Below, piece by piece: positions 1 to 52,638 of a stretch of DNA of 52,638 bases. Position numbers and translations under genes: made by a program. The notes under the pieces are model-generated. The model saw only the letters and a list, made by a program, of their open reading frames with translations. It ran no database searches and had not been told where the DNA came from. The DNA is from a virus (lineage: Duplodnaviria > Caudoviricetes), in the IMG/VR virus record IMGVR_UViG_3300033155_001652, positions 1-52,638 of that record; one strand, 5' to 3'. The stretch's first letter is position 1. The number at the start of each line of letters is the position of its first letter.

Positions 1-113
1 TATATCTCAACCGCATAACTACCGTTTGAACCCTTAATACCTACAGAATATCCGTCAGGCAAATCTTTCGGCCCTTTCGCAGCTTCCAACAACAGTAGAA
101 GAGCGCGTTCCAT
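1..113 (-). CDS. Hypothetical protein, N-terminal part only (runs off window edge)
   Basis: ATG at 113 overlaps the upstream TGA (TGATG); open to the edge: MERALLLLLEAAKGPKDLPDGYSVGIKG. Confidence 0.6.
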   Translation of the reverse strand, partial: MERALLLLLEAAKGPKDLPDGYSVGIKGSNGSYAVEI

Positions 114-478
114 CAACAGTCTCCGGCAGCGATCATGTTAATAGTGGTCTCGTTGGCACCAATGGTTACAAAAAGAGCAGTAATACCGCTCTCATTCATA
201 GTGACCATGCCGCCTTTAAGGTTAAACCCAGCTTCGGTATCAACGTTAAATTTAACGAGAACTTCATAATCAGAGTTAATAAAAATCCTTTTGGCTAACG
301 TAACCCCTCCCAAACTAATCTGAAAGTTAGCGGCTGTCCCTGCGGGGATTTTTATAGGTTGATGCGTTGTCACACACTCATAGTCTGCTGAGTCGCTGAT
401 GACTTGTTTAGCTTCTTGCGATTTTGTTGTTGATTCGATGCTCTCAAATGAGGCAGATATTTTTACAGTTTTAGCCAT
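113..478 (-). CDS. Small beta-rich protein, probable virion component
   Basis: 121-aa ORF with GGAG RBS; beta-strand-rich composition similar to 49190..49567. Confidence 0.55.
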   Translation of the reverse strand: MAKTVKISASFESIESTTKSQEAKQVISDSADYECVTTHQPIKIPAGTAANFQISLGGVTLAKRIFINSDYEVLVKFNVDTEAGFNLKGGMVTMNESGITALFVTIGANETTINMIAAGDC

Positions 479-489
479 AACTTTTACTC

Positions 490-1446
490 CTATAATTTAC
501 CGATTGGTGCAGCTCCTATATTATCAGATGTAGTGCCGCGAAATTGTTTTGGGGATTTTTCCGGCGCACTTGTCGCCGTGTTATTAGTAATCACGTCGTC
601 AAGCCAATTGTCACCCCATAGGCTAACTTGCTCCTCTACAGAGTCTCTACCCATGTTTAATATCTTCATCACCTTGGCAACTTTAGCAGGCGGCTTTTTA
701 CGCTTTTTAGTTTTTGTTGTTCGCTTAGGCTTAGTCGTCTCCAAATCCTCGGCGCGTAAGGTATTCAAAGGTAAATCCTGAGTATCGACGGCGACAATAA
801 CGTCTTCACCAAGGCGATATATCACGCGGTTAGTGAGGCGACCCTCCCCCACCTTTTCGCATGTAGCACCTTCGTATTCCTCTTTAAGTGTCGCCTCAAG
901 AGCCTCTTCGCTTGGCTTCCACGAATTAACCGACTTGCCTGGGCGATCATGAAAACCTATCACAACCTCAATATAACAAGCTCCTGCGGGCGCTAGGAGA
1001 GACAAAACACTCTTTAATACTGAACGTGGGTCAACCGCTTCTTCTAAACCTTCGGGCCAAATAATAAGATCCAACCCTTTATGATCTTTAGAATCAGGCC
1101 ATCTCTCGGCAAACATGATTTTCTGTTCATCTGTCTTAACGAGAAGAGATAAAACGGAATGTATTGCGTTTTGGAACAGATAGCGAGGCTCATAAACATA
1201 AACTTTTGACGCACCGCGTCGTATGGCTTCGGCAACGATACCACCATTACCAGGGCAAATGACTCCAACCTTGAGGCCGTCTAGTTTTTTGATGCCAAGA
1301 TCATCCATATATTTGGCGGGGCTAAAGTTACCTGGGAGGACGACATCTTTATCAAGCGGAACCCTGAATGAAAGTTTATCTCCTGATGTAAATTTAGAGC
1401 TTCTTACAAGCTCTTTTGCCCTCGTCTGGAGAGTTGACACAGCCAT
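490..1446 (-). CDS. Class I SAM-dependent methyltransferase-like protein with basic C-terminal extension
   Basis: LDGLKVGVICPGNGGIVAEAIRRGASKVYVYE (degenerate motif I/II), LDLII, DPRSVLKSVLSLLAPAGACYIE match the Rossmann MTase pattern. Confidence 0.6.
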   Translation of the reverse strand: MAVSTLQTRAKELVRSSKFTSGDKLSFRVPLDKDVVLPGNFSPAKYMDDLGIKKLDGLKVGVICPGNGGIVAEAIRRGASKVYVYEPRYLFQNAIHSVLSLLVKTDEQKIMFAERWPDSKDHKGLDLIIWPEGLEEAVDPRSVLKSVLSLLAPAGACYIEVVIGFHDRPGKSVNSWKPSEEALEATLKEEYEGATCEKVGEGRLTNRVIYRLGEDVIVAVDTQDLPLNTLRAEDLETTKPKRTTKTKKRKKPPAKVAKVMKILNMGRDSVEEQVSLWGDNWLDDVITNNTATSAPEKSPKQFRGTTSDNIGAAPIGKL

Positions 1447-1451
1447 CTTTA

Positions 1452-1682
1452 TTATTCCTTAGCTTCAAGAGGTGTTCTCAATAGATTAATTTTCGATTCG
1501 GTTAATGTTATATCAAGCTTTCTAAAGTCACTGGCATAAACCTCGTTAGTGAAATAAAACTTTCTACAACCTTCGCACTTCCTCTTCCTCCTCTTGCTAT
1601 GACAATTAGAGATTTTAGATTCAAACTTAGGCCAAGTACGAATAACTTTACTTCCATCAAATTGACAAAATGGGCATATCAT
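1452..1682 (-). CDS. NrdR-like zinc-ribbon protein lacking the ATP-cone
   Basis: MICPFC..SKVIRT..KRRKRKCEGCRKFYFTNE matches the NrdR N-terminus (MxCPxC..SxVxDSR..RRRRxCxxCxxRFTTxE); only 76 aa. Confidence 0.7.
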   Translation of the reverse strand: MICPFCQFDGSKVIRTWPKFESKISNCHSKRRKRKCEGCRKFYFTNEVYASDFRKLDITLTESKINLLRTPLEAKE

Positions 1683-1951
1683 CTTTTTCTTATCCTTGAC
1701 CCGAAGTAGCTTTTCGGTCTGGGCAACTTCTTCTTCTTCCCTCCCGGTTTATCTGGTGCAATAACTCTGCGATGCTCAAGGTCACGTTCTCGGCGTCTTT
1801 TACGCGACCGCATCAAACTACTCGCCTGCCCAACCTCACCAGCAACTCTCCGGTTCAATCTGTACATAAGATTACGACGCTGGAAGTGCATTCCCTCCCC
1901 CAGCACTAAACGAGCTATAACCCTTGTTCTCTCAATTAAATTAAGGATCAT
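1679..1951 (-). CDS. Basic hypothetical protein
   Basis: ATGA overlaps with both neighbours; Arg/Lys-rich. Confidence 0.6.
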   Translation of the reverse strand: MILNLIERTRVIARLVLGEGMHFQRRNLMYRLNRRVAGEVGQASSLMRSRKRRRERDLEHRRVIAPDKPGGKKKKLPRPKSYFGSRIRKR

Positions 1952-3954
1952 GTCACAATATACCTCGGCAACCCTTTTTCATTATCCTTATTATCTGGCT
2001 TCTCGTCCGGCCATAAATAGTTACCACCCGTTTGCCATGTGCCTTTAACAACAGGATCATCACTATACCCTTTTGATGGTACATAAACTCGGTGACCTGT
2101 GCTTATTTCTGTTAAATACCAAATAGTGGCACCCCAAACGTCAGCCAGATCTTTCGACCCTCTCAGGGGATGATCTATTTTACCTTTATCTGTCCTCTCA
2201 AGCCTGCGCAATTCCTTACGTAACACCTCAGAGTATGGACAGTGAACCCGCCGCTCATAAAGCGAAGCGCGAGCCGTGAGGTATTGCATCGGCTTACGAT
2301 CCATTGAGATTTCAATAACCTTTAAGCCATGCTTTTTGAATAGCTGGGCGTTTGGTGGGCGGCTCCACTGGTCCATCGATACTGACCTGATAGGAAGACC
2401 ATTCTCCTGAAGCGTATAAATCAAATTACGAACGCACTCATGCTCAATTTCTCCAGCAGACGGTGGAATAATACGCAATACTGCATCGATATGAATAACA
2501 GGTGCGTATTCTTCCCCTTCTTTTCCGGTGCCACTATTACGTCTCACAACCTTAGTCATACCAGCGTCGTGGGCTATACAAAAGCCTGTAGCGTCTTCTT
2601 TTACCGACATATCAAGGGCTACATGACGCATAGCTCCAGGGCAACAAAGCGGTGCCGGTTCCCCACGCATATTTGTTGACATGAATTTATCCCAATGAAT
2701 AACTAGATCCTCTTCAGTCGTCCATTCAGAAACCCCGAAAATATGGGGCATATCGTGCGCCATCATTTCATCAATAAAAGTCCTATTGGTGATAAACGGG
2801 TGAGCAACCTCAACTGAAACGCCAGCTTTATCTCGAAGTGACCCTATGGGATCGCGCTCAAAATCAGGCAAGAAGTCATTAGGAAAATCAATACCATCTT
2901 CGCCGCGAGTCAACTTGGCGTCCTTATCAATAACACGAGAGCGCCCTGTTTCTGGGTTGAATGCTAAGGTATGCCACTTTTGATCGGCGTATGAATCTGG
3001 CGCTACATCCCAAGCGGAATAGTCGCGCACGAACACCCCAAGAGACTGCATATAGGTTTCTATTTCTCCTTCTGTCTTCGGCGGCTTAGATAAAGACTCC
3101 TGCGCAGCCCTGATACGTCTCTCAGTAAAATCTTCTGCGCCCCGCTTTGATGACACAAGGAACACAAAACCTCTAACCCCGTGTTTAGAAAAGCGAGACT
3201 GGATACGGCTAACAAGACCGTTATAGATAACCTCGGCTTTATCATATGCCTCGTCATCTGACATCGTAGACATCTTACCCCGGCCCATGAAGTTACCTTC
3301 GTCCACCAACCCAGCAATAACATCCATACCAAGGATATGAGCGTTGTTGGAGGTGCCGCCGATAATATAAATACCTTTATCTGGAAATCTAACCTCTTCC
3401 TTTGTCTCGATAAATTTGCCGCGAAAGAATGGTGATAAGTTGAGCTTGCCTGCTATCTGACCAAATGCCACCCTGCGAGCAAGCTCTTTTGTCTTTGAAA
3501 TCGGCGCGATATAAAGAGGCGAGCCGGGAGATAGTCCAAGAGTTGTCTGCGGATTCTTTAAGCATAAAAGCTCATAGAGAACGCGCATGATACACACTGT
3601 CGCGGTAAACGTTTTACCAACGCCAATCCCGCCTGTAAGAATGTATTCATGATAATCACCATTGAAGAAATCAATGATGTCTTGTTTATGTCTTGGAAAT
3701 ATTGACTTATGAATATCCCCAACTAATTCGGGGTCATTAATCCACTGCTCTATTGGTACTGGTTGAATCTCCCATTGATCCGCTGCTATCTCTTGACCAA
3801 TCGAACTAGAACCAGTTCCAATCTCTTCTTCGATGATCATCATGGCGCATCTTCGCTCACTCTCAGACAAATCGCCAAGCTCATAACCAATAAGCTTTGC
3901 TGCCTCTTCGGGCGTCCTATAAGAACGAAAATGCCCCTTCTCTTTAATTATCAT
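1948..3954 (-). CDS. terL: Terminase large subunit
   Basis: Walker A ILTGGIGVGKT, Walker B AGLVDEG, coupling motif LVSS, RNase H-like nuclease HVALDMS and KIDHPLRGSKDLAD. Confidence 0.9.
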   Translation of the reverse strand: MIIKEKGHFRSYRTPEEAAKLIGYELGDLSESERRCAMMIIEEEIGTGSSSIGQEIAADQWEIQPVPIEQWINDPELVGDIHKSIFPRHKQDIIDFFNGDYHEYILTGGIGVGKTFTATVCIMRVLYELLCLKNPQTTLGLSPGSPLYIAPISKTKELARRVAFGQIAGKLNLSPFFRGKFIETKEEVRFPDKGIYIIGGTSNNAHILGMDVIAGLVDEGNFMGRGKMSTMSDDEAYDKAEVIYNGLVSRIQSRFSKHGVRGFVFLVSSKRGAEDFTERRIRAAQESLSKPPKTEGEIETYMQSLGVFVRDYSAWDVAPDSYADQKWHTLAFNPETGRSRVIDKDAKLTRGEDGIDFPNDFLPDFERDPIGSLRDKAGVSVEVAHPFITNRTFIDEMMAHDMPHIFGVSEWTTEEDLVIHWDKFMSTNMRGEPAPLCCPGAMRHVALDMSVKEDATGFCIAHDAGMTKVVRRNSGTGKEGEEYAPVIHIDAVLRIIPPSAGEIEHECVRNLIYTLQENGLPIRSVSMDQWSRPPNAQLFKKHGLKVIEISMDRKPMQYLTARASLYERRVHCPYSEVLRKELRRLERTDKGKIDHPLRGSKDLADVWGATIWYLTEISTGHRVYVPSKGYSDDPVVKGTWQTGGNYLWPDEKPDNKDNEKGLPRYIVT

Positions 3955-3973
3955 GGAACCTACCTAGTGCGCG

Positions 3974-4549
3974 TCACACACCCTCCTTAGCCTCCACGGT
4001 AATTGTCTTAGGCACGATTTTAAGAGCCTTACTAACAGCCGCAAGCACTCGACGCCGTGATTTATCATCATCCAATGTAGATAGTGGGCTATCTTCACCG
4101 AAACGCTCAGAGAAAGATATTTTATGCTCTGTCCTGATATTTAAGTCCTGACCAGCCTTCGGGAAAACTCCCGTAGTTATAAGAACCTCAGTCAAAGTCT
4201 TTGTCGCTTTAATCGCTGTATTAAGAAAGCCGTTCTTACCCATCTCACTATTAGCGCCCGCATACTCCATAAGCGCGTTCTCGCGGATGTAAAGCAGCGA
4301 GTCCATGACATTACCAAGCATGTCACCAATAGCTTCACGCGACTTAATCATAGACTCGATATGATCTGCGGATTGCTTCTTTATATAAGCAGCATCCGCG
4401 TCTATCGTGCGCCGATCCACTTTGCAAAGATCAGCAATGACAGTATACGGGGTGCCTTGAAAGAGCATCTCGCGCACGAGCGCACGGCGTTTCTCGATAG
4501 ACTCAAAATCCTTAGCCAGTCTCACAGGCTCCATCTTATCGTCAGTCAT
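3974..4549 (-). CDS. Putative terminase small subunit (N-terminal HTH)
   Basis: HTH YTVIADLCKVDRRTIDAD followed by helical region; directly upstream of terL. Confidence 0.6.
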   Translation of the reverse strand: MTDDKMEPVRLAKDFESIEKRRALVREMLFQGTPYTVIADLCKVDRRTIDADAAYIKKQSADHIESMIKSREAIGDMLGNVMDSLLYIRENALMEYAGANSEMGKNGFLNTAIKATKTLTEVLITTGVFPKAGQDLNIRTEHKISFSERFGEDSPLSTLDDDKSRRRVLAAVSKALKIVPKTITVEAKEGV

Positions 4550-6936
4550 GCAACCCTCCCGAACAATTGACGTAAATTACCTCTCAACTGACTCGGCCTG
4601 TCCTCGGTCATAATAGCCACTAAACGATCACCAAACTCTAAGAATAGTTGTACCGACTCTGACATAAAGATCAGCTTCTTCAAAGCCTCAATTTCCTTAC
4701 TCTTAGCTCTGGTTTGTCGCCCTTTCTTAATACGTGCAATACGTGCCTTTAATATTCTATCGTAATCACGGAAATTGCCTGTTTTCTTGGCGTCGTCTCT
4801 CATTGTTTTCATAAACACATTAAACTCAGCCTTAGTGCGAACAGGCTTAGTAAGAAGACCAGCTATATCCTCTATGTCGCCTTTCGAGTAAGAGCTAGGT
4901 GCAAATTGTTGTGTTGTGTCTACTCTCGAAGGCTTATCTAACCCCTTAACATTTGGTATAGGAACATAAAGATCCTTTTTCGGCTTCAAAAGTCCTCTCT
5001 TGTTTAACCATTTCTCGATATCAAACAAAGACACTACACCAACATAATCAGTCGCCAAATTATCTATTGGCTGGCCTGTCTTGCTGTCCTTCAAAGGCCA
5101 CTCTACTGCAATACGTTTCTTGGAGAATTCAAGTTTTGCAAGTTCTTGTTGTGATTCTTTACTTGGTTTTTTCTTTATTTTGTTTACTAACTCTTTGATT
5201 TCTTTATTAATCGTCCTTATCTCTTTCAACGCAGACCTACGATTAAGTAACCATTCGCGCACGGCTCGAACAATATCCTGTTTATTAAGTAGACTCTTCA
5301 AATAATTTATAAACGTGCCTGTGTCAACACGCTTACCACTGCCAGAAAGTCCTAATGCCCTCTCTGGGTCTGAAACCGGAAGACCCTTCTTTGAATCTTT
5401 ACCCAATTGTTTCTTAGCTCTACCACCAGCGTCAACGTCGCCAGCCTTGATCTTTACTTGTCTAAAAACGTTGTATATATTCATGGGACTGCCAGTTACT
5501 TTACTTTTGACAGCCGGAATAAGTATATCCCGCTTATTGCCCTCTTTATCAGGTTTAGGATTAGAAATATCCGGCAATCCACTCAACTTCCAATCCCTAA
5601 TCGCAGCATAAACTTCTTCGGGCGTTTTCATACTCCTAAGCAACTCAATGAATTTTGGTTTGTCAGCTTTAGTGTAAGGAATAATTTCAAGCTCTTTAGG
5701 TGCAAATATTGGTTTATAAACTTCTTCAGGAGCTTTGAGACGTGGTGGTAATTTTACTGTCCAAGGATCGCCACCAGGCAACGACATAACAATCTTATCG
5801 CCTGGAAACAACTCTCTGGTCAGCGCCAGAGACGGCTCTCCGAGCAATTTCCTTATTTCAGCCCACACATCATGGATCTGCTTCTTTATAAAATCTTTAA
5901 TTGTTTCTTCAGTAGCACTACCTTTTTTCTTAGCCTCCAACACGCTATTAGCGAGTTCGCTTAATTTCTTGTCATCTGGCATACCCTGAATTATCTTACT
6001 TATAGTATTTTTCTTCAAGCCCATCCCAGCTTTGTTAGGTTTAAGCGAGATGAGTCCGTGTTTTTGTAACCTGTGTAAAGGTTGGTCAACGGGGCCAAAG
6101 ATTAAGTCTGCAATACGATATTTGAATTGAGATAACAATGATTCGTAGTTGTCGCCTTTAGTTGTCGCCTTCTTCAATGACGTTATGTATGAGCCAATTT
6201 GCTGTTGGATAACATTAACGCTTTTATGGTCAAGACCTATCTTAGACATACGAAGCATAAGATCCTCTTCAGACGGTGTATCTACTAAATCGTTGAGAGA
6301 TATCTCCTTACCTGTCAATTTAGATTTTTCTCTTTTTAGTATCCCCTGTGCATTTTTATTAACTACAGATAAAAGTGTCTTGAATAGTCTTTCAATACTC
6401 GCCCCACCAGGGGTTGTACTAGCTTTACTACTACCCCCTTTGGTCCACCGTTTCGATTGTGCTACCAAGAGACGATATAGGCCAAGCAGAGGACTGCCCA
6501 TTGTCCCAATTTTCTTAGTACCAATCCTACTAAAAACATCATTCACAACGTCTTGAGGAGTAAGCTTAAGTTGTTCTGGATGGGAATTAACAGTAATATG
6601 TTTACGTATCCCGTTCAATGCTGATCTTTCAAGCATAGGAAGTAATTTACTGTAGAGTTTAGCGAGACCTTCAGACGCTTTGGGGTTGTTATGAGTCTTT
6701 TCTAGCTCTGTAACAAGATCTACAATCTCTGCCTCTGTAAAATCATTAGCAACACCAAGAGACTCCTTCTCGGCTTCTTCCTCGTCTTCTATCTGATTAG
6801 TTTCTCTAGCGACTTCGTCATTAGCGGTGGGTGTAAGATTGTTTTGGTTGCCTATTTCACTAATAAACAATTTCTCAAAATCGTCTTTTTTAGCCTCGAA
6901 TAGATATGTCAACCGTTCAATTAAAATAGTATTCAT
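4546..6936 (-). CDS. Large Lys-rich protein with ECF sigma region-2-like segment and an internal duplicated domain
   Basis: 796-aa ORF; LAKLYSKLLPMLER..TPQDVVNDVFSRI..FKTLLSVVNKNAQGILKRE..EISLNDL; repeat pair FIELLRSM..IRDW / FINYLKSL..VREW. Confidence 0.5.
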   Translation of the reverse strand: MNTILIERLTYLFEAKKDDFEKLFISEIGNQNNLTPTANDEVARETNQIEDEEEAEKESLGVANDFTEAEIVDLVTELEKTHNNPKASEGLAKLYSKLLPMLERSALNGIRKHITVNSHPEQLKLTPQDVVNDVFSRIGTKKIGTMGSPLLGLYRLLVAQSKRWTKGGSSKASTTPGGASIERLFKTLLSVVNKNAQGILKREKSKLTGKEISLNDLVDTPSEEDLMLRMSKIGLDHKSVNVIQQQIGSYITSLKKATTKGDNYESLLSQFKYRIADLIFGPVDQPLHRLQKHGLISLKPNKAGMGLKKNTISKIIQGMPDDKKLSELANSVLEAKKKGSATEETIKDFIKKQIHDVWAEIRKLLGEPSLALTRELFPGDKIVMSLPGGDPWTVKLPPRLKAPEEVYKPIFAPKELEIIPYTKADKPKFIELLRSMKTPEEVYAAIRDWKLSGLPDISNPKPDKEGNKRDILIPAVKSKVTGSPMNIYNVFRQVKIKAGDVDAGGRAKKQLGKDSKKGLPVSDPERALGLSGSGKRVDTGTFINYLKSLLNKQDIVRAVREWLLNRRSALKEIRTINKEIKELVNKIKKKPSKESQQELAKLEFSKKRIAVEWPLKDSKTGQPIDNLATDYVGVVSLFDIEKWLNKRGLLKPKKDLYVPIPNVKGLDKPSRVDTTQQFAPSSYSKGDIEDIAGLLTKPVRTKAEFNVFMKTMRDDAKKTGNFRDYDRILKARIARIKKGRQTRAKSKEIEALKKLIFMSESVQLFLEFGDRLVAIMTEDRPSQLRGNLRQLFGRVA

Positions 6937-6939
6937 AGC

Positions 6940-7674
6940 TCAATCCCAATTGCTTAGTTCGTTCTTAATCGCCGTTGTAAGGAATTCATCTATTCTATCT
7001 GATTCTTTCTTACACACCCGTACCATCGCCGAGATAAATCCATGCAACTGCTTCGATGCGTCTACAATCAAATGAGATTTACCATTCTGTCCGACGTAGA
7101 GATACCCATGTTCTACTGTATCACCAGAGTCAACAAGGCACTCTTGTTGAAATGACCTAGCGTCTGCAAGAAGCCGCGTTCGATCTGCTACAGTCTTACG
7201 CTCTTCGCGCTCGCCGTCCGTATCTGCTTTGGTGGGAAGTGTTTTGCTTGCTTGTTTTGCACGAACAAGCATTCTCTTACGCGCCGTCTCTTCTTGAAGA
7301 TCCATCCGCTTACAAACTGTCTGCTCAATATGCGCGTACTTCTGCTTATTCTGTCTTCCCTTTTGGTTATTACGGCGCACGGACCAAAGCATTAACTCGG
7401 CTTCGTCGGCGTCTTTTAAGTGATGAAGAATATAACAAGGGAGCGTTCTCAGACCATTAGATATGGCCGCTTTATATCTATGCTCCCCGCCGACGATCAA
7501 GTATTTATCGCCAAGCGACGATCTTGGTACAACGTGTATAGGCTCATCAAACCCCTCTTCACCCATGGTAGAGACCAACGAGGCAAACTCAGAGTCTGCC
7601 ATCTCGTTGCAGTTCCACTCACACAGGACGAGTTTAGTCACGCTGATATCTGTTGTATCTAAAATCTCAACCAT
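6940..7674 (-). CDS. ParB/Srx-like N-terminal domain protein
   Basis: WNCNEM..LVSTMGEEGFDEPIHV..YLIVGGEHRYKAA..LPC is the ParB-N/IbrB-like signature. Confidence 0.8.
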   Translation of the reverse strand: MVEILDTTDISVTKLVLCEWNCNEMADSEFASLVSTMGEEGFDEPIHVVPRSSLGDKYLIVGGEHRYKAAISNGLRTLPCYILHHLKDADEAELMLWSVRRNNQKGRQNKQKYAHIEQTVCKRMDLQEETARKRMLVRAKQASKTLPTKADTDGEREERKTVADRTRLLADARSFQQECLVDSGDTVEHGYLYVGQNGKSHLIVDASKQLHGFISAMVRVCKKESDRIDEFLTTAIKNELSNWD

Positions 7675-7724
7675 AATAGAATAGTCCCTCTCAAGAGTAT
7701 TCTACATTGATATAGCTAAAGATC

Positions 7725-8507
7725 CTAGTCTTTATCGTAAGACCCTAGAGATTCTCTAAGCTGAGAAATACCCTGCTTTATCAAAGATTTGACTTTCCAA
7801 AGTTTGAATTGCCCTTGGTAATAATCAACAATATCATTTTTACCAAATCCCTCGATAAGACTCATGCTAACCATCTTACGCAAAGGTTCTGGCAATTTTT
7901 TCATAGCCTGCTGAAGATCATACGATGCACCTACATTTGGTTCCTCGTATAGACCGCTATTAATATGATACGTCTCGGCTAGGATAGAAGGGGAATCGTC
8001 ACCATAAGAAGACGGGATGAAATGGGTATACGGTCTTTCCCCTGACCCTGGTTTTTGATCAGGATAAAGTGACCGTTTCTTCATCCAAGGATAAGCATAA
8101 CTTACCCAAGATGCCCCTTTTGATTGAGCTAAATCATAATCATATTTTAACGCAGCTTCCCAAACACCGTAAAATATCCGCGAAGGTGCCTCATGTTTGG
8201 GCCAAGGTGACGATCCACATAATTTATTAACGTAGGCTTGCATCCGTCCTCTTAGAATTCTTAGAGCTTGAGACGCTGAAGGGTCACCGTCTTTAATAGC
8301 ATTAATAAGAACCCCGTCCTTGAGGTCACACAACCCTATTACTGAGGCATTAACAACAGCTTCCCTTATGGGATGATGGGTAGGGTGGTAAACCCCCCCG
8401 ACCATACCCTCGACGCTCTCTAAAAATAATTCAGGGATATTAGTTTTCTCAGCAACAAACGACGATAACCGCTCGACTATTTTAATAATGGGTTTATCAT
8501 TTCGCAT
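7725..8507 (-). CDS. Phage sigma-70 family RNA polymerase sigma factor
   Basis: Region 2 GVWEAALKYD..KGASWVSYAYPWM; region 4 DLQQAMKKLPEPLRKMVSMSLIEG..VKSLIKQGISQLR; start moved to ATG 8507 (GGAG RBS). Confidence 0.8.
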   Translation of the reverse strand: MRNDKPIIKIVERLSSFVAEKTNIPELFLESVEGMVGGVYHPTHHPIREAVVNASVIGLCDLKDGVLINAIKDGDPSASQALRILRGRMQAYVNKLCGSSPWPKHEAPSRIFYGVWEAALKYDYDLAQSKGASWVSYAYPWMKKRSLYPDQKPGSGERPYTHFIPSSYGDDSPSILAETYHINSGLYEEPNVGASYDLQQAMKKLPEPLRKMVSMSLIEGFGKNDIVDYYQGQFKLWKVKSLIKQGISQLRESLGSYDKD

Positions 8508-8591
8508 ATTTGTTCTCTCCTCTGGCCCATTTGCTTTGCAGGGGGCGCATTTTTCAACAACTCGCAATGATGGTGGATAACCACTTAGAAG

Positions 8592-8792
8592 TCAAGATGA
8601 AACATCAAATTTTTCTACCTCCTCTTTAAGCTTTAAGCTCGTAACCCAAGTGTCTATACGGTCATACATCAAAATATTTATTGCCGCTGCCATTATTTTC
8701 ATCAACTCATCAGGTGGAAATTCTGGAGCCAACAAAGCGCGGTCAAGCGCCAAGTTAAGCTTGACCGCCGCCTCAAGAACGTCGCTAGTCAT
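8592..8792 (-). CDS. Hypothetical protein
   Basis: ORF with AGGGG RBS, in operon. Confidence 0.55.
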   Translation of the reverse strand: MTSDVLEAAVKLNLALDRALLAPEFPPDELMKIMAAAINILMYDRIDTWVTSLKLKEEVEKFDVSS

Positions 8793-8809
8793 AGATCCCC
8801 CTAATGGTG

Positions 8810-9118
8810 TTACAGGTTAAAAGAAATCTTTCGCTTCAAAACAATGGGTTCAGCCTTGAATACCAGTGGTTTTGGGTAGGAAATAACCGTTATCTTCTTC
8901 CCATCATACTGCTCATCCCCTTTTGCCGCTGCGCTTGTCACAGACCGAAGGATCTGAGCCTTACCGCTCATGTCAGTACCTTCAGGCACCGGCAGGGGAA
9001 TAAAGATAAACTTGCCATCGTCGCCGTCTGCAACGACTTCTACGAGGGCATAAGTTAATGGTTTCTTATCTCGCGTCCGTTTTGCCTTCGGCAAAGTAGT
9101 AGGGTCAATGGTTTTCAT
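8810..9118 (-). CDS. Hypothetical protein
   Basis: ORF with GAGGA RBS, in operon. Confidence 0.65.
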   Translation of the reverse strand: MKTIDPTTLPKAKRTRDKKPLTYALVEVVADGDDGKFIFIPLPVPEGTDMSGKAQILRSVTSAAAKGDEQYDGKKITVISYPKPLVFKAEPIVLKRKISFNL

Positions 9119-9136
9119 AATATCCTCGTTTCTTTT

Positions 9137-9982
9137 TTACTCGTCATCCCAAGTAGGATCAAAGAGATCCGGCCTTGAATCTATAAATTGCTTAATGGCC
9201 TGAGCAGCTTCATCGGTTCGAGGTAACGCCATAATTTCTACCTCAAACGCATTTTGAAGGTTCTTTAGATGGAACCGCAAACGATTGTTTTCCTTGGGGT
9301 CATTACCCACCATACTCGCAAGGAAATCAGTAGCAATACACGTCAACAGATGTCCTCTTTTGGAGGATTCAGCTATCAGTTCCGCTTTGTTTAGGGCTTC
9401 TTCGACAACTTCTCGCTGTTCCTCATACAACGAGAAGGTTAGCATCTGGGCGTCCCCCTCTTCTTCTACAGAAACGTCAGCAGGTACTGTCACATCCATA
9501 GATGACGTTGTTGTCGTCGCGGTCGTTTTCTTCTTCTTCCCGTCTACGAAAGCTTTATGTGCCTTTGACGTTACCCCGTCTAAGTCCCTATAGGACATTT
9601 TTCGCGCCCTAGATATCCAAGATCGAATCGACGATCTTGTTGCGACCCCGTGTTTACATAGCAATGTTGCCTTTGAGAAGCCAATATCAATAAGGTCTTC
9701 TTGGCTTACACCAAACTCCTTAACTAGAGTGACCCAAACCTTACGTAAACGTTCAGCTTGCTTAACGCTGTCGCCGGTTTCGGTCTCAACATATTCTTTG
9801 AAAGAATCGTAACCCCATTTAAGGTGGTGTTCGCAATGGAACACTATATACAAAGCTTTGCCTTGCGCGAGGTACTCCCGCTCAAGACGTTTTGCTCTTT
9901 CGCGAATCTCTTCACGCAATTCGTCGGGTTTTTTCGGCGTCAAAAAATTTTCTTGATCCGGTAAGTCGTCATCTTCCATCAT
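9137..9982 (-). CDS. Hypothetical protein, probably DNA-binding
   Basis: AAGGAG RBS; YDSFKEYVETETG..AERLRKVW..IGFSKA resembles helical phage DNA-binding domains. Confidence 0.6.
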   Translation of the reverse strand: MMEDDDLPDQENFLTPKKPDELREEIRERAKRLEREYLAQGKALYIVFHCEHHLKWGYDSFKEYVETETGDSVKQAERLRKVWVTLVKEFGVSQEDLIDIGFSKATLLCKHGVATRSSIRSWISRARKMSYRDLDGVTSKAHKAFVDGKKKKTTATTTTSSMDVTVPADVSVEEEGDAQMLTFSLYEEQREVVEEALNKAELIAESSKRGHLLTCIATDFLASMVGNDPKENNRLRFHLKNLQNAFEVEIMALPRTDEAAQAIKQFIDSRPDLFDPTWDDE

Positions 9983-9998
9983 TTACTCCTTCTGAAAT

Positions 9999-10007
9999 GT
10001 TTTACCG
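9999..10007 (-). promoter_or_regulatory. Promoter motif C, one-mismatch copy (CGGTAAAAC)
   Basis: aatgttttaccg versus consensus aatgttataccg; just upstream of the 9982 RBS. Confidence 0.35.
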
Positions 10008-10050
10008 ATAGCTAAGGAGTCTTGGCGACGAAAAATAAAAGATTTTGATT

Positions 10051-10575
10051 TTATGTCTCACAATCCCATGGCATCGCATAACCAATATCACGACACGCCT
10101 TATCAAGCAACCATAGCGCGTCGGCTTCATCATCGGTGCTTGGCTCCCGCCTCATCGTCTTACGAACAGACTCTACCATCATTTCTTTACTGGCGTTACC
10201 CTTACCTGTACCGTGTTTTTTAATTTGTCCTACCCCAACACCGTCATACCCTATATCGTTACGCTCTGCCCATGCCAAAAGATGGGCCAAGAAACCCCCA
10301 TATTGGTGAGCGGCATCAGTACCTAGATGGCGATGGACAGCTTCATAAACGATGTGGTCTGGTCTCGGCAAGGAGTCAAGCTTGGCGGTAAACTTGTTAA
10401 ATCGAACGCCCCATCCTTCTTTGCGCCTCTGCGCCTGGGTTTTGGGCGACAACTTCCAGACGCCCGAAGCGACTGCGCCGTTCTCGAAGTATGCGTAGCC
10501 TGTAGAACCCCCTAAATCAATGGCTAGAATGGTCATAGTCGCCATCGCCGCACCTTCCACATTTGTCTTCGTCAT
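10051..10575 (-). CDS. ruvC: RuvC-like Holliday junction resolvase
   Basis: ILAIDLG..TGYA, IVYE, GQIKKHGTGKGNASKEMM, DDEADAL: RuvC catalytic D/E/D pattern. Confidence 0.85.
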   Translation of the reverse strand: MTKTNVEGAAMATMTILAIDLGGSTGYAYFENGAVASGVWKLSPKTQAQRRKEGWGVRFNKFTAKLDSLPRPDHIVYEAVHRHLGTDAAHQYGGFLAHLLAWAERNDIGYDGVGVGQIKKHGTGKGNASKEMMVESVRKTMRREPSTDDEADALWLLDKACRDIGYAMPWDCET

Positions 10576-10863
10576 GCGCCTGATTGTTCTTCACGATAAC
10601 TCCTATCCCAACGTCTCTCTCATGTGTCACCTATCGCTTTCAGGTCCGACTTGATGGTTTCGATACTCACCATGAATCGCCGCGCTAAATCCTGAATACT
10701 AGGCGGCTCTTCACCATCCATCGCCTTCTTCACGAGAGCTTGTCGCGCCAGCTTACCCGCTGACTTATTACGCCTAAAGTTCGTCTCTCGATACTTGGTA
10801 GTGAGTTTCGGTGTGGGATCAACCCATTGACCTCGCGCCTGATTGTTCTTCACGATGACTCCT
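10576..10863. repeat. 29-bp direct repeat pair (RBS+GTG start) flanking the 77-aa gene
   Basis: gcgcctgattgttcttcacgat(a/g)actcct at 10576-10604 and 10835-10863. Confidence 0.85.
10620..10853 (-). CDS. Small HTH protein
   Basis: AGGAG RBS, GTG start; C-terminal SIQDLARRFMVSIETIKSDL HTH (DeoR/HTH_11-like). Confidence 0.7.
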   Translation of the reverse strand: MKNNQARGQWVDPTPKLTTKYRETNFRRNKSAGKLARQALVKKAMDGEEPPSIQDLARRFMVSIETIKSDLKAIGDT

Positions 10864-10887
10864 CTAAAAGATAAGGTGTATGCACGG

Positions 10888-11850
10888 CTAGACCTCCAAA
10901 GACTCTATGGCGAAGCACTCGTCTTTCACAGGACAGCCCTTAGCAAGCTCGCACTTCTTAGAAGAGCAGGATCTTGGATAATTCTCAATAATCTCTACCG
11001 AATCGTTTTTAAGATCGTTGATCGCCTTATGGTGGTAGTAAACCATGCGCTCAACTCTACCCCAAATATCATCGTCCCAAGGAACCCTGAAACACTTTGC
11101 TGTTGCGCCTGTACACTTCCAAACACCGCCCGGTCTTCTCCAACTTGCAAGCTTCCCTTTTTGAATGTAAACAATAAAAGCCTCTTTTAGCTTTAGCCCT
11201 TTCATATAAGCATGGGCCTGAATAACATGAGCTGGGTCTGGAAAGTGTATGCCTCGAAACTGCGCTATACTTTTGGTCTTAAGCTCAAAGACTCTGTCCT
11301 CCCCCCTCCACTCAACAATCCCATCGCAAGAGCCTGTAACCTTAACGCTCTTTATATAAACACCAACCTCTTCATATCTAAATTCGGCTTCACCGCATGA
11401 TGGACAAGATGTTGGCCGCTCTATTATCTCGGCTGTCGTTTTATGTTTACAGGCCACACAAGACCAGTGACCTTTAAGTCTGCCCCAGTTAGCGAGATAA
11501 TTATCCTGCCAAAGTTGATGCAGTACATGACCTTCATCTGTCGTCTGCAATCCCCCTGCGGTAAACTCCCTCGGCACCGACTCGATGGTGTTATTTGCGC
11601 AGAGTATTTCACGCCTGCCGCACGTCTGCCAAAGCGAAGACGCATGAAGACCGCCCGTCCTGGTCTTAACAATATCTGGATGACCTGACGCCATCCAATC
11701 ATAAAGATCAGCTAAAAACTCGTCTCCTAAAACATCTTTCAAAGGTGTTTTACTCCTAATTGTCTTCTTAGGAGTTACGGGTTTTTTCTTAGGCTCATCG
11801 TGGCCCAACAGGTCCACCAAAGATGTTTTCTTATTCGGCTCAAATGCCAT
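10888..11850 (-). CDS. Cas4/AddB-like PD-(D/E)xK exonuclease
   Basis: LHASSL..CGR, GHVLH, E..TGSCDG..FELKT, Q..AY and C-terminal C..C...CP...C (Fe-S staple); start at MAFEP 11850. Confidence 0.8.
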   Translation of the reverse strand: MAFEPNKKTSLVDLLGHDEPKKKPVTPKKTIRSKTPLKDVLGDEFLADLYDWMASGHPDIVKTRTGGLHASSLWQTCGRREILCANNTIESVPREFTAGGLQTTDEGHVLHQLWQDNYLANWGRLKGHWSCVACKHKTTAEIIERPTSCPSCGEAEFRYEEVGVYIKSVKVTGSCDGIVEWRGEDRVFELKTKSIAQFRGIHFPDPAHVIQAHAYMKGLKLKEAFIVYIQKGKLASWRRPGGVWKCTGATAKCFRVPWDDDIWGRVERMVYYHHKAINDLKNDSVEIIENYPRSCSSKKCELAKGCPVKDECFAIESLEV

Positions 11851-12886
11851 AGTTGTGACACCTACATATGTAAAGTAACTCTTTATGATCCGAAATGATG
11901 CCCCGCCCTGCGCTGAAGTGTTTATAGTCCTTTGAGAACACTTTAACTTCACCTTTAGCTTCCAGGCACCCTACAATTTCTTCTTCTGATATCTTGGCAT
12001 TTGCAGTTCTGGAACCTTTACTGCCCATATTGTTATATGAAGTAACTATATACCGCGCATTGATTGACTCTATTAAATCTTCAAATATAGCTGGTGCTTT
12101 TTTTGTGCAGTACAAGCTTCTCAAATGCTCTCTATCTCTCATCTTCTTAGTTATACCAATTAGTTCTGGTTTTTGCCAGCAAGCAATATTTTCTAATAAA
12201 TGATATAGAGAACCATACTGGCGAGAATTGTATGGTGGGTCCAAATAAACAACGTCGCATTGGATTTCTTTTGCCAAGACATTCGCGTCTTTATTAAAGA
12301 TCTTGTTATTACTATTCTTACTGTTATCAATAACAGGAACCTTCATCTTTAACGGCTCAGAGGAGTCCAAAACCTTTCGGTAGGCGTCGAAGTGGCCGCA
12401 TGTGTTAGCACTCTTGTCGATGGCATAGATCAAGGAAGTAACAAGGATCGCGTATTCTCTAAAGCCAACAGTATTAGCTATATAAAGTCCTTCGATATGC
12501 TCTCTTATGCCGCCGATAGTAAATGCGTTGTCAAGAGTAAAATAGCTATCCGCAAAGTTTTCCGAGACATAGTTTGGTTCTCGGAATGTTTTACTGTTTA
12601 GTTCTGAGATTATGTCCTTAATTATTTCAATTCTATAAGGTTTATCAGAAAACCATGTTACGTAAACTAAATAGTTCGAGTAGAGAAGATCGTTTATGTA
12701 TAGGGGTCGGTCTTTGGTGTTGAACTGATGGGCGACTGCGCCGGTCCCGGCGAATAGGTCGCAGAAAGATTTTATAGCACCGCACTCAAGTTTTATTTGA
12801 AAATCAATGAAGCGCAACAACTTAGATTTATTTCCAAGATATCTTCTGTTACCTATTACAACCGAATTGTCGTCAGTCTCTGTCAT
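11840..12886 (-). CDS. DNA adenine methyltransferase (D12/Dam-FokI-like, alpha group)
   Basis: NRRYLGNK, DLFAGTG (motif I), VVYLDPPY (motif IV). Confidence 0.9.
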   Translation of the reverse strand: MTETDDNSVVIGNRRYLGNKSKLLRFIDFQIKLECGAIKSFCDLFAGTGAVAHQFNTKDRPLYINDLLYSNYLVYVTWFSDKPYRIEIIKDIISELNSKTFREPNYVSENFADSYFTLDNAFTIGGIREHIEGLYIANTVGFREYAILVTSLIYAIDKSANTCGHFDAYRKVLDSSEPLKMKVPVIDNSKNSNNKIFNKDANVLAKEIQCDVVYLDPPYNSRQYGSLYHLLENIACWQKPELIGITKKMRDREHLRSLYCTKKAPAIFEDLIESINARYIVTSYNNMGSKGSRTANAKISEEEIVGCLEAKGEVKVFSKDYKHFSAGRGIISDHKELLYICRCHNYGI

Positions 12887-15177
12887 GCAATACTACAAGA
12901 TCCCCCTCCGCAGGCCACTTCGCCTTGGGGTTGGGTTGTATCTTCTTCCTCGTGCATTTTAGTCCAATCAACACGGCGATAGCCATTAATCAATCTATTC
13001 CATTTAATCTCGTCTTCCGGTGTCACAACCTCCTCACGAGGCGCAAAGGGGAAATTCTTATCAAGAGTAAAAGGAACAAAAGTCATGGCCGCAATCCGGT
13101 GTCTATTCTTCCATACCTCTTCAATTACGTCTTCCACCTCGTCGTCACGAACAGTAACCGAGCAAGAGACGTTATGAGTAGCCCCTGGCGACATAGAAGG
13201 ATCAGCGGTGCCGGGAACAATCCAATTAGTATAGGTAGAAAAGACTCTGCTAAGGAAATGCAGCGCCGGTTCTTCCTTAACAGTAACCGCTTCTTTTGGT
13301 GCTTCTATCGGGAAAACAATAGACCAATCCCCGTTGGGTTTTACCTCAACCATATGAGGGTTTTTATCACGAAAATAAACAGCCGGAGCCTCAAACTTGT
13401 TCGCTGTTATTCGCCTAAAGTAACGTCGTGCATGATGAGGATGGATGCCCGATCCTACGACACCCAGGACAACCGAAGCCGTCCCTGATGGCTTTATTGT
13501 TGTCACACGCGCTGCTGGACGAATATTGACAAGGGCAGCATATTGACGATTTGTCTCGACAGCTACCTGGGCTGCTTTTTTCTGCGCTAAAGGATCGAAT
13601 GCAAGACGTGGGTTATCGGCCATGCCCGTCATACTAACACCAAGAAGAGCTTCCCGGCGCTGTACTGCCTCGGACACTTCACCGAGATAAGGAAATTTGT
13701 TATACGCTGCCTGTAACGTTCCGATAAAAGCGGCAGCACGAGCGGAAGCAAAATACTCCTCTTCGTTTTCAATACGAGCCATATTGATTTCTGTCAAATT
13801 ACAGAACGAAACCCCGGTTAGCTTATCACCATTAGTCTTAGGATAAGATCCCATTACTTCACGATACTGTTCCTGGGTAATTGTTGGATTCAAGCTAATT
13901 TCGCCGCATGGATTGCATCCATAATCGGGGTTATCTGTAAACAGAAAGCCGGGGTCGCCATAAGATTTTTGCGATAGTCTCATCAGCCTCATGAAAGGTC
14001 TTTTGGTGATCTTCCTGCGCAAAAATACAGCAGAGTTATTAGCCATCTGCCGGTGATCATTAAGACCAGGATCGTTAGGGCCGGTCGATGGACGGAAATT
14101 ATCAGAAGCTTTCGCCCGCATCATTTCCCCGTCGTCAGCGGAGAACAAGGAAATAAGGGAAGACCTGCGAATACCCCCAGCTAACACAGCCAACGCTGTA
14201 AAGCACATAATATCGTGGCACTCAATAGGCCGCAGCTTACGACCCTTCGCGTTTGTAAGTAGTGATCGAACATTCTCAAGGCATTCGCGAAGAGGTAAAT
14301 GCCCCGGAGCTTTTCCGCCTGAAGAAATGAAAGAACCCTCCCCACGAATATTAGAATAATCAAACTCAACCCAATACCCTTCAACATGAGATTGTATAAG
14401 CTCACCAAGGGAATCGCCCCAACCCTCTATAGAATCGTGGACAGTGTAGTGCTTGACTCTCTTTGAATCTATTCTTTTCATCTCAGGCAATTTATTTACA
14501 TGTTGCCATTGAACACTGAAACCAACACCGCAACCGCAAAGCAATAAATAGAACACTTCTTGAAAGGTGCGAATACGATCAATAAGAGTAAAACAGCAGT
14601 TGTAAAGTCTAGCATTATGCTGGTCAACTGGTGGGCCTGCAAATTGCATCGATCTCATACTAGGCAAGACCTTGCGATCATAAACAAACTTAAACGCAAT
14701 GTTAATATCTTCTTCAAGGTAAGGGAAACGTGCTAGATGCATATCACGCACTCTTGTCACAGTCTCCTCGTATGTCTCTCGGCGTCCTTCTTCGGCGTTA
14801 TAGCGAGCATACTTAGCGGAGTGTATGTAATTCGCCATAGCAATGTTATCAGGCACTAAACGATCTTCCCTGGCTTGCTCGCGAGTTTGACGATACCGAA
14901 TATAAGAACGCGCCGCCTCGTTAAACCCATTATCCATAAGAGTATTTTCAACAACGTCTTGGACGACTTCAATGTCAACGGACCCACTGTTATCTGGTTC
15001 TAATTTCTCCACCACTTTTTCAGCAAGCATTTGTAAATCGGGCATCTCTATAAAGTTATGAATGTCAAGGAAAGAACAACCCATCGCTTTCTTTATTTTA
15101 CGTATATCAAATTTCTGTAAATCACTGCTTCTTTTGCGAATAAACAACACTACATCGCTCCTTACCTTTGTTTGCAT
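12883..15177 (-). CDS. nrdJ: Class II (adenosylcobalamin-dependent) ribonucleotide reductase with N-terminal ATP-cone
   Basis: ATP-cone IRKRSSDLQKFDIRKI; PSMRSMQFAG, YNCCF, GGIRRSS, NPCGEI, FCNLTE, TTIKPSGT, C-terminal ACGGGSC; no beta-subunit gene nearby. Confidence 0.9.
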   Translation of the reverse strand: MQTKVRSDVVLFIRKRSSDLQKFDIRKIKKAMGCSFLDIHNFIEMPDLQMLAEKVVEKLEPDNSGSVDIEVVQDVVENTLMDNGFNEAARSYIRYRQTREQAREDRLVPDNIAMANYIHSAKYARYNAEEGRRETYEETVTRVRDMHLARFPYLEEDINIAFKFVYDRKVLPSMRSMQFAGPPVDQHNARLYNCCFTLIDRIRTFQEVFYLLLCGCGVGFSVQWQHVNKLPEMKRIDSKRVKHYTVHDSIEGWGDSLGELIQSHVEGYWVEFDYSNIRGEGSFISSGGKAPGHLPLRECLENVRSLLTNAKGRKLRPIECHDIMCFTALAVLAGGIRRSSLISLFSADDGEMMRAKASDNFRPSTGPNDPGLNDHRQMANNSAVFLRRKITKRPFMRLMRLSQKSYGDPGFLFTDNPDYGCNPCGEISLNPTITQEQYREVMGSYPKTNGDKLTGVSFCNLTEINMARIENEEEYFASARAAAFIGTLQAAYNKFPYLGEVSEAVQRREALLGVSMTGMADNPRLAFDPLAQKKAAQVAVETNRQYAALVNIRPAARVTTIKPSGTASVVLGVVGSGIHPHHARRYFRRITANKFEAPAVYFRDKNPHMVEVKPNGDWSIVFPIEAPKEAVTVKEEPALHFLSRVFSTYTNWIVPGTADPSMSPGATHNVSCSVTVRDDEVEDVIEEVWKNRHRIAAMTFVPFTLDKNFPFAPREEVVTPEDEIKWNRLINGYRRVDWTKMHEEEDTTQPQGEVACGGGSCSIA

Positions 15178-15227
15178 TGATTCCTCCTTATGCTAGTAAG
15201 AACTAAGAAGCGCCTATTATAAACACT

Positions 15228-15617
15228 TTATTTCTGGTTTTGCGAGCCTACGGTAAACCATATTGTCGCATTTCTTCCGGTGACCTGACATTCCCTTGGC
15301 CCCCCTCTTGTCACAAGACCTTCTTTTTCCAATTCTGGAAGTCTCCTGCCTATTTTATTTGCAGTCTTGCCGGGATTATTAGAAACAAATCCAAGCGCCC
15401 TCAATTGACTACCCCTACGCTTTGGTGCAAAATAAACAGCCGCCTCTGCTGACGTTGAGGGATGGCACTTACGGGCCATCGTCTTAGAAACAGCGTCAAC
15501 AATAATTTTGTAGCTTATCGTTGTCTCGCAATCCTTGCATCGTAGACCAACACCACGCTCAATAGCAATAGAAACGGCACCTGAGTCCACCCCGCGCCCG
15601 CAACCTGGACATTTCAT
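15228..15617 (-). CDS. Zn-finger plus winged-HTH protein
   Basis: CPGC..CKDC, then RRLPELEKEGLV..CQVTGRNATIW; GGAGG RBS before MKCPGC. Confidence 0.6.
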   Translation of the reverse strand: MKCPGCGRGVDSGAVSIAIERGVGLRCKDCETTISYKIIVDAVSKTMARKCHPSTSAEAAVYFAPKRRGSQLRALGFVSNNPGKTANKIGRRLPELEKEGLVTRGGPRECQVTGRNATIWFTVGSQNQK

Positions 15618-15641
15618 AACAACCTCCTGCATAGTTAATAA

Positions 15642-15657
15642 CTATAATGTTATACCG
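15642..15657 (-). promoter_or_regulatory. Promoter motif C (CGGTATAACATTATAG)
   Basis: 16 bp identical to 23930-23945; intergenic, upstream of RBS. Confidence 0.6.
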
Positions 15658-15693
15658 AGGAGGAAGATGATATGAGGATGAATTCTCACAAGA

Positions 15694-16281
15694 TTATTCA
15701 AGAATCATAGCTTCTTTAGGAGGGGCAGATACCTGAAAGATAAATCGGTTTCTTTTGATAATTAAGCAGCCAGAAGCAGGCTGGACCCAATATCTTGTAT
15801 TCCTAAACCACTTAGTACGACTCCTGCACCATCGAAGAGCCGTCGCGGTCGAATCTTCAAGGTCAATAACAAAATCGCTGCAAATGTCCTCGTTGAAGTC
15901 AATGATGTCTTCGCCTAGATAATTAAGATTATAATATCCACCAGCAATCCTTAAAGCCAACTGGTTATCGAAAACGCGCCAAGACAACTTATCAAGATCC
16001 TTTTCTGATTCTGTCAGCGACATAAAATACTCATCCACACTTCGCAGAGTCAAAGACAACGGCAACGGCTTAATGGTGATAGTATCCTTTTTTTCTATTT
16101 CTAATAATAAAACTCGTTGAGTCAGATTATTAATAAGTTCCCTATGCTCCTCATTCCTAATACTTAAAGAGGCGGCATAGCGATTGACATTGCACTCTAA
16201 TTTACTAAAGCGCCCATCAACAGCCGAAGAAATATCTTCCGAATTTTCACAATCAGTATCGTCGTCTTCTGTACAACTCAT
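15694..16281 (-). CDS. Hypothetical protein
   Basis: 195-aa ORF with ATGA overlap. Confidence 0.6.
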   Translation of the reverse strand: MSCTEDDDTDCENSEDISSAVDGRFSKLECNVNRYAASLSIRNEEHRELINNLTQRVLLLEIEKKDTITIKPLPLSLTLRSVDEYFMSLTESEKDLDKLSWRVFDNQLALRIAGGYYNLNYLGEDIIDFNEDICSDFVIDLEDSTATALRWCRSRTKWFRNTRYWVQPASGCLIIKRNRFIFQVSAPPKEAMILE

Positions 16282-16661
16282 TTGATACCCTCAACAATCT
16301 TATCGAAATCGTCTGCTGGTATCAAAACCCAATCTTTAGGTACCGGCGGCGATTGACCCTCAAAGCATATCTCCATGATAGGCGTCAATCCCGAAGTAAG
16401 AGCTTGTTCTACGATTTTAATTAGCTCAGAGGATTTTATGAACCGCCCGCCTCCCCTGGTAGTCTTGGCTTCGCGCAAGAATTTAATATCTCTAAGATCG
16501 GCAGGGCGACCTGGTTTTGAGCCAGACCCTCTCACACGTTTAGCGCCTGTACGCTTTGCTATCCTCTTCTCGTGAGATGCACCACGGCGACCTGTCGTCA
16601 TCGCTTTGTCAAAATTCGGTTCGGCACGACGGCGCGGTCGATTGAAGTCAGGACCAGACAC
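16278..16661 (-). CDS. Hjc-like PD-(D/E)xK endonuclease / putative resolvase
   Basis: G..HEKRIAK..RVRGSGS..PADL..FLREAKT. Confidence 0.65.
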   Translation of the reverse strand: MSGPDFNRPRRRAEPNFDKAMTTGRRGASHEKRIAKRTGAKRVRGSGSKPGRPADLRDIKFLREAKTTRGGGRFIKSSELIKIVEQALTSGLTPIMEICFEGQSPPVPKDWVLIPADDFDKIVEGIK

Positions 16662-16662
16662 C

Positions 16663-16905
16663 TCAACCCTCTCTTAAAACAGTTACAGTCGCATTGCTCG
16701 ACTCAGTCCAATTATAAATCGTCACGTCGTTGGGGTTTCGCCATGCAACCACGCCCCCAAAACCTGGGGGGGATAAGTTCTCAGGTATCACCCAATGGCA
16801 TTGACGCTCAAACGCCTGCGTTATCGTAACACCATGCGGCCTAGTCTTCGTATAAACAACAGCGCCCACCGCTATCAACATCGTGTCAAATACCCTTACC
16901 GCCAT
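16663..16905 (-). CDS. Hypothetical protein
   Basis: Start at MAVRVF (AGGTGG RBS); the upstream extension runs through a repeat. Confidence 0.55.
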   Translation of the reverse strand: MAVRVFDTMLIAVGAVVYTKTRPHGVTITQAFERQCHWVIPENLSPPGFGGVVAWRNPNDVTIYNWTESSNATVTVLREG

Positions 16906-16960
16906 AAACCCACCTAACTTGAAATATAATATCCCAAATAAATATAATAGCTGAAAAGCT

Positions 16961-17010
16961 CCATACCAAGCCGCTCCAAACCACGCCATGCCATGCCGCA
17001 CCAAACCCTA
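16961..17010 (-). repeat. 5-bp periodic array, 10 units (GGY-NN on minus strand); candidate small RNA
   Basis: Plus strand ccata ccaag ccgct ccaaa ccacg ccatg ccatg ccgca ccaaa cccta. Confidence 0.85.
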
Positions 17011-17013
17011 AAA

Positions 17014-18237
17014 TTAACTTCTACAAAGCTCACGAATGAAAACGTCCCAGAGCTTTTGTTGAGCTTTGTCGTCGTTTCTAAAATTCTGCATAACATCGTC
17101 GTTTATGCGTCCATTGCAAAACTCTGTTTCTCTTTCTTCGTCGTTCTGCGCCCACCCTTCGGGTATTTTCAAGCAGCGGCCTTCTTTACCTGTTGTGAGA
17201 AGCCCATACCTCTTTGCATACATCCACATCGAAGCAGCATTATCTGGATCACCTTTTCGCCGTCCGTGCGTGTTTTTAAGCCAGTACCGATAGGTACCCG
17301 AACGTCCGGGTGGGCAACATGAAGACGTTGTCACCCTATAATCAACCTCTTGATAATCGGGTGTAGCGTCTAGCTTCTTGGCACCTTCCATATCGCTTTT
17401 TTTAAGGTCTGTAAATGTCCCGTCAGACTTCACTGACCGAAATCTCCATTTGCTTTTAGAAGACGAAAACCGAATATCCAAGCTGGTTGCAAAGTTTTGT
17501 CCTTTCCCTCCAGGTAAAGTTTCCGGTATGTATTGACTAAGAGTACCACGAATTTGATTGATAATTATTATCGTAGGCACTTTATTAACGTCTTCAAAGC
17601 CCCTTTGGGAAAGAGCTATAACCCATTTCCTCATAGCTTTATTAACAAGCTTTGCCGAACGCCCTGGCAATTCACCATCTTCTGTTGGTTTTTCAATCTC
17701 AGCACGAGACACCATATGAGCAATAGAGTCAACAATAACAAGGCCAATACCTTGACGAATAGCCATATCAACTAGGTCAATAACCTCATTACCAGAATCA
17801 GGTCGTTGAAATAACACAGCCGACATATCAATGCCATGATCCGTCATCCAATCAATCATTAAAGAATCAGCTAGTTTATTTTCTAAGTCAGCAATAAGCG
17901 TTCCTGCTGGTCGTCTATGACTGCATTTACACGGCCCTCTTGCAAAACAATAGGCGCAGTGTTTTTGCCATGCAGTAATTGTATTTAAGCAAGATCCCGA
18001 TTTTGTTGATCGAGGCGTGCCCCATGCCCTTGATATACGTCCACGGGGCCATCCGCCGAAGGTGGCAATGTCGAGAGCGAAGTTCCCAGTGCTTATCCTT
18101 GGATATTCCCGTGAAGGCATATCTGAAGCCCTGATAATAGATTTGGTCCATCGTTTTTCAGCTTGCAATTGAAATAACTGCAACGGATCAGGCGGAACAG
18201 ATACCTTCGCAGCAACTTTTTTAGTTTTCTTCGCCAT
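17014..18237 (-). CDS. recA: RecA/UvsX-like recombinase
   Basis: ISTGNFALDIATFGGWPRGRI, variant Walker A GTPRSTKS, LVIVDSIA, IIINQIR, PGGKGQNFATSLDI. Confidence 0.85.
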   Translation of the reverse strand: MAKKTKKVAAKVSVPPDPLQLFQLQAEKRWTKSIIRASDMPSREYPRISTGNFALDIATFGGWPRGRISRAWGTPRSTKSGSCLNTITAWQKHCAYCFARGPCKCSHRRPAGTLIADLENKLADSLMIDWMTDHGIDMSAVLFQRPDSGNEVIDLVDMAIRQGIGLVIVDSIAHMVSRAEIEKPTEDGELPGRSAKLVNKAMRKWVIALSQRGFEDVNKVPTIIIINQIRGTLSQYIPETLPGGKGQNFATSLDIRFSSSKSKWRFRSVKSDGTFTDLKKSDMEGAKKLDATPDYQEVDYRVTTSSCCPPGRSGTYRYWLKNTHGRRKGDPDNAASMWMYAKRYGLLTTGKEGRCLKIPEGWAQNDEERETEFCNGRINDDVMQNFRNDDKAQQKLWDVFIRELCRS

Positions 18238-18433
18238 TATCCCCATCCCACTCAACATTGTTATCTATTAACCAAGTAGCGTCGGGGTCAGGCACATAAG
18301 TAATATCCACTTCCCCATTTGCTGTCACAAGCCATCCTTCTGGCGTTCTCGCTATATATAAGGAAGGAAAGTTATAACGACTCCAGCCATCCGGCCCTTC
18401 CTGCTCAACTCTCTCCCAAATGAGCTTCTTCAT
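18221..18433 (-). CDS. Hypothetical protein
   Basis: 70-aa ORF with RBS, in operon. Confidence 0.55.
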   Translation of the reverse strand: MKKLIWERVEQEGPDGWSRYNFPSLYIARTPEGWLVTANGEVDITYVPDPDATWLIDNNVEWDGDNGEEN

Positions 18434-18442
18434 TTGTTCCCC

Positions 18443-18787
18443 TTATAAATCCCGAAGTGAACCAAGAAATTCTCTCATCTCAGGTAACTCCCCGACGAGA
18501 TGTTGCTTTGCCCGCTCGTAGGCTTCAACTCCTGCTTCTTCAATGAATTCTTTGTAGGCTGGAATTGAGTATTCAATGGCAACAGTGATGCTCTGGTAGG
18601 ATCGGGACATGGTGACTCCAACTCTAGCCGTTGCGAGCGCCGGAGTCGTCGCGAACGAATGTATCTCAACAATCTCTTCGTCTCCAACATCGTCCTCATC
18701 CTTAGCCTTACCCCTTGTCATCTTCACCTTACGAAAAACTTTAAGCTTAGTCGGAACGATCTTACACTCAGGTGTTGTTTCCTTCAT
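18443..18787 (-). CDS. Hypothetical protein
   Basis: 114-aa ORF with ATGA overlap. Confidence 0.65.
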   Translation of the reverse strand: MKETTPECKIVPTKLKVFRKVKMTRGKAKDEDDVGDEEIVEIHSFATTPALATARVGVTMSRSYQSITVAIEYSIPAYKEFIEEAGVEAYERAKQHLVGELPEMREFLGSLRDL

Positions 18788-20238
18788 TTTTTCCCTCTTG
18801 ACGTAGATTTTCTACTTTTTGATATTACATTATTCTTTTTAACTTGGGTTACCTCACAACCTAAATCCTCGTAAGCCCAAATCCGCCTATCTGCTTGTTC
18901 TGAGGCGTATTTGACTCCTGATTCAGTAATGTCAACCCACATTAAAGACTTTCTACCTTCTGGCCCCTTATCGCGAAGTCGCCCTATGGGTTGGAGCGGT
19001 TTTGCTAATGGTGTCACCGCAAAGCCTGTATCTAAGTGAGGCGCGTTGAATGCGGTGGACGCCATTGAATAAGTCGAGAAAATAAAGTCGGCACCTAGAG
19101 CTTCTTCGAGCGTGGCAATTCTTTTCCTCATGTCTTTAGGCTCGCCTTTTTGCTTGCTCTTAGAGATAAAGAGAGCTGATTTTGTCTCAATCTTGGCCTT
19201 TTCCATCTCTTTATCGAAAACTTCTTTCAGTTGTAAAAGATGTTTTCTGTAATGAGAAAAGACGATGGCTTTCCGGCCTTTTTTCCTGGCGTCTACAAGG
19301 AGTTTGCCGATCATGACATTGCGTCCGTGATCTTTTGACACAACCATCCGATACTTAGTCAACTCAGGCTTTTGAGAAGGCCAAGCGGCGTATGAACCTC
19401 TCTTATATGTAGTTTCGTATTCAACAAGTATGACTTTTGGTTTGGCGATGTTTTCGGTCTTATTAATAGTATGCCCAACAGCCCCGAAGTTCCAAGAGAT
19501 GATAGAACCTAAACCATCTTGGCGACTTTCATCCGCGCTCATTCCTAATCTATATCGAGCTGGAAATCTCTGGAGAATCGTCTGCCATACAGGTGCGCCA
19601 TAACGATGGACTTCATCAGCAACAATAACCCCAAATTGTTCAAAAAGCTCAGGTGGAAATTCTCGACCAGAGTAGAGAGTTTGCACCGTCATTATGGTGA
19701 TAGCTTTACCTAAATCGCACCGACCCTCTTTAACAATTCCAATGTCCTCTGGCTTGATACCAAAACATAACTCAGCATGTTCAACCCAATTGTCAATCAT
19801 ATGTTCGGCATAAACTAGAACACCTATAGACTTCTTGAATCTCGCAGCAACAGCGTATCCCAGAATAGTCTTACCACACCCTGTAAAAGCCTTCAGGATG
19901 CCAGCCTTATAGTCAGACAGATGGGCATACATCTTATCAACAGCCTCTGGCTGTCCTCGTTTCGGATCAAGAGTGACTTTCAAATCAAAAGTCTCATCCA
20001 ACCCTGTAACGTCTCTCTGTTCAGACTTCAAGTATAAATCGTGGTCAAAGTATCTTGGCATCCATAACCAGTCGCCATCTTTGACATAGCATTTCACAGT
20101 CTCGTCTGAACCTTTATACTTGCGTTGAGTAAGTGTTAATTGCTGAATCAAATAATTCTTATCTCTGCTTTTTAAGTCTGGTAAATAAACCACAACTCCT
20201 GATTTCGCTAATGATTCTATATTTACCGGCTTCACCAC
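18784..20238 (-). CDS. Superfamily 2 DNA helicase (UvsW/XPB-like)
   Basis: AFTGCGKT, IVADEVH, LGMSA, QPIGRL; GTG start at 20238 or 20235 after GGAGG. Confidence 0.85.
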   Translation of the reverse strand: MVKPVNIESLAKSGVVVYLPDLKSRDKNYLIQQLTLTQRKYKGSDETVKCYVKDGDWLWMPRYFDHDLYLKSEQRDVTGLDETFDLKVTLDPKRGQPEAVDKMYAHLSDYKAGILKAFTGCGKTILGYAVAARFKKSIGVLVYAEHMIDNWVEHAELCFGIKPEDIGIVKEGRCDLGKAITIMTVQTLYSGREFPPELFEQFGVIVADEVHRYGAPVWQTILQRFPARYRLGMSADESRQDGLGSIISWNFGAVGHTINKTENIAKPKVILVEYETTYKRGSYAAWPSQKPELTKYRMVVSKDHGRNVMIGKLLVDARKKGRKAIVFSHYRKHLLQLKEVFDKEMEKAKIETKSALFISKSKQKGEPKDMRKRIATLEEALGADFIFSTYSMASTAFNAPHLDTGFAVTPLAKPLQPIGRLRDKGPEGRKSLMWVDITESGVKYASEQADRRIWAYEDLGCEVTQVKKNNVISKSRKSTSRGKK

Positions 20239-20262
20239 TATACCTCCATAACAGTCTATGTA

Positions 20263-20271
20263 GTTATACCG
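20263..20271 (-). promoter_or_regulatory. Promoter motif C (CGGTATAAC)
   Basis: gttataccg ~15 nt upstream of the helicase RBS. Confidence 0.55.
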
Positions 20272-20357
20272 CCAAGACATAAGATTCGACGAAGATATTT
20301 ATTAAGTTTTTATGAATACAAAATTCGCTGTTCGCGAATAGCAAATACTTTTAGTCA

Positions 20358-22652
20358 TTAATGTATACAATCCCAGGTTCTACCCGACTGACATGTAGCC
20401 GTTAAGGGGACCAGAAGCTCTGCGGCACTACAAAAAGACCCCTCCACCATATCCTTAATTTCCCTGTCAAGACAAGTCGGGCCTGCCATAATTATCTCGT
20501 CATGAATTTGAATAAGGAATTTAACTCTTTTCCATTGTTTCCTGGTTGCTACACCGCCAAATTCAACCTTATTAGAACGTCTACGCATTATCCCCCTCAT
20601 AGCAATCTTCATAATATCTTGAGAAGATCCTGAAACAGCAAACTGAATAGACTGTGTGACAGCTTTGAATTCATTAAACTTATACTCTTTATGAAGACGC
20701 CTTCGCCTTCCTGTAATCGTTGTAGTTACGAAATTATTTCTTGGTAACCTAACAGCATGTTTTTCATGAAATTCTTTAATACCATAATAAGATCGAAACC
20801 ATTTATAAGACAGCTTTTGAGCATAAACTTTGCGGGGAACGCCTCGACTATCATAAAGACCAGCATTTGAGCAAAACGTGTATGCACCCATTCGATAAAG
20901 AAGACCAAAATTAAGCGTCTTAGCTAACTGGCGGGGAACTCCAACGTCCTCGGCGGTCCTTTGGTGAATATCGCAGTGACGGCACCGACCGCTATCCTTA
21001 TATAAATCGCAACCACCTATTCCTTCACGACAAACATTTCCAGCACGGTATACCTCAAGCATACTTTTATCTTTAGATAAATGAGCCGCAACCTTTAACT
21101 CAATCTGATCATAGTCGCAACCGAATAGGCGCATGTCACACTCACCCGATAAGACCGATTCTTCTAAACCTGAACAGAATGCCTTACGGATCAATCCTTT
21201 CTCTCTTGGTTGATTCATAAGATTTACAGGGTTTGAACTGCTGAGACGACCAATAACGGTGCCAGTCTGATTAAAATGAGCGTAGAGCCTACCGTCCGGT
21301 TCTTGTTCGACCACCTTGATGATCTTTTTAGCAAATGTAGCGTCAATGGTATCGCGGCTTCTCCAATCTAAGATGCCTTTAACAATGATAGGCTCGGCAA
21401 CTTTGAACCGTTGTAAGACTTTATTACTCGTCGGCAACTTTCCACCTGGAGTCCTTTGTAGATCGTCACCTTCTAATTCAAGCCCACCAAGCTCAGGAGT
21501 GGAATACAAGAGATGAGCTACATCTTGAGGCGAATTGAAGTTAGGCGGCTTTGCCGACCAATCTCTTCTCGCTTCCCCTTTTTTTACACTCGAAGCACCT
21601 TCTTTTGAACCATCCCCCCAACCAAATAAAACCTGTCCATCCAAAGCAAGCTCGCTATCTTTTGGGTCAGGCAGTCGTCTCAAAAGCTCTTTAGTGACGC
21701 TCTTATAAATCTCGATCTTCTCTTCCCCTAGACGCTTACTGACACAATCTAAATGCTCCCAATCTATGAAGACGCCTTCACCCTCCATCTCAGTAATAAT
21801 CTTAGTGATGGGCATCTCAATATTCCAAAACACCTTTTCAAGTCTACCGCTTGGATCTTGACGACGAATTGATTTCATTGACCAATCAAACAGCTTCCAG
21901 GTCCATTCGACATCGTCCATTGCATACGCGCCAAGGGGCATACATGACCAATCGTCGGAAAAGTATTCGTCATTGTCTACCTTCCGTCGTCTTCGGGCGC
22001 TAACGGCGCTTCTGGTCCCGTCACCCCAGCCAAAACCAAGGCGATCCGTGTAATTCACCATAGCCTCTTTATACGACGTCATCTTATACTTAAAAACCCG
22101 CTCGACGCTTTGCTTCAAACCATACCGGCGCAAGGTTTCGTTATGAATATAGTGAGCGACCATTGAGTCGGCCCACTTACACAAGATGGGTATACCTTCT
22201 TCAAGACCACTTGCTTGTCGAATAAAGCTGGCGTCAAATTTAATATGATGCGCCAAGCAGGTTATGGAAGGTATCGAGAATAACTCTCTGAGACCCTCCA
22301 TTATTTCCTCTTGATCGAGTGGTTCCCTTAGTGACTCCCATTCCTGTTGCACTTTTGAATTGCAAACAGGGCATTTATTAGTGGCCTTGATTCTAAGAGC
22401 TTCCCAATCGCAATGAGTGCAGGAAGCACGAACGACCACCATGGTATCCTTTACGAATGGATACCAAACCCTTTCTGCTGGCAGGTCTTTTACGGGGGGA
22501 AGATAAAAGGAGATACCGTCAATACGGTCGCGACGGGGGTTTAGACCTGTTGTCTCAAGGTCGAACGTAAATATTTCGCGCTTCTCAGCGCCTTTGATCA
22601 AATCCGAGATTTTCATAATCCCTAGATCAGAAAACTCCTCGATGGATACCAT
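20358..22652 (-). CDS. polA: Family A DNA polymerase (3'-5' exonuclease + polymerase)
   Basis: FDLETTGL, HIKFD, YAMDD (exo I-III); TVIGRLSSSNPVNLMNQP, CDYDQIELKV (motif A), RQLAKTLNFGLLY (motif B), QIHDEI (motif C). Confidence 0.95.
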   Translation of the reverse strand: MVSIEEFSDLGIMKISDLIKGAEKREIFTFDLETTGLNPRRDRIDGISFYLPPVKDLPAERVWYPFVKDTMVVVRASCTHCDWEALRIKATNKCPVCNSKVQQEWESLREPLDQEEIMEGLRELFSIPSITCLAHHIKFDASFIRQASGLEEGIPILCKWADSMVAHYIHNETLRRYGLKQSVERVFKYKMTSYKEAMVNYTDRLGFGWGDGTRSAVSARRRRKVDNDEYFSDDWSCMPLGAYAMDDVEWTWKLFDWSMKSIRRQDPSGRLEKVFWNIEMPITKIITEMEGEGVFIDWEHLDCVSKRLGEEKIEIYKSVTKELLRRLPDPKDSELALDGQVLFGWGDGSKEGASSVKKGEARRDWSAKPPNFNSPQDVAHLLYSTPELGGLELEGDDLQRTPGGKLPTSNKVLQRFKVAEPIIVKGILDWRSRDTIDATFAKKIIKVVEQEPDGRLYAHFNQTGTVIGRLSSSNPVNLMNQPREKGLIRKAFCSGLEESVLSGECDMRLFGCDYDQIELKVAAHLSKDKSMLEVYRAGNVCREGIGGCDLYKDSGRCRHCDIHQRTAEDVGVPRQLAKTLNFGLLYRMGAYTFCSNAGLYDSRGVPRKVYAQKLSYKWFRSYYGIKEFHEKHAVRLPRNNFVTTTITGRRRRLHKEYKFNEFKAVTQSIQFAVSGSSQDIMKIAMRGIMRRRSNKVEFGGVATRKQWKRVKFLIQIHDEIIMAGPTCLDREIKDMVEGSFCSAAELLVPLTATCQSGRTWDCIH

Positions 22653-22686
22653 CGCAAGCCTCCGTTTTCATTGTTTGTGTAAGGAT

Positions 22687-22977
22687 TTATCGCCGCTTTT
22701 TATCAACGAATGTTTTAAGAGCGGAACCGCACTTAAAGCTAACCGTCTTTGAAGCTTTGATCATAATTGATTCCCCTGTTTTCGGGTTTCTCCCTTTACG
22801 TTTTTTACGTTTCTTGACATTGAAAGAACCAAATCCAATAAGCTGGACCTGACCGTCTTCTTTAAGACCATTGGTGATAGACTCTAAAACTGTTTCTAAA
22901 ACCCGACCCGCTGCCGCTTTAGATGGAATTTCACTGCTATTTTCCATAATAGCAGTTACAAGCTCTTGCTTATTCAT
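22687..22977 (-). CDS. hup: HU-like DNA-binding protein
   Basis: MNKQELV..VQLIGFGSF..RKGRNPKTGE..KTVSFK. Confidence 0.95.
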   Translation of the reverse strand: MNKQELVTAIMENSSEIPSKAAAGRVLETVLESITNGLKEDGQVQLIGFGSFNVKKRKKRKGRNPKTGESIMIKASKTVSFKCGSALKTFVDKKRR

Positions 22978-23071
22978 TTTTGGTTCCTTTCGATGAACCT
23001 GAAAAGATTGTTTTAATTGACCCAACCCATTTCGATACCGTCAGGCCAACTAAAACGAGTTTAACAATTTA

Positions 23072-23893
23072 TCAGAACGGTACTTCTTCTTCCGGTGCTG
23101 ATCGTCTGCTTTTCTTTTTAGGCTCAGGCTTATCCCACTTGTTTGGTGGGGCTACATGACCTTCAAGATCACGAGCTAACTCTTCCATCGCCTCATACGA
23201 ATAGGGAGCAAACAGTTGATCGTAAGAGACGGGCTGAATGTACTCTTCAGGGGAAATCCCCTTACGGGCAGCGGTCTCCTCAAATTCCTTTAGCATCTCT
23301 TCTTCAGTCAAGCGTTTCGTAGGTGTGTGGGCGCTACCAATACGAGGTGACTTTTGCTCTTTGTTGCGCCTAACACGAATCTGATATCCTCGGAAGTCGG
23401 CACCTACACCGCCATCCTCCTCATCATCGTCCATCATTTGCTCAAAATCTGGAACTTTTCCCTTATGAATCAACAATACGCGCCGATTATCCTTATAAAC
23501 GGTACCGGCGTTACGTCCTTCATCGGGAATGAATTCTGTACGATCAATACAGGAGCCAACAAGATACCAAGTAGGGTCGCCTACTTGGTCACACAAAGGG
23601 CATCCTTTGCTATCTACATGCGCTCTACAAACAGCGTAGTTATCCCTGGACTTCTCAAAATAGAACCGTGGATGCAATAATAGGTTGTAACCCAAACAAC
23701 CCTTGTCTAACATCACGATGTTAGTCTTCCGGTCATTAAAGATGTAGAAAGGTTTGATTCTTTTACGACCTGAATCAAATACCTCATACATATGAAATGG
23801 ATGTTCCTCGAATTTATCCGAGTCCACTTTTCGTCTCGTTGGAGGGGGACCACCACCTGGACCCCAGTACTCTCTTTTTGTTGACTTGCTCAT
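23072..23893 (-). CDS. Single-stranded DNA-binding protein (gp32-like)
   Basis: H..C..CPLC Zn motif, acidic C-terminal EEEVPF tail, located in replication cluster. Confidence 0.7.
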   Translation of the reverse strand: MSKSTKREYWGPGGGPPPTRRKVDSDKFEEHPFHMYEVFDSGRKRIKPFYIFNDRKTNIVMLDKGCLGYNLLLHPRFYFEKSRDNYAVCRAHVDSKGCPLCDQVGDPTWYLVGSCIDRTEFIPDEGRNAGTVYKDNRRVLLIHKGKVPDFEQMMDDDEEDGGVGADFRGYQIRVRRNKEQKSPRIGSAHTPTKRLTEEEMLKEFEETAARKGISPEEYIQPVSYDQLFAPYSYEAMEELARDLEGHVAPPNKWDKPEPKKKSRRSAPEEEVPF

Positions 23894-23929
23894 TGAGCTT
23901 CTCCTTGAATCCTGCACCATTGCTAGATC

Positions 23930-23945
23930 CTATAATGTTATACCG
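23930..23945 (-). promoter_or_regulatory. Promoter motif C (CGGTATAACATTATAG)
   Basis: Identical to 15642-15657; intergenic, upstream of the SSB gene. Confidence 0.6.
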
Positions 23946-23959
23946 CTAACAAAAGTAAT

Positions 23960-25828
23960 CTAGCGATAAAAAATAGATGTTTCTCGTAAAACTTTTCGTA
24001 GTAGTACAAAAAACTGTTCGGCCATATCTTCGATTTTCGATACGACAACATAATTCGCAAAATAATTCTTGACGTGATCTGTACCCATGCCGACGCCTAT
24101 TACTGACACACCCGCTTTCTCTACCCTCTCTACTGATCTTTTAAGATGCGAGTCCAATACAGAGCAGGTCTCTGGAGTTGAAGCCGGTACGCCGTCGCTG
24201 AACATAATAATAATAGGCTTCGCCCCTACAGCAGCTTGAGACAACACCCTATGAGCCGCCCATAACAAACCTTCACCATCCACATTTTGATCCGCATAAT
24301 TCATCTTACCCAACGCAACAAAGCGGTCTCTCGATTGGTTATACCCTTCTCTAACCTGCTTAACTACTAGATGTAGAAGAGGTCGAACACGATCATAGGC
24401 ACCACCCATAGATTTATGCTTAGAGTAAATATCCCCGCTAAAATAATCCCGTGTCGTAAAACCCAAGCATTCATGATCAACATTAATCAAGTCAAGTGTC
24501 TGAGACATCGCCGCTGCACATTGAGCGGCCAGATAAATGTTCTTGTAAGCGCCGGTACGAACATACATCGATGAAGAACAATCAACGAGTAGGCTAACAA
24601 AGGCATTAACAACAATCGCAGGGGTACGATTCTTAAAAACCCTATTCGACCCAAACGCAACCTTAAATAATGATCGTCCGTCGATCTTACCCTTCTTTTT
24701 ATGTCTCACAACCTTCCGACCTACCCCTTGGAATTCCATAAGAGTCTTCCGGCGCAAAACAGGCACTGTTGCCTTAACCGAATGCAGAAACTCTTCCCTG
24801 TCTCTCCAACGAACCGAGTTAGAGTCTATGACCCTGACTACGTCTTGATCCGTATCTGCGAGATAAAAGTCACGCGAAGTAAACTTTTTATCACTAACAA
24901 TACTCTTGCGAACATCCGCGATAGCAGAATCCTTAAGCAATTTAGCTAACTTACGAAACTCTTTTTTTGTCGGGTCTGATTCGCTTTCAGAGGGAGCTTT
25001 ATCCTCCGATGTTGACGACAAGTCTTTATCCTCACTAATTTCGCTTTCATCCGGCTTGCCAGCATCTCCTTCTGAAGAAGATTTGTCCTTCTCACCTTCA
25101 GGCTTTTCGGGGCTTGCAGACGGTTTTTTTCCTTTTTTGCCCTTCTTGGGGGTGTCCTTCTCGCTATTAGTTCGCACCTTTTTGCAATCTGCGCTTTTCT
25201 TTTTGGGCGACTTTGTATCCGACTTAGCCCAATGCGACCAACGTTCTTTTAACTCTTTAGACTTTGTCACAACCTCATAAGTCGTGGGCAATCCTTTAAG
25301 AGTAGGAATGATGTCATCAATCTCATCGAACAATTCATCAACGTCTTCGCCAACCATACGAAGCACTTTTGACCGCTCGTGACCGAAGGTAAGAAGGGTT
25401 ACACCAGCGAGGGCGCGGCGTCTCTTCGATTCTTCTGAGCTATCCCTGCTCTCCCTGATGCGATCAATAGCTCGTCCTCCACTATTAGCTAGATTCTCAC
25501 CGCAACCGTAGTATTCGTCAGTTATGAGTTTTTCTATCCTGCCATCCTCGACAACATTAATCAAAAGCTTAAGAAACGGACATTTAATATCTTCAAGAGC
25601 TGTAATATCTGTATGCTTAAAGTGTCCTGACTCATGATCACAGTCACCACGAAGATCCTCTAAATCTATGGAGCTTAATTCGTCGGGTGTAGGACGAAGA
25701 TGCATAACCCTGTTTTTTAAGTCAGCATAAGGCGCGTCCTTAGCGTCATAAACAACATGAACGTCCATCCCAGCCAAACTAGAAGCAGTAACTCCTTGAG
25801 CCGACTCAATATACTGTTTAGGTCTCAC
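23960..25828 (-). CDS. CobT-like VWA-domain protein with N-terminal HExxH domain
   Basis: DHESGH..NVVEDGRIE; charged linker; MIDAS LLVDCSSSM, NVDGE, FSDGVP. Confidence 0.8.
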   Translation of the reverse strand: MRPKQYIESAQGVTASSLAGMDVHVVYDAKDAPYADLKNRVMHLRPTPDELSSIDLEDLRGDCDHESGHFKHTDITALEDIKCPFLKLLINVVEDGRIEKLITDEYYGCGENLANSGGRAIDRIRESRDSSEESKRRRALAGVTLLTFGHERSKVLRMVGEDVDELFDEIDDIIPTLKGLPTTYEVVTKSKELKERWSHWAKSDTKSPKKKSADCKKVRTNSEKDTPKKGKKGKKPSASPEKPEGEKDKSSSEGDAGKPDESEISEDKDLSSTSEDKAPSESESDPTKKEFRKLAKLLKDSAIADVRKSIVSDKKFTSRDFYLADTDQDVVRVIDSNSVRWRDREEFLHSVKATVPVLRRKTLMEFQGVGRKVVRHKKKGKIDGRSLFKVAFGSNRVFKNRTPAIVVNAFVSLLVDCSSSMYVRTGAYKNIYLAAQCAAAMSQTLDLINVDHECLGFTTRDYFSGDIYSKHKSMGGAYDRVRPLLHLVVKQVREGYNQSRDRFVALGKMNYADQNVDGEGLLWAAHRVLSQAAVGAKPIIIMFSDGVPASTPETCSVLDSHLKRSVERVEKAGVSVIGVGMGTDHVKNYFANYVVVSKIEDMAEQFFVLLRKVLRETSIFYR

Positions 25829-27105
25829 AATGCCCCCAGTGGGGTTTCGTATTTCCCGCCATATACTCTTTTAAGTATTTCCTCAAAAGAGCAACGATCC
25901 TCCATAGTAGCTCGATTTAACACGGAAAATGTCCATGCGTCTTCCGGTGACATCCCAGCAACTAGGTTTCTACTTACAGCTAAAGTACGGCGTAAAGAAA
26001 CAGACATCATGACTTTTTCGCTATCAAGAGCTTTACGCATTAAATCCGCAGTCTTAACAACGTTCTCGGCATATTTCATGGGCAAGCCAATACGCTTATT
26101 AATAATGAGTGACTCCTGGTCTTTGGTGGGGTAACTAACCCGAATAAAACAATTCCATCGATCAAGGAAAGCTTCATCCTGCAAGGCTCGACCATGGTAA
26201 AGACCCATAGAATCACCTCGTCCTTCGGTGTTTTGGGTGCCTGTTACTCGAAAATTGTCGTGGCGATCAATAGACCCATCGTACCCTTTTCTAAGGATCT
26301 CCATAGAACGACCATCAATGATCCTATAAAGCGCATAACAAGCCTCTGGAGGCACTGCGTCTGCCTCATCCAGAAGCAAGCCATAACCTTTCTCAAGGGC
26401 AATTGCAGGAGCAGCAGGATTAAATACGGTCTTCATCCCGCCCGACTCAGTATCAACTAGATCTGTCACACCCTCTAGGTCATCCGCTGTTTGAGACGGG
26501 TTACAAGAAACTATAAGCAATCTTTGATTTAACTCTTTGAAGAGTTGTTCGACTGCTTCAGATTTGCCCGCGCCAGCAGGACCGATAAGAAGAACAGACA
26601 ACCCCGCTTTTACGAACTTTCTAAAGTTATTGAACCAATCAGGATAGAGGAAAAAGTTATCGTCTATCCCTTCTTTCTCTATCACCATCGAGTCAATCTT
26701 GGGTGCGGCACCTTTGATTGTCTGTTTACGTATCTTTCCCATTGAGTCCATATAAAAAACGGACCCTTTTCGAGCCGAAGCTCTAATAAAAGACGGGTGA
26801 CAAATAAGAGATTCAGCAGAAAGACCGTCTGCTTGCTCTGTTATATCATCGACGCTAAATACTTCCTCTTCTCCTTTTAACATCCAATCAACAACGTCAT
26901 CACACAAGTATTTCTCCACTGTCCTTTTGGAGTTTATCTTTAACGAAGACCCGAAAGAATCACCCATAGATGTTGATACTTCATTACTACCAACAAACCT
27001 AGATCGAAAAGCATCGACAGCCCCTGAAGCTGACCCTTTCAATTTCTTCTTTGTCACCGCTGGTTTTTTATCCCAAGGTTTCTTAGGAATAATTGGTTTC
27101 TTCAT
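25825..27105 (-). CDS. CobS-like / MoxR-type AAA+ ATPase
   Basis: LLIGPAGAGKS, LLLDEAD, TQNTEGRG, DEAFLDRW, SLRR. Confidence 0.85.
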   Translation of the reverse strand: MKKPIIPKKPWDKKPAVTKKKLKGSASGAVDAFRSRFVGSNEVSTSMGDSFGSSLKINSKRTVEKYLCDDVVDWMLKGEEEVFSVDDITEQADGLSAESLICHPSFIRASARKGSVFYMDSMGKIRKQTIKGAAPKIDSMVIEKEGIDDNFFLYPDWFNNFRKFVKAGLSVLLIGPAGAGKSEAVEQLFKELNQRLLIVSCNPSQTADDLEGVTDLVDTESGGMKTVFNPAAPAIALEKGYGLLLDEADAVPPEACYALYRIIDGRSMEILRKGYDGSIDRHDNFRVTGTQNTEGRGDSMGLYHGRALQDEAFLDRWNCFIRVSYPTKDQESLIINKRIGLPMKYAENVVKTADLMRKALDSEKVMMSVSLRRTLAVSRNLVAGMSPEDAWTFSVLNRATMEDRCSFEEILKRVYGGKYETPLGAL

Positions 27106-27134
27106 TAATAACCCCCAAATTAAATAACTTATTT

Positions 27135-28187
27135 CTATCTTGTAATACCGCCAAGAGGGGTGTTCCAGCGAACATTTCTAAGAATAATAGACGCCGATTT
27201 AATAAGATCCCTGATGGCTTCAATACTTAATGACCCTGGGTCTTCACCAATAGGAGTCTGAACAAGCCTCAAAGACAATGGTTTCAACGATTTGACAGCT
27301 TTACGTGCCATAATACGACCAGCAGCATCACCATCAGCAAATATATAAACTGTCGAAGGACAACTATTTTTTATAGTCACTACATGTTCTTTTGTTAAAC
27401 CAGAACCCATACACGCGACTGCGCCGACGTCTCCTCCCATCGCCTGATGAACCATCAAAGCATCGCCTGGACCCTCGACCAGTATCACAGGCTTGCCCGT
27501 CTTAAGTAAATGCCCCCCAAACAAATACTTTGACTTATTAAGACCAGAGTAATTAAACCACTTCGGAGACCTATCCCCTGTAATATCCCGACCAGTCATA
27601 CCAATCAACTTACCGTCATGCCTACGACACGGGAAAACAAGCCTCTCCTTCCTCGGATCGAACCTCAGTCCCCAATATCTACAAGTATCCTCAGACAACC
27701 CCCTATCTATGGTGTATTTAGGCAAATCACTAACAAAGCCTAAGTCATCGAAGACACTCTCCTGTAGAATATCCCGCTCATCAGGATCTCTTCTGTTATA
27801 AACTGCATTACATCGCTCAACACGTTTTTTCACTCGTAACCGGGCGCGGCCAGTTATTGTTGACCAATCTTGCTTTTCTTGCTTATTTAACCAACTAAGA
27901 AGTTTAACAAACTTATAGTCGGCCTTACGCATCGCTACAGCCTTTTCAATAAGCCTAAGTAACGAACCCTCAAACCCGCAAGAAATAGAATGACACTTGG
28001 CAACCGAAGGACCGGCTTCCTCGATTTTAATAGAACAAGAATTATTATCGTCGTAAGGGTTAGAATGTGTACTGATAGCTAAGGGGCATGACACTGAGAT
28101 ATGCGGTCCCCTAGACCCACCTATATAATCTCGTGTATATTCAAGACCTAATTCATTACATATTCTCACAATCCCTGTAGAGTCCAT
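27135..28187 (-). CDS. DNA primase (Zn-binding + TOPRIM)
   Basis: CPL..H..C..C N-terminal Zn domain; RLVFP, GR, ILVEGPGDAL, FADGDAAG, GEDPG. Confidence 0.85.
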   Translation of the reverse strand: MDSTGIVRICNELGLEYTRDYIGGSRGPHISVSCPLAISTHSNPYDDNNSCSIKIEEAGPSVAKCHSISCGFEGSLLRLIEKAVAMRKADYKFVKLLSWLNKQEKQDWSTITGRARLRVKKRVERCNAVYNRRDPDERDILQESVFDDLGFVSDLPKYTIDRGLSEDTCRYWGLRFDPRKERLVFPCRRHDGKLIGMTGRDITGDRSPKWFNYSGLNKSKYLFGGHLLKTGKPVILVEGPGDALMVHQAMGGDVGAVACMGSGLTKEHVVTIKNSCPSTVYIFADGDAAGRIMARKAVKSLKPLSLRLVQTPIGEDPGSLSIEAIRDLIKSASIILRNVRWNTPLGGITR

Positions 28188-28197
28188 CTAACTACCC

Positions 28198-29511
28198 TTA
28201 AACATCAATCTCTTCCCCGGTCCCTGATAATGATTCAACATCTTCAAAAGATTCAAGCTCGGAAAAGTCAGCATTAGCCATATTAAATTTGATTCTGAAT
28301 CCAAAAGGTATCTTGAATTCATTAGCTTTCAGACAAATAATCGTCCTTAAGTCAGACGGCCCATCATCATCAGCTCCCCCAAAAACACCAAGAACCACCG
28401 AAGACGTATCGAAAATAGCAGACGCATACTTTGCCGCCTCACGAGAAGACGACCTAGACGTTGACTTTGCTTCCTTCTTAAACTGACTGGTGATAATAAC
28501 AGGCACATCGCAGCCGACAGCTACTTTACGGAGACCCTCAATAGCCTCCGTCACCCGCTCCCATCTTGCCTTCCGATGCTCATGGGAATTAAGCAAGTAA
28601 ACTCCATCAATTACTACCAATCTTGGTTGCAGTTCCTTGCACCGCAACATGATATCCTTGACAGATCGAACCTCGTCACCAAAGAAAATAATTTCAGGCC
28701 GCATAGAATCTCGGTCTGCATACTTTTCGCAGAATTCTTTTAACTTTTTTTCCTCAATTTCTGTCAGATATCCACTGGTCAACCGTTCGTAATCCAAACC
28801 CAATGAAATAGCGGCTATTCGATCAAGTAAAGTCTCGCGAACTGTTTCCAATGAGAAAAATAACACACACTCACCCAAGCCCAAACTATTGTCCCAGGAA
28901 TGAACAGCTTGAACCAATGACAAGTGAGTCTTTCCCACTCCCGTCTTAGCGAGTATCGTTGTAATTTGTCCTTTTTGGAATCCTTTACTACGCTTATCCC
29001 ACGAAGGCCAAGGCGAAGACAAACCCACTATTTCACCGGATCTACGGCGATCTTTTACCAAGTCATAACGACTTTTAATTAGAGCCATCGTATCAGGATT
29101 ATTGGTGCGTACCTCCTCGGCACGTCTATCCCTAGCTGTATCCAAGAATAACTCCTGAAGAAGCTCACGACTCTTATCAGGGTCTTTCTCGGCTTTAGAC
29201 GCGATGCCCTCCAAGCCTGAATAAATACTTTCCCGAAGGTGCGTCTTACGTATCGACTCGGCGTATATCTCAGTGTCACACTCCAAATCCCAATCAGGAA
29301 CCTCAACATCAATAGCAGTAATTATCTCGTGTCTGTTAGGCATACGGGATTTGCCCAAAAAGCCCATGAGATAGCTAAAAGTCTTATAGGTATCAGATCC
29401 ATACTCACCAAGATACTTGGCTTCGATACCTGCGCGAGTAACCTTTGATAACTCGCAGGGACCGCCTTGCATCATTCCGTGAATAAGCATCCATTCAACT
29501 GAAAGACTCAT
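28198..29511 (-). CDS. dnaB: DnaB-like replicative helicase
   Basis: ILAKTGVGKT, FFSLE, LVVIDGVYLL, IITSQ. Confidence 0.85.
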   Translation of the reverse strand: MSLSVEWMLIHGMMQGGPCELSKVTRAGIEAKYLGEYGSDTYKTFSYLMGFLGKSRMPNRHEIITAIDVEVPDWDLECDTEIYAESIRKTHLRESIYSGLEGIASKAEKDPDKSRELLQELFLDTARDRRAEEVRTNNPDTMALIKSRYDLVKDRRRSGEIVGLSSPWPSWDKRSKGFQKGQITTILAKTGVGKTHLSLVQAVHSWDNSLGLGECVLFFSLETVRETLLDRIAAISLGLDYERLTSGYLTEIEEKKLKEFCEKYADRDSMRPEIIFFGDEVRSVKDIMLRCKELQPRLVVIDGVYLLNSHEHRKARWERVTEAIEGLRKVAVGCDVPVIITSQFKKEAKSTSRSSSREAAKYASAIFDTSSVVLGVFGGADDDGPSDLRTIICLKANEFKIPFGFRIKFNMANADFSELESFEDVESLSGTGEEIDV

Positions 29512-30161
29512 TCGGCACCGCCTCTCCAGTCAACCTCTGCAACCTGTATAGACCGATAAGCGTGTCTTAATATTGTCGATAGATCATCATAATGACTCAC
29601 TGTCTCGTCGGGACGATTGTTGGTGTTTATGATAGTCATAAGTTGACTATCATAACGATGCCTAATCAAATCTTCTGTCGCTTGCTTAATCTTAGCTGAC
29701 TCATGACTTGTACTATTCTCTCGTTCAACGCCCATCTCGTCTAAGACAACAAGTTGATAGCGCCGAAGGTCGGCCCAACGATCCTTTTGACTTTCTTCAA
29801 AATCAAAAGCAATACGACCAAGATCACGGGCTGACACAAACCGACACCGGCAACCTCTCTTTATAGCCTCGTAAAGAACAGATACAGACGCGCCCGTCTT
29901 ACCAGTTCCATACGAACCGAACATAAGAAGACCGTCACCGCGCTTATCCCGCTCAACAAGAGTCTCAACAAAAATCATCAGTCCGGCTCGATAGTCAACA
30001 TTATCTGGCACCTTATCTAAACGACACTGTTGGTATCGTTTAGGAACACCAATGACCCGCATGATCCTCTGAATCTCTTTATCCTTAACAAACTTGTCAG
30101 GATTAGTTTCTACAGGCTGTCTGTAGATCCTACCCCCACCTTTATCTATGTCCCAAGGCAT
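29508..30161 (-). CDS. DnaC/IstB-like helicase loader ATPase
   Basis: GVPKRY, LLMFGSYGTGKT, LVVLDEMG, LIRHRY, IINTN. Confidence 0.85.
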   Translation of the reverse strand: MPWDIDKGGGRIYRQPVETNPDKFVKDKEIQRIMRVIGVPKRYQQCRLDKVPDNVDYRAGLMIFVETLVERDKRGDGLLMFGSYGTGKTGASVSVLYEAIKRGCRCRFVSARDLGRIAFDFEESQKDRWADLRRYQLVVLDEMGVERENSTSHESAKIKQATEDLIRHRYDSQLMTIINTNNRPDETVSHYDDLSTILRHAYRSIQVAEVDWRGGAE

Positions 30162-30170
30162 AACCTCTCC

Positions 30171-31595
30171 TTACTCCTTGAAATCCGGCTTTATCAATTT
30201 ATCCAAATCGTACTTCTCACGGCAAATCTCATCGAAAGTCTTATAAGTCTTGGGTTTTACATTCTTAACAACATGCGAAGAAACCCTTGATGACCCATCC
30301 GTAAAACCAGTATCAATCCGCGAAGCCAATACATCCGCCAGACGATACATATGCGAAAGCACCGGATGACCTTCCTTCGGCTTTGGAAAAACCTTGTCCT
30401 TGATCGTCGAATAGTCAGCAACCAAAACCTGAGCCATCTTTCTCACAACCTCCGGCTTGTAAACCGAAACGGTCTGCGCCAGATTCTTAAAATCCTTACC
30501 AGTAGGCTGGAGCGGTATAGCCGCATTCGGATATGTCTTTAGTAACTCTTCGTTAAACATCTCGAAAGCTTCAATAGGAGTCGTCCCTCCCTTTGGTGTT
30601 ATCCTCTCCTTGCCTACCTTCTTATACCGACGAGAAGATTTCTCTGGCGATGATTTCTTTGAAACCTTCGGCTTTTTCTCGACATCGAACATAATCCGCT
30701 GATTACCATCTTCATCCTGGTCCTTGATAAAGGATTTCCGAAAAGGTAAATCTCTAGCCACCAAATCCGGTCGCAGGCATTCTTCTGTCTTTTCGGATTC
30801 TTCAAAAGGAAAATTTTTGTTTTCATCTCCGGCGAATGAGCGAAGCGAATTCGGCAAAAAAGAATTACGAAGTAATTCTTTTTCTCTTCTCTTTTCCTCT
30901 CTTATTAAATGTGCGGGCGCGTAGCAAGCATCGTTCCCGACTTCTGACACAGGTAATTCCTTGTCTGTAGAGGAGTCATTTGTTTCGTAGTCACTAAGAG
31001 GGACCGCCAGGTTTCTGGCGGGGGGTGCGCCAGGTTTCTGGCGGTTACTCTTTTGGGGGACCGCCAGGTTTCTGGCGGGGGGTGCGCCAGGTTTCTGGCG
31101 GGCATCTGTTTCTTTTTCACCGGAGGAATCTGATTTTTCCGGCAATTTTGATGGGACTTTTGCGATGATTTCGCCGGTATTTTTATCAGACCAGATGGCG
31201 ATGTTTACCTGATCACCATAGACAGCTTCAAGGTCATTAAGAAAGATGACAAGCTTATTGGGATTTTCGGTATCCTTTGCCCGAACCAATAGCTCCTTCT
31301 CTTCAAGCTCAACTAAAGTTTCTCTTACGGTACTTATCCCTCTTTTAAGGAATCGAGCCATTTCTTTTATGGTGGTGACGACACGGTTGGCTTTTTGGCT
31401 TCGAGCGAGGCAAACGACAAAGCCATAAACCCTTAACTGTCGGTCTGATATATTCGGGTCACACAACACACAATCGTGGATTTTTGTAAAATAACTGCGC
31501 CCGTTTTTAAGTTTTTTTGTGGGCGGATTTCGATAGAGAAGAATAAGATCGTTTGAAATAGCGGGTTTGAGAGAGTCGTGTCTTTGATATACCAT
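30171..31595 (-). CDS. Replication initiator protein (N-terminal wHTH)
   Basis: FTKIHD..ISDRQLRVY..TIKEMARFLKRGISTVRETLVELEEKELL; internal DNA iterons; directly upstream of loader and helicase. Confidence 0.75.
   Translation of the reverse strand: MVYQRHDSLKPAISNDLILLYRNPPTKKLKNGRSYFTKIHDCVLCDPNISDRQLRVYGFVVCLARSQKANRVVTTIKEMARFLKRGISTVRETLVELEEKELLVRAKDTENPNKLVIFLNDLEAVYGDQVNIAIWSDKNTGEIIAKVPSKLPEKSDSSGEKETDARQKPGAPPARNLAVPQKSNRQKPGAPPARNLAVPLSDYETNDSSTDKELPVSEVGNDACYAPAHLIREEKRREKELLRNSFLPNSLRSFAGDENKNFPFEESEKTEECLRPDLVARDLPFRKSFIKDQDEDGNQRIMFDVEKKPKVSKKSSPEKSSRRYKKVGKERITPKGGTTPIEAFEMFNEELLKTYPNAAIPLQPTGKDFKNLAQTVSVYKPEVVRKMAQVLVADYSTIKDKVFPKPKEGHPVLSHMYRLADVLASRIDTGFTDGSSRVSSHVVKNVKPKTYKTFDEICREKYDLDKLIKPDFKE
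31005..31100. repeat. Four 16-bp palindromic iterons (putative origin inside the initiator gene)
   Basis: cgccag-gttt-ctggcg at 31005, 31028, 31062, 31085 (spacings 23/34/23 bp). Confidence 0.8.
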
Positions 31596-31623
31596 GAAAC
31601 GAAAACTCCTGGCCTTGATAATG

Positions 31624-31653
31624 TTGACCTAGAGCTATATTTTCCGTTATGAT
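31624..31653 (+). promoter_or_regulatory. Sigma70-like promoter pointing into the 44-bp repeats
   Basis: TTGACC-N18-TATGAT. Confidence 0.4.
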
Positions 31654-31671
31654 CATAACCATGTAGCTCCA

Positions 31672-31804
31672 GTCTTATTATTAAGGCTTCCTAAAAGTTG
31701 GAAATAAACGCTTTTGTCTTATTATTAAGGCTTGCTAAAGTTGTGGAAATAAACGCTTTTGTCTTATTATTAAGGCTTCCTAAAAGTTGGAAATAAACGC
31801 TTTT
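31672..31804. repeat. Tandem repeat, 3 x 44-45 bp
   Basis: gtcttattattaaggcttcctaaaagttggaaataaacgctttt at 31672, 31716 (variant) and 31761. Confidence 0.9.
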
Positions 31805-31863
31805 GTTAAGTATCCGCTGTGAGCTAAAGTTGTAAAGTATCTGCGGTGATACCTTTGATTCAT

Positions 31864-31893
31864 AAACAACCCCGGTCATTTCCGGGGTTGTTT
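31864..31893. terminator. Bidirectional intrinsic terminator-like hairpin
   Basis: aaacaaccccgg-tcattt-ccggggttgttt, perfect 12-bp stem. Confidence 0.7.
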
Positions 31894-32030
31894 GCTGTAC
31901 GTCTTTGTAATTGGTGTTCTCAGCATCCGATCCCCGGTCTTCTATTCTAACCATCAATTTAACCAGATTACTAGAACATAACCATCTTAAAAGATGATCT
32001 GTTATAGACATTAGGATTGAAGGGGAAAAT

Positions 32031-32507
32031 TCATTTGTCATGGAACAGTGCGGCATCGCCGCCATAGAATTCTTGGGAGATCATATGACACACCCCTAAT
32101 TTCAAATTAGCTAGAATAACGTTCTTTGTTACTAACGTCTCAGGGTTGTTCATAAGAGAGTCTTCGTGATCTTTGATGATCCCTCCCGCCTTGCAATACC
32201 ACCCTCGAAGCTGATTAACGGTAGGCACCTCATCTGGGTGTCCTTGGCCGCGCTTACTGAGCCATCTATTCTGCTCTAAGATCAAAGCAGCCATGTTTTC
32301 GACGTCTCCTATAGTAGCTTTCCTCGTATTATGAAGTAGGACTTTGCTCATATAGGATCTAGCTAAGACAAAGCTAATATCTACCACAGTCACGGTCTCA
32401 GGGAACCAGTAGGGGTCTCCCCTTACTTCAGGGTTTGCCCGCGTTTCCTTCAAGATCTTCTTTTCTATCGCGTCAACAAGTTCAATACTGTCTATGTTAA
32501 GCACCAT
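32031..32507 (-). CDS. Hypothetical protein
   Basis: AAGGAGG RBS, 158 aa. Confidence 0.7.
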   Translation of the reverse strand: MVLNIDSIELVDAIEKKILKETRANPEVRGDPYWFPETVTVVDISFVLARSYMSKVLLHNTRKATIGDVENMAALILEQNRWLSKRGQGHPDEVPTVNQLRGWYCKAGGIIKDHEDSLMNNPETLVTKNVILANLKLGVCHMISQEFYGGDAALFHDK

Positions 32508-32522
32508 TGGCCTCCTTTTTTA

Positions 32523-32531
32523 GTTATACCG
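32523..32531 (-). promoter_or_regulatory. Promoter motif C (CGGTATAAC)
   Basis: gttataccg immediately upstream of the 32507 RBS. Confidence 0.55.
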
Positions 32532-32552
32532 ATAAAGAGGCTTGTTTGAATA

Positions 32553-32918
32553 TTAAAAAACACGCCCTTCTTCTTTTTTTACCGGAATTCTGGGTATTTT
32601 ACATTTCTTATAACAAGTCTCTTTAACATCCCAACAACAACACTCTGTTTCTTCTTTTTTACAACATTTACCCCACGCGATACAAACGCTACAGGCTTTA
32701 TCCCCTTTAGCGATTTGTTCAAGGGTAGGCTTCCAACAAGGTTGATAGGCTATAAAATCATTCTTGGCGCACTTATCGCAAATACGCCCCTCACCATGAA
32801 GATTCCTTAGTCTTTTTAAGCGTTTAGTTGAAGCTTCAGCACGGTTATCGTTATATCCAATACCAAAGCCGACGACAATCAAAGCAAGAGCAGCAAAACC
32901 GAAGATATACTTTTTCAT
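32553..32918 (-). CDS. Cys-rich exported or membrane-anchored protein
   Basis: N-terminal MKKYIFGFAALALIVVGFGIG signal/TM segment; 12 Cys; AAGGAG RBS. Confidence 0.65.
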   Translation of the reverse strand: MKKYIFGFAALALIVVGFGIGYNDNRAEASTKRLKRLRNLHGEGRICDKCAKNDFIAYQPCWKPTLEQIAKGDKACSVCIAWGKCCKKEETECCCWDVKETCYKKCKIPRIPVKKEEGRVF

Positions 32919-32968
32919 AAGATTCTCCTTCTACTCTCACAATGACCACTTTATGACGATTGTTCAAG

Positions 32969-33358
32969 TTACACTTTTTCGGCGGCGAATATTTCACCCA
33001 TCAGTTTGCGGGTACCTTTGTTTATCTCGGCAATGACGACGCACTCGTCCCCCGAAAACAAAGCCACATCAGGATGAAACTCCTCAACAAAGAAGTTGAT
33101 AGTCAAGAGCCAATGGTTATACGTTGACTCCTGTAACTCTTTGTTCGTGCGCAAGATATCTAGCCATTCCAACATCTCCTCCATCTTTGGAATCTCGTGA
33201 GGATGAGTTTTCATCCTTCTCTTTACTGCCACCAATCGGCGGCTCCAGTTGTCAAGTTGCTTATGAATAATGCACTTCGGCGCATTAATCCTTTTGAACA
33301 CGGCGAGAAAATTCTTCCCGCTCAAATATGATCGGACCAATTCGAGTAAGTCTTTCAT
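32969..33358 (-). CDS. Hypothetical protein
   Basis: AAGGAG RBS, 129 aa. Confidence 0.65.
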   Translation of the reverse strand: MKDLLELVRSYLSGKNFLAVFKRINAPKCIIHKQLDNWSRRLVAVKRRMKTHPHEIPKMEEMLEWLDILRTNKELQESTYNHWLLTINFFVEEFHPDVALFSGDECVVIAEINKGTRKLMGEIFAAEKV

Positions 33359-33445
33359 TCTATTCTCCTTGTTTACATAACGACCTATGGTGATAGGTCT
33401 GGGGACAAAAAAATCCCACGCCGTAACATGGGATTTTCATTATCT

Positions 33446-33580
33446 CTACTCAATAAAATCTTCGTCTTTGCATCGAGCATCGACGATGCCCTTGAATTTG
33501 AAGGCATTAGGAGACGCCGACTCAAACATAAATTGTTGGGCCAATCTATTAAGTATTTTCTCTTTCTCCTGATCATTCAT
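33446..33580 (-). CDS. Small hypothetical protein (MNDQEKEK...)
   Basis: ATGA overlap with the stop of 33577..33807. Confidence 0.4.
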   Translation of the reverse strand: MNDQEKEKILNRLAQQFMFESASPNAFKFKGIVDARCKDEDFIE

Positions 33581-33807
33581 TCTTTTACCCATGCTTTCTT
33601 TAGATGGCTTGCTTTCTTTGCCTGCCTTGCTCTCTTTATCGGTCTTAATTGGTTCTCGCTGTTGTATTTTGCAAGAGCAGATTTCTCGGACCAATGGCCT
33701 GTCGTCTCCACTCTTGTCACAGCTAACCACCCGTGTTGATAACCTGCCGGAGCAACATAAACCCCCGGTACCCAATCAAAACTGGCGCATAAATTTGGAT
33801 AAGTCAT
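33577..33807 (-). CDS. Hypothetical early protein
   Basis: AAGGA RBS following a motif A hairpin. Confidence 0.6.
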   Translation of the reverse strand: MTYPNLCASFDWVPGVYVAPAGYQHGWLAVTRVETTGHWSEKSALAKYNSENQLRPIKRARQAKKASHLKKAWVKE

Positions 33808-33864
33808 TTTTATTTCCTTTCGTTAGAGTTAGTACATGCCAAAAAGCCCCGTTAGGGGCCATAG

Positions 33865-34314
33865 TCATGGCGTACCGCCGTTTCTTGCTAATCGGCTCAT
33901 TTCCACGCAGCGATCCATCGTATTACTGTCGAGTCCTCTTAGCGGCTCCTCGCTGTCCCAAGGGATCGGCAGAGTCGCAAACTCGTTCGCCCATAGGATA
34001 GCAATTGCCTTCCGGCTTAGGCCAGACACCGCCGACAATCCGCTGTGCCGGTGTGTCACGTTCCAAGGCCCACGATTCTCTCCCCAAGCGCGATGCACTG
34101 CAAAGTGGTCGCCCACTGGAATCGCCTCGACAATCTTTTCGTCGTCACTCGCCAACTTAAGCATGAAGCTCTTGCCGGAAGCGATGCGCTTCGCTTTACC
34201 CTCCGCGACCTTATCACGAAAGAACTTTTTCACGTATTCGACATCCCCATCATCTAATTTAGATAGGAGCTTTCCCATCGTAATATCAGTAATTGACACT
34301 GATTTGGTTGACAT
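33865..34314 (-). CDS. Hypothetical early protein
   Basis: Start MSTKSV after motif A RBS. Confidence 0.7.
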   Translation of the reverse strand: MSTKSVSITDITMGKLLSKLDDGDVEYVKKFFRDKVAEGKAKRIASGKSFMLKLASDDEKIVEAIPVGDHFAVHRAWGENRGPWNVTHRHSGLSAVSGLSRKAIAILWANEFATLPIPWDSEEPLRGLDSNTMDRCVEMSRLARNGGTP

Positions 34315-34374
34315 AATAATCTCCTTTGTTAATTGAATTACCATCGGCTAAAAGCCCCGGTCAAAGGGCTTCGT

Positions 34375-34659
34375 TCATTGCGCGTCGTCGTAGGCTAGTA
34401 GCTTCTCGCCAGGGTGGTCCTCCTTGCGAAAGCCCCGCACCGTGATCGGCTTTATGTGCCACGTATCCACGCCCCCTTCGGCTTGAATTCGCTTGCCGAA
34501 GCCGACCACGACTTCCGCACCGCAGCCGGGGCAGCGGTAGCGGTCGCCGCTGCTGTAGGCTGTCGGGTCGCAGCCCCCGTGGAACACGGGAAAGCCGTTA
34601 CGAGTGCAACGCATCTGAAGCCGACACTTAACACAAACTGGTCTATGCAACATTTCCAT
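34375..34659 (-). CDS. Zn-ribbon early protein (visibly GC-richer than neighbours)
   Basis: CVKC..CPGC; motif A RBS. Confidence 0.65.
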   Translation of the reverse strand: MEMLHRPVCVKCRLQMRCTRNGFPVFHGGCDPTAYSSGDRYRCPGCGAEVVVGFGKRIQAEGGVDTWHIKPITVRGFRKEDHPGEKLLAYDDAQ

Positions 34660-34708
34660 TCTCCTTTTTAAGTTTGAATTGCCATCGGCTTAAAGCCCCC
34701 GAAGGGGC

Positions 34709-34888
34709 TTAACCTCTCACAGTCTTCAAAATGTATTGAAGCCTTTTTTCAGTCTCCTCCATAACCGAAACCAATGCCAGATTAGTTTCAGGGTTTTGGT
34801 ATTTATCAAGCCATTCTCTTGTCTTGATACTGGCAAGCTTAATACATTGAAAAGCTTCTTCAGCTTCCGTTACCGCCTCAGATTTCAT
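34709..34888 (-). CDS. Small hypothetical early protein
   Basis: Start MKSEAV after AAGGAGG. Confidence 0.6.
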   Translation of the reverse strand: MKSEAVTEAEEAFQCIKLASIKTREWLDKYQNPETNLALVSVMEETEKRLQYILKTVRG

Positions 34889-34920
34889 AATTCCTCCTTG
34901 AAAAGCCCCCAAAGGGGCTT

Positions 34921-35262
34921 TCAGTCTATCTCTAGCTCAACACGCAGAATGCCAATACTAGCTCTGGTCCGATCAATTAATGCCATCATATCCTGAGCAT
35001 ATTTATTGCAGATTGTCGCGTATTCATAATCGACGGCGCAGTCGCCACTTTCAATCAATTCGCTCATTGCAATCAATATGTTATCGAACGTTTCAAGCTC
35101 GGCAACTTCTTGGCCTTTAGGGGTTGCCTCGTTACATAAAGTGCATCTGTTTGCGACCAAATTATTCATATCAAAAAACGCGGGTTGGTCCCCCGAAAGC
35201 TTAAAACTATCTTTCGGGAATAACGCGGGAAAAAGCTGGTTCTCACAAAGTATACATTTCAT
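34921..35262 (-). CDS. Zn-finger early protein
   Basis: MKCILC..CTLC; AAGGAG RBS downstream of motif B. Confidence 0.65.
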   Translation of the reverse strand: MKCILCENQLFPALFPKDSFKLSGDQPAFFDMNNLVANRCTLCNEATPKGQEVAELETFDNILIAMSELIESGDCAVDYEYATICNKYAQDMMALIDRTRASIGILRVELEID

Positions 35263-35288
35263 AATGATCTCCTTTTGGGTTGTATCCT

Positions 35289-35330
35289 TATAAAGTAAAA
35301 GCGATGATGGACCGAGAAAAACTTCTAAGA
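35289..35330 (-). promoter_or_regulatory. Promoter-like motif B (T-tract, GTCCATCATCG, TTTATA)
   Basis: cgatgatggac at 35302-35312; four copies in the window. Confidence 0.65.
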
Positions 35331-35370
35331 CCATTGATACCCCTACCTTGTGTTACCGCAAAAAGCCCCC

Positions 35371-35733
35371 TTAATGGGGGGCAATAGCGAACACGCCGCG
35401 CTCATTACATAAACAATACCGAGCATTCTGCGTTAATGCACGGCTCTTTTTTATAAAGAAATGAGAACCCCTGTAAGGGTTGTAAGAAATAGCTTCCAAA
35501 CAACCCTTACCAATGTTCGCAACAGTGCCGACAACGAACGCATGAACGTTCTTTCTGCGCTGTCTCAGAACCCGCTGACGCCCTTTCTCTGATACTTTGA
35601 AGGCGCAGTTCTTGAGACTAATCAAAGACGTATGGTCAACAACTAACCAACGCCCATCGACCTTCTTTTGAACTGAGTAAACGACTAGGCCAGGGCTGGA
35701 TCGAGTAAGATTTACATACACTCTTACCAACAT
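35371..35733 (-). CDS. Conserved phage hypothetical protein (VRVYxNL..RKNVHAFV..YNPY family)
   Basis: Motif pattern recalled from many phage proteins; function unknown to me. Confidence 0.7.
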   Translation of the reverse strand: MLVRVYVNLTRSSPGLVVYSVQKKVDGRWLVVDHTSLISLKNCAFKVSEKGRQRVLRQRRKNVHAFVVGTVANIGKGCLEAISYNPYRGSHFFIKKSRALTQNARYCLCNERGVFAIAPH

Positions 35734-35735
35734 AA

Positions 35736-35978
35736 TCAGTCCTTCTTAGTCATCATGAATTTGAGCAATTCACGCGCCTTTTGTTTAGCTCCATCCATTG
35801 AATTAGCTTTGCAGTCTCGTGTTACAGTGACCTGGACACCCCATTTACCAGTGGAATACTGGAAAACTCGAATATCAGTCCTTTCGTTAGAAGCAAACCT
35901 ATAACCTTTCACAGTCGGTATGGTACTCATGTCATCGCATTCTTGATCATGCAACGTTCCCCAACAGATATTTTTCAT
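35736..35978 (-). CDS. Hypothetical early protein
   Basis: Motif A RBS. Confidence 0.65.
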   Translation of the reverse strand: MKNICWGTLHDQECDDMSTIPTVKGYRFASNERTDIRVFQYSTGKWGVQVTVTRDCKANSMDGAKQKARELLKFMMTKKD

Positions 35979-36035
35979 AACAATCTCCTTTTAAGTTTGA
36001 ATTACCATCGCAGAAAAGCCCCCGAAGGGGCCAAT

Positions 36036-36398
36036 CTACTTGATCTTACTGAAGTTATCCTCCATCCAATAACCAATTTCACTGTCATTTTCAAAATACC
36101 CGACAATGCGAGGGCATTTCTTGTGTGTGAGAACAGTCCCCCACTTTTTCGGTCCCTTCATCTCAGGTCGATGGTAGGACGACCCTACCTTTTTATTAGG
36201 TACCTGAGCGACTCTTCTCGGTTTTGGATTATGCCAAATCTCGTAAAAATCCGGCGCAACCGCGTAAACCCTGAATCGACCGCTCGCGAGCCAAAGGCAA
36301 TCAGGGGGGGTCTCCTCCAGCTTCGCTTTTGGCTTCGCTTTTGGCTTCGCTTTTGGCTTCGCTTTTGGCTTCGCTTTTGGCTTCGCTTTAGTTGCCAT
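36036..36398 (-). CDS. Early protein with N-terminal (AKPK)n basic tail
   Basis: Start MATKAKPK after GAGGGG; tail encoded by a 12-bp tandem repeat. Confidence 0.65.
   Translation of the reverse strand: MATKAKPKAKPKAKPKAKPKAKPKAKLEETPPDCLWLASGRFRVYAVAPDFYEIWHNPKPRRVAQVPNKKVGSSYHRPEMKGPKKWGTVLTHKKCPRIVGYFENDSEIGYWMEDNFSKIK
36321..36389. repeat. 12-bp tandem repeat, ~5.75 copies
   Basis: cttcgcttttgg x5 plus cttcgcttt. Confidence 0.95.
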
Positions 36399-36939
36399 CT
36401 TTAGCCCCCTCAACCGCGCTCCAGGGCAGATTAACACTGATATTAGGAAGCTCTGGTATTACAAGCTCTCGGCGACTTCTAAAAGTCGAGTCGAGCAATT
36501 GATACCTCTTGCTATACTCAGTAAGTCGCTTCCCGTCTTCAGTCTTATCCCAGGCTTTGCCTTGGTTATGCGAATAAACAACGATGGACTCTAAGATACT
36601 CTTAACACAATCATCGTATGCTTCCATAGCCAAAGATAATTCGTCTTCGGCTACATAACTAGATTTGAGGAAGTGATCAAAATGCTTACTCGCACGTTCG
36701 ACAGCCCCCTCCGCAGATGCAAATTTCTCAAGCTCATCGTATAGGAACAGATTTTCAATAACTGGCAGCTTTTGATCAGACTCGGTCTCCAAATCTTTCA
36801 ATCGCTGACGAGCTTCAAGAACATCTTGTTTAAGTTGAACTAAAGAATTTGCAATCGTTGCCATATAGGAAGAAGAGCCTTCGATTGCTTCTGTAAGAGA
36901 AGCAATTTTTTGCTCTAACTTCTGATGTTCATTTGACAT
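36388..36939 (-). CDS. Coiled-coil hypothetical early protein
   Basis: AAGGAG RBS; heptad-rich N-terminus. Confidence 0.7.
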   Translation of the reverse strand: MSNEHQKLEQKIASLTEAIEGSSSYMATIANSLVQLKQDVLEARQRLKDLETESDQKLPVIENLFLYDELEKFASAEGAVERASKHFDHFLKSSYVAEDELSLAMEAYDDCVKSILESIVVYSHNQGKAWDKTEDGKRLTEYSKRYQLLDSTFRSRRELVIPELPNISVNLPWSAVEGAKDGN

Positions 36940-36985
36940 CAAAATTCTCCTTTCCTCAAAATGAGGATTTTGGTTTTCTCTACCC

Positions 36986-37084
36986 TTAAAAAGTAAAGTC
37001 GATGATGGACGTCCAAAAAACTTTGGGACTTCCTACACTCGTATAAAGAGAAAGCGATGATGGACCGAAAAAAAGTTTTAAGTC
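36986..37084 (-). promoter_or_regulatory. Two tandem copies of promoter-like motif B
   Basis: cgatgatggac at 37000-37010 and 37055-37065, with flanking A-tracts and taaag. Confidence 0.65.
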
Positions 37085-37100
37085 TTTTGTTTTTCAGGAC

Positions 37101-37604
37101 TTAAGAAATCTTGTTCGAGGTACCGTTTGAAGACGAAGGGGAGCTTTTGAGGGGATGGTTCTGTTGATCTTGAGCTAGAATTTTCAAGAGATGTAAACGA
37201 GTATTTTCCGTGTCCTCTCGACTCCTGGTTATCTCTACATCTTGAGAAGGTAAGTTTTGCTCGGCGACCTTGACTATTTCATAATGATGGCCGGAAGCTG
37301 GCTTCCAAGAAATTTCCTCAACGTCGAGATACGGCCCCCCCTCACCATTGGCGAGGAAGACGGCAAAATGTCTTTGTTCTTGTACTTCCCCATCATCAAT
37401 TTCTGTTTCTTTAACAAAAAAAGCTTCTTCCATAATGTCAATTATTTTAATACCTATTCCATAAACTAATCTTTTAATTCCGTTACCTGGACCTACAAAC
37501 CTACTTGTCCTTTTCACAGTAGGCTGTCTCTTAAGGGTTGTATTGGTTATAACAAACGGCACTGCCTCCCCTGCCTTAAGTTTTATCTTTTTTATTCCTG
37601 TCAT
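37101..37604 (-). CDS. Hypothetical protein
   Basis: Start MTGIKK after GGAGG. Confidence 0.6.
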   Translation of the reverse strand: MTGIKKIKLKAGEAVPFVITNTTLKRQPTVKRTSRFVGPGNGIKRLVYGIGIKIIDIMEEAFFVKETEIDDGEVQEQRHFAVFLANGEGGPYLDVEEISWKPASGHHYEIVKVAEQNLPSQDVEITRSREDTENTRLHLLKILAQDQQNHPLKSSPSSSNGTSNKIS

Positions 37605-37875
37605 TTGGACGCCTCCCCTTATCCTTAGTTTTCTTACGATACTGGGTATCGCATTGAATAACACCTTTTAACCCCATCATTTCAGTGTAATCATATTCAG
37701 GGCATACCTTAAAATGAACTTCGCCCTCTTTATCAACGAAGGCGCTTACACCAAGGGCCACGTCGTTAATTATTCGGACGAGTTTATGCAAGGCTGGTCG
37801 GCTGCAAAGCACCATACCGTTTTGTCTCGCCCAATTAATTACAAAAGCTTTTTTCTCTGATTCACTTAATGACAT
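37576..37875 (-). CDS. Hypothetical protein
   Basis: Start MSLSES after AGGAGG. Confidence 0.6.
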   Translation of the reverse strand: MSLSESEKKAFVINWARQNGMVLCSRPALHKLVRIINDVALGVSAFVDKEGEVHFKVCPEYDYTEMMGLKGVIQCDTQYRKKTKDKGRRPNDRNKKDKT

Positions 37876-37938
37876 AACGTAACCTCCTATGGTGTAGGAT
37901 ACCACGGCGAAAAAAAAGCCGCCGAAAAAAGAGCCGGA

Positions 37939-38286
37939 TCAGAACATCTCTGCACTGTCCGGCCCATTGTATCTCGTCTCAGGAGGCCACGGATACCTTT
38001 CATCCGCAAAGCTAAGGTCGCTATCCTCAACCTCATGGATATGAATCATGGCGTCTACACGTTCAAAGATCTTCCCGTCGCCTTTGTTGTGTAAGGCGCG
38101 AATCTCTGTTCGGAGCATTTTCCTGAAATAACCGTCAAATTCTGGTTCTTCTTCTGTCGGTGCAATGCCCATAGGCCACAATGGAATGCGACCAGCGAAG
38201 AAGTCCTTTTTTAACTGCTCTTTGTTGCCAGGGTACTCCCAGAGATACTCTCTGTAGCCGTACTCCTCGTCAACGTAAACTTTCAT
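37939..38286 (-). CDS. Hypothetical early protein
   Basis: Motif A RBS. Confidence 0.7.
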   Translation of the reverse strand: MKVYVDEEYGYREYLWEYPGNKEQLKKDFFAGRIPLWPMGIAPTEEEPEFDGYFRKMLRTEIRALHNKGDGKIFERVDAMIHIHEVEDSDLSFADERYPWPPETRYNGPDSAEMF

Positions 38287-38348
38287 AATAAACTCCTTTA
38301 TTGAATTTTAATTACCATCGCATTAAAGCCCCCGAAGGGGCTATTTAA

Positions 38349-38525
38349 TTAGGCTGGGGTCCAGCCAACATATGTAAATCGTCCACCGGAACCTTCAAGG
38401 CTCATAAGGGCGCTTGTCCCGGCGACCATTTCTTCAGTCTCGTAAACAATTGAGTATTTCTCTTCGCTCGGAAAATTTTCGTAGTGCAAACGAGCAGGAT
38501 AAACTGGATTTTTATCTGGGTTCAT
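38349..38525 (-). CDS. Small hypothetical early protein
   Basis: AAGGA RBS before MNPDK; bounded by motif A copies. Confidence 0.55.
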   Translation of the reverse strand: MNPDKNPVYPARLHYENFPSEEKYSIVYETEEMVAGTSALMSLEGSGGRFTYVGWTPA

Positions 38526-38603
38526 TATTGTTTCCTTCAATTAGGACAGCGCGGAATTGCACTCTCACACATCGCATTAAAGCCCCCAAAGGGGCTAAAT
38601 TGC

Positions 38604-38864
38604 TTAGATAAAAGGCAGGAATCGTTCCTCTGCTGATATCTTCTCGACAAACAACTTGCCGAGATTGACAGAAGCCTCATTGCGAAGATCTGAGCGACCT
38701 TCTGCAACTTGTTCAAGCCAGTTCACGCAAAGGCGCGTGAAGTTTTGCTGAAGCGTCCTATGGTCACGCGACATTTTTTCAATGAACACTTCTTTAGGTT
38801 CATCGTTCATGTTGTTAATAAATCTACTCATGGCCTCGGCCATTTCTTTTCCGTTTAAGGACAT
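38604..38864 (-). CDS. Conserved phage hypothetical protein (HRTLQQ..DxRNEAS..LPxI family)
   Basis: Motif A RBS; motif pattern recalled from phage early proteins. Confidence 0.7.
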   Translation of the reverse strand: MSLNGKEMAEAMSRFINNMNDEPKEVFIEKMSRDHRTLQQNFTRLCVNWLEQVAEGRSDLRNEASVNLGKLFVEKISAEERFLPFI

Positions 38865-38917
38865 AACAATCTCCTTTTAAGTTTGAGTTACCATCAGCTA
38901 AAAGCCCCCGAAAGGGC

Positions 38918-39355
38918 TTAATAGCTTGGACACGATCCGTCGATTGCTATGGTTATCAGGTCCATGCAAACCTTATTAACCACTCCCCAATCGATGTAAG
39001 CAGCAACGTCGTCATGGGCAGTCAATTCTGCCCATTGCGCAGTAGGAGCGTTGAAGTTTTGCCCACTTAAATAGCCCGTCCCTTCACACAAGGAAATTAT
39101 AGCCACTTCAACACGAGTGTAATGCTCTATTGACTTCAACATGTCCCTCGGAGTGCTATACATACTGGGGCCAGCGACGATGGAAATCTTAAACCTATCG
39201 CCGATAACAATCATCTTTTGCCATCCTCTATTATAAGAATGAAAAGTTACAGTTTCAGTAACAAAACGACCGAGCCTAAGCTCTTCAAGCCTTTGCTTAC
39301 GCTGGGCTTGCACGTCCTGTAAATCTTTAGCTGCGTCTCTTTTTATTAATGTCAT
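38918..39355 (-). CDS. Hypothetical early protein
   Basis: Motif A RBS; ISIVAGPSMYSTPR..YTRVEVA. Confidence 0.7.
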   Translation of the reverse strand: MTLIKRDAAKDLQDVQAQRKQRLEELRLGRFVTETVTFHSYNRGWQKMIVIGDRFKISIVAGPSMYSTPRDMLKSIEHYTRVEVAIISLCEGTGYLSGQNFNAPTAQWAELTAHDDVAAYIDWGVVNKVCMDLITIAIDGSCPSY

Positions 39356-39407
39356 AATAAACTCCTTTTTAAGTTTGAATTACCATCAGGTAAAAGCCCC
39401 GTAGGGC

Positions 39408-39602
39408 TTAAACGTCAATTGCCTCCCAATCAATAGAGCCGTCCCTATTGACAAGCCCTGACTCAATCAAATCACGGGCCGTCCTTCCATAATGGCCCTG
39501 TAAAGTCCACGCCATACCAGACTTAATAAGATCCCCAAATAATTGGACTGTCTCAACAGCATTCATTTCCCCTGCTTCGTACGACATTAATTTTGTAATC
39601 AT
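39408..39602 (-). CDS. Conserved small phage protein (YExGE..AWxLQGxYGR family)
   Basis: Motif A RBS; motif pattern recalled from phage proteins. Confidence 0.7.
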   Translation of the reverse strand: MITKLMSYEAGEMNAVETVQLFGDLIKSGMAWTLQGHYGRTARDLIESGLVNRDGSIDWEAIDV

Positions 39603-39654
39603 AACAATCTCCTTTTAGGTTTTAAGTAACATCGCCTTAAAGCCCCCTTGGGAG

Positions 39655-39867
39655 CTAGGCTAGAAGAACGATCTCCTGTCTTAACTCTTCAGGGGATGTC
39701 TTCGCGAAGGCTAAACCTTTCTCCTGTGTGAAGACATAAAGCCTAAGCTCGTCCTCAACCTCGAAAGAATCCATCTCGCTTATATAAAAAGAGCGACCAG
39801 GGAACGCCCTTAAACCAAAGGTCTCAGGGAACGTCTTAATAATCGCCGGAATGTCAAACTTTGCCAT
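39655..39867 (-). CDS. Hypothetical early protein
   Basis: GGAGG RBS. Confidence 0.65.
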   Translation of the reverse strand: MAKFDIPAIIKTFPETFGLRAFPGRSFYISEMDSFEVEDELRLYVFTQEKGLAFAKTSPEELRQEIVLLA

Positions 39868-39868
39868 T

Positions 39869-40159
39869 TCAATCCTCCATTAAATCCAAGTCATATGGTT
39901 CGACTTCAAAAATAGTTTCAACCCCGTAAGGCACTGCATCTGTCGGGTCATAATCGCCCACGATCCAGTACTTGACGCTACAAACAGAAACCCTTGATTC
40001 CTCGATTTGAAGTGCATCTGGGATACCTTCGCAGAGCTTATTAATGCTATTACTAGAGCCAATAACGTATGGCTGGCCCCGTAAACTAATAGGCCAAGTA
40101 CAAAGAACGAATTGATCGCCTTCGACTTTGGTACCTTTTGTTTTCGTCCTTGGTTGCAT
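39869..40159 (-). CDS. Hypothetical early protein
   Basis: Motif A with AAGGAGG RBS. Confidence 0.65.
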   Translation of the reverse strand: MQPRTKTKGTKVEGDQFVLCTWPISLRGQPYVIGSSNSINKLCEGIPDALQIEESRVSVCSVKYWIVGDYDPTDAVPYGVETIFEVEPYDLDLMED

Positions 40160-40212
40160 AGCAACCTCCTTGTTTGAATTGAATTACCATCTCCGAAAAG
40201 CCCCGCAGGGCT

Positions 40213-40557
40213 TTAAGGTCTTTGTTTACCTGGGGGATAGCATAACAACGAGAATGCTGTCACACGATCAATCCGCAGGTTTGTCTCCCCTGCTGATCTT
40301 CCGTCTGCTCGCATCAAATCCCTCAACAGGATCGTCGTGTTCTTTGCCTTCGACAATTTTTTGCCGACGATAAAACCGATATGGGTATCGTCATCGACAC
40401 CCGGTACCTCGACATAGTCAAGGCCAGGACGTCTAGTCGATGGGTCCAAGCGTTCATAACGTACGGCAACGATAGGTCGAAACCCATCGTCCAACTTTTC
40501 AAGGGCATCTTGAAATCTTGCCTTCTCGGTTGGACTTATTTTCTTATGGAATATCAT
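40213..40557 (-). CDS. Hypothetical early protein (first gene of the early block)
   Basis: GAGGAG RBS downstream of motif B. Confidence 0.7.
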   Translation of the reverse strand: MIFHKKISPTEKARFQDALEKLDDGFRPIVAVRYERLDPSTRRPGLDYVEVPGVDDDTHIGFIVGKKLSKAKNTTILLRDLMRADGRSAGETNLRIDRVTAFSLLCYPPGKQRP

Positions 40558-40575
40558 CTGGTCTCCTCTCTAAAG

Positions 40576-40619
40576 GTATAAAGAGAAGTCGATGATGGAC
40601 CTAAAAAAAGTTTTAAGTC
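40576..40619 (-). promoter_or_regulatory. Promoter-like motif B at the head of the early block
   Basis: gtataaagagaagtcgatgatggacctaaaaaaagttttaagtc, nearly identical to 37041-37084. Confidence 0.7.
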
Positions 40620-40795
40620 TAATGAAAATAAGGGTTTATGATCTTGAGGATTTTGGGGTCTGAAAGGTTACGCAAAGGTTACGGAGTCTCGTACCCTTCC
40701 CCTGCAACCCTTCAAAAACCTTCCTTCTCCATAGGTCGTAACTTCGTTACCATTGCGTACCTATGACGCGGGAAGCTCTCGGAAGATAGGTACAC

Positions 40796-40832
40796 AAAAA
40801 CAGACCCTCATGAGGTTGGGTTCATGAGAGCC
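40796..40832 (-). terminator. Intrinsic terminator ending the structural block
   Basis: ctcatga/tcatgag stem followed by TTTTT on the minus strand, downstream of the 40896 stop. Confidence 0.6.
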
Positions 40833-40895
40833 TATTCGGACGAGGATAAATTTTGAACGGCGCAGTCGTCTATGGTGTTGCGGTCACGTCAGGAA

Positions 40896-41405
40896 TCAAT
40901 AAGCGCCTTGACGTTTGAGATTGGAGTTAGCAGCAACAACATTATGGTTAGACGATGTTTCTACCGAAAGGAACGCAACACAAGCGGTGCCGTCGATAAC
41001 AACAGTCGCTGCTCCGGCGCTTATTGCATTACCAAACAGTTGAATGCGATAGGTACCTTTATTCAAACGATACATGCGTCTGCAATTCGCTTGAACAGGT
41101 GCTGACGCTGCGGCAAAAAGAACAGCATTACGATAAATAACGTCGTTTGTGTAATTAGTCGCGCCAGTTGCGTCGATAGTTAAATCTGGAACAGCCGCTC
41201 CAAGATCATCTGTAAGAGCTAAAGCAAGTTGAACTACTGCGTTAGCAACACCACCAAGAAGACCACCTTGAAATTTTGCTTCAACATACATATTGTCTTC
41301 AAGGACGTCAAATTTGAAGCCAAGGTCATCGGCGTCAACCAAAACGGGGCTAGCCCCAACAGTGAGGTTACCCGAATCAACGGTTAATCTTTGTTCGTTA
41401 TACAT
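40896..41405 (-). CDS. Probable virion structural protein
   Basis: Ala/Val/Thr/Asn-rich beta protein; GGAG RBS. Confidence 0.6.
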   Translation of the reverse strand: MYNEQRLTVDSGNLTVGASPVLVDADDLGFKFDVLEDNMYVEAKFQGGLLGGVANAVVQLALALTDDLGAAVPDLTIDATGATNYTNDVIYRNAVLFAAASAPVQANCRRMYRLNKGTYRIQLFGNAISAGAATVVIDGTACVAFLSVETSSNHNVVAANSNLKRQGAY

Positions 41406-41481
41406 TTCTTATTCTCCAAAACTCGTGCAAAACCTAGACTTTTAGCCCTAACCAACCAAGGTCAGGGCTTCATTATGGTGA

Positions 41482-42075
41482 TTATGAATTGAGCGCGTAA
41501 TCACTTGCGTGGCGACCAGTATCATAAAGTGTTGAAATAATATTGTTGGGTGCTGCTGGCGCAATTGCGCCACCAGGAACGCGGAAAGTCAACCGAATTT
41601 GTTGGTTAGCTCCAATAGGGAGGTTAGCCAGCAACGCGCCAATAGCAGTTGTGGCAGCAGGAGTCGGGCCTACGATTCCTGTGGCGTCACTAAAAAGAAC
41701 TTCAGGTTCACCAACACCTGTAGCTCCGGTCGGGAAGAGAGCGCCGGGGGTTGGGCCAACAGCCGCAACACCAATGACGTTTGTTCCCTGATTTGATCCG
41801 CCGAAGTTTGGCGAATTAGGAGCAAAACCTTCGGCCATCCGAACAATCGCAACTTCTGTTAAGAACGCAGCATTCGTCCAAAGTAAACTAGGAATAGAAA
41901 CGATAGCTTTACCGGCACGAAATTCGTCGCGGCTTGCTGGCTCAATAACATGGTCTTTGTTATTGTTCAGAGCAGGCACGAGTGTCTGTGGTCGCGCAAG
42001 CGTCACAACCGTTGAAGCTGTCGCTGCTAAAGTCAAACCATTAGTAAGTTCTACAAATTGTCCTCTGTCTATCAT
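41482..42075 (-). CDS. Probable virion structural protein
   Basis: Ala/Thr/Gly/Pro-rich, 197 aa; followed by an AGCCCT..AGGGCT hairpin. Confidence 0.6.
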   Translation of the reverse strand: MIDRGQFVELTNGLTLAATASTVVTLARPQTLVPALNNNKDHVIEPASRDEFRAGKAIVSIPSLLWTNAAFLTEVAIVRMAEGFAPNSPNFGGSNQGTNVIGVAAVGPTPGALFPTGATGVGEPEVLFSDATGIVGPTPAATTAIGALLANLPIGANQQIRLTFRVPGGAIAPAAPNNIISTLYDTGRHASDYALNS

Positions 42076-42266
42076 CGTCCTTAACCTCGCGTTCGAGTGA
42101 TCTGCGTTTTTGTCGCAGTCGTTCTTCTAAGTATAACACACCCGGTAAGGGCGCAAACAATTCTTTCGTTACCTTCTTATATTATAGGTAACCTGTCAAG
42201 TTTGATTCTTATTCATCCTACATTATAAAGTTATTACATTCTATTATTTATTTCTTAAAACCCAAG

Positions 42267-43019
42267 TCACCTATCGCTTTCAAGTCCGAACATTAGTCCT
42301 TGAGCCATACGCTGTTGGGCCATCTGGCAATAATCCTGCGATATATCGATTCCAACAAAATCCCGATGTAGCCTCCGCGCTGCTACAGCGGTTGTTCCAG
42401 AACCCATGAACGGGTCTAAAACAGTTCTGGCTGTGGTGGACGAGATAACCCGCTCGATAAGAGCTACAGGGAAAGGGGCGGGGTGCTTGTTATCTCGTTC
42501 TTGCCCAAATTCCCAGACATCGCCACAAGCATTTGCTTTCTTCGCTAGCTTAAACTTTGGCTTTGCAATCAAATAGATGACCTCATAGGTGGGCAGGAAA
42601 TATCCGGGGTTGAAATTTATCCCCCCTTTTCTTCTCCAAATGATGATTTGCCTTACAGGGAAACCGGAGACAATATCATTTCTATCTTGCAATAGCCCCG
42701 CTTGCACCCGCCACTTATGATTATAAAATATCGCCCCGTGGTCAGGTATTATCCTCATCATCTCTGTGAGACAAGCTCGTTGCCAAGCCACATATTCGTC
42801 GTGAGGCATATTGTCATCGTAATGCGAATAGCCCTTTATCAGAGCGGCGTTAGCCCACTTGCCTCCCCGACCGTCTTTCATCCCATTACCAGTCGAATTT
42901 TTAAGATTGTAGGGCGGCGAAGTAACTATTAACTCTACGGCACCATCTGGTATCTGTTTCATTACGCCGACGGTATCCCCGCAAATAAACTGATTATTAA
43001 AATCGTCCGGGTAAATCAT
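42267..43019 (-). CDS. DNA methyltransferase, N4-cytosine/N6-adenine beta group
   Basis: LIVTSPPYN (motif IV), HPAPFP, VLDPFMGSGTT (motif I), GIDIS. Confidence 0.92.
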   Translation of the reverse strand: MIYPDDFNNQFICGDTVGVMKQIPDGAVELIVTSPPYNLKNSTGNGMKDGRGGKWANAALIKGYSHYDDNMPHDEYVAWQRACLTEMMRIIPDHGAIFYNHKWRVQAGLLQDRNDIVSGFPVRQIIIWRRKGGINFNPGYFLPTYEVIYLIAKPKFKLAKKANACGDVWEFGQERDNKHPAPFPVALIERVISSTTARTVLDPFMGSGTTAVAARRLHRDFVGIDISQDYCQMAQQRMAQGLMFGLESDR

Positions 43020-43025
43020 GCCGTT

Positions 43026-43098
43026 TCACCTATCGCCTTCAGGTCCGATTTGATGGTTTCGGTGTGGGATCAACCCACCGACCTCGCGCCTGATTCAT
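43026..43098 (-). pseudogene. Internally deleted copy of the 10620..10853 HTH gene
   Basis: 43026-43061 matches 10627-10662 and 43062-43095 matches 10811-10844; joined at a gtttcg microhomology. Confidence 0.8.
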
Positions 43099-43107
43099 GA
43101 TTAAACC

Positions 43108-43151
43108 TACTTTTCTATATTACCAAAGGTACTTTTCTATATTACCAAAGG
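43108..43151. repeat. 22-bp perfect tandem duplication
   Basis: tacttttctatattaccaaagg x2, spanning the stop of 43137..43640. Confidence 0.9.
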
Positions 43152-43640
43152 CATGATTTGACCGTGAGTGACCACATTCACATAAGTATGGGGAGTATAA
43201 TCAACCTCGCTCGTAAACGTAGGAGATAAAGCCCCGATTAAAGTGGCTACCGTCTGAGTAATAACAGGCGATAACGACAAATTCGTGACGGCTACTGTAC
43301 TCGTAAAAGCCGGTGATAATGCCGAAGTTGACGTTGCTACCGTCTGAGTAATCACAGGTGATAACGATAAATTCGTAACGGCTACCGTCTGCGTAATAAC
43401 CGGCGATAACGATAAATTCGTAACGGCTACCGTACTCGTAAAAGCCGGTGACAATGACGGCGTTGTGATCGCTACCGTCTGAGTAATAACAGGCGAAAGA
43501 GAAAGTTTTATAATCGCAGTAGTTTGAGTAATAACCGGCGATAACGACAAATTCGTTGCCGCTACCGTACTCGTAAAAGCCGGTGATAACGCCGAAGTTG
43601 TTGCCGCTACTGTACTGGTAAAAGCCGGTGATAACGCCAT
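43137..43640 (-). CDS. Thr/Ser-rich 15-aa tandem-repeat protein
   Basis: About 10 repeats of LSP(AFTST/VITQT)VAxTxxx; 45-bp DNA period. Confidence 0.65.
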   Translation of the reverse strand: MALSPAFTSTVAATTSALSPAFTSTVAATNLSLSPVITQTTAIIKLSLSPVITQTVAITTPSLSPAFTSTVAVTNLSLSPVITQTVAVTNLSLSPVITQTVATSTSALSPAFTSTVAVTNLSLSPVITQTVATLIGALSPTFTSEVDYTPHTYVNVVTHGQIMPLVI

Positions 43641-43643
43641 GTT

Positions 43644-43814
43644 TTATTTCCAACGACCTTCTTTTATCGCTCTCTTCTTTGTCTCCTCGATGATGTCAAG
43701 GATATCTTGAGGCAACCCAGGAGGTGTGTAGTCCTTATGTACCTTGTCGTGCTTGGACTGGACGAGATCCGCTGGTTTTCTAGGTGGAATCATGGGGTTT
43801 TTGTATTTAGCCAT
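43644..43814 (-). CDS. Small hypothetical protein (56 aa, not in ORF track)
   Basis: MAKYKNPMIPPRKPADLVQSKHDKVHKDYTPPGLPQDILDIIEETKKRAIKEGRWK; exactly fills the gap between neighbours. Confidence 0.55.
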   Translation of the reverse strand: MAKYKNPMIPPRKPADLVQSKHDKVHKDYTPPGLPQDILDIIEETKKRAIKEGRWK

Positions 43815-43817
43815 AGT

Positions 43818-45917
43818 TTATATAACCTTAAAACACCTTCTTATGACCTGACCGCTTGTCAGTGAATCCGTTGCTACATCATGATTAACGAGAACAACCG
43901 ATCCATCAGCCGGAACACCCGTCATATCACCAACCGAGATTGTATAAGGCTGTCCACCAGGATTTGATATCGTTGATTTTGTTGATATCAACTCGTCGTT
44001 GGGAAGCCCATGATAGAGAGATATCGTAGCTGTTCCGCCACCATAACATCTCAGAGATATCAACTCTTTGTTGATCGCAGGAGTGACGCCGACAATGATT
44101 GCGTTCTTATCACCCTTGCGGAATTCGCGGCCACCACCACCAAGAGATTCATCTGCTATGGATAGCGACCCAAAACCACTGGTCCCGACATGCGTAGGGC
44201 CGACAAGTTTTCGGCAAGGGCCGCTTGTGGGAGTAGTCGGGAACGAGCTTGCAGCATAAGTCCCTGCTCGCTGAAGAATCACCCTGTTTGGGGTTGTCGC
44301 TGTGCCTCTGAACTTAAAGATTCTCTCGTCAGAAGTTAAGCCTATATAGTCCTGTTTGTCAACTAAACCAGCAAGAGTAGGATCAGCGCCCCCGACAGTG
44401 TTGAAGTAAAATCTTTCTTCACTACCAAGAGCAGCCGCAGTAGTCCAATCAATTTGAAAAGCTGTTATAGCAACCCATGGATCGCCCCATTCCATTACTT
44501 CAACTGTTGGTGAGCCAGATCCAGCAGTGCCTGCATCTGGCATGGCATAGATTAGCATCTTGTCCTGACCGCTTGGGCTATTTGCCGTTTGGTCGCGAAT
44601 ACACCTCAGTCGGGGGTAAGTCCCTAGACTCCCCCCAACATTCACTTTTAGGTCGGATACCGGCCAGAATACTTGACATAAGCGTTCACCACGATCCACA
44701 TTGGTATAGCTCCCACCGGAAAATGAACGCTGATTATCACAGCTAATAACGCCAGCTTTCTCAGTGAATGTAAATATCCACCAGCCAGTACTGCCAGTCC
44801 TTATCCAACCAGCAATAGCAACCCAGAGCTTCCCTCCTTGCTCGAATATCATATTTCCAGCGTTTACTGCCGTGTTCCAGTCTGGATAAAGCGCCACGGA
44901 CCACCCATCAAATCGACAACCTGACACCTGACCCCAGGCACCACCTGTCAATTCACTGAGTTGACTATCCTCCCCATTGGAGTTGTTCATGAACATGAAT
45001 ATGCGGCTCTTCCATTCGCAGCAGGTGTATGCGCCACAATGTTCATTCCAAATGTGGTTACACATATTTACGCCAACTTGAATACCGTATGCTTGGGTTG
45101 TCGGGTTAAAGCTAACGGTGCAATAACTGGTATTCGACGTTTCATGACTACAGGCAACATATATCGTGTCATTGATAACCGTAGATCTTCCCCAAAGATC
45201 AGACCTTGAGGAGTTAAAGGTTCCAATAAGCGCCTCGGTCCAAACCCCTGTTTCTATATCCAGATCAACCCCGTAGACATTGGTATTTGAAGCATGGTGA
45301 TACATGCACCCAATGCCCATCTTGTCGTTGATAGTCATCGAGTGAAGCCCTGAAGTGGGAATTGGCCGACCACTCACTGAGCTTGTGTGAACAACCTTCC
45401 ATTCTCCGAGTTCTGCCGCTGCCCCGCCTTGAAACGCCGCTTCTGTTGTTGTCGCTGCTCCTGTTCCTGATCCTGATGCAATCGTAATAACTTCGCCAGA
45501 ACCGATTGCTGTCCCTGTGGTGAATTTCAAGACAATAAAAGTATCTGTCGCAACCCCAGCCTCAATGAATGTGCCGGTTGCACCTCCGCTTGCTGTCCAA
45601 GTATCCCCGGCAGCAAAACCGTGAAATCCTGCTTGAGTCGTTGTGTAGCTCCCGACATTGCATTTATAGGCAAGCGGGTCAAATTCATAAAACCTATAGG
45701 GCAGAAGCACTCCTGGCAGTGATGAGGAGCAATGAACCGCATAGGCTTTGCCTCCTACCTGACAAGCTCTGTTTTCGCCGTTGAGAGCCGAACCAACAGA
45801 AGCAGCAATCGGAGTTTCACGATGGAAATTCCCACCGATCTGGCTTATGGTAAGAACATCGACACCATAGCAGGCCACGGTGGTATCTCTGTAGTCCATC
45901 ATTAAATACTGAGTCAT
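43818..45917 (-). CDS. Putative tail/receptor-binding protein, paralog 2
   Basis: Start MTQYL 45917 (ATGA overlap); Gly/Thr/Trp-rich, beta-propeller-like; colinear with 45914..48001. Confidence 0.6.
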   Translation of the reverse strand: MTQYLMMDYRDTTVACYGVDVLTISQIGGNFHRETPIAASVGSALNGENRACQVGGKAYAVHCSSSLPGVLLPYRFYEFDPLAYKCNVGSYTTTQAGFHGFAAGDTWTASGGATGTFIEAGVATDTFIVLKFTTGTAIGSGEVITIASGSGTGAATTTEAAFQGGAAAELGEWKVVHTSSVSGRPIPTSGLHSMTINDKMGIGCMYHHASNTNVYGVDLDIETGVWTEALIGTFNSSRSDLWGRSTVINDTIYVACSHETSNTSYCTVSFNPTTQAYGIQVGVNMCNHIWNEHCGAYTCCEWKSRIFMFMNNSNGEDSQLSELTGGAWGQVSGCRFDGWSVALYPDWNTAVNAGNMIFEQGGKLWVAIAGWIRTGSTGWWIFTFTEKAGVISCDNQRSFSGGSYTNVDRGERLCQVFWPVSDLKVNVGGSLGTYPRLRCIRDQTANSPSGQDKMLIYAMPDAGTAGSGSPTVEVMEWGDPWVAITAFQIDWTTAAALGSEERFYFNTVGGADPTLAGLVDKQDYIGLTSDERIFKFRGTATTPNRVILQRAGTYAASSFPTTPTSGPCRKLVGPTHVGTSGFGSLSIADESLGGGGREFRKGDKNAIIVGVTPAINKELISLRCYGGGTATISLYHGLPNDELISTKSTISNPGGQPYTISVGDMTGVPADGSVVLVNHDVATDSLTSGQVIRRCFKVI

Positions 45918-48001
45918 GATGCAATTCCTATACAACGTTTAATTACGTCACCGTCAGAAATACTATCGGTAACAGTTTCATGATAGACCAGAATCTCAGT
46001 ACCATTGGCCGGGACATTATCCATATCCTTGCCGTTCACAGACCAAACCTGGGCCGGGACTGTAACTGGCAATGAAATTGTTGATTGCGTTGACACAAAT
46101 CCCCCGCTTGCGAGGGAATGGTAAAGCGAAGCCGTAACAGTGCCGCCACCGCTGAACTTCATGCTTATTAGCTCTCTGTTGGTGTCTGGCGTTGCGCCCG
46201 TAATGATTCCTGACTTATCATCCTTGCGGAATTCTCGACCGCCGCCGCCGATTTGCTCATCGGGTAGAGCAAGAGCAGCAACACCACCAGTTGTTCCGAT
46301 AACAGGAATAGGAGTCACGAGCTTTCGGCAAGCGCCTGACGCAACCGTAGGCCAATCTGGGGTTGTCTTGGCGTAATAAAAAACATCAACTGTTGATGAT
46401 GTTACATTGTCCCCGTCAACACAGAATATGCGCCCATCGGAGGTTAAGCCTATCCAATCATGCGGAGCGTTACCACTATTAGAAAGCTCTGTCGTCGGAT
46501 CGCCGCTGGCTACAGTAAGTGTATAACGCCGATAACTAGCGTCCACTAACACAGGAGTAATCGACCAGTTAATCTGGAAAGTCAGATTCGTAAACGGATT
46601 TCCCCATTTTAGGACTTGAGCCGGTCCTCCATTCGCGTCAGGAATCCCATACATTAAAATCTCATCTTGACCACTGGGAGCATTCCCTGTTTGGTCGCGC
46701 ATGACTGTTAAACGCGCACCGATTACAAGACCTGCTCCGTAATAAACAGACATCCCTGACAAGGGGAGAAGCGAAGCTGAGAGGCGTTCTTCAAGGCCAA
46801 ATTGAGAAGCTGATGGGGCAATAGTATGGCTACGCATATTATCACACGTAATAGTGCCTGACTTTTCAGTAAAGGCTAGGACAAACCAACCAACTGTTCC
46901 TTGGTTCCACTTTCTTCCAGGTATAAAGACCCAGAGTTTACCGCCGTTTTCAACCAGTTGCGCTCCGAAATATGTCTGGGTTTCAAAATAGGGCCATCCG
47001 GTATTGGTGATACCATTGATGTAACACAATTGGACATGATACCAACCTGCGCCTGAAAGCTCGATTAAAGCCCCGTCACCGGGATTATTCCATGTGGTAG
47101 CGGAAAAGATTCTCCCCTTCCACTCACATACATGGTAGCAACCATTACCAAGAATCGAAGACGTATGTAGGACATTCAAACCGTATTGCTTCCCCCAAGC
47201 TTCGGTCGTGGGATTGTAAGCCATAGTCATGAAGTACTGGTTGCCGATATCGGTTACAGCGGTCATATAAATGGTGTCGTTGATAACCGTGGAAGCTCCC
47301 CATTTATCAAAGTTGCTGTTAGTGTAATTTCCGATAACACCGGGAGATTGGGTCCAGACATCCGTTTCAACGTCATAGTTAATCCCATAGATATTGGTAG
47401 AACTAGCTTGTTGGAAGAAGCTGCCAATACCCATCTTATCGCTTACGATCATCGAATGAAGGCCGCAATAAGACCCTGGCGAACCATTAAAACTTGAGGT
47501 GAAAACAGCCTTCCATTCGCCCAATTCATTCCTTGCGCCACCTTGCGCGGCTGCTTCAGTAGTAGTAGCTTGGAAGGCCACGCCAGAACCCAATCCAGAA
47601 GTGATGACAGCACCGCTTGCAATTGTACCGCTGGCAATATTCAGAAGGACATGTGTGTCACCAGTCACTCCTGACTCGATGAATGTCCCACTTGCGCCTG
47701 GGGAAGCCCAGGCTGTACCGGCCACAAAGGTTAAGAAACTGCCGCCTATCGACCCAATCGAAACCTTGTAAGCAGTCCCGTCAAATTGGTATATCCGATG
47801 AGGACTGCTTGTCGTCGAGCAATGCTGGGCAAAGGTCCGGCCATAAATCTGGCAAACTCTATTCATCCCTGAATGATAGTTACCTTCGGGCAGATCAGTC
47901 TCACGATGGAAATCCCCGCCGATTTGACTGACTGTCGCCCCGTCAATGCCGTAAACGGCTACGGTTGTCTCTTTATAATCGAGTGCCAAATACTGCGTCA
48001 T
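45914..48001 (-). CDS. Putative tail/receptor-binding protein, paralog 1
   Basis: Shares MTQYL..DY..TTVA.YG.D, ELGEWK, STVINDTIY, CEWK.RIF, PSGQD, GGGGREFRK with its neighbour. Confidence 0.6.
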   Translation of the reverse strand: MTQYLALDYKETTVAVYGIDGATVSQIGGDFHRETDLPEGNYHSGMNRVCQIYGRTFAQHCSTTSSPHRIYQFDGTAYKVSIGSIGGSFLTFVAGTAWASPGASGTFIESGVTGDTHVLLNIASGTIASGAVITSGLGSGVAFQATTTEAAAQGGARNELGEWKAVFTSSFNGSPGSYCGLHSMIVSDKMGIGSFFQQASSTNIYGINYDVETDVWTQSPGVIGNYTNSNFDKWGASTVINDTIYMTAVTDIGNQYFMTMAYNPTTEAWGKQYGLNVLHTSSILGNGCYHVCEWKGRIFSATTWNNPGDGALIELSGAGWYHVQLCYINGITNTGWPYFETQTYFGAQLVENGGKLWVFIPGRKWNQGTVGWFVLAFTEKSGTITCDNMRSHTIAPSASQFGLEERLSASLLPLSGMSVYYGAGLVIGARLTVMRDQTGNAPSGQDEILMYGIPDANGGPAQVLKWGNPFTNLTFQINWSITPVLVDASYRRYTLTVASGDPTTELSNSGNAPHDWIGLTSDGRIFCVDGDNVTSSTVDVFYYAKTTPDWPTVASGACRKLVTPIPVIGTTGGVAALALPDEQIGGGGREFRKDDKSGIITGATPDTNRELISMKFSGGGTVTASLYHSLASGGFVSTQSTISLPVTVPAQVWSVNGKDMDNVPANGTEILVYHETVTDSISDGDVIKRCIGIAS

Positions 48002-48285
48002 TATTCATCTCCTGAATCCACAACTGGGATGGGGTCGCCCATATCAACAATCGCTGTTATCTGAACGGTCACGCCGCTATGTTCGTTCGGGGTTCTGCCC
48101 CAGAAATGCTCGTCCCAAATCTTAACTGTGTCACCTGCCTCGATCATGGCTCTTACCTGCGAAGCTGGCAGCAGATAATGATCATCGTAGACAGTGTCGT
48201 TATGGGTTTGAACGCAGACAGTTGTAGCCTCATCGATGGTCACGTTTGCCGTGCCAGAGTTATCGTATTCAATCGAGTATCTCAT
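48001..48285 (-). CDS. Hypothetical protein
   Basis: TAATG overlap with the downstream gene. Confidence 0.6.
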   Translation of the reverse strand: MRYSIEYDNSGTANVTIDEATTVCVQTHNDTVYDDHYLLPASQVRAMIEAGDTVKIWDEHFWGRTPNEHSGVTVQITAIVDMGDPIPVVDSGDE

Positions 48286-48322
48286 ATTTTATTCCTATCA
48301 AACTTATCCTAGAAATTCATAT

Positions 48323-48742
48323 TCACGGTAAAAACTCAGCCATCACCATCAAACCTTTCGGCGCGGTAGCCGATATGGACGTGACATCAATACGAATAAT
48401 GTAATCTGTCTGTACAAGTATGTTACCAGCACCCGCCAAGGTACCAGAGCCGTTAATTCCGCCCGTGGCTATAACAATACCAGAGCCGGTTAGCATAGGT
48501 AGGTTACCGGGAGTTTCATTGACAAGCATAATATTAGTGGTTCCAGACACAGCGCCAATAGTACCTGTTACATAAGCCACTGCTCGCGAGAGCGAGAACC
48601 CATTAAGAGCAGAAGGAATCGCGAAGTTACCAACGTCGGTGCCTGTTGCTACAAAGTCCGTGGGCGCGAAGAGGAGAACTTGTATCGCCCCGTTGGAAGC
48701 GCCGCCACCGCCAGCGCCAATACTGTCTAATAAAGATCCCAT
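48323..48742 (-). CDS. Probable virion protein (Gly-rich N-terminus, beta-sandwich)
   Basis: GAGGGGA..; C-terminal IIRIDVT..PKGLMV pattern typical of phage fibre-associated domains. Confidence 0.6.
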   Translation of the reverse strand: MGSLLDSIGAGGGGASNGAIQVLLFAPTDFVATGTDVGNFAIPSALNGFSLSRAVAYVTGTIGAVSGTTNIMLVNETPGNLPMLTGSGIVIATGGINGSGTLAGAGNILVQTDYIIRIDVTSISATAPKGLMVMAEFLP

Positions 48743-48754
48743 ATCTCCACTCTC

Positions 48755-49186
48755 TTAACTAAAGACTAACGGCGAATATTCCAGAACCAGACGGTGTATA
48801 TAATTTCTGCCTGCTACACCAGTCATCCTCACCCTCAACTCTTGACTGGCAACATCAATCGAGAGTCGTATCAACCCCGCTGAAGCACCGTTGAAAGTAT
48901 CCGGTGCCGCGCTCGCAGTCCCATTATGTACCGTGAAAACACCGGAATTACCAACATCCTCAATCACTGAACCGAGCCACTGAAAAGTTGCGAAATCCCC
49001 GCCTGACACATCCCCTACGCTTATGATTCTGATGTTACATAGATAGCCGCCCTCCACGACGGGCGTGAATAAACTCCCAAAACTCGTGGGAGTCGCATCA
49101 AACGTGGTAATCTCCTTCTCAACAATGGTCATCCCTGCTGATGAGCCGCCACCTCCGCCACTTCCTCCTCTACTGAAATTACTCAT
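48755..49186 (-). CDS. Probable virion protein (Gly-rich N-terminus)
   Basis: GGSGGGGGSS; TTFDATPT..LRVRMTGVAG. Confidence 0.6.
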   Translation of the reverse strand: MSNFSRGGSGGGGGSSAGMTIVEKEITTFDATPTSFGSLFTPVVEGGYLCNIRIISVGDVSGGDFATFQWLGSVIEDVGNSGVFTVHNGTASAAPDTFNGASAGLIRLSIDVASQELRVRMTGVAGRNYIHRLVLEYSPLVFS

Positions 49187-49189
49187 AAA

Positions 49190-49567
49190 TCACCACACCA
49201 ATAAGCGATAAGATTCGCCGCCAGCAGTGCCGCGTAACCATATCTGTTGAGTCTTGATAAAATCGAAGACGATGTTCTCCTGAGCTTTCAACTCAAAATG
49301 ATCATTCAAGCCGTCCAGACTAATAAAAATAGCAGCCCCTCCGGTCGCCTGATCGTTTATGTACTGCAACCCTTGAGACGTAAAACCCCCTGTTGTCGGA
49401 TAAGTAACAGAAGGTGTCGCGGCTATGGCAACGTCATCCTTAAAAACAAGCGGAGTACCATAAGCAGCAGTAAGAGCCAATCCCGCCAATCCGCTTGGTG
49501 TAGTACCACCGTCTTGACGAAAAAGCATATAGGATCGAATGCCGTGTAGATTAGTTAGGAGTGTCAT
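49190..49567 (-). CDS. Probable virion protein
   Basis: GGGGAG RBS; small beta-sandwich pattern IND..IFISLDG..ELKAQE..IWLRG. Confidence 0.6.
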   Translation of the reverse strand: MTLLTNLHGIRSYMLFRQDGGTTPSGLAGLALTAAYGTPLVFKDDVAIAATPSVTYPTTGGFTSQGLQYINDQATGGAAIFISLDGLNDHFELKAQENIVFDFIKTQQIWLRGTAGGESYRLLVW

Positions 49568-49646
49568 TTTTCTCCCCGTTCAAAAGGACGGTAAATTTCC
49601 ATATAGATATTATAACCCCAAAAGCAATTTATGACACAACCAGGGT

Positions 49647-50366
49647 TTAGGTACCGGCTCTATTAAAGTTATATTTCTTTAGGATCTGTGAGTCTTCGTA
49701 AATCTCGCGCCCAACAAATTTAATCTGCGATCCTCCTCCCTTGGAACCTGTTTGAATTATCTCGCTAAAGCTAAGACTGGCAGTAACAACTCGCGGAATA
49801 CCGCTTGGAAACCACGAAACATAGTTCCACCCGACACTTTTAAGGATAACAACAACATCATCGATGTATCGCCCAAGGTTTGATCCTGGGAAAGTCAAAA
49901 CTAACTTTGGTGGGGGCTTAACTCTACCATTCTCGCCATTCTTGGGATAACTAGGTAGCTTAAAAGACTCAAGACGCGCAATCGCCGCTTTAATATCAAC
50001 GGTATATCGGGAAGAAGGTATATTTGAGTTTTTGGCCGCGCCGTTATCCTCAACCTCGCTTGTGAAAACAGCCTCGAAAGAAATTGTTCTTTCCCCTCCT
50101 CCTATATATTGATAAAGAGGATGAGAACCTCCTGGTATCGTCTTTGTTGAATACTCAACACCCCACTCATCTGATAAAGATTCCGGCCAATACTGGAAAA
50201 CGAAAGCTTTTCCACCAGCGATAGCGTGTTTGTGTCGCTCTGCATTATTGGTCGCACTATGAAACGCGAACTCGTAAGGGTATAAGTAACAAATTGCTTG
50301 CTTTGGTGGAGTGGCTAATTCAAATCGGTCTGGGGTGTTTACTGCTTCATAATTATCATCTGGCAT
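49647..50366 (-). CDS. Contractile-tail tube/baseplate initiator-like protein (P2 GpU / CIS tube-like)
   Basis: FVFQYWPESLSD..Y....IPGGSHPLYQYIGGGERTISFEAVF..PPKLVL..G.PR..A.LSF.E. Confidence 0.7.
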   Translation of the reverse strand: MPDDNYEAVNTPDRFELATPPKQAICYLYPYEFAFHSATNNAERHKHAIAGGKAFVFQYWPESLSDEWGVEYSTKTIPGGSHPLYQYIGGGERTISFEAVFTSEVEDNGAAKNSNIPSSRYTVDIKAAIARLESFKLPSYPKNGENGRVKPPPKLVLTFPGSNLGRYIDDVVVILKSVGWNYVSWFPSGIPRVVTASLSFSEIIQTGSKGGGSQIKFVGREIYEDSQILKKYNFNRAGT

Positions 50367-50401
50367 GATTAGCCCCTTCTATCAACTGCGCCGTCGCTTC
50401 A

Positions 50402-50710
50402 TCAGCCGATTCCAAGCTGTCCTTTTGAGGCTTTGAGGAGGTATTCGATGGCTCCTGGCACTAACTTTTTCAAAATAGGGTCCACCATAGAATCAGGAAC
50501 CCACGGGATATCGACTTCGTCAATAACATTATTAATGATACTAATTACTGTCTCTTTTTTTTCTTCTCCAGAAAGATCGTCAAGTTGTTCAACGATAGCC
50601 ATCGCTTTCGAGACAGAATTCCAGATATCAGAATATTGAAAGCCGTCGTCAAAAAGAGCAATGATTTCTTTGCCCGACTCCATAAGCCACTCGTTTGTCA
50701 CACCTGCCAT
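50402..50710 (-). CDS. Hypothetical protein
   Basis: Start MAGVTNE; LSGEEKKETV..DIPWVP..LVPGAIE. Confidence 0.6.
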   Translation of the reverse strand: MAGVTNEWLMESGKEIIALFDDGFQYSDIWNSVSKAMAIVEQLDDLSGEEKKETVISIINNVIDEVDIPWVPDSMVDPILKKLVPGAIEYLLKASKGQLGIG

Positions 50711-50729
50711 GATATTTAAGTTCCTCTCT

Positions 50730-51182
50730 TCATTCGGGCGAAAGAGAGTCGATAGCGGCGTCCACAACCGTATCGACAAGCTTATCGCCCAATTCTCCTA
50801 AAACAGCCCCGCCAACGACACCGAGCGTAGAAGTTAAAATTAATTTGATCATCGGACCAGCTACAATCCCGAAGCCACTTAGCATCGTTCGTGCGCCCGT
50901 CGCCAACATTGCACCAATCTCATTACTCGCAACAATACCCTCGGTCGCCACGACATGAGCCAAAGATCCAAGCTTATCCTCGATCATCTCTACATAAAGA
51001 CGACGATCATCAACGTCATCAGCAGTTAGAGCATCAACCTTCAAATTTGTAAGCTCTATAGTTAGTTCTATAAGTCTCTCAGCCTTATCAGCTTGGATAA
51101 GGTCAATAACATCCGTTACAAACTGTTCCCCTGCTAACTTCGCAAGGTCTTTGAGTTGGCTAACAACTTCTTCTTTAGACAT
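50730..51182 (-). CDS. Hypothetical protein with C-terminal hydrophobic helices
   Basis: GFGIVAGPMIKLILTSTLGVVGGAVLG. Confidence 0.6.
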   Translation of the reverse strand: MSKEEVVSQLKDLAKLAGEQFVTDVIDLIQADKAERLIELTIELTNLKVDALTADDVDDRRLYVEMIEDKLGSLAHVVATEGIVASNEIGAMLATGARTMLSGFGIVAGPMIKLILTSTLGVVGGAVLGELGDKLVDTVVDAAIDSLSPE

Positions 51183-51195
51183 CAGAACACCCTCT

Positions 51196-51492
51196 CTATT
51201 TATCCGTTGCCTTTGTCACAGCCTCTGCCGCCGATTTTTTAACATCTGGAAACGGCTTATCTTCTCCGAGCGCGACCGCCGCGTTGTTCTCGGCGTCCAT
51301 GAGCCTCTCAATGCGCGTGGTCAACACTTTCGCGCCCAACAACGGATCTTTAGAAAAGACTACACGACCCTTTTCGTAGTCGCGTGTTCGCATGTCTTTA
51401 ACTGTATTACGAAGCTCTTTAACTGTCGGCTCAAGATTCTTACATCCAACTAAAACAAAAAGCGCCAAAAACGCCAGTAAACTTATTCTCAT
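51196..51492 (-). CDS. Lipoprotein
   Basis: Signal MRISLLAFLALFVLVG-C with lipobox LVGC; GAGGAGG RBS. Confidence 0.75.
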   Translation of the reverse strand: MRISLLAFLALFVLVGCKNLEPTVKELRNTVKDMRTRDYEKGRVVFSKDPLLGAKVLTTRIERLMDAENNAAVALGEDKPFPDVKKSAAEAVTKATDK

Positions 51493-51521
51493 TATGGCCT
51501 CCTCTAATGACCTATGGTGTA

Positions 51522-52070
51522 TTACGAAAGACCCAGCTTAACAACCCCCAACGACTTCGGGTCTGATTCCACTTCGGGCATGATAATAATGTTAGCTAAA
51601 CCTTTTTCATCAACTTCGGGGGTAAAATTAACAACTTCCCACCCACTAGCACTTAAAACTATCTTACCCTTGTTAGGTTTAACCGAAGAGCCTGACACAC
51701 CTATCCAATATGTCTCGCCTCCTGTCGTTATTGCCACGTCATTGTTTACATCCCACTTTTGAAGGGTCAACGTCGCGGAGTTTGCCCCGTTTGAAGTCAT
51801 CTCATATATAGAAGGGACAAGAGTACCATCGCCCGACCATATTGCTTTAATCCACAGATCTAACGGATGGGTGTAGACTCCCTCGGAAGTAAAAGTGCCA
51901 CCAACTAACGGTCTCCCTTTATGAACAACGACATCCGCAGGAGGACTTTCGGCAAACGAAGCTGACCTTATGACTTCAGTTTCAGGAACGTCAACCCAGA
52001 GATTACCAGTTGCCACTGATAATACTTCATCATTAGAAATCTTTATTTTCATAAAAAAGGTAGTTGCCAT
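51522..52070 (-). CDS. Probable virion/tail-fibre-associated protein
   Basis: 182-aa beta-rich ORF directly after the fibre gene. Confidence 0.5.
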   Translation of the reverse strand: MATTFFMKIKISNDEVLSVATGNLWVDVPETEVIRSASFAESPPADVVVHKGRPLVGGTFTSEGVYTHPLDLWIKAIWSGDGTLVPSIYEMTSNGANSATLTLQKWDVNNDVAITTGGETYWIGVSGSSVKPNKGKIVLSASGWEVVNFTPEVDEKGLANIIIMPEVESDPKSLGVVKLGLS

Positions 52071-52073
52071 TTA

Positions 52074-52638
52074 TCACCTAATTCTAAAAGCACTAAACAG
52101 GTTCGTATCTACATTGCCGGACATGCTCCCTAGAGAAAGACCGACAATAAATACGTCTAAAGTGTCACCAGGTACCAACGACAGTACTATTCCGATATTT
52201 ACAGGGTGGGCGACGGGGAAACCAGCGGCTGAATTATTTCCGCTTCTAGCAGTGGCAACCTGAGTACCATTCAACCTCAAGTCTATCTCTGCGCTTCCGG
52301 TTCCGAGTCCAGCAAGATCAAATTCTGTCTTGACGAATACCCAGTAATCCCCTCCATGCCCAACAGGAACAGTTATTACTCCGGCTACTATTCGCCAGTT
52401 AGTAGCGAGAGCGCCAACAGCCGGAACATTTGGTCCTAAGCTACTCCATAGCACAGGCGCACCCAATCCCAAAGTGGAAATAGCGTTGGCAACTAATTGG
52501 GCGGGTGCATAGATATTAGTAATCCTAGTATCACTGCCTTGTACTGCGGTAAAATGAGAAGTTCCCCCATTGATAGCATAAAGCATATTACCGCGAATTG
52601 TCTCGGTTGCTTCGGGTTCACGACCTATCAAAGATTGA
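52074..52638 (-). CDS. Tail fibre C-terminal part with C1q/TNF-like domain (5'-truncated by window)
   Basis: Frame open to the window edge; ITVPVGHGGDYWV..IDLRLNG..LSLVPGDTLDVF..FSAFRI is the C1q-like pattern. Confidence 0.65.
   Translation of the reverse strand, partial: QSLIGREPEATETIRGNMLYAINGGTSHFTAVQGSDTRITNIYAPAQLVANAISTLGLGAPVLWSSLGPNVPAVGALATNWRIVAGVITVPVGHGGDYWVFVKTEFDLAGLGTGSAEIDLRLNGTQVATARSGNNSAAGFPVAHPVNIGIVLSLVPGDTLDVFIVGLSLGSMSGNVDTNLFSAFRIR

Follow-up and report, generated by a model that had tools for sequence, protein, structure and literature searches.

The locus and its genes

The window analysed here is a 52,638-nt fragment of an uncultured phage, on the minus strand of which about a dozen small genes form an array (hairpins at 33,850–40,204). 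A methyltransferase gene and two large paralogous genes lie on one side of the array; on the other side, with the array upstream of it, is a replication module that encodes a family A polymerase and DnaB, DnaC and DnaG-type proteins. The small genes have no assigned function, and family matches were obtained for 2 of the 23 small proteins of this ORFan region. The phage also carries genes for a RecA/UvsX-like recombinase, two Holliday-junction resolvases and an exonuclease. A second fragment (G001, 34.7 kb) has 14 copies with the same core as the repeats described below, in two clusters that flank T4-like head and tail genes. Neither the 52.6-kb window nor the 34.7-kb fragment yielded a gene for a site-specific recombinase, integrases included; a preliminary description had likewise noted the lack of an integrase. 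Sigma factor, activator and RNA polymerase genes are not visible in these fragments, which cover only ~19% and 12% of their genomes, and the incomplete genome likewise shows no gene for a giant virion polymerase.

The cargo genes are all mutually unrelated, with no paralogues among them. The minus-strand gene at 34375–34653 is a clear outlier of foreign composition, with 61.3% GC (GC3 71%) against 44.6% for the window; its four homologues, at 66–74% identity, are metagenome proteins, and none was found in cultured phages or IMG/VR. Another gene (33865–34314) has 52.4% GC, and the unrelated, GC-divergent cargo claimed earlier is borne out. Six of the 20 gene junctions in the array overlap or are ≤2 nt apart, and 12 of the 14 larger gaps contain a hairpin of one family. 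This hairpin occurs in every intergenic gap of 32–108 nt, and hairpin-less genes are translationally coupled.

Anatomy of the repeated element

All 12 hairpin copies counted in the preliminary description are present on the minus strand, with GGGGCTTT starting at 40204, 39646, 39400, 38908, 38586, 38332, 36022, 35369, 34909, 34699, 34358 and 33850. Folding energies range from -9.1 to -13.4 kcal/mol, stems have 6–8 pairs and T-runs have 3–5 T. Loops are 4–6 nt long in all 12 window copies and have the sequence TTCG, TACG or TGCG in six. Every copy overlaps the upstream stop codon or lies ≤8 nt from it. Eight hairpins are followed by a full box, GATG[GT][TC]A[AC][TC], located 20–22 nt before the ATG, then by an A/T-rich leader of variable length, an SD sequence and the start codon. 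The unit anatomy, the estimate of about eight full boxes and the position on the upstream stop had thus been described correctly. The spacer between hairpin and box needs correction: GATG lies exactly 5 nt after GGGGCTTT in 9 of the 12 hairpins, and no other spacing occurs among the 9 window and 14 G001 cores, in which the letters of this N5 vary. The resulting bipartite motif, GGGGCTTT-N5-GATG(G/T)TA(A/C)TT(C/A)AA, is part of a full cassette of ~61 nt. Across 18 aligned copies, GGGGCTTT, GATG and the box A, T and AA are invariant, and the box-to-SD distance is variable.

The first full element (40157–40216; minus strand, as are all those below) consists of a hairpin with loop TGCG, TTT, N5, the GATGGTAAT box, leader, SD and ATG; it scores 62.4 bits with a covariance model and precedes two coupled genes (40159–39869 and 39867–39655). 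The second (39600–39660; 66.8 bits), with the box variant GATGTTACT and one U-G stem pair, precedes gene 39602–39408 (DUF7417), the third (39353–39412; loop TACG; 65.2 bits) precedes gene 39355–38918 and the fourth (38862–38922; loop TTCG; box GATGGTAAC; 72.5 bits) precedes gene 38864–38604. Next is a core-only element (38569–38596; 28.8 bits over model positions 5–32), in which hairpin, TTT, N5 and GATG are joined to another leader before gene 38525–38349. Full element 5 (38284–38346; loop TTCG; 72.8 bits) precedes gene 38286–37939, and full element 6 (35976–36036; 75.9 bits), the nearest to consensus, precedes the coupled genes 35978–35736 and 35733–35371 (Phage_L5_gp82 family). The family hairpin at 35365–35382 has T5 and no GATG, and its 6-nt loop holds the upstream stop codon; the one at 34886–34923 (20.1 bits) lacks the box and is followed directly by the SD and ATG of gene 34888–34709. 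Full elements 7 (34651–34713; box GATGGCAAT; 66.0 bits) and 8 (34312–34374; 6-nt loop; 68.9 bits) precede the GC-rich gene 34653–34375 and gene 34314–33865, respectively. The last copy (33805–33864; 29.8 bits, E 8.5e-6), before gene 33807–33577, is degenerate, with loop TAAC, T5 and a box that lacks one base; it was outside the training set of the covariance model.

The range 33808–40214, which had been taken as the whole unit, omits the array head. The array starts further upstream with a different repeat (type B; 40577–40657), which has a T-run, an invariant TCCATCATCG and a TATA-rich hexamer, sits 17 nt upstream of the start codon of gene 40557–40213 and shares 94% identity with positions 31341–31421 of G001 across 81 nt. 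Two tandem type B repeats (36977–37106) restart the array before gene 36939–36388, and another (35279–35353) lies between the hairpin at 35382 and gene 35262–34921. Type B is a second, promoter-like element. Cores without the RBS part have one of three continuations: a different leader, common to window 38586 and G001 29911 before unrelated genes; a stretch without an SD-led ORF (three cases, 122–216 nt); or a type B repeat.

The family is confined to the array. With filters off, the covariance model gave 11 window matches at E ≤ 0.01, all on the minus strand at 33,805–40,216 and none elsewhere in the 52,638 bases. The core matches 9 times, compared with an average of 0.01 over 200 shuffles, the hairpin pattern 7 times against 0.00 expected and the 25-nt box (≤3 mismatches) 3 times against 0.00 expected; a backwards-read control gave 0 matches.

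Stem pairing is maintained in 96.4% of cells, with 11 one-sided changes that all produce G-U wobbles; no pair has changed on both sides because the hairpin 3' arm is invariant. The earlier argument that loop variation reveals selection on structure is therefore not supported by covariation. An invariant arm without covariation, together with an N5 that is sometimes identical in adjacent copies (window 38586/38332; G001 30607/30358 and 1524/1763), would also be expected if a terminator-plus-RBS stretch had been duplicated along with genes by illegitimate or homologous recombination, so that the pattern records shared ancestry and no dedicated function. We consider this very unlikely because the cargo genes are unrelated, because the 5-nt spacer is free of indels in 23/23 cores despite the free divergence of N5, loops and leaders, and because three separate clusters in two orientations all retain the element, in each case in the sense of the genes.

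A cassette-precise replacement in relatives

A metagenome contig (L063) and G001 have only 389 nt in common, which comprise one cassette at 92% identity that starts with a hairpin and extends to the following GATG, with unrelated sequence on both flanks. On the right, the break comes directly after GATG, so that N5 goes with the upstream gene. This is one cassette-precise replacement, in accordance with the earlier proposal that the repeats offer recombination points; it is the one case of shuffling, in a 1,236-nt contig with ~1.4x coverage. For the window's own array there is one relative, L066. Its genes come in an unchanged order, and the only differences are three gaps of 25 nt each, which resemble assembly artefacts; no joints were found in contigs from four other runs. 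Element halves also reassort among copies, with the upstream half (loop and N5) combined with different downstream halves (box and leader).

The breakpoint at GATG, the reassortment of halves around it and the co-orientation of every copy with its gene would suit integron-like site-specific cassettes, in which a recombinase or nuclease cuts at or beside GATG and units of GATG, leader, gene, hairpin and N5 are excised and inserted. Such a system is highly improbable here. Neither fragment contains an integrase or site-specific recombinase gene, the hairpins have 5–8 perfect pairs with tetraloops and are not attC-like imperfect palindromes, and the exchange is documented by one case only. Homologous recombination, for which the phage has genes, would yield the same breakpoints if it took place where the invariant sequence is longest. 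The 23 invariant core copies in the two fragments are in direct orientation within clusters, and they would therefore also be substrates for homologous recombination.

Proposed expression signals

Sigma-70-type sites are absent from the elements, as had been claimed, and number 9 in the region against 12.2 expected; the box does not resemble the promoter consensuses tried. Two further conserved upstream motif classes occur at similar distances from start codons, which suggests class-specific promoters. UNCG-type loops and G-U changes, which pair on the sense strand only, indicate that the hairpin acts at the RNA level. Absence of a sigma-70 consensus and a kept stem with a variable loop might instead point to a hairpin-type promoter that is extruded in DNA and read by its structure, like the promoters of the N4 virion RNA polymerase. 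N4 promoter hairpins follow a 3-nt loop rule, from which all 12 window loops depart. The wobble pairs form in sense-strand RNA only, UNCG-type loops are a feature of RNA stability, the U-run after the stem and the position on the upstream stop codon are terminator-like, and no gene for such a polymerase is visible in the incomplete genome. We regard an N4-like promoter as extremely improbable.

T-runs are short and 1 of the 12 hairpins passed a terminator scan (criterion 5 T in 8); they may therefore terminate only weakly, in which case transcripts reading through from type B repeats could serve the whole array with no need for internal promoters. A possible, if rather unlikely, account holds that the elements serve attenuation and processing only. 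Transcription would start at type B (40,6xx; 37,0xx; 35,3xx) and read through weak hairpins, and the box would be an endonuclease site in A/U-rich single strand, yielding monocistronic mRNAs with hairpin-protected 3' ends and a standard leader and SD at their 5' ends. The position of type B repeats at the array head and at two restarts, the RNA-level hairpin and a box without any promoter consensus are consistent with this account, and the conserved TA(A/C)TT would fit a sequence preference of RNase E. It leaves unexplained why an invariant GATG is fixed at 5 nt from the U-run, and why the core is kept where another leader or type B replaces the A/U-rich part. Moreover, 6–7 serial attenuators between type B sites would produce a steep expression gradient.

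We favour, with slightly more confidence than doubt, the reading by analogy that the array elements correspond, in a more compact form, to the PeSL promoter/terminator cassettes known from T4-like phages, and that they combine an attenuator hairpin, a restart signal without a sigma-70 consensus, an RBS and recombination points. One composite regulatory cassette of ~61 nt would bound each transcription or translation unit. Its first part, a short G+C-rich RNA hairpin on or just past the upstream stop, often with a UNCG-type tetraloop and 3–5 U, would act in intrinsic termination or attenuation and, in addition, shield the preceding message at its 3' end. The rigidly spaced bipartite motif would be a class-specific restart signal, most likely a promoter for phage-redirected or phage-encoded transcription machinery and not for unmodified sigma-70 holoenzyme. 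The third part is the variable-length A/T-rich leader with a strong SD and ATG. A restart signal is favoured because serial hairpins without one would starve distal genes. Against it, the geometry of pausing or termination, or a processing site, might account for the rigid spacing equally well. Termination, promoter activity and the recombination mechanism are what we infer for the elements: the homologous recombination system of the phage would act on repeated cores, and cassettes could be swapped, acquired or dropped together with their expression signals, a behaviour reported for PeSLs. The carrier is best explained, on balance, as an uncultured marine myovirus, with the array as its hyperplastic small-early-gene region. 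The preliminary observation is confirmed and its interpretation partly supported.

Comparison with known systems

Integron cassettes are also small, unrelated, co-oriented genes, each bounded by a hairpin-forming repeat, with composition outliers that suggest independent acquisition. Unlike integrons, the window and G001 have no integrase, the hairpins are perfect, 5–8 bp long, with tetraloops and U-runs, whereas attC sites are long imperfect palindromes, and each unit brings an RBS and, probably, transcription signals of its own. The integron analogy drawn earlier fails on attC structure. Intercistronic C(UUCG)G hairpins in T4 mRNAs and the processed T7 early transcript provide very stable tetraloop hairpins between early genes, which define and stabilise mRNA 3' ends. 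The hairpins described here resemble them in stability, tetraloops and position, and would have the same role at mRNA 3' ends, but are accompanied by a conserved downstream box at fixed spacing, and their stems are too short for RNase III.

According to Pope et al. (2011; PMC3203893), the SAS of cluster K mycobacteriophages is a 13-nt motif that contains the SD and lies 3–7 nt from the start, and ESAS are 17-nt repeats, which the authors interpret as protein-binding sites and not as RNA hairpins. SAS/ESAS resemble the present elements as repeated asymmetric motifs just 5' of non-structural gene starts, in one orientation and before unrelated genes, with an upstream inverted repeat at part of the copies. 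The SAS consensus has 0 matches in the window at ≤2 mismatches, and the present box, unlike SAS/ESAS, is 20–22 nt before the ATG and follows a hairpin that looks like an RNA terminator.

The closest analogy, in layout and genomic setting, is with the promoter-early and promoter-middle stem-loop (PeSL/PmSL) cassettes of T4-like phages (Arbiol et al. 2010, PMC2839356; Comeau et al. 2014, PMC4122927). According to these reports, a PeSL has a stem-loop just 5' of a promoter and an SD with start codon at its 3' end; the stem-loop acts in termination or attenuation, and reporter assays have tested both the promoter and the terminator function. The terminator before almost every gene, previously called paradoxical, is thus no paradox, as tested PeSLs have a terminator directly before restart signal and RBS. 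The same reports (PMC2839356, PMC4122927) give ~100 bp for PeSLs against ~61 nt here, and five stem-loop positions relative to the promoter against one fixed hairpin sequence and position here, rigidly 5 nt from GATG. The present element also lacks a sigma-70-like -35/-10 pair and a recognisable Mot box with -10, and the replication module, with family A polymerase, DnaB, DnaC and DnaG-type proteins, is unlike that of PeSL/PmSL phages. Both systems have a composite intergenic unit of stem-loop, transcription signal (predicted here), SD and ATG; both are concentrated in ORFan-rich hyperplastic regions that separate conserved modules, and occur seldom within the core modules; and both have gene-replacement breakpoints between relatives inside elements (one case here), in carriers with T4-type head genes (G001) and their own recombination genes.

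The hairpin-box element and its structure

The hairpin-box element is real and sharply defined. Reading and scanning of the strand confirm that 12 hairpins, all from a single family, lie on the minus strand at 33,850–40,204, as the preliminary description had counted. Their stems are of the type (A)AGCCCC/GGGGCT(T) with 6–8 pairs, their folding energies range from −9.1 to −13.4 kcal/mol, and a run of 3–5 T follows. Their loops are TGCG, CAAG, TACG, TTCG (four copies), TTTG (two copies), TAAC, CATTAA and TTGACC. The full box had been put at about eight copies; it is found in 8 of the 12, with an A/T-rich leader, an AGGAG-type Shine–Dalgarno (SD) sequence and ATG behind each. The spacing given earlier for the box needs correction: GATG lies exactly 5 nt past GGGGCTTT in 9 of 12 copies. 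Within the window, the 25-nt box matches three times (0.00 expected by chance), the hairpin pattern seven times (0.00 expected), and the core, which comprises the hairpin, TTT, five free positions (N5) and GATG, nine times (0.01 expected). A covariance model built from 18 copies and run over the whole window with filters off gives 11 matches at E ≤ 0.01, all of them at 33,805–40,216 on the minus strand, and three are copies outside the training set. The upstream stop codon lies on the hairpin or ≤8 nt away in all 12 copies. Six of the 20 gene junctions in the array overlap or are ≤2 nt apart, and the family hairpin is present in 12 of the 14 wider ones. After gene 38286–37939, a different T-rich inverted repeat (37905–37938, minus strand) replaces the family hairpin, and no box precedes the next gene.

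The 18-copy alignment is invariant at GGGGCTTT, at GATG and, within the box, at the A, T and AA. The spacer from GGGGCTTT to GATG varies in sequence but never in length (23/23 cores). Distances between box and SD sequence vary among the aligned copies, and the box ends 20–22 nt ahead of ATG. The core also occurs with other downstream parts: with a different leader (window 38586 and position 29911 of G001, a second phage fragment, where the same leader precedes unrelated genes), with a stretch of 122–216 nt that lacks an SD-led open reading frame (ORF; three cases, longest complete ORF 34 aa), and with a repeat of a second, promoter-like family (type B). The unit is therefore the hairpin plus a fixed-phase GATG, with an exchangeable ribosome-binding part, and upstream and downstream halves reassort among copies. 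The three cargo stretches that appear to be non-coding fold with z-scores of −1.04, −1.23 and −2.40, not clearly better than shuffles, so structured RNA is not demonstrated there. The ATG inside GATG was considered as a coding feature and dropped, because it opens only a mini-ORF of 5–6 codons whose peptide is not conserved.

In a model-fitted alignment of 31 copies, 96.4% of stem cells are paired. The stem has no covariation because its 3′ arm is invariant: no pair has changed on both sides, and all 11 one-sided changes are C-to-U or A-to-G substitutions that produce G-U wobble pairs. The earlier observation of a variable loop on a conserved stem is upheld, but the selection on structure that had been read from it cannot be shown by covariation. 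The restriction of the changes to G-U pairs and the many loops of UNCG type favour a hairpin that functions as sense-strand RNA, but they do not amount to proof of selection on structure.

Genome context and cargo genes

The window is a complete, linear IMG/VR record of 52,638 bases with a CheckV completeness estimate of 19%, from which a whole genome of ~250–300 kb follows, provided that the estimate holds. The minus strand carries nearly all of the genes. A replication and nucleotide module downstream of the array encodes DnaD-like and DnaC-like loaders, a DnaB-like helicase, primase, CobS/CobT-like ATPases, a family A DNA polymerase, a further helicase, ribonucleotide reductase and, for recombination, a RecA/UvsX-like recombinase, two Holliday-junction resolvases and an exonuclease. 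Upstream of the array are a DNA methyltransferase and two adjacent paralogous proteins of ~700 aa (43818–45917 and 45914–48001; 46% identical) that match no Pfam or PHROG family; in the Atlas, the 699-aa upstream protein has only weak leads, to Kelch/beta-propeller proteins and none to a polymerase. To judge from similarity searches, no cultured phage is close to this one. The array has no megablast match in 50,697 cultured phage records, and tblastn of the family A polymerase gave ≤25% identity to cultured-phage records among the matches listed. No relative of the 474-aa and 705-aa proteins was found in viral contigs by a related-locus search.

Cargo genes had been described as unrelated and of differing GC content, and this is borne out. 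Among 23 small ORFs examined, two match a family, DUF7417 (phrog_3908) and Phage_L5_gp82 (phrog_586). No cargo protein is related to another, so the repeat is not a by-product of gene duplication. Gene 34375–34653 has a GC content of 61.3% (GC3 71%) and gene 33865–34314 one of 52.4%, compared with 44.6% for the window. The former has four homologues among metagenome proteins (66–74% identity), but neither cultured phages nor IMG/VR yielded one; both GC-rich cargo proteins were without a match in tblastn. Two weak partial matches to this GC-rich family in genome contigs (46% and 32% identity) were not used. No tRNA was seen, and no match to an Rfam family attained the gathering score.

Other repeats also occur in the window. 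Two sets of short direct repeats lie at 31000–31101 and 31672–31806; one consists of 22–45-nt units rich in CGCCAGGTTTCTGGCGG palindromes within the DnaD-like gene and the other of three 45-nt units just ahead of it. They are iteron-like and may mark a replication origin. A 45-nt unit is repeated eight times in tandem at 43155–43649 (15-aa repeats), inside ORF 43137–43640. A 12-nt unit repeated six times at 36308–36401 encodes a (KPKA)n run at the N-terminus of cargo gene 36398–36036. Two segments of 39–40 nt recur 32 kb apart at 92–95% identity (10805–10844 with 43056–43095, and 10624–10662 with 43023–43061).

Other carriers of the element

Pattern scans of IMG/VR and of metagenome contigs indicate that true carriers are very few. 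L008 alone among 17 viral stretches holds a true element, and 5 of 36 metagenome stretches hold the core (L053, L058, L060, L063 and L066), the others being chance matches. L079 was rejected as a carrier since it belongs to an unrelated phage of high GC content and matches by chance.

The main carrier is G001, a record of 34,675 bases with an estimated completeness of 12% and a 99%-identical twin, L037. Its 14 cores form two oppositely oriented clusters, and in both of them the cores point the same way as the genes: five lie at 785–1763 on the plus strand and nine at 28,494–30,909 on the minus strand. These clusters stand on both sides of a T4-type head and tail module that encodes Gp23 capsid, Portal_T4, prohead protease S77 (Peptidase_S77), sheath, tube and baseplate hub. 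The portal gene (2260–5211) carries an intein splicing domain and an HNH endonuclease domain in its N-terminal part. By tblastx, G001 and the window have no protein in common, and the repeats are their sole shared DNA. G001 has a GC content of 45.3% and a tetranucleotide profile that correlates with that of the window at r = 0.96, and contigs from three runs that hold the window also extend into G001-type flanks. These likenesses, with the shared repeats, suggest that G001 is probably another part of the same genome or of a sister genome. On its minus strand at about 28640–28761 (11640–11761 in L034), a tRNA/tmRNA-like T-arm and acceptor end follows a core element; positions 347–363 of the tmRNA model are matched there (E 7e-4), with no ARAGORN gene and a fold z-score of −1.23. 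A sub-threshold gyrA RNA motif lies at L034 10981–11067 on the plus strand (38.5 bits against a gathering score of 45; E 2.3e-7 with 4 kb searched).

Possible cassette exchange

Cassette swaps between relatives had been predicted, and one uncertain case of replacement is found. L063, a metagenome contig of 1,236 nt with ~1.4x coverage, has a single block in common with G001 (389 nt, 92% identity) that starts at a hairpin and stops right after the GATG of the next element, with unrelated sequence on both flanks. The N5 spacers of the two differ at four of five positions in the left element and at one of five in the right element, so the exchanged unit looks like GATG-leader-gene-hairpin-N5. An assembly chimera seems unlikely because the shared exact repeats are ~20–25 nt long, compared with an assumed final k of 55. 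The phage carries a complete set of genes for homologous recombination, and no integrase was found in the window or G001. L066 is the same phage as window 39,169–42,431 (97.6% identical) and differs by three 25-nt gaps that look like assembly artefacts, so it offers no cassette variation of the window's array.

Deletion junctions had been proposed as a further sign of recombination between repeats. Contigs from four runs (X2–X5) show no joints, with the qualification that contigs drop rare variants, and bins without cover in low-depth runs are uninformative. Loose ends traced from 39373, 39408, 40577, 40657 and 37042 lead to repeat copies of G001 or L037 type and not to array variants. An X4 row (depth 2.8) in which 30 other letters connect 35802 to 33339 could be read as a variant minus six genes; it was set aside, being one contig of low depth whose breakpoints fall within genes.

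Candidate promoter classes and mechanisms

The remark that no sigma-70 promoter precedes the ribosome-binding site agrees with a scan of 33,000–41,500, which gives nine sites against 12.2 expected and places none on any element. Reading of the 18-copy alignment revealed no Mot-box/−10 arrangement. A sigma-70 reading of the box by eye, as an extended −10 or with a −35 in the T-run, was rejected since the spacings misfit and the last −10 position lacks T. Among intrinsic-terminator features, a G+C-rich hairpin is present in 12/12 copies, but 5 T in 8 are found in 1/12 because the T-run has only 3–5 T.

Two further upstream motifs accompany the element. Type B repeats consist of a T-run, an invariant TCCATCATCG and a TATA-rich hexamer 17–24 nt ahead of ATG. 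They lie on the minus strand at the array head (40577–40657), again as two tandem copies (37032–37106 and 36977–37024) and at 35279–35353, with further copies at G001 31341–31421 and 30828–30890 and at about 122–223 in L037. A window copy and a G001 copy are 94% identical over 81 nt. Type B is probably another promoter class that heads and restarts the array. The third motif, (G)GCGGTATAAC, occurs on the minus strand near 32533, 27152, 23947, 20273 and 15659, and at G001 27937; it lies 15–36 nt ahead of starts of replication-module genes, often with N3-ATAG behind, and could represent a middle or late class of promoters. Sigma-70 is matched by none of these motif classes, the box of the hairpin element included. 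To find three such class-specific motifs ahead of genes in a single phage suggests a set of temporal promoter classes, and it is mainly for this reason that we read the box as a promoter.

The mechanism of the element is inferred. On balance, we lean towards a compact cassette, similar to the promoter/stem-loop cassettes of T4-like phages discussed below, that would combine an attenuator hairpin, a restart signal that is not sigma-70-like and a ribosome-binding site, and that would also serve as a recombination handle. The main rival is attenuation with RNA processing and without internal promoters. The absence of sigma-70 sites on the elements and the signs of a hairpin that acts in RNA sit readily with it, and an RNase E-like preference for TA(A/C)TT may be a lead at the RNA level for the spacing or the box; we consider this rival rather doubtful. 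Another lead that could account for the rigid spacing or the box, at the elongation level, is a pause with G(−10)/Y(−1)/G(+1) geometry.

A bolder version of the restart signal, which we rate as unlikely, would fuse terminator and restart signal into one unit so that every stop creates the next start, with GATG as the preferred crossover. The 3′ arm and U-run (GGGGCTTT) would form the upstream half of a new and very compact promoter and GATG(G/T)TA(A/C)TT, at a fixed 5 nt, its downstream half, with recognition by a polymerase that the phage either encodes or reprograms. Self-sufficient cassettes of leader, gene and hairpin, small non-coding RNAs among them, would then pass from phage to phage.

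Comparison with known systems

Hairpin promoters of N4 type are short DNA hairpins with a 3-nt loop that serve a virion RNA polymerase. The loops here differ in having 4–6 nt in all 12 window copies, the stem changes are sense-strand G-U wobbles, and no virion RNA polymerase gene is seen in the window or in G001. The analogy with integrons was drawn with the proviso that no integrase was in view; that proviso stands, since PHROGs and Pfam scans of ORFs from the window and G001 (both incomplete genomes) found no intI tyrosine recombinase or integrase. The structural analogy does not: attC sites are long imperfect inverted repeats with extrahelical bases, whereas the hairpins here are short, with stems of 5–8 mostly perfect pairs, loops of mostly 4 nt and a T-run behind. 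Start-associated sequences of cluster K mycobacteriophages (SAS/ESAS) are a looser parallel; the 13-nt SAS consensus (3–7 nt from the start) has no match here at ≤2 mismatches.

The closest parallel is with the promoter-early stem-loop (PeSL) cassettes of T4-like phages. A PeSL has a stem-loop just before an early promoter and SD sequence and ATG at its end, with ~100 bp conserved; PeSLs crowd in hyperplastic regions rich in ORFans, reporters have been used to test their activity as promoters and terminators, and recombination between neighbours yields deletions, replacements and mini-circles (PMC2839356, PMC4122927). PmSLs are a Mot-box variant (PMC2839356, PMC4122927). In the portions of the literature available, the term PeSL is applied to T4-like phages or mentioned in passing, and the descriptions found concern cultured T4-like phages of enterobacteria and vibrios; no description of the present motif was found in those portions.

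The preliminary analogy with PeSLs holds in layout and setting. Hairpin, box, SD sequence and ATG follow in order in the eight full copies, with hairpins of −9 to −13 kcal/mol. The elements are confined to ORFan regions, with all 11 model matches in the window at 33,805–40,216 and the G001 clusters flanking the head and tail module, and the uncertain replacement would have its breakpoints in elements (L063 compared with G001, in a low-coverage contig), with no rearrangement of the window's array in L066. For the carrier the picture is mixed: G001, which is likely part of the same phage, has Gp23, Portal_T4, Peptidase_S77 and tail sheath, and the window has a RecA/UvsX-like recombinase but also a family A polymerase and a DnaB/DnaC/primase set. 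The differences are that a PeSL has an early promoter whereas this element lacks a sigma-70-like −35/−10 pair, and that this element is shorter and holds its hairpin in one rigid register with the box. Because it is short, sharply defined and highly repeated, it offers a practical handle for locating the hyperplastic regions of this lineage in metagenomes, for defining the promoter specificity of this phage and for counting cassette exchange directly in long-read viromes. If the favoured reading is true, the PeSL principle, in which expression signals are also recombination handles and ORFans travel with their own terminator, promoter and ribosome-binding site, would extend to an uncultured marine lineage with a signal that is not sigma-70-like.
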